Source of the DNA: Aplysia californica
Lineage: Eukaryota
Reading direction: 5' to 3'
Length of the DNA: 64,000 nt
Assembly (NCBI RefSeq): GCF_000002075.1
Contig: NW_004797351.1
Span: 1,139,199 to 1,203,198, forward strand
This document shows positions 1 to 64,000 of the stretch, in pieces. Position numbers and translations under genes: made by a program. A model generated the notes under the pieces. It ran no database searches. It saw only the letters and a program-made list of their open reading frames with translations, and had not been told where the DNA came from. Position 1 is the stretch's first letter, and the number at the start of each line of letters is the position of its first letter.

Positions 1-1344
1 ATACCCCTGTACTAGTAGGAACAAGTCTGTTTTATTTCTCCTTCAGTGAATAAAAGAACAAGAGATCATGACATTTTAGTGATTTTTGTAAGTTACTATG
101 ACAACTTTGTCCATTTAAGAATATGTAACCAGTTTCATTAAAAAAAATATAAACTATGTACCAAAGTTTTTAAAAAGCACAGAAAACGAAGGTAGCCAAC
201 CTGAGATCGGAACTAGCTAGATTAGATCTAATAGGGCCTACCCCCAGAGTTATCTGCCTAGTAACTCTAGTAGTAGTAGCGTAAATCTATGTCTAATTGG
301 TCTACTGAGGGTAATCTGCCATTTACCAAAAAAAAAAAAAGAAAAGAAAAAAAAGAAGTTTCATGCCGAGATCTAGATAATAATAATGTTTTACTAGATC
401 GTCTGTCGTGGAAAGCTGGACAATAATAAACGGGAGGTATGGAATAAACTAAACATTTGTAAGGGGGGTGGGGCGCTTATATATAATAGGCTCTTATAAT
501 CTCGGCTATTTCATTGTTCTCGTTGTTTTCTCTTGTTCTGTGCCGTGCCTGATTGTCTTGGCAATCCTTCGCTTATAATCAATGCGCTCTTACCACTTTG
601 ATCTATATTCGAACTGTGTCACAATACTGTTGGCAAGAGGTCTTCATACGGCTTGCTCTGAAAATTACATTTCAACATTGGTTAATATCTATATTTGAGA
701 GTAGTCTTATTGTAAGAGTAAGAGGTGGCCTTGAGTTTACGCGTACACTTCCTCTCAAGGGCACTTCTGCAGAAAGCACCTTATTCACTTGCAGTTTGCA
801 GCAGTTCTTTCCCCCTTAGTTTAGCTTGTTGGCCAAATAATGCATTGTTGTGTATAGCTTTTATTTCGTTATTACTGGTTAAAAAAAAACAAAAAACCAA
901 ACACGTATAGCGTAGCTGAGATTCTGTTATTAGGTGGTGCATTTTCATAATTCTTTTTGGGAAATTGATCACTGAACTTTTTTTTTCCCTGGCAGTATCT
1001 CCCTACTTCCGTTTTGGGTTGCACTGACAATTCGCAATTCGCAATTCGCAACAAACAATTAGGTTAATCCTGGGATGCCCAATTCCTCCTCCTTTTAGCC
1101 TTAGGTTAGGCCTCGCCCCTTGTCAAGACGATGTTGATGTTGCGCTTTGAATTTGATTGAGAACCGAGGGCCGAAGCTGAAGTCAAAGCTCTTTTTGCAT
1201 TCAACAAGACAGGCTGAAATGAATTTCGCATACATTATATTTTGAGGCAAGTTGAGACGATTATGAGTTTGATTTTAAACTTTGAAAAATGACTGTTTTC
1301 TGCGAATTTCAAGTTTTCTTTATTTATGGCAAGATTTAGTAGAT

Positions 1345-1400
1345 TCTAGATATCTAGAATCTAAATCTAGATCTAGATCTAGATCTAGATCTAGATCTAA
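1345..1400. repeat. (TCTAGA/AGATCT)n self-complementary microsatellite
   Basis: tctagatctagatctagatctagatct run seen directly. Confidence 0.9.
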
Positions 1401-1746
1401 CAGACACTCTGAGTCAACAAATTCCACCAAAGTGCAAACTTGAAAAGGGGGGGGGGGGGGGGGAGCAGTGAATTTTTTTGGTGCACTTCTTTGTTAAGGA
1501 CAAAACAGTGATGAGCTAATATCTAGATTAGCTAGATCTAGACTCTACTTGGTTCGCTCCATAATTCTCTTGTTTGTAGTTTCAAGTTTCAAGTTTAGAC
1601 TATTGGCATTCCTAGATTATTTGTAAAAAGACCACGCTTGAATCTGCTCTAACGACCACCTGTCCAATATGACCACCGGTACAAATTATCATATTATGTC
1701 CTTCTTCTCTCCCCCCCCCCCCTCCATATATTTTTTCTATTGACTT

Positions 1747-4700
1747 ACTTACTTGTTTACTTGTCTTACTTGTCCACTGTGTTGGGGTCACTGCAGTCGG
1801 AACATGTCCATCTCTGCTCTTCCCCCCCCTCTTCAGGATCCATCCCAGAGTCTGTCTACTTATAGTATAGTCTCCATCATAATCTGGTTGGAGATCCGTC
1901 GGACTGGTCCGCATAGATGGCTGTGTTTACCCTCTCCTCTTTGGATCCCCTTCTACTTCAATCTACCTAGAGTGTGGGAACCGCTATCCGCCGTATTCTT
2001 CCTCAAATTTTCCCTTACAGCGGTTAGGACAGTTGGTGGGTCCAGTGTCAAATTCCCTCCCACTTTTGCTTCTCCAGCCAGCGTGTCTGTTCTCTCGTTG
2101 CCGGTTACCCCCGCGTGAAGATCCAGGCCACTCTTTCCAGGCTGCACTCCCTGATCGTAGCCTTCCAGTCCACGTACAGCATCCCTTTCTGTACCTTCTG
2201 TAGTGTGCTCATTGAGTCAGTAATGATTACTGCTCGCTGATGGCTTGTGTTCTTGATCCAGTGTAGAGCTTCACTTTAATAGCTTTTATCTCCATACACA
2301 TACTTGATGTTGTCAGTGCGGCTGCTCCACTTTGCTCTTTCACTACTACCCCATCAACTCTGACACTCAAGGCCCAGCCCTATTTGACTCCTCTGTTGAC
2401 TGATCCATCCTTGAAGATCAGAGCATCTCCATGTTAGCTATATGCTCTTCTATCAGGGTTTCAATTTCAGCGTTTGTAGCTCCAAGTGGCCAGTTGCGAC
2501 ATTCTCTACCCAATGTTGCCTTCCCTATTGTGTACTCTCCGAGCGCATCTTCGACCACAACTCAATCCCTGCCTCTCCTGATGTCTTGTATCTAGCAGCA
2601 CTCGTTGATGGTGTTCGTGGCTGGAGTCATCCATTCTCTGCCCCTCTTTAGCCTTGATGTCATCTGCCGTCCCACTTTCTTATGTAGAGGGTTTGTCTCG
2701 TCTGCGCTGACTCGCAGAAAGGCTTGGACTTGTGCCAGTTTGTGCCTCTCGTCTGCACATGGGAAGTCTAGGAAGTATTTCATTGCTTCAGTAGAGGTAT
2801 CTCGTGTGCATCCCGGGATTGCCCTCATTCCTTCATTTTGTAACATCTCGGGTCGTTGCAGTTGCGCCTTTGATAGGGTCAAGAGTCCGAGCCCGTACTC
2901 TACGACAGAGAGTACCAGTGTCGGGTAGAGGATGACAATGATTTTCTAGCTCATCTTAGCTCTGGCCACCATCTTAAGGGCTGTTAGGCCTTTTCTCGCT
3001 CTGAAGCTTGTTCTCGTTATGTGATATTTGCCAGAGAGGGTGCGATCAAACATGATGCCCAAGTACTTCAGTGTGGGTTCCCTCTTCAGCATTTTGCCTC
3101 CCATCGAGATACTTGGCATGTCATCGTGCACTGCATGGTTATTCAGTGTACACCACAGTACACAGGATTTGTCTGGGGAAGTTTCCCGTTGTACGTCTCA
3201 CACCACTGTTCAAGTCTGTCGAGTTCTTCCTGTACTCTCTCCGCTGTAACCTGGCGGTTCTTGCCCTGCCTGTACACCAGCACATCATCATCAAGACTGA
3301 GTGCACGTCCGGGCCCCTCCAGCTGGTTGGAAGTTATCCCTATTGTATAAACGTTGAACAGAACTGGCGAGGGTGCAGATCCCTGTGGTAAGCCTGATGT
3401 GATCTCGGTAGGTTGCGAAGCCCAGCAACCAAGACGTAGTGCTTCCTTTCGTTTAAGCAGCGCTGCCCCAATCCATTGTACTAAATGTGGATCTACCCTC
3501 AGGTTGACTAGAGTCCTCATGGGGGTGTCGTACTGAACTCGGTTGTAGGCATCTTCCAGGTCAAGTGTTGCTAACTGAGTTTCTTCCCCCCGCTCTAAGC
3601 CATCATATACGTCGGATGCAAGAGTGGCAGCATTCATCCATGTGATCTTTCCTCTTCTATAGCTGCCCAGTTCCGGCGGTAGGACGTTCTTTTCCTCCAG
3701 CTCTATTGCCAATCTGCGTGCCATGATTTTCCCCAGCAGCTTCCCGACGGTATTTTGCATGGTCACTATGCGATATGAGGCAATCTTGCTTGGGTCCTTG
3801 TCTGGCTTAGGAACTGGGGACAGGTGACTGTCCAGCCAGTCTTCTGGTATCTCCCCAGCCCACAGGCTTTCGTTTAGCCTCTCGGCTAGTGCCATTGTCT
3901 GTCCTTCCTCCATGTTCCTCATGTGGCTATAACGTACTCCGTCAGGACCAGGAGAAGTGTTGGATGCTTCCTGGATATATTTATGTAACATTTCGTGTGT
4001 CACAAATTGTAGGCAGGGTTCATCTTTGTAGTCCTGTTGGATCCTGTTGAGCAGCTGTTTTCTCTTGTCCTCATCTTCCCTGTCAGTTTTTTTAGGTATC
4101 TCCTAAACAGAGCACGGCCTTTTTCTTCATCAGTGCGCATCCACATATCATCCTCTCGTTGGAAATCAGGGATAGCTTGTTTGCTCTTCCTATTAGTCAT
4201 GCACCTGTAGAAGTTCCAGAACTGATACAGGGCCCTGTCACTGTTCACGCCCCGGCAGAAGTTGTCATATGCTAGGTCCTTGGCTTTTTTTGCTGCCTCA
4301 TCGAATCTGAGATCTGCTAGCTTTTTCTCAGCTTCCAACTGCACGTTCGATCTGTCCCTCTCGTGTCTTCTCAGCACCAGGCATTTGATCTTCCACAATG
4401 CCTCAGTCTCTTCATTCCACCAGGGTGGCTGCTGTGCCACTACAATATGCTGTACTCTGGGTGGCCTGGAGCTCTTTCGCAGTACACTGATGGGGTCGTT
4501 CCCTTCCGTGGGGTAGAAGAAGACTCGTTTCTGTCTTTGATGGCTTCTGCCTCCTCGCTTTACAAACACTGTGCATGGGATATGATCGCTGCTATAGTTG
4601 TGTAATACTCTCCATGTACAGTCTGTTGTTAGGTCTACCGAGACGAGTGCAAGGTCTATAGCACTGTCGAAGTCCCCATCTCTTGTGGCTAGTCTGGTCA

Positions 4701-5986
4701 TGCTGCCATTGTTGATGCAGGTGAGGTCACATCTGTCCAGGGCATTTTCCAGTCTCGTCCCTTGGGGGTTTATCACTGTGTTTCCCCAATCACTCCTTCG
4801 CGCGTTGAACTCGCCTCAACAGATTGTTTTTCCATGTAGTTTTTCCTCCATCTCGCCAAGTTTGGCCCTCTCTTTCTCAGTGACTGTCCCGTTGCACGCG
4901 TAGACGTTGACAACATTTCTTACAGGCTGATCAGTGAGCTCCACTGCTAGAAGGTGTAGGTTTTCTGACACCCATCGACTCATATCCAATTCCTGATATC
5001 TGATTGCTGATCGTATCAGGGTGACCTGTCCATGCCCTTCCCCGTTGTAAAGAGTCTTTGCGAAGTCGGCAACATTGAAGTTCCTGTCACCTAGTCTGGT
5101 GTCTTGGAGGTATATGATGTCTGCTCCGTAACATAGGGTTTCAGTCACGAGCCCTCTCTGCTGCAGACTACGACAATTCCAGCAGAGAGTCCTGAGATTA
5201 CTCTTTCCCAACCGCTGACTCTTTAACTGTGTCTTTCTAGCTCCCGCCCTTCTCTTTCTCCACCTCCCACCCCTTTTTCCCAGTTTCCTTTTTGGTTTTA
5301 TTCCTGAAGAGAAGCTCGAGCAAGGAGCACGAACACCTTAGCTCCTGCGAGAACCCTGTTTATTAATATTAATTAGATCTTTCATTGTGGGTTTGCAAAA
5401 TACTGAGGAAGTATCCTCTCCATCTAGCAGAGCCTCATACTAGACAAGGGGCTGAGAACCAGAAGGTCCGTCCGCCTGGTGCCGCCCCGCTCGCACGCCA
5501 GACGGTCCTCGTTCGTGACTGTACTCCCCACAGCCATGCAGCTTCTAGGCACGAAGATGACACCGTAAGCTTAGGTCCATGTCCTCCACGGATACTTGTG
5601 GGTGCTGTCGACAGGTCGTGCTCCTGGATTCCACCCTCGACCTCCTTAGGCTTCGGGATTTTTAAAAATCTAGGTTGTCTCCTTTTGATAATTCGTATTC
5701 TGTTCCTGGACCGCGATGTCTAGGCTTAACAGGGTCACCCCGAGAAGGGGGAACAGCTTCAGAGTGCTCCACCACCCGAGTACCGTAACTTCTGACACCC
5801 TCGGTCTCCCGGTCGACCAACAAGCACGTGCACAGATCTCTCAAGACTGACTTTGAACTGACACCACTCTCAGGCTGGGAACAAAAGCCTCTGTCCAATT
5901 CTAAGGTACCACCCTACCAAATATGGAATACTGCACGGGTGGCCAAATTCCAGCCCGAGCGATCCTCGCTCACACAACACGTGTGA
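1747..5986 (-). mobile_element. Full-length decayed non-LTR retrotransposon, single ORF APE endonuclease-RT-RNase H (I group, Ingi-like)
   Basis: Minus-strand frames give APE motifs (LCWNCRSL, IIYLQDT, VVNVYA, GEFN, AIDLALVS, SDHIP; ~5211-4550), RT motifs (PGPDG, PVPKPDKDP..SYR, LDLEDAY, GLPQGS..SPVLFNVY, LDDD for FADD, KYLGI; ~4003-2950) and RNase H (DGS, GVTGNERTDTLA; ~2430-1950). ATG near 5385 follows a ~600-nt leader. The 3' tail is (CAAGTA)-like. A 10-bp TSD ctattgactt lies at 1737-1746 and 5987-5996. Stops and frameshifts show it is inactive. Confidence 0.93.
3143..4003 (-). pseudogene. Reverse transcriptase core fragment of the LINE
   Basis: 286-aa ORF with non-LTR RT motifs; catalytic Y/FADD reads LDDD; flanked by frameshifts. 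Confidence 0.9.
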
Positions 5987-6064
5987 CTATTGACTTTTAC
6001 TGACTTCTATTGACTTCTATTGCCTTCTATTGCCTTCTATTGACTATTGACTTCTTTAGACTTC
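5987..6064. repeat. Degenerate 10-bp tandem repeat (ctattgactt)n, the LINE insertion site
   Basis: About 7 copies of ctattgactt/ctattgcctt. Confidence 0.85.
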
Positions 6065-6068
6065 ATTG

Positions 6069-6666
6069 TGCTGAATAAGGGTGGGGTGGGGGTGGGGGGA
6101 CACTTTAAATTAAAGCTGTAGTGAGCTTTTTACATTTTGCATTGTTGTCAACAAATATAACACTGCGAAATAGACTATTGACTGTCTAAGACAACCATTT
6201 CATTTGACCAAAATGACAGCAGCCACTATATTTCATCATCAACCAACAGCCCCCAAAACTGTTCAAGATCACCCTTGGTGTTGCTGTAAATTATTGGTCT
6301 CTAATTCTAATGCTGTGGACAATCCGTCTGTCCCAAACCTGCCCCCCCCCCCCTTCCTTTCTCTAGAAGAACCAAAAAAAAAAATTAAAAAAAAATGGTC
6401 CGAACGCCAATCCAAAGCATACAACCATCACCAGTTGGGACCTGAGAAGGGAAAGTTTTTGTTTCCATTTTCATCTTACCTGCCTGAGAAGGTCACCTGT
6501 CTAATAATATGGTCACTTTTCCCCATGACAATGGGTGGTTGTGCTGAATGAGGTGGGGTGTGTGTGTGTGGGGGGGGGGGGGGGGGGGGGGCGGGGGTGA
6601 CACTTTAAAAAAATGCTGTAGTGAGCTTTTTACATTTTGCATTGTTGTCAACAAATGTAACACTGC
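6069..6666. repeat. Direct duplication of ~100 bp (6069-6167 and 6541-6666)
   Basis: gtgctgaat-G-tract-gacactttaaa...gctgtagtgagctttttacattttgcattgttgtcaacaaat.taacactgc occurs twice. Confidence 0.85.
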
Positions 6667-6778
6667 AACTGCTTGGACAAGGCTTTTTTTGCAAAAAGTG
6701 TTTTTTAAAAATAAAAGTCATTGGCGAATTGTAATTATTGATTCCTTTTCGCTGTTTTTCTGTGCGGATAAGTTCAAG

Positions 6779-9700
6779 ATGACAAGATGCAGTCCTTACA
6801 TAATATCATCAAACCTGGCTGTCTGCATCTGGATGATGATAATCCCTACCGTCCGGTCAACTCTGGATTTCCACGATTACAAACTTCAAGGACTGGGGAA
6901 TATCACGGAAAACATTGGAAAAGATAAAGTGGCTGGTTACTTCATGTTGCCTCACATATACAGGTGAATACAAATGTTTACTACAATGTAGTGAGCACTT
7001 TCTTCAACTTATAATATGTTGGGTTGGTGGCCCACAAAACTCATTTTGAAGCCAATTTGAACAAAAATTACTTCCCCCTTTTTATGTCACCATTTATTAG
7101 TTGAATTGTCACTCTTAACTTTATAAGCTGCTTCGTCAGCGAGCTGAAACTCTTTAGTTGTGCTTGTCAGACTTACAAGAAACGAAGGCATTTGAACCCC
7201 CCCCCCCCAAAAAAAAAAAAACTGTTGAAGAATTTGTATTAAGTCTAGGGTATCGTCCCAGTTACCCCAGGACATTAGGGGCCCCAGGTCTTTGAATTTG
7301 TTCAAGAAAATGCTGAGCCACCACTTTCTCACACAGGCCTCTATCTATAGTAAGTACTAGTACATCTATATATTTTGTTGCTACTGCTATTGCTGNNNNN
7401 NNNNNNNNNNNNNNNNNNNNNNNNNNNNNNNNNNNNNNNNNNNNNNNNNNNNNNNNNNNNNNNNNNNNNNNNNNNNNNNNNNNNNNNNNNNNNNNNNNNN
7501 NNNNNNNNNNNNNNNNNNNNNNNNNNNNNNNNNNNNNNNNNNNNNNNNNNNNNNNNNNNNNNNNNNNNNNNNNNNNNNNNNNNNNNNNNNNNNNGCTACA
7601 GAAGTAGTGTGCTCATTTCTTTTCCTAGAGTATTTATCAATGCTGGATCATCCCGGGAAGCTATGGATAGCACCAAAGTCTCAAAAAAATGTCAGAACAT
7701 TTTACACAACTACCGCAAGGCCTTGTCAGAGAAAGATGTTGCGGCATGGAAAAGTGAGAGCTTTTTGTTTGAAATACTTTGCTGTTCAGTCCATGAACGA
7801 TTTAGTTTATGTTTAAAAAAAAGAATTATTTAACTTAGTCTTTGGCTGTTTTGTAAGGTGCTATAGTTATTTATACCACTGATTTTACCATGGAATATAT
7901 CTTTTTTAAAGGGTTCTGATGCATAGCTCAGAAAGATTGTTGATCAGATTGATAGAGGGATATCTGGAATACTTAGTGTACCGTGATGATTTTTATCTTT
8001 CGCTTCGTGTTGAAAGTTTCCAGTCACCACGAAGCAAACTTAGACTGTTGAAAGAGGAATTGAGCTATGGAAAAAATGGAGGGCATTCACATACACAAAA
8101 AAGAAGCTTTAATTGGAATGAAGTTAAAATTAACATCCCCCTTGCTATTTTGGTAAGATAATATGGTTCAGTAGCTCATTGATGGCCTTGGGCTAGTGAC
8201 GTAGCGAGCGCTCAGTACTGATATGTTAGCCACGAGCGCTTCCTAAGGGGCTTGCTGTTATGCTGACACCCGTATAGTAAGGTAACGTCATTTCACAGCA
8301 CTTCTGTTTACATGTTTAAACCATTGAACCAACATAATGTGCCAACTGTTATATACTCAAAACGCATGAACCACTTCCAGTTTTGAGAAAATCATTTTTT
8401 TTCTCTTCCTTTAAAAAGTGTGTATCCAGATTGAGATGCTGTGAGCTGGAGGCCGTTGTCACAACATTTCTTACATTTCAGTGTATGATGCTACAGGAAA
8501 GCAGCCGTCTGGGGTGTTGTTTGGTGGTACTGCCTGGAAAAGCAGCTATGATCAGTGTGTAGTGGAAGTTCTGAAGGACAAAAGTGCAGACTCCAAAAGT
8601 GTCAGCCTTTCACCACAGTTTTGTGCCGTGTACATGTCTTCAGCCCCGTGGATTCCATCACTCGTCAAAGCATTTGTATGTCTTTCTTATGGTATTTGGT
8701 GTTTTTTCTTTTATTGTAAATATATTATGCAAGATCATTAATTTGTGTAGCTATTGAGTTGTTCATTGCACTCACGTGTTTTGAGATACTGGGTAAAACC
8801 TCAATAATGTTCTCTCAAAACGGTGTTTCCAACTCCCTACTTTAAGTGACTGTATCTAAAGAGCCAAAGCAGTTAGTCTGTACTGTTTTCACCCTCTCAC
8901 AGGATTTGAACAAATCTTTTAACTCATTATCTCCGGAGTAGGTTTCCCACTCTGCCGGGGCCCTCTTTTGGTACGAAACATAAAAGTGACATATATACGT
9001 CTTTAATCTGTTTGATCAAAAGAAATGATACTTTTGTGAAAGTTCTTCATCTAAAAAAACCTCCCGGTAAAAGAGACCTGTTTCGGCAATTTCCAAAAAT
9101 TAATACTATGTCAAAGTTGTTGTAAAGGAATGTGCTCGAGCCACTTTCAGGGGCTCACCGACACATTGGTCCTGACCTTGAGCTGCTGGCAGCGGCTTGC
9201 TGGAGATAAGGAGTAAATGGGATGCCTTCAAGTGGTATTTTGTCAAAATACTGTTTATAATTTTTTGAAAATGTATCTTGATTGCTCTGAAATGTGAGAA
9301 AAATGGTTAGCCTCCTGGGCTGGAAGGTACACTGATCTGTAAAACCTCTGAATTAATATTTTGAATTTCCATACGAGAGGAAAAGATCTTGCAGGGTTGA
9401 AAAAAATATTGGGATGACCTGGACTTGCCCTTGAACATATTTTCATTAAACCTCCTAGTAGAGCAAAATGCTAAAATTTTGGCCTGTGTTTCTGTTAAAG
9501 CATGATAAAACACTGTTTTAAGCTCTTCATTTGAAGTATCTGTTTTTTTCTAGTTGTTCTTGTCTGGAAATGAGATGCACATATGGAATGAAACTTTTGT
9601 AGTATAAAATTTAAAGTCGTGTATCCCCTTAATGTTCTATATGTTCATGCTAAAATGTTATTTCCAGTAATGCAGTTTGTTAGGTGCATACCACTGTTAT

Positions 9701-12700
9701 TCACATATTCCGTCTCTACTGTGCATTGCTGTATCTTTTCTGTCATCTTCAGAAAGTTCCATTCTCTATGCAAGTCCCCTCTTTCTTTGTGGACGTTTGT
9801 GTACCCAAGCTATGCTCCAAGTCGGACATTTTCAACCTTGTGGATGCATGTAAGAATAAGCTCACATTGGATACACTTTCATGACCCACATGTGTATATG
9901 TCTTTTTTATTTGATAAAATAAGTTTGGTGACTGGCATCCCTCTACATTTGCTTCAATGTGTCACATTTACAACACAATGGTTTGGCGTGATTGATGAAA
10001 CCGCTCTGATAACTTTGATATAGGGAAAGTCAACAGAGAAAGAGATCAGTGGGAAAAGTCAAGTTTTAGGAACTTTGTGATGATTCAAAACATGGACCAG
10101 GTCCTTTTGGAGACTGTCAGCAGGCTTTTGTTGATGTGGACACTCTAGCAGGATGGGGGATTAGCCACAATTTGTCCGTTGATCCAAACTCTGAGCCACA
10201 ATAACCAAGTAATAAACGATACTGCTGTGTGCAAAATGACACTCTTGACCACAGACCATCTGCTTCAGGGATACATAAACAACAAGACAATTCTAAAATG
10301 AATTTGCAGCCAGAGTCAGTATCATTTTGAGACAAGCTTTCTTCCAGCTCGGTCGCACTTTGACGGACTGCTTCATTTGTGAGGAAAACTGGATTGCCAC
10401 ATGAAGAATGAGGAGGAAGGAGGAGAAAAAAACCCCTTTAAAAATCAAAACAAACGCATAGCAAATAAGTCTGCCTGATCAGCATGACACATGGAGAGTA
10501 ATGGCCACCACATCATTTGAGGATGAAGGTTTCTCTGGTAACAGTAAAGTATAAGTCATCATATCTTTGAGTCATGCCAATCACAGCCTGCTGTTTTATG
10601 TTCTGTAAGACAACTGTCGTACCTTAGCGGCCCCCATGATGACCTGGGATGTTGTGCATTAGGTCAAGTAGTTTAGGGGGGGGGGCTACCTAACTCATAC
10701 TGAATTTCTTACCTCACTGTCTAAACAAGCTCATAAATAATGTTGGCATTGACATGTGCATTTCTTTTATATCATCTGAATGTAATGTTGCATTTTCGTT
10801 GCATACTTGGGTGTAATGATTCAGCTCTTTCTTGTTGTTTGCAGAATATGTGAGTTTGATTCCTGTGTGAGTGTTTCTGTGTGTCTGCTGGGATATTGTA
10901 TTTCATAAAGCTAGGGTTGACCCTGACTAGCAGGGTGGAATCAGCCAGCCTCTGACTCTGAGGTGGTCTAAATTGTGTCTCTCCATGGGGTCATTCAACG
11001 TTGGCTGTATATTATTTGCATTGAATTGTTCTGATTGCAGTCTTGAAACGGAACACCAGAGACCGCAATGTGACAGTGGAGTCTGTATCCTGCCAGTATT
11101 CCCACCAAATCACAAAGGACCCTGCAGCACTCATTTCTGTGTAAGTAGATTTGTCTCCACTATAATAGCATATATACAGTCGAATCTGTCACAAGGGAGC
11201 CAGAAAAAAAAATTCCATATTAGAAATTAGATATTAGAAGAGGGAGGTATCCGGAAGACCAGCCTTGCATGTGGTAAATGTATTTTTTTGTGCTGAGATT
11301 CAAAAATTGGAAATGTTCTTCTATGCTTAGTAACAATTTGAGTTATTGGGTCGGGTCTGCTGTATTCTTGGCTTGCTGTATTTCGTCAAACATTTGAGTG
11401 TGTGAAGATAACATTTCTTTTGGTTTGTAATGTATGAAACTAGCTATTCTCTTGCTTGTAATGTGTGAAGATAGTAATGCTGTTGTATTGTCTTGTGTGA
11501 TAATAGCAATCCTTATGTTTCATACTATGTAAAGACAGCAGTCCTGTTGTTATAAGTGTGGCGATAGCAGAACCCTTGTTTTATTATGTATGAAGTATGA
11601 AGAAAGGACTGCTATATTTTGAACGGTGACGATAGCAATCCTGTTGCTCTAGAGCTTTTATTCTGTGAACTCAAGTACACAAAAAGAAAGCCCAGATTTT
11701 TCTTTTGCTGCAGAGGAATTTAGATTTCAACAAAAAAAAAATCCATTTCCTCAGACTGGTTTTGTGTTTTTTCCTGCTGATGACACTGCTGGGTTCCTTG
11801 TATGAGTTCATTGTCAAGTGGCATGATGATTGGGGAGAGGAATGTACTTCAGATGAATGGATTTGGCCTGTCGGGAATAAAATGCCAGAAGGTGTCCTCT
11901 CATGGTTCCTTGTTTCTAAGTAAGTAAAGTCCCCTACTAATCCAGGGATGGTTGGTTTGCCTTTTGATAAACATCTGTGCTACATGTATTTTGTAAAACT
12001 ATAACCTTTGCTGCTTTTGCTGGTAAATAGTTTTATGTGTATGTCGTGATATATTGCATTATGGTTCTTGTTTATTTGAGGGCCAAATTTCCATTATTGT
12101 CATTTCCAGCCTTGCAAATGGGTGCCCTTTGTTAGTTTTAAACATATGTTCTTTTTTCTCAATATTTGGCAGAATTGCTCAGCAGCTCCGACCGAAATCA
12201 TTGTCAGAGGTAGAAGTGATCAAGGTTGTGCAGTGGGAGGATGACTCACTGGAGGAGGTTGGGCTAAATATGAAACTCGTTTCCTCTACTGTCATTGTCT
12301 TTTGAAGTCCCTGCCAAATTTTAGTAGATGGTGACTGTAGGATGTGGAACTAAAGCCCAGCTTTCATGGGTTTTATCTTTGGAGAATTGCTGTTGACTCG
12401 CAGATCAAAGGACCCTGTCAGCTCTTGCCTTTACTCCCCTGAAATGTCCATTGGTGCCTGTAGATCAATGGTTTAGCTCTTGATCTCTATAGCAAGCAGA
12501 AGTTGTGAGCTCAATCCTCACATCGTACAGTTACTTGTCAACCTAAATAGACCCAAAAGAATTTTTAAAGAAAAACACAAAATACAGTGGAGTCCGCTCT
12601 AGATCAAAAACATAACTTAACTGAACAAAATCTGGCCGTCCTACAGATTTTGGTTTAAGCTGACTCCACTGAATCTCAGAAACTAATAATCTGTGATGGA

Positions 12701-24700: not shown

Positions 24701-27700
24701 TGCTGATAAGCTAGCCGGCCAGGCAGAGATTGGCTGCACCATGTATTTAGATCCACCAACAGTCATGGCAGCATTGACAGAGAAGATGAAGGCACCACAT
24801 CACTCACAATTGATAGACTAAGGGAAGTTGGTGTCTCTAGAGGGTCGGGGAGAGACAGCAACCTACGTAGAAAAGCAAGAAGAATATCCAATCAGCTGTT
24901 AACTGGCACGATCAGCAGGCAGACACTTTCATGGATCCTGGAGAGGAGGGAGGAGCAGCTACAGCATTGTGCCGCCTGCAATGATGCCTGTTCTCCAACC
25001 AAGTAGGAAAGTATGTAAGTACAAGTGTCCATTGTCTCTTTAAATCACATATTTATTTGTCCATGGCTGCTGTTTCTAAGTCTTATCTTTAGTTTTGTAA
25101 CTTGTCTTTCAGAAAAGTTGACAGAGAGCTAGATGCATTGGCATATTCTCCAAAAAATTCGCTCCCCCCCCCCTCCCTCATTTGCGACTGCATAATTTCT
25201 ACAAAGAATTGAAATGGTCTTGCAAAATATGTTGGACTCTGTTGAAGCGCTGGCTATGTAACGATTTATGGACCCATATTGAGCATTAAGAAATTTTCTG
25301 TTAATCTTCATTGGATCAAAATCAGGCTGCTGACAGTTTTCCACTCTTGTTTACATTTTGTCGATACTTCTTTGAAAGTTGTGAAGGGACTAGGTGGACA
25401 TTTCGGGGCTTTATTAAGGAAGCAGCTGGGCTATTTGTGTACGATGGTGAACACTTTTATTTATATTTGAATGAGATAAGGATCTGGCTGAGGATGAGTG
25501 GGAAGTAGAGGTTTCTGTCGTTGACTTTGTCAGAATAAGCATAGATGTGTATTGCTATTTAGAATATATATAGGTCTTGTAATTAAATTCCTGCATGTGG
25601 TTGAATGATGCATCTGATGTGATATGTACATTTTTTTCAGCTTTACTTCTCTTTTCATATTAAATTTTACTGAGAATAATATATAATTTGAACTTTTTAT
25701 GCATACCTGCATGTGTTTTTATGTTCCTGTGCAGCAAAGAAAAATTTCTCTCTGGTATAATAAAGTATTATCTTATCTTATCTGATCTTGTCTTACCTTA
25801 TCTTGATGATGACAATCAAGTGGTATAAAATCACAGTCTTTGTGTACTTCCAGATGCCCCTATACACTGGCTGGGTATTGGCAGTTACTGTGACAACCGT
25901 CCTGACCTTTGTTACGTTAGATCAAAATGGAGCTGGCTCAAATTATGTCTGGAGCTGGACGGAGATAGCTGTCTACGAAGCGTTATCCCGGCCCGCTTGG
26001 TCACTGGCTCTCTCCTGGGTCATATTTACCTCGTCCACTGGACAAGGAGGTTGGTGGACAGTTACACCGAGGCAGGGGTCTCAAACCTGCCTCAAACCTG
26101 AACCAACTGAGTAGAAAGAATAATTGATAATATTATGCTTGATGCTTTGTTCTAAAAAAGACAAGAAATGTGTCACAAGGCGCATCAGACGCTTGTACAG
26201 TTTTGGGCTTATAGTATAGAGTTATTGGTAGTGTCTTAAAGCTTGTTCATTTGTCTTGCTTTTGAGAAAAAACATTCCTATTTGTTTAGTGTAAAAGTCA
26301 AGATATTTGAGATTGAAGAAGGTGGGGTTCACCTGGTGTCAGAGGTAGAATAAGCCTGAATATGGGCCCCAAAATTCGGTGACTTCCAAAGCTTGAGTGT
26401 CCTTGGAAACTGCAAATTAACATTTTTTTATGGTCATCAATGTTTTTCATTAAAATCTACCCACAAATGTGTCACAATCCGGTGGAATCAGGCACTCATC
26501 AAATCTTGTTTATGTGGAGTTTTTGGTATCATCTTAAAACTTGTTTATTTGTCTTGCTTTTGAAGAATGAGTGCCCATCTATCTTGGGAAAAAAAAAAGT
26601 GGAGATATTTGCGATTAATGAGGTGGGGGTCACCCGGTATCAGATGAAATTAGTGATAAAATGGCTTCCAAATTTTGGGGAATACCTAAGCTTAAGAGTC
26701 TTGGAAACTACAAGTTTACATTTTTTGTGTGCTTTAACTCTTTATCTCCGGCTTGCGGTTGGAACTGCTGCTCGGCGTATTCTTTTACGACGACTTCGAC
26801 ATCAAATTACTCTTCGGCAATTGCCGAAAACAGATCTCTGTTATCTGGATTTCGTTCATTAGATGAAGAAGTATCAAAATAGGTTCACTTGTTTTGGTTT
26901 GATGACCAAGGTAGTGACATTTTCGTCATTTTTGGATTTAGTACCCAAAAAGGGCCCGGCATTGTGGGTTTACCCCTCTCGGAGATACAGAGTTAACTCA
27001 CTGGAGACTGGGCCTCTTTCAGGTCAGCATGCACTGGAGACTGGCATTTTGGGGGGTATTTCAATGTTTCAAACAGCATCCTTCCCAAAGCCATAAAACC
27101 ACCATTTTTACACGCATAACAGATCTAAATATGCCCAATAGGACACAGAAAACAGAAAGGCAATCTCTTTTATAGTGTTTTAGAAATGATTTTTTGAAAA
27201 TATGCTGAAATTTGCCGCTTGCCAAAATTTGTTAATGTAATGCATTGTGTAAAAAAACCCAACAAAACACCCCCAAAAATCACCCTTGTGTGTGTCTTTT
27301 GTTGTGTTTTGTGTTTCAAAATGAATTTTTAAAAAGTTCAAACTCACGAATAGGCAGGTAATCGATATGGCAATCATTATGTATTAGCTGGGTATTCCAC
27401 TTCAGTGTGTAAAAAACAGGGCTTCAGACAAAGCGTAATTTTGCATTTGAAAGCGAAGTCTAGATCTAGAACTTTCGCTATCCTAATCAATGCTTTGATG
27501 CTAATTTACATTGAAATCAGGATTCCCATGGTCTGAAATATCATAATCAGAATTTTTTGAACTGCCAAAATCGTCAAACACTTGAAAAATGTTTGCTTTC
27601 AAACATCTCTCGTCCTGATCTCTCCTCCTTTTTTTGTGTTTGTTACTCTCTTGTAACACCTAATCTTCACCCCCCCCCCCCCCAAAAAAAAAATAAAAAA

Positions 27701-28284
27701 TTGTTAGTGTGTTATCTTTAAAAAAAATGTTATTCCCCCCCCCCCCCCTTGTAGCTCTGGTGGGCAACAGCATAACTTACTTACTTAATATTAATGTGTT
27801 ATTTCTCTCCTTCTAGCTCTGGTGGGCAACAGCATAACTTACTTAATTAATATTAATGTGTTATTTCTCTCCTTCTAGCTCTGGTGGGCAAATTCCTGTC
27901 TGCGCGTTTGTTCCTTCCACTGTGCCGGATCACCTATGGTGTGTTCCTGCTGCATCCTGTGATCATCATCGTCATCCTAGAGTCTTCCCCGTACAGTATG
28001 GCGCTCACACTCGGCCAACTGGTGATTTTGAGGAGCTGCATTTTGTTAAGGAGTAGTGATTTGGTTGTTTTTTTCCCTCCTTCGTATTTTCTTGGGGAGT
28101 TCACTTTTTGAAAAGTGAGAGTTCTTTTTGAGGTTGACTTGCTTGCAGTAAATAACAATAATAATGATATATAACATTTATATAGCGCATTTCCAAAAAA
28201 GTAGCTCAATGCGCTTTACATTGGAATACCCATTTTTCAAAGACCTTTCTTACTTCTTCCTTTCTTCTCATGCAATATACATTA

Positions 28285-28344
<60 letters not shown>

Positions 28345-31300
28345 AGATTATTTTCATCCAGACATAGGAACAGAACAACTATAATGAAAAATAACGTTAA
28401 AAGCTTATGAAGGATAGGCCTGTAGGAACAGAAAATGTTTAAGATGTCTTTTGAAGCTATCAAATGTTTTTATTTGTCTTGGTTTCATGGGTAATCTGTT
28501 CCACATAAATGGACCAAGATATGATATGATTTGTATGATTTTACAGGTTTCACAAGTAGGGTGTTATCGTTTGATGATCTTAGGTTTCTCCCTGGCTTAT
28601 AAATACTGATAAGTTCTTGTAGATAAAAAGGAGTAGTTTTATTTACACTTTGAAACACATGACGCAGATTTTAAAGATTATTCTTTCTTTTACAGGGAGC
28701 CAATGCAGTTCTTTTAATAATGGAGTGACATGGTCTCGTTTTTTAGATCTTGTTATGTCTAGCGGCATTGTTTTGAATTACTTGTACACGATTCAAATAT
28801 TTGTTGTTCAGACCTGCTAGGAGTGAGTTGCAATAGTCTAATCTAGATAGGATAAGAGATGTTACCAGTGTTTTTGTGGTCTCTTCGTTTAAGTACTTTC
28901 GAACTAGGCGCTAGGCTTATCCTTCTCAGCTGAAAATAAAGGGATTTGGACAGAGATCCTACAAACGAGCCCATTGTAAGTGGTGGTCAATATATACACC
29001 GAGATTCCTGACAACTTCTTTACTAGATGTCATATACCCATATAAATCAAAGTTGACACTTTCCAGATCTTTATTTAATCGTGGATTTTTTTATAAGAAT
29101 GATGTCTGTCTAGTATGAGCAGTTGTATCCCTTGACACCCCTCATCCTTCCTGAACAATAGGGTTAAGCTTGGTTCCAAACAAAAGTAATTTTTTCTTCT
29201 CTCTGCTGCCGTACCAAATGTGTCCTTGACCTGTGTTGAAAAGCTAACGTAATGCTACAGTATACACATACATGTCACGACGTTGTTGAATCAGGCGCTC
29301 GTAAATTTTTGGACGTGTGGAGTTATTGGTATCAACTACAAGCTTGTTTGTTTGCCTTGTTTTCCTTGAAACAAATACCCATCTATCTTAAATAGAAGTC
29401 AAGGTATTTGCGACTGAAGGAGATGAGGTCACCTGGTTTCAGTGGTAAAATTAGCGAGAAAATTGCTGCCATCTTTGATAATTTCAATAGCTTGAGAGTC
29501 CACGAAAACGATGAAATTTCATACTTTGTGCCTTTAATCAACATTTTCCAGTAAAATTCACACGTAAATGTGTTTTTGTATGGACACGAAAAATATTGAG
29601 CCCAAAAACAAAAATTCGATAAAAATTGCCAAACTGGCGGAAAAATGCCTAGTTCTTCGATTTCATTATTTTGATGAGCGCCTGATTTCACCACGATGCC
29701 TCACATTTATCATATTAAGTAGTTTGGATGACAGGCATTCTCTTTTCTTTGATCCATTACCTAACGTATTCTTGACTATTCGTAACTTTGACAATTGAAA
29801 CAGTGATGCAGAATACGCTGGATCTGTTGAAGCACACACTGTGCAGAAAGGTAGTTTCTTATATTCACTCTATGTCATATAACGTATTGCTCGCCGAACA
29901 AGTTGCATTGAAATGTAGGGCCTAGACTGGCTAGGCCTAGAGTAGGGGAGTATACATGTAGTTTTATAAACCTGTGTGCAACTCGTTATGTACATCTAAG
30001 CCTAGCCTATCACTGTTTAGTTACCGGGAGAGAAAAATGCCTTAATTTGACACGTCTTTACCCTTGCTGATGTTCCTACCAGGGAACGCTTATGCCTTAC
30101 CCCCCCCCCCCTCAGATAATTTTACGTGCATACAGCCACAAGTGTGCTGGCCGCCTGTCAAAACTTTTCCGACTCTGGCACATAAATAATAATAATAATA
30201 ATAATAATATATAACATTTATATAGCGCATTTCCAAAAAAAGTAGCTCAATGCGCTTTACATTGGAATACCCATTTTTCAAAAACCTTTCTTACTACTTC
30301 CTTTCTTCTCAAGCAATATACATTAATGCACACACACACACACATACACACACACAGACTATTTTCATCCAGACATAGGAACAGCACAAATATAATGAAA
30401 GATAACGTTAAAATCTTATGAAGGATAGGCCTGTAGGAACAGAAAATGTTTAAGATGTCTTTTGAAGCTATCAAGAGTTCTTATTTGTCTTAGTTTCATG
30501 GGTAATCTGTTCCACATAAATGGACCAAGATATGAGAAAGATCTCTCTCCATATGATTTGTATGATTTTACAGGTGTCACAAGTAGGGTGTTATCGTTTG
30601 ATGATCTTAGGTTTCTCCCTGGTTTATATATACTGATAAGTTCTTGTAGATAAAAAGGAGCAGTTTTATTTACACATTTGAAACACATGACGCAGATTTT
30701 AAATATTATTCGTTCTTTTACAGGGAGCCAATGCAGTTCTTTTAATAATGGAATGACATGGTCTCGTTTTTTCGATCTTGTTATCAGTCTAGCGGCATTG
30801 TTTTGAATTACTTGTAAACGATTCAAATATTTGTTGTTCAGACCTGCTCATATGTTCATATCATACACTAACGCACATTTTGCTTGCGTCAACAACAACG
30901 CAAGTATTGATGTGGAAGATGGCATCTGATTGGTTGGCAATCATATTAAGGCTATTTATGTCTTTGATAGGTCAGTTGTAGTGTGGTGTATAGTGTGCAA
31001 TAAATGTGTAATGAGCCACATTGCAGAGCAATTAACAGTCCTGTGGAATAGGCAAGAGAAGATAAGTTTTGTTATGGGAGAAAAATGTGGGAAGCCTCAT
31101 CAGCAGGGGCTGATTGCCATGCAAGTTACTCCATTTAATCTGAGTTTTTATTGTGTGTGTTCATTATATTTACAAGGTATTTTGTTGATTTTTAATTACT
31201 GTACTGGAAATATTAAAAAAGGGGGAATCCTTCTCCTTTCCTTGAATCCTTGGGTGTTATATTCATGATTCACCGTATTTGGTAAAGCCTGAGCAGCGCA

Positions 31301-31979
31301 CTGGATTGAGTGAAGATATTTTGAAAAAGAAAAAGAACAATTCAGACCCTACATGCTCAGATTTCAACTTTGACCTTCCACGTGTTGGTCAAGTTTGTAA
31401 CAACTGTGCCCGTGGGGCCCTCTAGTGGAAAGTTGTACAACCACAGATTGTTGGAAGCAGATTGGAGAATTATTGAAAATTACTGAGCATTTGCAGCTGT
31501 GTTTGGAATATGTTCTTGATGAATTTCATGTTTGCGTTTTGTGTTTACTTTTCTTGATTGAACAAGTTATCATTTTCGCCCAGATTTTTTAACAGCAACC
31601 ACATTGTTTGCCCTACATGAAACCTGCCATTGTGTAAGCTGTGGAGAATTTTGTTTTATTGTGAAGTGCCTAGAGCCGCCAGAGAGTGGGGGCAATAGAA
31701 GTAAAAGTGATTTTACTATTATAATTGTTATTATTTTTGTTGATAATTCATTATATTATTATCACTATTACAGCTAATATTTTCCATCTACATCTCCCCC
31801 CCCCTCCACCCCTCCAGCTGATGTTCTCCTTCTGCGTCCTCGCCCTGTCCCATCTGATGTCCTTTGCCATGATGTGCTGTGTGGAGTTTCCGGTCACGGC
31901 ATTCGAGAGTTTTGTCATCCTCCGCTACAAGGATTGGCAGGACCGCCGCAGGGCAAGGAAACTGATCGGCTTAGTGTAG
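6779..31979 (+). CDS. nrf-6-like: Nose resistant to fluoxetine 6-like / O-acyltransferase-like membrane protein (signal peptide, NRF domain, acyltransferase-3 domain), ~853-873 aa
   Basis: Phase-consistent GT-AG exons: 6779-6963, 7629-7753, 8482-8675, 9753-9849, 11041-11140, 11755-11919, 12173-12257, 13041-13109, 14088-14265 (or 14088-14251 plus 15413-15486), 15578-15754, 16302-16395, 17531-17650, 19206-19371, 20525-20604, 22453-22551, 23560-23686, 25854-26049, 27879-28021, 31818-31979. NRF motifs: WKMYDATGKQPSG..W..YDQC and VCVPKLCS. AT3 motifs: LLSFS..N, LNGVRVMS..W, DSFFILSG, HRIIR, GTGPHW, C..NWWSNVLFVNN, LANDFQF, YTKPYSR, RPAWS, RITY..LLHP, VEFP. The linker exons at 12173-15486 are the least certain. 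Confidence 0.92.
7396..7594. other. Assembly gap (N run) in an intron
   Basis: Run of n. Confidence 0.99.
8919..9217 (+). mobile_element. TTAA-flanked MITE (piggyBac-like, non-autonomous)
   Basis: TIRs ttaactcattatctcc ... ggagataaggagtaaa; the same family recurs at 14800-14976 (partial) and 26734-26996 (inverted). Confidence 0.7.
10870..10960 (+). repeat. Old dispersed repeat family (SINE-like fragment)
   Basis: Core tctgctgggatrttgtatc..tcag..gggttgac also at ~13945-14030 (+) and, inverted, at ~15300-15365, 16495-16570, 18210-18285, 43215-43290 and 46645-46720. Confidence 0.6.
11398..11650. repeat. Degenerate ~31-bp minisatellite
   Basis: About 7 diverged units tgtgtgaagatagcaatcctgttgtt... 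Confidence 0.6.
12715..12870 (+). repeat. Abundant ~150-bp dispersed repeat (SINE-like)
   Basis: gggtggttggcgggtgctctggtgtggtttgctccttctttcctatcaaacatctatcgtcc...tgtaacacctctaatcttcggcac; copies at ~13580-13710 (+), 16850-16985 (-), 19775-19915 (+), 27600-27670 (+), 42140-42275 (-), 49320-49378 (-) and 63765-63895 (-). Confidence 0.85.
14490..14732. mobile_element. MITE with Tc1/mariner-like TIRs
   Basis: TA-cgagggagtgagatgcaaaatcc ... gggttttgcatctcagccccttc-TA inverted termini. Confidence 0.6.
18287..18745 (-). mobile_element. RTE-like LINE 3' fragment
   Basis: KCYVWSTLPYGCE..IEATEMCFFRRLLRISW..RQMLFLGH, GKRGRGRP; (GAT)n tail. Confidence 0.8.
20160..20385 (-). mobile_element. I/Nimb-type LINE 3' end with CCHC knuckle
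   Basis: CPLC..ETVDHRLFHC followed by an (AAC)n tail. Confidence 0.7.
21631..22140 (+). mobile_element. tRNA-derived SINE with Nin/Deu-like central domain
   Basis: A box tggcctggagg, B box ggttcgaatcc; core gccttctcggacaagggcgaaa..cggagggtcc..gcacacgttaaagatccc..aagagt..ggcaaaatt; other copies at 39935-40262 (+) and 55217-55670 (-). Confidence 0.82.
22215..22496 (+). repeat. 3 x 93-bp tandem repeat spanning an nrf-6-like splice acceptor
   Basis: acag|taaacccagt acceptors give exon starts at 22267, 22360 and 22453. Confidence 0.95.
22575..22895 (+). mobile_element. Degraded RTE-like LINE 3' fragment
   Basis: MGFLGHL, GKQTRQRQ-like remnants and a (GAT)n tail; similar to 18287-18745. Confidence 0.55.
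24105..25015 (+). mobile_element. 5'-truncated I-group LINE (RNase H region), related to the 1747-5986 element
   Basis: IFTDGSVQRGVKSGWAFSA, EMKA..EAL.WI, VTDSMSTL, HAGVQGNDRADKLA; TSD taagtacaagtg at 24093-24104 and 25016-25027. Confidence 0.88.
26165..26730 (+). mobile_element. Two tandem partial copies of an unclassified TIR DNA element
   Basis: gagttattggtatcat..aaagcttgtttatttg.cttgc core shared with 29270-29708, 53918-54366 and 59520-59850. Confidence 0.7.
26734..26996 (-). mobile_element. TTAA-flanked MITE, inverted copy of the 8919 family
   Basis: ttaactctttatctcc ... ggagatacagagttaa; internal sequence is the reverse complement of 8919-9217. Confidence 0.75.
27753..27891 (+). repeat. 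62-bp tandem repeat triplicating a second nrf-6-like splice acceptor
   Basis: ag|ctctggtgggcaa with starts at 27755, 27817 and 27879. Confidence 0.92.
28150..29110 (-). mobile_element. L2/CR1-group LINE 3' fragment
   Basis: RLDYCNSLL, LQVIQN.AAR, LHWLPV..RI.FK motifs; (TAT)n tail with internal (CA)n. Confidence 0.85.
29270..29708 (+). mobile_element. Non-autonomous TIR DNA element (~440 bp)
   Basis: Inverted termini gaatcaggcgctcgtaaa / ttgatgagcgcctgatttc. Confidence 0.72.
30185..30848 (-). mobile_element. L2/CR1-group LINE 3' fragment, near-identical to 28150-28820
   Basis: ORF 30416-30826 NRLQVIQNNAARLIT..LHWLPVKERIIFK..GP.MWN.LP; (TAT)n tail. Confidence 0.88.
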
Positions 31980-32462
31980 GCTAGACACAGAAAGGGCATT
32001 GCTATTTGAGAAGAGTTTTTCTTTTTTCTTTTAGCAGGATTATTTTTCGTTTCATCCTGATTGTTTTTGTGTGGTGACGCATGAGTGTTCAAGTTGTTGC
32101 AAGAGTGAACATTTGTGTATACAATGGATGTCCCTTAGGTTGGAGTTTGATAACAATGTTTTTGGACATGATAATGTGCTCATTGTGCAGTCTACTTTTT
32201 GCATACGGGTACAGCAGCTAAGTTTGTTGTTGGTACATCACTCTTGTAGAAATATAAATATGTGGTATTTTTGTTGAGAAAGAAGGTGGGATGAGTATCA
32301 CTGATCTCCCAGCCTCTACGAACAGACTTCAGGGTTTGTTCAGGGTTTGTGGAAACTGCTTTAGGCTTTAGGGAGTGCATGCCGGCCCATTACTAGTTTA
32401 GCTCTTTACCAAATCCATATTTATTTATTTCTCTATCATTTATATTGTTGTTTCATGATGAT

Positions 32463-32468
32463 AATAAA
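32463..32468 (+). promoter_or_regulatory. Candidate polyadenylation signal of the nrf-6-like gene
   Basis: AATAAA ~480 bp after the stop, followed by U/GU-rich sequence. Confidence 0.5.
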
Positions 32469-33114
32469 TTTAACTTTCATGAAGAATATTATCATTCCTT
32501 TCATTTATAATCATTATTTCATTTTTTATGTTTGGTCTGTCCCTCCTTTTCTTTTCATGTGTTTTGGTTGTTAAAATCTTTACCAATGATATCTGAAATG
32601 CTGCATATTTGTTTACCACTGATTCAGTTTCCATGAAGTGGTATTTCTACTTACGACTAATGCTTTTCTTCCTATGGGAGACTTACAGGAAAACCCTGTT
32701 AATGCACGTTTCATATGCCAGAAAATTTCTTCTTGCTCAGCAGATTTCATGTGAACGGAAGTTGGAATGCATAGAATAAAGAAGGGGGTTGGGGGGGGGG
32801 GGGGGGGGGGGGGCTTTAGATTGGTATTTGAAATCCTTTTCAGACATCGTGAAACTTGTGTTAAATGGCTTCCTGTTAAAAAAAAGTCTACTATTTGTCT
32901 GGTTGTCACAGGAATGCTCATTACTCTAGGAATGTTATGCACAGACCAAAGTGATACATTTCTAAAGGTTAATGCTAAGTAATAAATGAATTGAAGTGGT
33001 ACAACTAGTTGTTTTTTATTTTTTGGCAGTGGGCCCTCGTTATCTTTGTCTTATCTTTTAATTCCATACAGGACTTTGTTTAACATGAACTTGTTCAACT
33101 CAAAATTCCTGTTA

Positions 33115-33850
33115 TATAGTCCATGCCGGCTTTAAGCACGGTCATCGGGAGAAAGCATAAGTGTAGGCCCCTACTTAATGCCGAGGCGTGCTTGAGTGCA
33201 AAGTAAACATGATCCAGAGATTTTCATGTAGAACATTTCATTAATTATTTGCCTTTGTTCGTAACTCGTGGTCGTGCAAAAGTGTGTGCTGTCATTTTTA
33301 TCCGTCATGATAGTTTTTGTTTGTTTGTTTTGTTTTGTGGTCGAATGGGAAATGAAAACTTAATTTAGACAGCCAGTCACAATACAGCACACTAAGCCAA
33401 CACACTGCCTGTGCGTACCACTGCCCGCTGTGCCACATTCATACCACCGCCTTCTTCACACCTCGCGTGTGATACATAATCAGGATTAATGGAGAGCGGG
33501 GGGCAAAAAGGAGAAATCACAGCCAGCTTCCTTTTCTCGTCTCCCCGACTCTCTTTGCATTTTTTCCTTCTGTGTGTAGCTTTGCCGTGGGCAAGAGAGC
33601 CTATATCCACACGCGCGGCTGAGTGCATCTCTCTGCCTTCCTCTCCCCGCGTGCGCGTATGTGTGAGTGTGTCTCCATCACTTGTGTTCTTTGTATTTTT
33701 TTAACGCACTTACTGCTGCGGTAGAGACTGTTTGAACTTGGATGAGTCATCATGAAAGTATTGACAAAAATAAATACGGTAAGAGCCGTTTAGCGTGCTT
33801 GAGCCCGAAACGTCTTTTACGCCGACGAGTTTAAGCCGGCACGGACTGTA
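33115..33850. mobile_element. Tc1/pogo-like MITE
   Basis: TA-tagtccatgccggctttaa ... ttaagccggcacggactg-TA. Confidence 0.75.
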
Positions 33851-34640
33851 TCATGAAAGAATTTCAAATCCCCTTTTTAAAAAATTCCCCCTCTTTATTT
33901 TATGTATTGCAACTTCCCGTAACTCGACATCTACTTAACACAAAGAGATTCTCTGGTCCAGTGAAATTCGTGTTAGTAAGGTTTTAGTTTTACTGTATGT
34001 TTCTGCTAGGGCAGCCATACTGTTAACTCCGCTGGCTTTGAATTCCAGAGCTGCTTAAAAAAATTTTCAATTGAAATAATTACAAAACTTGACAAACGAA
34101 ATCCCATAGTGGTGTTGAAATTTTTTTTATATTTCTTTTTAAAAAAATCCCTTGCCCATCTAATTTATATGAGATTGACGCCATCTGATTAGTAGAAAAA
34201 AGTGTGTATGACAGTGTCCAATAGTGTATTACGTGCGTACTTAGTATGCCAAGTAACTGGTGCAGTCTATAGAGATTCCAGGACTATAGATTCACGTCAT
34301 TGGTCTGAGGGCAGTGGTGGTTTCAGAAATAATGGTGGTGATGAGTGATGATGTGGGATATTGCGTTTAAGTATTGTTACGCGTTGGTCTTATCTTCCTC
34401 TGCTCCAATGAGTCACGATCAGGGAAGTGGGCACCGTCTATCCCGTTCCCTAGTTGGGACCATCTTTACGGTCACCGTGAAGTTCCGCAATGGTGGGCAC
34501 AGTCTCTGCTAAGGTGATATTGTTAATGTTAGCCTATTTTTTGTATTTCCTATTTCTCATTATAATTCTTTCACTTTTGATCAAACGTGAGAAGCAAATT
34601 TAAATAATTAGTAAGTTGTTAAAGTTAAAGGCTAAGACTA

Positions 34641-34936
34641 AGAGCTGGCTTTTAGGGTGGGATATGAGCTATAACATAGAGCTGGTTTTTAGGCTGAGAT
34701 ATGAGCTATAACATAGAGCTGGCTTTTAGGCTGAGATATGAGCTATAACATAGAGCTGGCTTTTAGGGTGGGATATGAGCTATAACATAGGGCTGGCTTT
34801 TAGGCTGAGATATGAGCTATAACATAGAGCTGGCTTTTAGGCTGAGATATGAGCTATAACATAGAGCTGGCTTTTAGGGTGGGATATGAGCTATAACATA
34901 GAGCTGGCTCTTAGGCTGAGATATGAGCTTTAACAT
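34641..34936. repeat. 8 x 37-bp minisatellite with ABB higher-order pattern
   Basis: agagctggcttttagg(gtgg/ctga)gatatgagctataacat. Confidence 0.95.
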
Positions 34937-37900
34937 AAAGACAAACAGGTAGTGGTTGTAGTATTGTGGATTGGCAAAAGATTATTTTAAACATTTACCT
35001 TCAGTCATGTTCGCAGAATAAATAAATGGAGTCCCTTCAAAATTAGAACAGGCAAGGGTCCCTGTGAAGTAACAAAAATTGTCACACAGTTGTACTGCAG
35101 TTTGAAGAACCAACAGTCGACTACCCCTGAGATCTAGCAGGGGGGGAACACAAATAAAAGAAATAAACTAAACTGAAGCTGGTACTTGTAATATCATTTA
35201 TTCTGGGATTAAATGTATTCAAGATTATAAAATTGCATAATTATGTATTGTTTAAAAGCTGGAACAAAAACGGAAGAATATTGCACACCAAAATCTAGGT
35301 CTTTATGCATAAAGTATAAAAGCGAAAATAAAAAAGAAGAAAACAGATGTTTGAATAGCAAATAACAATACAGTCAAGAACATAATGTGAAGATGTGTTT
35401 ATGTACGACTAACAATTATACATGTTTTACTAACACATATCAGACCAGATCTTAGAAAAGCATGAATTATGAAACTTGTTTGACAGAAAAGTGGTCAAAC
35501 GATTACTGTCTGGCATAAAATTACTCAAAACTTGAAATAGACTAGTTTGATAAAGAAACTTTATAAAAGTAAAAGTAAAGTAAAGATGAAGAAACTTGTT
35601 TTCTTGAGAATTTCCATCTCTATGATTAACTACGTCTTCTCAATTACCTGTTAAATCTTCAACCTTCATATCTTATTTATCAAATACAATATTGTCTACA
35701 TTTTGCATTATAAAGCACTGAAGCATTTAGAAGGAATGGAAAGTTAATGCATAGTGAATGGAATTCTTGGAATCTGAGTGAGGAAAAACAATCCCACGGT
35801 ATTTTGTGTTTGGACAACATTAAAAATGGATTTCGGAAGCTCTTTCATGATTCTTGCACATAGTGGAACATAGTTCGATCATTTTGAGATACTTTAAGAA
35901 TGAAGACAGCTTTGTATTGCTTACAGGATAAAATACTGATATGTTAAGTCAATGGTAGAAATGTCTAAAATATCAGAAGCACCAAATCTAAAACGATTGC
36001 TGTGTACAAAATAACTTGACCTTTTCACACACCATTATGCCCAGCAACAATTCCATTTTCTCTGAGCCTGCCCTAGTCTGCCTCATACCTTCACAGGAAA
36101 CTCATCATTTTGGGAATCGCTCCAGGTGAAACAAGCAATTATGAAACTTTGCAGAATTGCCTGAAAAGATGTGTAAGATGAAGCGCAAAAGTGACAACTG
36201 TCGTGTGCAACGATGGGAAAAGTGAAAAAGTTGTATTTATTTTATGCACTGAGTCTTTTCCCGTATTTTTTTTCGCACATGGAAACTTTTGCTGTGGACT
36301 CAAACTCGAGTGAAAGAGATGCTAATAATTGACATTAGAAAAGTTGTATACGACTGAAGATTGTTTATGTTCCACGCCCCTATTGATACAGTTTAGATTG
36401 TTCAGATGGACTGTTTCAGCCTTCTTGTGGGGGCAGAACCGGATACAACATCCCAGTTGACACACTCCCGATAAAATACTTTTTCCATGTCAGATTGAAA
36501 CTCATGTCATTCGTCTAACCAACACGCAGGAGATACCAGTAAACGTTCTGAGCTGGGAAAAAGTAACGCAGACAGAAACTGGAAGAATTTTCAAAGACAT
36601 ACAGTTGGGCCTATCTATGATGCATCCAGTCCCATATAGGTATATGCCACCATTGGAAACTACCTAAACTTAAAAAACGCTCGAAAACAAATTGGTAAGG
36701 AGCTCTGAAAAGCATCAGAGAAATTAATATTTTTTCCCATACAGGTTGGACGAATAAGGAGGGAAGAAAAGGAAATAATTAATGCTGTCTCAACAATAAC
36801 TGAACCCAAAAAGCTCCTGGAAAAGAGTTACACATATTCTCTTAGGCAAATTATTATTTATATAATGTATCCTATCGACACAAATCTTCATTCATAGGCT
36901 CCTTGAGCACAAGGATAAAGGCCAGCTCAGGTGAATGCCATCACCTCTCATGACTTCCAAAACCTTATATTTAGACTGAGATCCTTCTTATCAGCTCTAA
37001 ACCACTCTGAACTCTCAAAAGCCGACCTCATCTCATTTTCTTAACTACTGGTACAAAAAAAATTTGGATAATTCCATGTTTGTCCATGGAGAGCCGAGAA
37101 CAATTCACTTGTTTGGATACAAGGAAAAACTATCCTACATTCACAAAACTGACCAATCACATAAAATTAACTGAAACAACTACATCAAAGTTCTGTACTT
37201 GATTATTAATATTATCCAGCAGAAAAGATATCAATATCTATAAACAAAAAACTTGGACAGATAAGTAATACGAATTGATTAATCAATCTAGAAAAAAAAA
37301 TCCAAACATTACAACAGCAGTGAACACCTACCAGACACACTCACTGTCTGCAGGAGCTTAATGGACTAAAAAAGGTCAAGTTGTGACATGAATAGAAGAA
37401 TGGAAAAAAAAGTGAATTCTAAAAGATGCCAAATTCACATGATAAGTGTCTCATTTCCATTTCCTCCTGAGCCAAAAAACACATGCCTTGAATGTACATA
37501 TAGCCTACTTAACCCTATCCGTATGTCATGTTTTACAATCGTATCCTATGACGTGGGGAACTCTGTGCCACCACTTTCCAAAGAGGAAATTTACTCGTTA
37601 ATCCGACCTGTATGCTTTGCAATATAGCAGTCTGTCAAAATCCTTTTTTGAAAAATACTGAAAGTTTCAAAGAGATCTTCGTACTAGAAGTATTCTAAAA
37701 TGTGAAGAATACAACCCCGGGGGTACAAAATGACCCCACGGCGTATGGATAGTCAAAGACCCAAAAATACATCTGGAGCACACATTTGTGATACGGAATT
37801 TTGGATCATACACATAAACTTGAAGTTAAATATCCTACACCATACACTGTTATAATGGCCTACATTCTTTGCTTTCCACGAACAAACTTTGCATTGGTGT

Positions 37901-39544
37901 GCACAACAGGTGCTCAAATGAAGGGCAAACACCAGTCTGGCTATAGAGGCGAGTGTGTGCAGCATCTTTCCACCTCACCCTTCATCTGGCTCTGACTTGA
38001 GTCAAATATTGTGCTCCATAGTGATTCAGCATTACGTTAGAGTGTACAGTCTAGGATAATAAAATACAAGAGTATACTCATACGTACTAAAATATTTTTT
38101 CATTTTTTCTTGATGAATGTAATGACCTTTTGTTCGTAAGTAAGAAATATACTGTATACAGAGACTTACAGGTAAAGTTTTATGAGAACACAAATTCCAT
38201 CAACTAGACATTGGCATTTTGCACCAACAAGATTATGTATTCGCGAGGAGAAAAATAATCTGGATTTAAAATAATCTAACTGTTACAAAGCACAGAGACT
38301 GAGGAAAAGTGTTATAAAATGTGAGGCTGATGTGCTAATGCCAACTTCAAGGAATGAATAAAATGATTTTAAAAAAAAAGTTAATAACAATTTACTGTGT
38401 ATCAAACAAACATAATTTCCAGTCGAAATGTGGGGTAAAAAACACTCCACTTCCAATATCACAAACATGTAATGCACATAAATAAACCAAGGATATTATG
38501 CAATGTGCAAACTTCTTTTCTTTCCCCTCAAAGGACATTAAAGCACAACTCCTTTTGCAAAAATGGCATTATGCACAAGACAAAATGAAAGACACATTTG
38601 ACAGCAAATCCTTTTTATCAACAAATACAAAACTCTTTTTAACTGTTACCTTTCTACCATCAGCTCCTTGTACGTAGACCATTTGTTAAAAAATCATAAG
38701 ATCTTACAAGGAAAGTTATAATTTAAAAAACTACATAAATCATATGGGTTTAAATAATAAAACACCTTTCAAAACTGTGAGGATAAATAAGAGGCAAGGC
38801 ATCTGAATTGAACATCCATCTCAAATGGGTCTGAGCAAACTAGACAAACAACCCTGAAAACTCTTTAAACAGCCCATCTTCAAGAACTCCCCAAGAGGGA
38901 ATTGAACCTGAACCATTCACTCTATAGCCGAGCATGATACAGAATGTGCTCAAGGCACATTCATCCTCTAAAATTTTGAGCAAAGAGAAGCACACTGAGA
39001 TGATAACGATAATTTTAGTGCTGAGGGAAAAAGTAGGGCAGACTGCTGGCAGAAAAGCAAAAGGGAAGGTGAAGAAGAACTACCTCTTTACTTCCTTGAA
39101 AAGTGGAGAGTTCCATTTATAAATATAGCATGTAATAAAAACAGATTGCATTTATATAGCACATACCCCTGTTCGAACGAAGGCTCTATGGCTCATTACA
39201 ATTAGATTATTACTCCCCCCGACTCTGCAACACATTAGACATTATCCAATTTTCTGCTGTCAGTCACATCAAACCTTAATAATACACGAATAAATGATGT
39301 TTGGTTAAGATTTCCTTGAATGTGTCACCATGGTTCTTTTTCTCAAACAAACTATCCACAATCACTGAAAAGAGGGAGCCACTGCACTAAAAAACAACAG
39401 AGCGCAAAAACGAAAGTATAACTAGTTTTATAAAAATGACGTCTGTGATATGTCACATCGTCACAGTCATAATCCAGTTGCCCAAGTCATTTTTCCCCCG
39501 GATTCTAATCTTCGGTATGGTACACTGACGATAGATGGCTCCGA

Positions 39545-40710
39545 GCCCAAGCTCCATGAGATTCTAATTAGAGTGAGAGTAAAAAGCAAGTAACAGGTCA
39601 ACAGCTTTGAATACTTTAGTTGCACAATTGGACCACATGTAAAATGTGACACAGAGATTATTAAAAAAATGAGAATCGCAGTAACTGAAAGAATTTCAAC
39701 AAGATGAACCCTTTCCTCAATAATAACAGAAGCACATCAGTGAACATAAAGATGAAAACCCTGAAAGCGTACATGTGGTCAGTCCTTTTGTATGGGTGCC
39801 AGAGCTGGACCCTACACAAGGACACAGAGAGATGACTGGAAACTGGCGAAATGTTAAGAATACTTAGAATTCCTTAGAGAGAGGAAAACAAATAGAGAAA
39901 TGCTCTAAATAGCAGGTTGTGAAAGACCTACAATGGGGATCTCCTGGTCTTGAGGTATGGCGTTCGCCTCTCATTCAAAAGCTCCTAAGATCAAATCCTA
40001 ACTGTGACGAAAAAGTTGTCATCTCTAAAAATTTCTCCTTACACTCCTTTCCTGTTTTTCAGTCCTCCACTCTCCTTCACTCCTGACTCTTTCTCTAAGC
40101 TGTCTTTCTGCCACACCCCTGATCTTAGGGAAAGTAAGCCCGAACACCTAGCCTTCTCAGAAAAAAATGTATGTTAAAGATCCTTTGATGATCCAAAATT
40201 TGATAAGAAGAGTAGGCTTCGGCCGTCAACTGAGCAAATTTCAAAATTAATTCCCACCAAAAGTGAAAATACTCTAGTCAGTGGTATAACAACATATAGG
40301 CCTATAGAGTACCTTCGAAATTGGAATGCGGCTGTCTGAAGGCAAAGAGCTGCACAAAGTAGGAAAAACGGTTGCATGTAAAAATCAGTTGCACTGCAGA
40401 TAGAAGAACCAGCAGTCAACCACCCCTGAGATTAAGCAGGGGAACACAAAGAAGAAGAAAGAACTGTAATCAGAAAGAGACAACTGAGATTCTAGGGCCA
40501 CATGAATAGATCAAAAGAACAAGAAAAACTGCAGCTGAGTGGAAAGATAGAGTGAAAGAAGAGTAGAAGAATAGAGAAAGCAACATACACCGATGGCCAG
40601 AACAACTTTTCGATAAATACCACTCTGACAAAAATCAAGCAGACAACAGGAAGGAGCCGGGAACCATGATCCTCAATGTCTGCTCCAGACCTGACACCTG
40701 AAGAAGAAGA
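39545..40710 (+). mobile_element. RTE-like LINE fragment interrupted by a Nin-like SINE and a second insert
   Basis: FEYF, LKAYMWSVLLYGCQSWTL before 39930; RKRQLRFLGHM resumes ~40470; (GAA)n tail at ~40700. Confidence 0.72.
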
Positions 40711-43700
40711 GGTCTTCGGTACGCCAAAAGTGCCTGTTGTTCGGTATTCTTAATAAATTTTATAAAGGAGGGTTTTATTTTCTAGAGTTACAAATCCAAG
40801 GATTGAGATGTTATCACTTTCTCTCTAGTCATAAGTAGTAGTAGAACAGGCACATTTTTTTTTCAAGTTTTCTCAAAACAACCAAAATGACTAGGTAGGG
40901 CAATTGTTTATGAAGGTGAGATATGGGGAGATAGCTTGAGCTACCAACTGGAGCACAATGCTGAAAGTGAAAGAGTTTACAAAGAACAAAGATCAAAACT
41001 AACTGGCAATTAATTCAGTTCAGGGTATAGGTACTTGATTGAACATAATAATATTATTCCCTACTAGCTTGACTGATGATGTAAATTACTTATCTTTTTA
41101 AAAATAAATGTCAAGATATTGGAACAAAGTAACCCATTTACATAATATTATAAAACCTAATGCCAATTTGGATAACTCTTTGGACCTTTTATTTTGGAAT
41201 GTGAGCTCTTAGAAATAAACTTAAGCTTAAATTATATTGTTTAACTTTATTCATAACAATGTCTAGTGAACTGAGATATTCTTTGATTTAAAGGAGGCTT
41301 ACTTGCCAGAATACAAACATGCAAAATGTTGAGAAAGAATGCCATTCCCAATCAGGTCTGCATAGTATCAGTTTGAATATGAATAAATTATTGAAGCTGC
41401 AAAAGACTGGATCACTTGAAAAAAATTACAAGTAAGGTAGTAGCTATACAATTTTAACAATTTCTTATTTTGGGGCTTTAGATAAAAATGCTTCTGATTT
41501 TTTCCCAATTGTATATATCGTGTTGAACATTAGTTTCCTCAAACCCCAATTTAGCACTGCCTTAAATTTTGCACAGTCAAGCTGTACATAATAATGGTGT
41601 TATGTTCTAACTATGTAACTGGTTTCTTGAAACTTTTTTCACATAACCCTCCCCCCGATTCAAATGATGAAAGAAAACATAGTAAAAAATAATAAGCCCA
41701 TAGAATTTCCATACTGCTAAAACTACTTGGCAACACTTAATTTTTATTGAAATGGTTTTACAATGAGGAAAAGAGTTGACCTATGACCTATTTCTCCCAG
41801 TTACATGGTCAGAGCATACCACAGTTGATTAGGCCAACATCTGTGTAGCACAGGGGTTGCGCTGTGTTTCTGAGTAGTGATATGTGATAACAGAGACAGC
41901 CAGAGATGAGAACAGGCTAATAATTGACAGCAATTTTACACCCCCAATGACAAAATTTAGATTTTTTAAGAACACAGGCTGCTTCAGCCCTGCCTGGCAG
42001 TGCAGGGACAACCTGTGCTGAACGGGACACAATGTCCCAACAGACACTAAATGACATTACTTCTCCACATAGGTATACAACACACAACTTCTGATGTTTG
42101 TTTTTGTAGAGGCTTTACAGCACTCGCAACAGAATAAGGTCATACAAGCGCCAGAAGATTAGTGGTGTTACAAGAGAGTAACAAACATAAAAAAGAAGGA
42201 GGGGAGATAAGGACGATAGATTTTTTTATAGGAAAGAAGAAGCAAACCACACCAGAGCACCCGCCAACCACCCACACAACTTCTGAGTGCAGCTGCAAAC
42301 AGCCCAATTGTTGCACTACAACATGGGCTAAGGACTGGAGCAAAAGTATCACCTGGCTCACACACAAGTAACATTACATCACGTTCATAAGGAAGTCGTT
42401 TTTGGCAGGTTTGGAGTTTTTGGTTCTGTAATGAAGAGCAGAGCCAGCTTGGTAGTATAGTTCAGTTGGACAAAAGAATAATCCACATATAAAATCAATT
42501 GAGAGTACCAAAATTCAAGCATTCCACAGAGTCAATTGTTCGACGAAAGAAACAGTTTTTTTCCATTTTCTCAAAATGGATAAAAATGACTTAGGCATTT
42601 ATCTTATGAGCATGACGATAAACACTCAATCAATAATTATAACAAGATTTTTGTCCTGTTCAGGTTTGGGGAAAAAAGCCAAAGGTCAATACATGGACAA
42701 CGCAAACAGCTAATTGAGTCGTACATAGTTCTTCCCATTTGCAAAGCTAAGGAAAGACAAAACTCATAAGTTTAAATATTTTTTAAAAAAGCAAAACTGT
42801 AGCACCTATGGAACAGGTAAAAGACAAATAGGCAAACACAGTAGGACACTGTTCAATAAAAATGGACTGAACAGAATATGGCTGAGAAAAAATCCAACCC
42901 ATAACCAATTTTGCCTTTTTAGGCAAGCCAAAATATCGTCAGAATTTTAAAAAATCCCTTCAATTAGCAACAGTGTACAAACATATGGCAGGACAAAGTT
43001 GAACAAAAAAAGCCTTATCTAAAGGAATCCAGGCCTCTGCACTGACCCCAATGATAATGCAGTAAACAAAGAGAGGAGCACAACTACACCTATTCATAAG
43101 GCACTAGTAACAACTAATGGTGAACACTGCTTGTTCTAAATAGACATTAATTCTTTTTTAAACGTACATATTTTTATGCCCCCATCAACACTATTTTGTA
43201 TAATTTTTAGAGGCAGGCTTCAACCCTACCTGTCACAGCCAACCTGAGCTGAGAATGATACATCATCCCAGCTGAAAGACAGATACTCCGTTCAACTCAA
43301 CATGCAAAAATCTAACTCAGGTCCTCTGCCTGTGGCAGTGAAGTGCCTAAATGCTACACCACAGACAATATAACATTTCAAACAGGGGGGGGGGGTAGTT
43401 GTAGCCTCCTCTGATAGTATAGGTCCTACTTCTTTATTCTCCCTCTGTTATTTCTACCTGTGACGCTTATTTTTCCTCAAGCATTTAATTACTTTTACTG
43501 TGCCGATGTACTTTTTTAACTCACAAAAATAGTCAAACATCTCTGACAACAATATCCACTGTGAGAGCTATATAGTCTGAAACAGCATGCAAACCACACT
43601 GTTTCTGTACAAAACTTGATAATATGTTACCTAAAAGATGCCATCAAAAAAGATAAATGTTAAATAATTCTTCTTAAGCTTTCCTCAAACAATAACAAGA

Positions 43701-45699
43701 AATTCTTGCACATCATCAGTGTTTACAAGCATTTCTAAAAGCTGAAATATTTCAAGCCGGTGGAAGATTTGTTACTGATTGGAAGTGAAAATGGATGAAA
43801 TATAATGAACAATTACGTGAGCTAATAAAAACTTATCCTACTTCTATAGATATGGGTGGGCAATAAAATTTTTTATTAAATAATCATTAAATGAGGCGAG
43901 AGAATACTGAACAGCCAAAGCAAATATGTTCCGAAGTATGGTATCTTTAGATTTTATACTACTTGTATATTTTGCAGCACTGATCTCTCAATTGGCTTTA
44001 AAAACTATTTGTACTTTTAAGAAGTGTCTGTAGACACTTAAATGAACTAGGAGTACACTTTATACTTTATATGACCAGCTGGGTCCTAATGCTTGCTGGG
44101 TCAGTCCAATTTTTCAAAATTAATTGTCCTCTCTTTTCTTGATCTACAAAACCCATAGAACATTAGGCAAAAGACTTGGAGCAGGTTTGTGCAACATGTG
44201 ATGGTCACAGAGAGGTCACCCAATTTAAAAAGTCTCTGTGTGGACAGCAGATGGCCAGTCTTTCACCCGCCAAAGAAAATATTTTTTATTAATTTCTTTT
44301 GACACAAAGAGGCTGTGCAACTGTCAGTTTTCGCTGGATATGTAATACCTCTTTACTGTCTGCCAACACCTCTATTCTTCACCACTATATGATCTATTTA
44401 TGTTGTCATTATTCTCTTACTAATATAAAAAAGTCATCACGTTTTCAAATTGTATCCTAAAATGGCTCCAGGGCAACCACACAAAATTCTGTTTAATTAA
44501 ACGGAATAAATAAATATGGAGAAAGGTCCCAGTTGTCTGAAATTTTGGATATTGAAATAATGGCACATTCTTGGTACAAATTCATGCAACAAGCTGATTT
44601 TAAACTTTTTCAAATATCTCAAGTAGTTTTAAAGATATTCCACATTTTGTGACACAAGGTGTAAAAACAAAGTTTGGAGAAAACCCAATTTCTAGCGCAT
44701 TTCTAATCTTTTCTAAAGTACAACATTTTGCAAAAATAACTAAGTACAAATATTTAGACTTAAAATATTATAAAATCCATTTTAATATGTTATTAAGAAA
44801 TGGTTAAACGTGTGTTTATGATATAACTAAATTGCTTACCAGTACAACTTTTTTTTTTTCCTTTTCCCCTCATTGGTCAAAAGTAGCTTTGCCGTCAAAG
44901 GGGACCTTTCTCCAGGCACACACACACATATAACAGGCGTGCACAGAACTGAGAGCAGAGCAAGTTTTAAGATATTGGTCTCACAGCCTTTTTTTTTAGA
45001 ATCTCCCAAAGTCAAAATATGTTCAACAAATGAGATTAAAAAATAGAAAAACTAACATTGCTTTAATTGAAATACTACAATATGATCGCAATGGTGGCGT
45101 CAGGCGCTGGCAAGCAGTGGCAAACTAATTGCTCACAAGGCCAAAGGGGTGGCGTTAAAAATCAGAGTGAATGGACTTCTCCTAATGATGTGTGTTGTAA
45201 TGTGTGCTGAAGAGTTAAATAAAACAACCAGCCCAAGGATTCTTTTCACTCTTTTAACAATGTATTACTGGCCAAGGGATTGAGAGGGGCAGCTCAGAGA
45301 ACAACCTGAGGTTCTAGTTTATTGCCTTAAATAGAGATGGGCCTGACAAGGTGATGCAGCAACAGTGAGTGCTGTAGTGTGGTAGGTAATCATTGTACAG
45401 AAAAATTAGGCTCAGTGCTGTGAGGTGTGGAAACTATTTTGTTTCAATCGCTAGCAGAACGAAGCAAAAGTAGGTAAAAATGAACAGTCGGAAATACAAG
45501 TGCGCTCTAATTTGATACAAAAATATTCATGAGAATTGACCTGACAGGTTCAAATGACAGTTTGAGTGAATCCAAAAACTTTACAATTTGACTACGATAT
45601 ACTGAGATCATTTCAAGAGTTCATTAAGAATATTATACACAATTGGCATGTGACCTGGGACTCTTTTATTATGCAATCAAGGGATGCACCTTAAATATG

Positions 45700-45706
45700 C
45701 GTGAGG

Positions 45707-45737
<31 letters not shown>

Positions 45738-45806
45738 CGCCCGTGGGTGTGTGCGTGTGCAAATGTGTGTATGCATGCGTGACTGTGTTGGTGTGGGCCT
45801 GTGAGT

Positions 45807-45843
<37 letters not shown>

Positions 45844-45870
45844 TGTGTGTGTGTGAGTGTGTGTGTGTAT
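45700..45870. repeat. (TG)n-rich microsatellite
   Basis: Seen directly. Confidence 0.9.
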
Positions 45871-48515
45871 GCATCTAGACGGTCAAAAGCTGAGTATAAC
45901 TAGAATACTTCAATAATTGTTTTGCACATTTTTTCAATACCTCAAATAAATCAAACTTAATGATTGGAGAAATATGTTCAGGTAGTGTGTTCACAAAACA
46001 AACACCCTCACAAAAAAAAAAGGAAAATTACAGATTTTAAAAAAGTGGAGAATACAAAAAAATATTTGAAGTTCAATTATAAAATCACACGTAGACCCAT
46101 TCCTGTATAAATGAAGATGGACTTTCTTTTACAAAAAACAAACTGGCTTTAAAAAGCCATTCCCAAGACATTAACAAACAATGGTGCTCGCATCACTACA
46201 ATCAGCACAAAACAAATTTGACGGTGAGCAGTTTAAGGAGACATAAGACATCAGTACAATGCATTATAGTGTATAAACATACATATGCTCTAAGTCTTTC
46301 CTTTCTCCGATTAAATTGATAAATTTGAACGGCTTATCCATATAAACTTAAATTACAATAATCACAAAGAGGTAAAAACCAAAGAAACAACAGCTAAAAA
46401 CCCGTAAAAATCTCTTTACATTAAAATATATATCACTCAAATTGTGGAAGGAACAGCAGTTTTTTAAAAAAAGGAGAATTTTTTAAACTGTGAAAATCTT
46501 GAATACCAACACAAGATCTTTTCCACAAACATTTTAAACAGTATTTACACTCTTACAGACTTCCATGTGATCTAGGTTACTTATTGCTTGCTCGAAAACA
46601 TTTTATGCTCTTATTGACACACCAAATCATTCAGGACCTGGTTGGCTTCAACCCTTCCTTTTATGGCTAGTCCAGGCAGAGTGGGATACAACATCTCCAG
46701 CAGACAGACTTGGATACTTCATCAAAAAACTTCCTTACTTGGGAATCTAACTCGTGGGTTTTTTTTAACACACAAAAACAAAGTCTAACCATTGCAATAC
46801 AGACTCCATTCCAGAACTGCACTACTGTTTGGAGTTTTTGTAAATATGTACTGAAGTCTAAACGTACACTTATGATCTCAAAACTTAGACCTTTATAAAA
46901 GTGCAAATTATGATCCCTCTACATATTTCGATGAAAAGTGACTCCTGGGTCACAAAATACTGCCAAACCACTTTTATACTCTAAACAATCAGGCATACAC
47001 CAGATGCTTTCCAATCAAAAACACAAGACAGATGGGTTCATGTCTGTTCACAAAGTCTCATGTCACCCATCAAGAGCTGAACTTGTGTGTTATAACTAGA
47101 GTGGGAATATTTTCTTTTTCTGTAAAAAAATGTAGTGTCTAACAAACCACATATGCCTGCCACTCTGCAAGACCAGCCTGCAACATCTGTTTTTTCCAAT
47201 TACGGAAGTTGGGGCCCTACTCAGGAAAAGTGGGATGCACTCCAGCAGAAAGACAAGGATAATCAATTTAATATCTTTCCAAAATGGAAATAAACGTTAA
47301 GTGCTTCATTTGCAAAGCAAAGACAAAGAGCTTAACTATCTAACCATTGATGACTGTAAAACTTTCTATGAAATGATTATCTATCCCTCTGGCGAGCAGC
47401 TGATGACAGAAATGGGTGATGGTCATTGACTGACTGTCACTTATCCAAAGTGAACAATTTTTGCAAACGATAATCATTCCTTGTTCAAAATGTCCATATC
47501 TGAGAGCACAATCTGACTGTGGCATCAGTAACACTCAGAGAAAGGTAGATACAGGGATGATGGCGAGGGGACACACATTTGTAGCACTATGATTTAAAAA
47601 AAAAAAGAAAAAATAGAAATGCACATCGCCTCCATGAAATTTTACTTCCCCTGCTCACTATAGTTTCAGGCTTTACTGGGTGCACTGGTAATTTCTCTAT
47701 TATTTTAAACTTAAATCATTATAATTGTAGCCTGAGATTAATACATCCCTATGTTGTGTAAATGAAAAGAAACCAGGGTGCTACAGACCACATAACTGCC
47801 CTGGGATCTTCAGACAACTCCTCGTACAGAGCCAAACAAATTTGAATAATCAGCTAAGGGAATGAGATATCTGTGGGGTGCTACACTTCACCATTGAAAA
47901 TGGTAAATGTATTTGGACACAAAATTATAGTCAAATTCAGTACTTGATGTTGATCTGTGTTACACTTCACCACTAGGAAAAGGTATTTATGTCGATGACT
48001 AATGGGAAAGTTGCGTACAGGTACACTGAGAAAAGAGGAAAATATCACTTTGGTAACCACTTCTAAAATGAGATGAAACAGTAGAGTAAAATCATTTATA
48101 TGATGTTCTTTTTCATACTACTTACATGAAACAGCAATTTATACTGCAGGAAAAAGGTGAAAATTAATTTTTTTAAAACAGAAATGAACATTTTAAGACA
48201 TTTTTTAAGGGAAAAAAAAAGATTCCAAAAATGCATCTGAAACTGGAATTCTACCATAAAAAAACTTAACAGAAATTCAGTATTTAAAGATGAAAACACT
48301 TTCATAACTTTCTGCATCCAAATAAAACAAAGGTACAGGGTAAAATGTATAAACTTGAGCACATAAATCAATCTATTACAATGACTAGTCGCAAAAATCT
48401 ATTTAGGCTAAAACTGTACTCCAACTATTTCTATGGGCCAAGTAAGTTGAATTCAAAACCAGCCACTTCATGTCTATATAAGAGGTGATCTCCTCTGTCA
48501 CTTCATGGAAGGTTT

Positions 48516-51500
48516 TCAGTTTGCATTCTGACAGATGTACCTCTGCACCAGCTCAGGCACAGGCAGTTTATTGACATCTTTACAGGACACGAGGTGAAGG
48601 ACAGCTCGCCGACACAGATCCTGGGGAAAAACACAGGCAGTTTTGTTTGGTGCAAGTTGTATGGCACTCACAACTGCATTAAGTCAAATGAGTGCGTAAG
48701 ACACAAGTTGGTTATTTTCACGTCTGTTTTTGTTAGAGTCAAAAGAAGCAGGTTGACACATTAATGGTCAAGTTGTGCAACACCCCCCCCCCTCCCCCAA
48801 AACCCCCTCAGCAACAAACAAAAAACAAAAAAACCCAGCTGACACATGGGAAGTCAAGAAGTAGGACCTACCCTGTAATACCCTCCAACAGCCCTCCAGA
48901 ATGGCAGGCAGCTAGTTCAGATCAGCCAGATATGTGAGAGTCTTGAGTGAAATCCTACAGATCAGCTAAATATGTGAGTGTTTAAAGTGAAAGGCTTCAG
49001 AACTGAAGGGGCAGGGCACGATTAGCCAATGAGATGAGTGAGAGAGTTTGTGTGCATGGTGTGCACTTTTCTCCATTCAATAAATCCAAGCTATTCAGAG
49101 TAGACCTGCAGCAAAAGATATCTCGATTTATGGGCTTCGTTCTCATTATCATTCGCAAATCCAGTCTTGTAAGTTCATATTTTTTTTCATCATCTGCAAG
49201 TCTGCAAAGAAAATTACTAGGAAATAGAATACACATTTTCTGACATAAAAACGGACTTGCATACTCAGACCCTGAAAAACGTTTGAAATACATTTTTTAC
49301 GTACTGGTTGGCAGCTACACGACAAACGTTTGATAGGAAAGTAGGAGCAAACCACACCAGAGCACCCGCCAACTACCCAGTCAGTACCTGTAAAGAGCGC
49401 AGTTCTGTGGGTAGTTTGTACACAAAAACCTTGCGGCCGCAGTTCCGCTGCTTCATCACTGCCAAACACGACTCACTGAGAGAAAATCTGGGAAAGACCT
49501 GCAGGTTCACAAACTCCGACACTGGCCAGTACGCACCTCTCACTTCAACCTGAACAATAAGAAAAATCTAGTCAGAGAAATTTTAAAAACTGACTTCAAC
49601 TCCATAGCACTTACAAAACCAAACACATGAGATCACGGTGGAACTTCAGGAATCATGTTTTCTCCTTCGGTGCAAATCCCGGGTAAATTAAAAAACTTTT
49701 ATAGTTATAAAAAAAAAAAGGACAGTTTACTTCCTACAACCGTCATTTGATAGACACCATATACATCATAACTTTGGACGTGATAGTTGTAAACTGCATA
49801 GAGCACGCTATATACATGCAATCATTACTGTTATTAGATAGCGTAAACACAGCCTCACACTCGTGGCCTTCTGAGCGCGTGGTATCGGTGAAATTGGGGT
49901 AATTCACATCACTGTTTCTTCGCTCTTTCGCTATAAAAGACCAAATGCCATACACCTTGTAAAAGTTCAGCTTTTCCTCGTTTAAATGGTGTAAGTTGTT
50001 TATATGTCCGATTATTAGGAGCTGGAGAATCGCTGTGGAAAGCAAAGCCCCTCGCGGTCGGAACGCGTGGTCGGCTGGTTAAAAAATTGACACACCTGCA
50101 TTCAAATGCTTCGCTGAAAGATTGAGGATTAAATACCGTCTTTTCATTGGCTGAGAACTGTAGAGCTTTGGACGTGCTTTCCTGTAGTATACATTTGGCC
50201 TATGGCATTTAAATAAAAAGCCTTTAAAATGTCGTCAAAGTTTTTAAAAATCATTTTTTACATAAAACATGTAAAATAGCGGCTCCAAAAAGGTATCAAT
50301 AGAAAGATCAGTTTATTTTCTATTAGAATAAAGTAATTGGCTTGGAATTATTTTTCATCAATCCTTCCGACAAACTTGGAAAGCATGTGACCCCCATGCG
50401 GGGAGCGTTTGGTACACTACAGTATAGTAGGGTCGATTCGCTTGCCGCGGGGGGCTGGTGGGACGCCGGCCGGGTCAACGCTCTGTGCTTTTGTCAAAAT
50501 AACGACAGATCATCATGTTTGCGGCGATAAAATACTGATTTGTAATGGTCTTACAGTCTTGAAAAAAATTCTCAGGAGATATAGGCCTTTCATATGGAAG
50601 AGATAAATTTGGCATATAGCTACTTTGAAAATTTAGTTTCTGGTACCTAATATTATTGATTATTATAAGTTTGGACATCCTTACCCTCATCCCACAGAAA
50701 AAGTGTGACAAAACACAGCCAAAAGTACACAAAAACAAAACGAGAAAGAACAAAATAGTCACCAACCCGCATTGCCTTGGTGAAAGACGGATAATGCAGG
50801 ATGAGAATTCTGTTGAAATGGCAGCCGTCAGCTGGGTACGTGTATCTTACGGCCAGAAAATCTCCACTTGGACTGGACCTGAGAAAAGAAAACAGAGTCT
50901 GAGAATTTGACGCAAAATACATCACTGAGGGAAATGATTAAACTTCAGATGAACTTTGTTAATCCATTGAGAAAATTAATTAGTATTTTAAATTTTCAAA
51001 TAGAATAATCACATGAGAACCACATCAACCTCACTATGGCCATTTGATGTAAGCAAAACAATCAGATGTAGAGAACAGAGGGAACACAAAGGATAAAAAA
51101 CCTACCAGTGGCACCCTCTAATCCCTCACCCACCCACTCCCCACCCCAGTATTAACTAACAGTGTGCTTTCACAAACTCTAAAGTCACAAGTAATTACAT
51201 AATGATCAACAAGGGGAAACGCCATGTCTACACGTATAGGTATAGCCCCTGTCAAAACTATTAGTTTAGTTAAGAGGCAGGACCTTTGAGTTTAACATCC
51301 ACCTCCGAAAGGACCGAGCCAAGAGGGAAATCTGTGTAAAGTGCCTTTTTCCAAGGACACAAGTCGGACTGAGCTGAGGCTTGAGCCCACAATCTCACGA
51401 TAGCGAGTCAAGTAGCCTGACCACTAGGCTCCCGATGCCACAAACACAATGTCTCTGACACGGTCCACAACTAAAAGCCAAGACCCATGTTTTCTCTCTT

Positions 51501-54500
51501 TTTCTGTATCTCTCTCCCTTCTCTTCCTCTCTCTTTCACACAAACAAACACATAAAAAAAGGGTTACCTCAGAACAATTATAACATAAACATGTTCAATA
51601 TTATTGCATTTCTATTAAGAATTAAATTGTCAATTGTTTTTGTTGGAAATTTTTTGGTAAACAAAGTAGGTGAAATTAAGACATCTCTACATAACACAAC
51701 TCTTAAAAAAACCCAACTAAGTAAAGGTCATTTTCTGATATGAACTTTCCACTATGATGAGAACCAAATGCCAACTTAAAAAATTATATTTGAACACCAA
51801 TTAGTTACCAGCTGTCAAGCTAGTGTCTACAATAATTGTCTAATCTGAATAAACAACTAGCATAAACTACAACTTTCAGCAACATAGTCAGATATCCAGG
51901 AGACCAAGTTTTTATCTTGAAAAATTTGATCTTTACAAAGGCAGCCCTAAAAGCTTTTACTTTCCCTGCCTCGAACTGAACTAACCAAGACCCAATATAT
52001 GATTATTCAATAATTTTTATACCTGTATCAACTGTGTTTTATTTTAACCAAAACATAACAATTGTCACAAAAAACTACACTCACACCTACATGTGCGTAC
52101 ACTTCCACATACCTGATCTGATGTATGTGAGCATGAGGAATCATTAAGTTGTGCACCGAAACCACAGACCAGTCATCTGTTTTATACACCTGGAAAACGA
52201 AAAAACATCTAAACTGTCTCAAAAAAAAACCCGAGCACCTCTGTTTGGACCCTGTTTCAAAGGGCAAGTAAAAAAGAAGTTATTCATCTTTCTTATGACA
52301 GCGATACCAGTCTTATACTTTATACATTGAGCCATAATGGCATATTATAAAGGTTTTTATTTCACATTCTGTAAAAAACACCAAAGTCCGTCTTTCTATG
52401 AGCATCTTTTTTTCTGGTGTCTTTGAATAGTATTTTAAAATTCTGAACATTTCTATATGCCATACAGAGAGTTTTATCAAATGTAGATATTTCTTTACTA
52501 ACTTTTTGTGAGACTACACCTGAGGTCATGAAAGCAGTCACAAATTATTTGCATCCTGAGTCAAAAATATCTGCGGGCTGAATCTGTTAACATCTTAAGT
52601 CTTGAAAGGGATTCAAACACACACGATTTATATAATTTTTCAGGGTCTTACAAGCTGAGCTACTATAGCACAAGCACCTATATTTACCGGAAAAGAGGGA
52701 AATTTTAAAAAGCGCCACCGCAAGTGTATTTAACTCTTTTTATCCGGGCTATGAGTAAACTCGTAACGAGGACCAGTCCAGGCTACGAGTAAACTCGGAA
52801 CAGCTATACGGTCACGTCAAAAAGCTAGTTCTGCTTGCAATTACCAAAATACGCAAATACGGCGATGCCAGCTCTGTCTGAATATTTCAATGTTGCAATG
52901 AACAACGGTTTCTTTGTTTTTGATGGGTGTAGAAGCTTGAAAAATGTCTTGAAAACCCACATTCACAACCGACGAAGTACCTTTTGAAGTGGCGCTGGGT
53001 CGTGAGGGGGGAATGAGACTAATTTTATTAAAATGACTCTGAATCACATGCCACAAATTCCGTTGTGGATGACAACGACTGGACCAGTACTGGAATTTGT
53101 GCGGTACAGATGGGTAGGGGCAGATCTAGATCTATAAATCCAAGGGGATGTCGAGGCCGCTGCAATCAGGATCAAGTTGGAGGGAGGAATACATCTCAAA
53201 ACCTGCATGGTGCAATTGGTGTGATTCCTAACCACATACATTTACAAAAACTACATTCAATTTCTAACATAACTGCCAAATGTCCTTAAAATCTAAGAGT
53301 AAATGCAAGAAATACAGCACTCTGAAATATGCACGCTGAATTCCAGCTCATATGGCGCGGCAGCCCAAGGACGGGAACAGAGTCTGCGGGGGTACGGCCA
53401 GGATAAAAAGAGTTAAATGAGGACATTAAACACTGACATTCCATAAACTCCTAGTTGTTCACCACATTATGTTAATGTTGAAAAGTGTCACATCCTATGA
53501 GAATAACTGATGATCCCCAAGAAAGCATGTGCAGTCCCATTCAATTTGCAACAGAATATTTTAAAAGATATTTTGCGAGTCTAAACCTACACCTAAACTT
53601 TCAAAACTTTTTAAGTGCTGCGGGACAAAAGAATAGAAAGCCACATCAGTAGAATAGAACAGAAAATCACTGGGACGTGAAACAAGTTTAGAATATTTCA
53701 GCATTCATTAATTCTGGAAACATCTAGAAAAGTGGCACTTTCAGCACCTGTATGATGCGCTGACCAGCAGCTATCACATGCTCGTCCCCCAAGAGAGCAT
53801 TGTAGGTGATGCTACAGTTGGGGAGGTACGTAGGAATCTTGCTGATCGTGATGTCCGACATCGGAGGGTAACACTTGATGTTCTGGGGAAATAGAATGAC
53901 ATGGGAGTGGAGGGTAACATTTGTGTCATGACGCGGTGGAATCGGGTGCTAGTAAATTTTTGGGCACGTGGAGTTATTGGTATCATCTGAAAGCTGATTT
54001 ATTTGCCTTGCTTCCAATGAAATATATTTCCAACTATCTTTAATAGCACTTAAGATATTTGCGATTGAAGGAAGTGATGTCGCCTGGTTTCAGTGGTGAA
54101 ATTAGTGAGAAAAAGGCCGCCAAAGTTTGATAACTCCAATTCCAATAGCTAAAGAGTCCTTGAAAACTGAAAATTGACATATTTTGTGCCTTTAATCAAT
54201 ATTTTTAGGTAAAATGCACATGGAAATGTGTTTTGTATGTACATAAAAGAGGTTAAGCCAAAAAATTAAAAATTCGATTAAACTTTCCAAACTGACGGAA
54301 AAATACCCGTTCCTCCAATTTCTGTATTTAACGAGCGCCTGATTTCACCATGCTGCCTCACATTTGATGTTGTGGAGAAGTAAAATCATAAAATGATATG
54401 GGAGGGTACCATTTTCAAATAACTTCAGTCTCAGATCTTGATAGACAGCCTCTGCAAATTCTAACACTGTCCATTGCAACATATTGAGGTCTTTGAACTC

Positions 54501-56603
54501 AGATAATATTCAAACTCTCCATTCACTTGGTTCTCAATTATCACAGATGGACGTAGGAATCAGAGCTGAGGCCCTTTAAAGTACCTCTATAGTTAAAAGG
54601 AATACAAGGAGGGTAAAAACCCATTTTTGACACATTGAAAAACACATTTCAGCAAATTTTGCTTTCAATTTGGAAAAAGTAAAGCTATCAAAAAATTTAA
54701 AAAAAACAACCTTACAGTTACAAACACCGGACCAATCACCCACCTGCACTTCATAGTTAATTATAGCTTGGAAATGGTAGCGTACATCTGGCCGTAGGAC
54801 AATGTGCGATGTACTTGGGGACATGTGGACTTCGTACCACCGCCGCACGTTGTTGGCAATCACAAAATGTCCACTGCAGACTTGCTGGTCCATGTCAATG
54901 ACGTAAAACTTAGAGAAGGGTATAAATCTCTCTGTATTGACCTGAAAGAAGAAATTTTGCAAGTCTTTTGCAAGAAGAAAAATCCTTTTCTAAAAAACAA
55001 AATTATCTAAATACCCTCCTTTTTAAAGAAAGAAAAAACTTTTGTCTTTTGAGTACAGGGGAAAGGACAATCTTTAGAAAATTCACAACTATTCTTAATC
55101 TAATACAGTGGATCTAGGATGAATAACGAGTCTTGCTTTATCACTTCCATCCTGGTATTCCTTTAGGAAGAGGAGTAACAAGGAATGGAGCTCCCCCCTA
55201 CCCTTTTTTTTTTTGGTAAGTGTTTTACGGCGCTCGCAACTGCATATAAGGACAAACGACACACATAACATTTCCATTTTGTAGGAAATTTTGAATTTTG
55301 CCCAGGTGGCGGCCGAAGCCTACGGAACCTCCGAGATTTTTTTCGCCCTTGTCCGAGAAGGCTAGGTGTAGATCTTTCCTACCATACGATCAGGGGTGTG
55401 GCTGAAAGACAGCAGTAAGAAGGAGCCAAGGAGAAGCAGTGGAAAGGCAGCAGAAAGAGTCAGGAGCCCAAAGGAGGGGGCATAGGAGGTGAGGGGGTGG
55501 GGACAGAAAGTGGAGACGAAAGCAGACCACAGAATATTGATAGAGAGCAGGAAAGGAGGGGAAAGGAGACAATATTAGAGAAGAAAATGTTTCAGTCGCT
55601 ATCCGGATTCGAAAATGTGACCTTCGAATGAGAGGCCATAACCTTACTCTCTAGGCCAAGAGAGCTCTCTGTCCATCTTCTAAGTGCCATGATTATGATC
55701 TTATTCATATCACACGGAATGCGGATAAGAACGTACCTGCACAATGATGTATCCCTTATGGTATGCCACGACCCGAGTGCACCGATGGCTTCTCCTTTTC
55801 CGTCGAGGTCGGTTGTGACGCAGGTAAGCAGACAACTCTGTTGATGTGACTCGCGGAACTTTAATCGTAATGCAGCATGACGTCTCCTTTTCTTGAATCA
55901 TTAACTCATTTTGGGTTCTGCAGTAAAGAGGTAAAGAGATGAGGATGGAAACTTGCATCACCTAGTCTTTTTTTCCTCAAATATTATGCTTGACTCTAGG
56001 CTGGTGCATTACTTCATACGTACAACAGCAATGTACTACATCAAGAGTCAAACTGCAGAACTTGAAGAAAATGTTTAAATTTATTCCACACAGGTCTTAG
56101 ATATATCTAAAATAAAAGAGTTTCTTTTCTTTCCATAGAAATCTTTCATAAAATGGGTATTTTTTTGCTCACAGAAATCTGAAAAGAGGATACTTTTCTT
56201 TCTTTCAATTTAACTAAAATTTTTATCATCAATGAGTATATACAGAACTTTGAAACTGAAAATGAATTATGAAATTTAGGCAGTTAAAAATAGGCAACCC
56301 AACCCTGTTCCAGTTTATTTTGCAACTGACTTACTTGAATCCGCTCCTAAAGAAGCGGCCCTCCGTCGTATCCGGCCTGTTTGGGGAGCCATTGAGCTGT
56401 AGCAGTGAGTGTCGGCTTGAAGTGTAATCTGCTTTATCCGAGAATCCGCACACTTGCCTCTGTTCACGGCACCAAGCACCAAAGGAACAAGTCAGGAGCT
56501 CATCTCCCACATGACTTGTCTTCAGTTTATTGTAAAACTCAACTTTACTGTTCTTCTTGCCTTTTCTGCCCTCCCTTGGAGAGTGGGTCACAGAGTTACC
56601 CAT
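48516..56603 (-). CDS. Uncharacterised SOCS box-containing protein with WD40/beta-propeller-like region, 412 aa
   Basis: Phase-consistent GT-AG coding exons 56603-56335, 55917-55737, 54941-54744, 53882-53748, 52189-52113, 50878-50767, 49549-49388 and 48620-48516 (1239 nt). The C terminus SLQDLCRRAV..VNKLPVPELVQRYI matches a BC box plus Cul5 box. WD-like turns: MSPSTSHIVL, SSPSGDFLAV, FSLSESCLAV. Confidence 0.88.
51262..51440 (-). mobile_element. tRNA-derived SINE with CORE-like and Nin-like segments
   Basis: Minus strand: gagcctagtggtcagg..gggctcaagcc head, then gtgtccttggaaaaaggcactttac, then cggtcctttcggaggtggatgttaaact..ggtcc. Confidence 0.65.
52730..53416. mobile_element. TTAA-flanked MITE (piggyBac-like)
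   Basis: ttaactctttttatcc ... ggataaaaagagttaa. Confidence 0.8.
53918..54366 (+). mobile_element. Non-autonomous TIR DNA element (29270 family)
   Basis: Same internal sequence and termini as 29270-29708. Confidence 0.72.
55217..55670 (-). mobile_element. Nin-like tRNA SINE copy
   Basis: Reverse complement of the 21631-22140 head, core and tail. Confidence 0.8.
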
Positions 56604-59600
56604 TTTTTTAGAAACTATGATGATCCTGGAACTAAACACAGAAAAAACAAAGTTGAAAATATTTTTTTTCCAGAATAAAAGCAAAAATAAGCAATGAAAA
56701 ATACTAGAATTGGGCTAAAAAAGACCAGCTTCTCTTAATGATAAGAAAACCTTTCCTTAGAACTGAGCCCATCAATGCCACAGTAAAAGGATTCTGTCAA
56801 TATCACATTATACAATCACTGTTAGAAATAAAATGAATAGAATTCCAGAACTGGCAGGACTAATCTCAACCTATGAGTGTCTAAGGGGCAACAGCTTGAG
56901 GGCTTGATCTCTGTACAAGATCCTACAAAAATCTATAAATGTCTGCCAGTCAGCAGAGGCTGGGCTAAATATGGTAAATGCAATTCTTCTTCAAGTCCTC
57001 AATATTCATTTAGCTGTAGCAGCTGTTAGATTGATGCCCCCAGCCTAGACAGATTTCCTGGATCTTGTCAATGATTAGCACTCATGTCATCAGATCTCCC
57101 CCCCCCCCCCCTTCCCTTTCCTTCCATTATGAAACAGATGTCTCACACTTCTCACCTTCTCACCTACCTAGGCATTCGCAGCTACTCGTATTAGAACAAC
57201 CATATTAAAATTACCAATACAATTGTTACGTACACCCTTTTATCTATCAGCTTTTTTGGGGGGATAGGGGTTGCCATGAAGGGGAAGGGGGGGGGGGGGC
57301 CCTCAAACCCAAAAAAAGGAATTTGGGGGGGGGGGGGGGGGGGGGGGGGGCGGCAGGAGCAGACACACTGAAGTATATCAAGCAAGCATTCTAGTTTTCA
57401 ATCGATTTCCAAAATTGCTCTTTTATTTTTGTCTACTACCAGTAGTACTACGTCCTCCCCTTAGCTAGATCTCTGGAGTAGTAAACAGTTTAAGAACTGA
57501 GGGTGAGATGATTTTATTGCATTATAAATGGCGTGTTCTTCTTTAGTAGCGGGTACTGTCTTTCACCTTTCAGTCTTAAGGTACAGTCAAAATTGTCCTA
57601 TAATTACGGCCACCAACTGTCATGGAAAAAAGTGTTTGTCTTAGACAGGTGGACATCTCAGACCATGTTGATTGTTTGCACAGGTAGCCATTAGAGCAGG
57701 TCTGTGTACATTTATCTTAGATTCTTATATTGCCACCTAAAGTCTTAAATTATCACCAAGACGATAAAACTGTAAGCATGTTAAGAAAATTAAAAACACA
57801 ACTGAAAATATTATTTGGAAGCCAAGAATTGGCATCGAATGGAGGTGTTTTTCTTTGGTTCTGTGTCCTGGTTTTATGGGTGCTAGATTACATGTGGGAT
57901 ACTTCTTAAAAGTGTTACACGTTGTAGTGGTTGAAAAAATTTTTTGGAAGTTGTTGCTGCTGCTGTGGTTGTTGCTCCTGGAGAAAGATGGCTACATTTG
58001 TCTGGATTTGGAACGATGATGATGACGACGACTACTACTACTACTAATTATCTTTTTGTTTTGTTTTAGTAGAGGTTTTACGGCGCCCACAACTGCATAA
58101 GGTCATATGATATGAGCGCCACTTATTATCTTTACAAGAAAAATAACAATTCCATTAATATGATATGACGGTACATATATATATATTCATTATATCACTC
58201 CTTATCATAGCTTTCCCCTTTTATTGGCCTTCCGATATATGTTCCTCGCACGCACCATTGAGGATTGTGGCCTATCCTGTTTAAACACTTTAGTTTCCAA
58301 AGTGTAGATCTAGTCTAGTCATTAATATTATCTTAAAAAATTTTCCTGACAAAGCCCTAAGCGGCGAAACATTGAATATAATATAAATGTTTCGAAATTC
58401 AAAGCAGTCTCCACCATTTTTTTTTTACCGTCTACAACATAATGATAATGATGATATATATATCAAAGCAGATTAAGTAACGCAGTTGAGAATCTATGAA
58501 AGTGATGATGATGATAATGTTAGTTAGCCGTTTAGTATCATTTTCAGCTCCTATTCTAGATCCCCGCCCCCCCCCCCAGGCTGTCCTTTGGGGCAGAACA
58601 CATGCCTCATTTCCTCCCTTTGCATAGAATGACCAAATCTTGAAGCTATATCCTCATCACTTCCTTAACGTGTTATAACTTTAGGTTTGCCGAAATGTAA
58701 TCACATGGGGTCTGTCTCTAGTTGATGACTGTGTAAGCAATATGAACCCTATCTCGGCTATCATTGGTCCAATAATAATTATGATTTTAGCAACCAAATT
58801 AATCTTGTATAGTTATAAAATTAGAGATACTTGTTTAAACTTGAGACAAAACAATGTCACACATTTTGATTCTCTTCCAAGTCATCGCTATCACCGGATC
58901 ATGGATGGACTGTGATGGCCAGTGGATTTATTAATAGGAATAACTCAGTGAAATTGCAATGTGGTATAGTAAGACTTGTAGAGAGAGGTTTGAAAGTTTA
59001 AAGATCAGTCCAAAGGACAAACCCCAAACTTAACAAAAGCATCAACCTGCTGCAGCTTGAAAGCAAAGAAGCTTTGAAATTAGAAAACAAAAATAAAAAG
59101 GGTGGTGGCAGCTGATCACTGCCAGTATTCCTTGGTTAAGCTTAATGATAGTGATCTCTTTCACGGTTTGGCTCAGACATATCTGTCTTTTCATCACAAC
59201 ACATCAAGCGGCTCACTTATTCAAACTCATAAAAGATGGGTACTAAAGAGACCAGTCCTATAGGGTAACTCCAGGGCACTGGTATAGTCGAAAAAATGAT
59301 GCTCTAACAACCACCTGTATAAAATGTAAGACAATCATCAGTATGAACGACCACTTCCCATTTCCTCTCTTGCCCATTTTTTACAAGCCCTATAATAATA
59401 ATAATTGGTGTAAGACAGCCACCTGTTGAGGCCACTTTTCTCCTAAACAATGGCTGGCCATCTTAGGCAGTTTCAATTGTTCATAGTTTATACATATATA
59501 TGTACCTTACTTTAAATGATTTTTAAAATACCCATCTACCTTGAATAGAGCAGTTGAGATATTTGAGATTGAAGGAAGTGCGAGTTGCCTGCTTTAAAAG

Positions 59601-61218
59601 GTAACATATATTCATATATATATATATATAGAAAATGGCCATCTAAGTTTGATAGCTTCCAAAGCTTGGAAACTGCAAATGCATATTATTTTAAAAGATC
59701 AATATTTCACAGCAAAATCCATATAAAGAAATGCTTTTAGTGGACATACAATGCTGAGCCCCCCCCCCCCCCCCCCCCCCCCATAAAAAAATTGCCCCAA
59801 GGGCCCAAAAAAGAATTTGACGAGCGCTTGACCTCACCCATGAATGCCCACACACATTAAAAAATATTTTTAAAAAACAACAACACTTGTATCACATTTT
59901 CTATCTGATCATTATCAGTTTCAAGCCCACAGCATCAATAATCAATATGGTAAAAAAAAACATGAAAAGACAGCAGATGATCTCAACAATGGCATCTAAA
60001 TAAATAAAAAAGTCACGATTCAAATCAAATTGCTCTGAAAAAGAACAGACTTTAAAATTTCTTTAGGGGGGCCGTTTCAATATTATTTCTCCAAACAATT
60101 TCCTTTCTCGAGACTTTTTGGTTATTTGTGAATGGAGTGGCCCCGCCCCCCCCGGGGGGGGGGGGGGGGTTGTTTTTTTGGGGGGTAATGTGTAAAAAGG
60201 GTGTGGGTTAAAATTTAACCCGGGGGGGGGGGGGGGGGGGGGGGGGGATTTTTGTGTGACTTAGTTATTGCTTTAGGGGGGACTAAATGCAAAATTTATA
60301 GGTTACTGTCTAAGTCAAGCAGTCTTGTATTCTCGCAGTACCTTTTACTTTTGAAGACATTTTCAAATGAAGTACAGTCTATAGTCCGCGAACGTTGCCC
60401 CCCAACTACAATTTAAGTATCTTTGAATATTCAGAGAACTAAAAATTTTTAGCTCTAGATATTGAATTTGATGCACGCAAAAAAAATGCTTCTTCCCAGT
60501 CCTCGCAGAATGGCAGAATGATAGATGACGCTGAACTCTAGCAAATAACCAACAAGACCCGAGAACGGAAACCGTTAGGAGAAATAGAGTTCAAGTTTAT
60601 TTTCCCGAGCGTACAGAGTAATAGTCACTTCGTTTACTCGTTTTCTTAAAAGAAACAGCAACCTACGTCAATTGCACTCAAATTGCAGGCCTAAAAAAGC
60701 TTCAAACTCAACTCCAAAATATGATTTGCACAGAACACACACACAAAAAGCGTTGTTGACATAATATAATAAATCATATAAAATGATTAAATGACGGTAG
60801 GCCATCAAGTACGCTAGTTAGTAGTATATTATCAGATGATGTCACTATGTAGCACTGTTTGAGACATTGACATTTTTATAGATTATTATCTTCTAGCCTA
60901 GATATCTATCTCTAAATAGATTCTCTTGCTCTGATATTAAAAACAAAAATTAAGGGCAAATGAGTGCAAATCAAAATAAGAACGATGTACTGTTAGAGAC
61001 CTAGATTCTAGATCTAGTTCTATTAATTCATTCTCCAAAATTGGGGCAAACTAGAATCATCTGCATATATAGATGTATAGGACGTTACTCTTTTCATGGT
61101 AGCAAGCTATGATCAGCTGTGCACTGAAATAGGTCGACTGTGACTTAGTGTAAAGAACAGATCATAATAATGCACAAAAGTACACCTTAGAAATGTATTG
61201 CTACGCTTAATTACTTAC

Positions 61219-61734
61219 CCCTAAATAAGTCTGCATGTAACATATTTTGAAAAGACTCCAGAAGAGAAATCGAGCAATGTCACGCTCACGAAATTGTTAT
61301 AGTTATAGTGTACGGACAAGAACAATGGAAACGTCCATCTTCGGGCCAGCAGGCAACAGATTGGGACAGTCGAAACCCAATTATTAGGTCAAGGGAAGCA
61401 ATTCCATCACGTGATCATAATATTTACTAAAGGTTACCAGTACTAACTAAACTAAACGCTTTTAATTTTTTTTTTTACTTAGACCACCTCTCTGCTTGGA
61501 CTAACTCTTTACACTTGAAGGAGTAGATTAGATCTATATTTCTACATAACTAGATTTAGATCTATTTTCAATGTTATGGTTTTGAAAAAAATGGACGTAC
61601 TTATAGGCTAATTACAACACAGGTTTATGCACACAAGAGCCAAGCCAAGTCTTTGCTCTCTGGTATTGTTTATCGAGTTTTTCTTCCTTCAAAAGTTATA
61701 AAAGTATCACTCAGTCACTCACTCTAGTATCAAA
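61219..61734. promoter_or_regulatory. Putative bidirectional promoter and non-coding first exon of the SOCS-box gene
   Basis: Minus-strand donor GGG|GTAAGT at 61218; YY1-like AAGATGG at ~61335-61341 (-); palindrome ATCACGTGAT at 61406-61415; Inr-like TCAGT at 61711, just before the COA3 ATG. Confidence 0.55.
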
Positions 61735-61909
61735 ATGGCTGACAACAGTGGCATAACGAAGGTCGACAAATTGTCGCAAGCCGATTCCGATAAATATTTC
61801 ATCAACAAAGTTGAAAAGAACAGAGCCCGATTGGGAACGAAAATGGTTGCATTGAAGGGCAAGAACAAATTTGTTGGTTTCTTCCTGGCATGTGGAGTTT
61901 TTGGTATAT
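61735..61909 (+). CDS. COA3: Cytochrome c oxidase assembly factor 3 (CCDC56) homolog, first coding exon; the rest lies beyond the window or in the gap
   Basis: MADNSG...KVDKLSQ..KYFINKVEK.R....KGKNKFVGFFLACGVFGI(Y) matches the COA3 pattern of a basic stretch followed by N..xG..L...VxxIY; the exon ends in phase 1 at a GTATCCTTT donor. Confidence 0.8.
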
Positions 61910-61918
61910 GTATCCTTT
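61910..61918 (+). other. U12-type (minor spliceosome) 5' splice site
   Basis: Exact GTATCCTTT consensus at the point where COA3 similarity ends. Confidence 0.85.
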
Positions 61919-62036
61919 TTTACCCTCGTCCCCTCGTCATCGTCAGCCCCGTGCTATTTCTACTTTACAATTTTAAAAATAATAATGCCACACTTATATA
62001 AATGCAATATAGGTAACATAATCCATACCTTGTGAT

Positions 62037-62166
62037 NNNNNNNNNNNNNNNNNNNNNNNNNNNNNNNNNNNNNNNNNNNNNNNNNNNNNNNNNNNNNNNN
62101 NNNNNNNNNNNNNNNNNNNNNNNNNNNNNNNNNNNNNNNNNNNNNNNNNNNNNNNNNNNNNNNNNN
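62037..62166. other. Assembly gap (N run)
   Basis: Run of n. Confidence 0.99.
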
Positions 62167-64000
62167 CACACGTGCACATGTACACCCCCCCCCCCCCCAC
62201 ACACACATACATACACACACACAAACACACACACTCAAATGAATACAGCAACATCAATAAATTGACTAAATCAATGTAGTGCACTTCTCTCCCCCTCTCT
62301 CTTTCTGTCTCACTCTCTTGACCCCTAAACCCTGTGCGGCACTGCGGTGCAAAGTGTTTGTCATAGAGATTAGAAGAGTGCCCTTACCGTGGCATTTTCT
62401 CTCAACCCGTGAATGCCGTGAAAAATGAGCGAATCGCGACACATCATATGCAAAATCCTTTGTAGCCATTTAACCACCAAATAAATAACAATAGACATCA
62501 TTAAGAAAACACCCTTTCAATATGTGATAAAAAGTGCAAACACACCGGAAAACTAAAAAAGCGAAGTCAAAATTGGTACGACTACAAAATTTCGACTTCT
62601 TGGTTTGAAACTGTCCACGTGTTCGCAATGGATCCGAAAAAAAAGAAACGAACAGCGCAAGGGACATCAGTGCAGTTTTAAATTTACAAAAACAAAAGTA
62701 GTAGGTGAGAAATTGCCAAAACTAGACCAACTTCCGCGCTGGAGTCAGCGCCGCAGTCGGGCACATCAACTCTAGATCTAATTTTGTTTTTTGTCTCGAC
62801 ACCTTTTAGAATCTTTAGATCTAGATCTTAGTCATGTCCTTATAAAAACGCATTTCAATGTGAATTTCTCAAGACACGCAGTATGTAAATTTTCAGTTTT
62901 CGAGGACTCTCAATCTAGATGGCCTACTGAAATTGAAGATACTGAACTTTCATTTTCTCACTAATTTTACCTCTGCAAACAGCCGACTCCGGCCTCCTTC
63001 AACCGCAGATATCTTGATTTCTAATAAAAATAAATGGGTATTTTAACAAATATATCCAAAGCAAGCATGGGTCTCAATATTCCGCTATTTAGCAGATTTC
63101 CGCTACCGCCATTTCCTCTGCTAAACTCTGCTACCGCGACAGCGGGTCAATCAGAAAGAGAGTTGCTGGGAGCAGATTGACTGCCAGGCCTCGGGAATTA
63201 CCCAGGAATTTGAAAAAAATCGCTGAGACGAGGGAAAATACGTAAAAGATCTCGAATATTGTTTGAAAACCAAATCCGATAACGTCTTTAAAAGTTCATT
63301 TTTGCTGGTTGCGATTGTGATATTAATTCGGCTTTTCCCGGTCTGAGAGTATGTTTCACGCGAACAGGCGGCTATGGCGGCAAGTGGAATTGTATGTGAC
63401 ATCGAAGCTCGACCGGAAAATCAAGATCTCAGAAATTTGTTTGTAAAAGTCTGAATACGCAACATTTATAACATGCAGGTTCTGGCATGCATTACAAACG
63501 TGGTGTCGCCATGAAAATAATATTCATCACTGTGCTGTCGCTTGTGGGGGGTACTTGTTTATACCGTAAACCTCCCGAAACCACGCAAAAACCACCCAAA
63601 CCCCCCCCCCCGAAACAATCCGAAACCTCCTCAAAATTTATATGATATGATGTTATTTTGCTATGCTATCTATCGCTCTGTGGAAAAAACATTGATCTGT
63701 AATACAATATTGTCTTTTGTTTTAGTAAATGTTTTACTGCACTTGCAACACGATAACGTCAGACAAGTGCCGAAGATTAGAGGTGTTACAAGAGAGCAAC
63801 AAACACAAAAAAGAAGGAGGCGGGAGATAAGGACGATAGATGTTTGATAGGAAAGAAGGAGCAAAAAACACCAGAGCACCCGCCAACCACCCACTTGGAT
63901 ACTTCTTGATCCCGAAAAAATGATTAAAACTAAAAAACAATACAATAGAAATAAGAGACAATATTTCACTTGGTTTGACTTATTTGTTTTTATTTCAAAC

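What the first reader, a model, noticed from the sequence alone, without database searches (positions are those of the whole stretch)
48516..56603. Unassigned SOCS-box protein with a degenerate, apparently incomplete beta-propeller: candidate lineage-specific Cullin5 substrate receptor
Seen: eight exons, scattered over separate ORF-track fragments, join in phase into 412 aa ending in SLQDLCRRAV..KLPVPELVQRYI. Known: SOCS boxes recruit ElonginB/C-Cul5, and named families pair them with SH2 (SOCS/CIS), ankyrin (ASB), SPRY (SPSB), WD40 (WSB), Rab40, NHR or Tubby domains. Here there is no SH2 FLVR motif and no ankyrin or SPRY signature. Instead there are ~5 beta-rich segments with WD-like turns (SPSTSHIVL, SPSGDFLAV, FSLSESCLAV) but no GH/WD dipeptides. 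Inference: an E3 adaptor outside the named families.
Basis: partly seen in the sequence, partly recalled or inferred. Interest (0 to 1): 0.7.

Follow-up and report, generated by a model that had tools for sequence, protein, structure and literature searches.

The report
Membrane-tagged propeller SOCS-box adaptor family
This is a real, spliced sea-slug gene from an unnamed family found in molluscs, annelids and related animals; its protein has a standard SOCS-box tail, a predicted six-bladed propeller and a likely fatty-acid membrane anchor, so it likely picks out proteins at membranes for destruction by the Cullin5 ubiquitin ligase.

Summary
Observation confirmed. Eight minus-strand GT-AG exons join in phase into 412 aa, identical to an uncharacterized Aplysia californica protein (LOC101857239). 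Spliced contigs from four studies support it and add a non-coding first exon. The SOCS box passes Pfam's cut-off and has the Cul5-type LPVP. Three corrections. (1) The propeller is not a five-blade remnant: AlphaFold (pLDDT 88, pTM 0.88) gives strands that group into six blades, apparently closed by an N-terminal strand; the best solved matches reach only Z 13-13.5. (2) It is not narrowly lineage-specific: 74 proteins link through the propeller alone, in about ten clades; named members are molluscs, annelids, a nemertean and a rotifer, with at least two paralogs in this genome. It is not WSB or TULP4: separate genes with those features exist in this genome. Best reading: an unnamed WD40-derived family of likely myristoylated Cul5 substrate receptors. 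Same working plan as WSB, a different lineage. Lipidation, ligase binding and substrate are untested.

The parts
61219..61420 (-). Non-coding first exon (5' end approximate); spliced to the acceptor at 56626; in-frame stop just upstream of the ATG
   Evidence: contigs of X10 and X13 join 61219 to 56631; GT donor after 61219 and in-frame stop six codons before the ATG
56335..56625 (-). Coding exon 1 (ATG at 56603; residues 1-89): myristoylation pattern, basic patch, closing strand 35-40, helical insert, start of blade 1
56583..56603 (-). N-myristoylation pattern, residues 1-7 (Gly2, Asn3, Thr6), followed by a basic stretch
   Evidence: sequence; rule from PMC2829124; family counts; modification itself inferred
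55737..55917 (-). Coding exon 2 (residues 90-150), blade 1 and start of blade 2, with an Arg-rich loop
54744..54941 (-). Coding exon 3 (residues 151-216), blades 2-3
53748..53882 (-). Coding exon 4 (residues 217-261), blades 3-4
52113..52189 (-). Coding exon 5 (residues 262-286), blades 4-5
   Evidence: joint 50876-52111
50767..50878 (-). Coding exon 6 (residues 287-324), blade 5
49388..49549 (-). Coding exon 7 (residues 325-378): ortholog-specific loop 327-342, blade 6, start of the BC box
48516..48620 (-). Coding exon 8 (residues 379-412 and stop): rest of the SOCS box
48555..48566 (-). Cul5-box motif LPVP (residues 397-400)
   Evidence: sequence; LP-hydrophobic-P rule from PMC4812663; 56 of 74 family members
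49415..56501 (-). Span encoding the predicted six-bladed beta-propeller (residues 35-369)
48240..48515 (-). 3' untranslated region as far as contigs reach (end not defined)
   Evidence: contigs of X5 and X13 extend to 48240 and 48259

Best explanation
The gene encodes a likely N-myristoylated substrate receptor predicted to work with the ElonginB/C-Cullin5 ubiquitin ligase, and belongs to an unnamed multi-paralog family of spiralian animals that likely derives from a WD40-SOCS ancestor. Steps: (1, shown) a spliced mRNA encodes 412 aa starting at Met-Gly. (2, inferred from a conserved pattern) Met is removed, Gly2 is myristoylated, and the lipid plus the basic stretch behind it hold the protein at a membrane. 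(3, predicted) residues 35-369 fold into a six-bladed propeller closed by strand 35-40; residues invariant in orthologs but not in paralogs (W185, R200, Q285, R298, N309, Y331, W332, E336, N339, R363) likely form a paralog-specific substrate site. (4, inferred from motif and established SOCS-box biology) the BC box binds ElonginC and LPVP selects Cul5-Rbx2. (5, inferred) a membrane-associated or membrane-proximal protein is ubiquitinated and degraded or re-routed.
For: Gene and splicing. SOCS box over cut-off; Leu377 in 73, Cys381 in 69, LP-hydrophobic-P in 56 of 74 members; 70 of 74 hit Pfam SOCS_box. ElonginC and Cul5 exons are in the same genome and a published orthogroup table lists Aplysia CUL5, ELOB and ELOC. 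Fold: pLDDT 79.6 with 19 rows, 88.4 with 74 rows, same strand pattern; the top 50 rows of each solved-structure search are, by their titles and my recall, beta-propeller proteins; model residues 31-33 align with the first strand of WD40 chains, as expected for a closing strand. Family: 74 of 78 full-length candidates link at E<1e-5 with the SOCS box cut off. Gly2 in 46 of 74, and in each of ten hand-listed clades; 37 of 46 meet the PROSITE-like rule against 207 of 1216 internal glycines. Distinct from WSB and TULP4.
Against: No substrate, lipid or localisation data exist. 28 of 74 members do not start with Met-Gly as annotated (9 have a Met-Gly further in that looks like the true start; others look truncated or have lost it), and 9 of the 46 fail the strict rule, including two Haliotis orthologs. 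18 of 74 lack the exact LP-hydrophobic-P. The model matches solved propellers poorly (TM about 0.3, Z at most 13.7, rmsd 4-5.5 A), blade 1 has only three assigned strands, and I could not inspect coordinates, so ring closure is read from strand order and alignment ranges. Candidates were preselected with a profile that contained the SOCS box, and five kept it. Only 7 of 30 looked-up clusters carry a taxon, so the range outside Spiralia is open; an Atlas nematode cluster scored 0.89 on the whole protein but was not listed for the propeller alone. Three raw RNA runs show almost no exon depth.
Confidence: 0.62

Rival explanations
1. A soluble Cul5 substrate receptor: SOCS box and propeller work as above, but Gly2 is not lipidated, or the lipid serves folding or a protein contact rather than membrane anchoring.
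For: The pattern is loose (PMC2829124 passage); 28 of 74 annotated starts lack Gly2; myristate can also bind partner proteins.
Against: Gly2 recurs across ten divergent clades whose N-termini are otherwise unalignable; Ser/Thr at position 6 in 33 of 46 against 10% for internal glycines; 10 of 46 add a Cys within residues 3-10, as in dual acylation; net positive charge in residues 2-25 in 30 of 46.
Confidence: 0.17
2. A strongly diverged offshoot of WSB: an old duplicate that lost a blade and the WD40 signature and then expanded in Spiralia.
For: Same order and size (propeller whose last strand runs straight into a C-terminal SOCS box); remote WD40 similarity (RACK1 E 3e-5, WDR5 E 3e-3); WSB2 cluster in the Atlas list at 0.81, a lead only.
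Against: The family profile gives the canonical WD40+SOCS gene on contig C561 1.0 bit, less than unrelated WD40 proteins, while another WD40-SOCS gene (C56, P0089) scores 29-33 bits and aligns at 98.9% probability (SOCS box included). WSB2 has seven WD repeats; 0 of 74 members hit PF00400. Caveat: naming C561 as WSB rests on recalled motifs.
Confidence: 0.12
3. The SOCS box binds ElonginB/C for stability or scaffolding, or recruits Cul2, and the protein is mainly a membrane scaffold rather than a degradation adaptor.
For: Known SOCS boxes differ in Cul5 use (SOCS1 passage); 18 of 74 members lack the exact Cul5 motif.
Against: This protein has the full LPVP and the downstream hydrophobic and Tyr positions; the motif is kept in 56 of 74.
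Confidence: 0.08
4. Artefact of chance exon joining, or a decayed gene.
For: Almost no exon depth in three raw RNA runs.
Against: Spliced contigs in four studies, an identical annotated protein, and 18 mollusc homologs at 35-66% identity, most covering nearly the whole length.
Confidence: 0.01

Closest known systems
WSB1/WSB2 (WD repeat and SOCS box proteins)
   Same: Propeller followed directly by a C-terminal SOCS box; similar length; Cul5 substrate-receptor plan (passages of PMC12816127 and PMC4812663).
   Different: Seven recognisable WD40 repeats in WSB2 against six blades and no Pfam WD40 hit here; no specific sequence link; a separate canonical WD40+SOCS gene in the same genome; conserved Gly2 pattern; about ten paralog clades.
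TULP4 (WDR35-type propeller, SOCS box, Tubby domain; architecture recalled)
   Same: Propeller immediately before a SOCS box.
   Different: PF24797 hits contigs C447 (upstream of a SOCS box) and C921, not this locus; here the SOCS box ends the protein.
Unnamed molluscan WD40-SOCS proteins (P0089; gene on contig C56; probably the Atlas ANAPC4_WD40/WD40/SOCS cluster)
   Same: Nearest detectable relative outside the family: 29-33 bits against the propeller-only profile, 98.9% profile match over blades 3-6 and the SOCS box.
   Different: Still scores as WD40 over the cut-off; did not join the family at E<1e-5; itself undescribed in my searches.
FBXO27 (N-myristoylated SCF substrate receptor)
   Same: A cullin-ligase receptor targeted to membranes by N-myristoylation (review passage, PMC12285598): the functional model for step 2.
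   Different: F-box/Cul1 and glycan binding; unrelated fold. Membrane-located Cul5 receptors are also known (Rab40 at the Golgi, ASB11 at the ER) but use other domains.

Membership tests
SOCS-box (Cul5) substrate receptors | C-terminal SOCS box over the Pfam cut-off | tested here: met
   PF07525 31 bits, cut-off 23.5, residues 375-407
SOCS-box (Cul5) substrate receptors | BC box with conserved Leu and Cys | tested here: met
   Leu377 in 73 and Cys381 in 69 of 74; helix 377-388 in the model
SOCS-box (Cul5) substrate receptors | Cul5 box LP-hydrophobic-P | tested here: met
   LPVP at 397-400; rule; 56 of 74 members
SOCS-box (Cul5) substrate receptors | Physical assembly with ElonginB/C-Cul5-Rbx2 and substrate ubiquitination | not testable with these tools
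   Needs pull-down and assay; ElonginC and Cul5 exons are present in the genome
WSB1/2 | Seven recognisable WD40 repeats | tested here: not met
   0 of 74 members hit PF00400 at E<=0.1; no WD dipeptide; six blades by strand count; WSB2 has seven repeats
WSB1/2 | Orthology to WSB | tested here: not met
   A separate canonical WD40+SOCS gene on C561 scores 1.0 bit against the family profile and gives no blastp row with P0001; a published table lists one Aplysia WSB ortholog. The name WSB for C561 is recalled; no human WSB sequence was available for a reciprocal search
WSB1/2 | Structural superposition on WSB | tested here: inconclusive
   No WSB chain is listed in the fold searches
TULP4 | WDR35/TULP N-terminal propeller (PF24797) and C-terminal extension | tested here: not met
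   11 PF24797 matches in the genome, none at this locus; not among the 23 families hit by 74 members; protein ends after the SOCS box
SOCS/CIS, ASB, SPSB, RAB40, NEURL2 | SH2, ankyrin, SPRY, Ras or NHR domain | tested here: not met
   Only SOCS_box at E<=10 for P0001; none of these among hits of 74 members. The name SOCS6_7 on a cuttlefish ortholog is therefore a misnomer
WD40-like beta-propellers | Ring of four-stranded blades | tested here: met
   pLDDT 88.4, pTM 0.88; best solved matches Z 13-13.5 over 250-275 residues; weak profile hits to RACK1, CIAO1, WDR5
WD40-like beta-propellers | Regular closed ring | tested here: inconclusive
   Closing strand inferred from alignment ranges; rmsd 4-5.5 A and TM about 0.3; coordinates not available to inspect
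N-myristoylated proteins | Gly2 at the true start, allowed residue 3, small residue 6, no Pro at 7 | tested here: met
   Upstream in-frame stop fixes the start; rule; 37 of 46 Gly2 members
N-myristoylated proteins | Actual myristate attachment | not testable with these tools
   Needs labelling or mass spectrometry

The most novel reading that the evidence does not exclude
Spiralian animals carry an undescribed, ancient repertoire (about ten clades, several genes per genome) of myristoylated, membrane-anchored Cul5 receptors whose atypical six-bladed propeller replaced one WD40 blade by a helical insert, each paralog reading a different membrane target through its own top-face loops: a membrane-protein degradation layer that vertebrates and insects appear to lack.
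Probability: 0.4. Interest if true: 0.62.

Novelty: new variant of a known kind. Interest (0 to 1): 0.45.

Why it matters
The known list of Cul5 receptors comes from mammals. This defines a family that databases hold only as 'uncharacterized' or 'SOCS box domain-containing', has no Pfam model for its main domain, and combines a propeller, a SOCS box and a likely lipid anchor. It offers a ready test in Aplysia and Biomphalaria of membrane-targeted protein degradation, a propeller geometry with no close solved relative, and a correction of a misannotation as SOCS6/7. It does not change how SOCS-box ligases work, which limits the score.

Tried and rejected
Complex prediction of the SOCS box (residues 368-412) with the C-terminal exon of the genome's own ElonginC: no verdict (0.33 against a mark of 0.34; controls 0.00-0.02; the alignment was not used; a textbook pair and a fragment). 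No RNA holder was listed on record as RNA. Single-sequence search of solved structures: 0 hits. Per-exon Pfam: only the SOCS box; Carla_C4 and HL_N-beta hits are below cut-off and dismissed. No WSB, DCAF or six-bladed propeller stood out in the fold searches; this absence excludes nothing. Viral structure library: generic propellers only, TMq at most 0.40. Atlas leads DCAF17, FBXW12, At2g24240 and a nematode cluster are under 0.9 and were not pursued. No WSB chain was found to name the C561 gene. No internal repeat by self-blastp. Averaged loop conservation did not favour the presumed top face: bottom turns are as conserved, and only the 327-342 loop stands out as ortholog-specific. The N-terminal exon of the C488 paralog was not found. 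A protein search of the own genome found only this locus (9 candidates); paralogs appeared only through SOCS-box loci: 30 of 61 matches came with 3-kb loci and 18 more were fetched, so the paralog count is a lower bound. Literature: ten searches gave no paper on this family; LOC101857239 has 0 hits and is absent from the Aplysia immunome text and its held supplements, one of which was cut when stored. Subscription papers and bioRxiv supplements were not searchable. Earlier scan notes: nothing relevant. A bacterial promoter scan is not meaningful here.
Full report
1. Observation. Eight minus-strand exons between 56603 and 48516 have GT..AG introns and join in phase into 412 residues. A search with exon 3 alone returned one protein, P0001, NCBI's uncharacterized LOC101857239 of Aplysia californica, identical to my model. 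A 1544-nt contig of run X10 passes through all exons; X13 and X5 give one bridging contig each and X11 two partial ones (four studies). X10 and X13 continue into a further exon at about 61219-61376, and an in-frame stop lies six codons before the ATG, so Met-Gly at 56603 is the true start. All four runs read G at 48570, a silent change in Asn395. Three raw polyA runs of one study show almost no exon depth; their reads sit on intronic repeats.

2. SOCS box. Pfam finds only SOCS_box, 31 bits over a 23.5 cut-off. LPVP at 397-400 fits the Cul5 rule quoted in PMC4812663 (passages). ElonginC exons and a Cul5 exon are in the same genome, and the orthogroup table of PMC9334734 lists Aplysia CUL5, ELOB, ELOC, TULP4 and one WSB ortholog (supplement rows). 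CUL5 is described as an animal-wide group (PMC2785787 passages) and SOCS boxes as its receptor signature (PMC13015453 passages).

3. Fold. AlphaFold2 gave pLDDT 79.6 with 19 rows and 88.4, pTM 0.88, with 74 rows, with nearly the same secondary structure. The strands group as: blade 1, 85-109 (first strand near 72-78 unassigned); blade 2, 135-179; blade 3, 186-231; blade 4, 240-275; blade 5, 282-326; blade 6, 343-369 plus 35-40 (my grouping). Foldseek and VIA searches return propeller proteins throughout, best Z 13-13.7, rmsd 4-5.5 A, TM about 0.3. Alignments begin at model residues 30-33 against the first strand of WD40 chains (WDR61 33-371 to 5-304, 238 of 293 residues), which fits a closing strand and six of seven blades. 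That the top matches are seven-bladed is recalled. A conserved helical insert (41-84; W44, G53, F54) lies where a seventh blade would be; this is inference, as I could not view coordinates. So the domain is divergent and atypical, but not a five-blade fragment.

4. Family. A word-based search gave 18 homologs from gastropods and cephalopods at 35-66% identity. A profile search of 1.84 billion representatives gave 98 hits. Of 78 proteins of 340-510 residues from these two calls, 74 linked at E<1e-5 in iterative searches with the SOCS box removed; five could not be trimmed and four stayed out. 70 of 74 hit SOCS_box, none hit WD40 PF00400, and 9 weakly hit the THOC3 propeller. A FastTree tree (79 rows, 385 columns) places the gene in a 19-row clade (support 99) whose named rows are all molluscs, within a 27-row clade with Capitella and Tubulanus (98), beside about nine other clades; deep forks are weak. 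Of 30 clusters looked up, 7 carry a taxon: Liolophura twice, Capitella, Dimorphilus, Paralvinella, Tubulanus and Didymodactylos (phylum assignments recalled). The Atlas adds a mollusc cluster (0.95) and a flatworm cluster (0.92). In this genome the propeller profile finds paralogs on C488 (E 4e-37) and C58 (E 9e-6), a lower bound.

5. Myristoylation pattern. 46 of 74 members start Met-Gly (Gly is 4.4% of their residues); 33 of these have Ser/Thr at position 6 and 10 have a Cys in 3-10. 37 of 46 meet the rule in PMC2829124 (passage) against 207 of 1216 internal glycines, and each of ten hand-listed clades (69 of the 74 rows) has such a start. Members are related, so the p-values overstate independence; persistence across clades at under 25% identity is the real argument. 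28 of 74 lack Gly2 as annotated; 9 of those have a Met-Gly further in that looks like the true start. P0001 itself fits and carries a basic stretch behind the motif. FBXO27 is the precedent for a myristoylated cullin receptor (PMC12285598 passages).

6. Not WSB or TULP4. The genome has 61 SOCS-box matches. One on C561 lies downstream of canonical WD40 exons on the same strand whose motifs I recall as WSB; the family profile gives it 1.0 bit, below RACK1 at 26 bits with the full profile. One on C447 follows PF24797 exons, the TULP4 plan. The closest outside relative is another unnamed WD40-SOCS gene (C56, P0089): 29-33 bits and 98.9% by profile alignment with the SOCS box included. The family therefore likely descends from a WD40-SOCS ancestor other than WSB; without real WSB sequences a deep common origin is not excluded.

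7. Mechanism. Shown: gene, transcript, start, SOCS motifs, family. Predicted: six-bladed propeller. Inferred: myristoylation and membrane location, ElonginB/C-Cul5 assembly, substrate capture. Thirteen polar or aromatic residues are kept in at least 85% of 26 orthologs but in under 35% of 48 paralogs, concentrated in the 327-342 loop, as expected for paralog-specific targets; averaged loop conservation gave no clean top-face signal. No substrate can be named.

8. Novelty. Ten literature searches found no description of the family and none of the gene id (listings seen, seven papers read as passages). It works like WSB, is not a member, and adds a likely lipid anchor: a new variant of a known kind. 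Interest 0.45.

Noticed in passing
window 61735-61909, + strand: A spliced, well-covered gene starts about 300 bases from the non-coding first exon, head to head, so the two likely share a promoter. Its 55-residue exon looks like cytochrome c oxidase assembly factor 3 by recall; no Pfam hit.
   Followed up: partly
window about 8445-26111, + strand: Exons of an NRF-6-like acyltransferase gene: PF20146 NRF over cut-off at 8445-8738; later frames resemble the membrane part by recall but gave no Pfam hit.
   Followed up: partly
window 3146-5337, - strand: Broken non-LTR retroelement in three frames with endonuclease and reverse transcriptase domains.
   Followed up: partly
window 24135-24617, + strand: RNase H fragment, probably of a retroelement, inside the acyltransferase gene.
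   Followed up: no
window about 49328-49380, 53950-54363, 55204-55530, 58060-58110: Intronic repeats that attract very many RNA reads and contigs with loose ends; the same element recurs at many fetched loci and in the window's open frames.
   Followed up: no
G000:C398 about 534553-638891: Seven SOCS-box matches in long open frames (517-622 residues) within about 105 kb: a tandem expansion of single-exon SOCS-box genes of unexamined type.
   Followed up: no
L056:6973-8010 (G000:C56) and P0089: A second unnamed WD40-SOCS family in molluscs, distinct from both this family and the C561 gene.
   Followed up: partly
L055:7237-8355 (G000:C488), L039:4705-7184 (G000:C58): Paralogs with a different exon layout: C488 holds most of the protein in one exon, and neither has the intron inside the BC box.
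   Followed up: partly
P0065, P0147: Rotifer members of 735 residues with a long low-complexity insert within blade 2; the Atlas flatworm cluster has a similar length.
   Followed up: no
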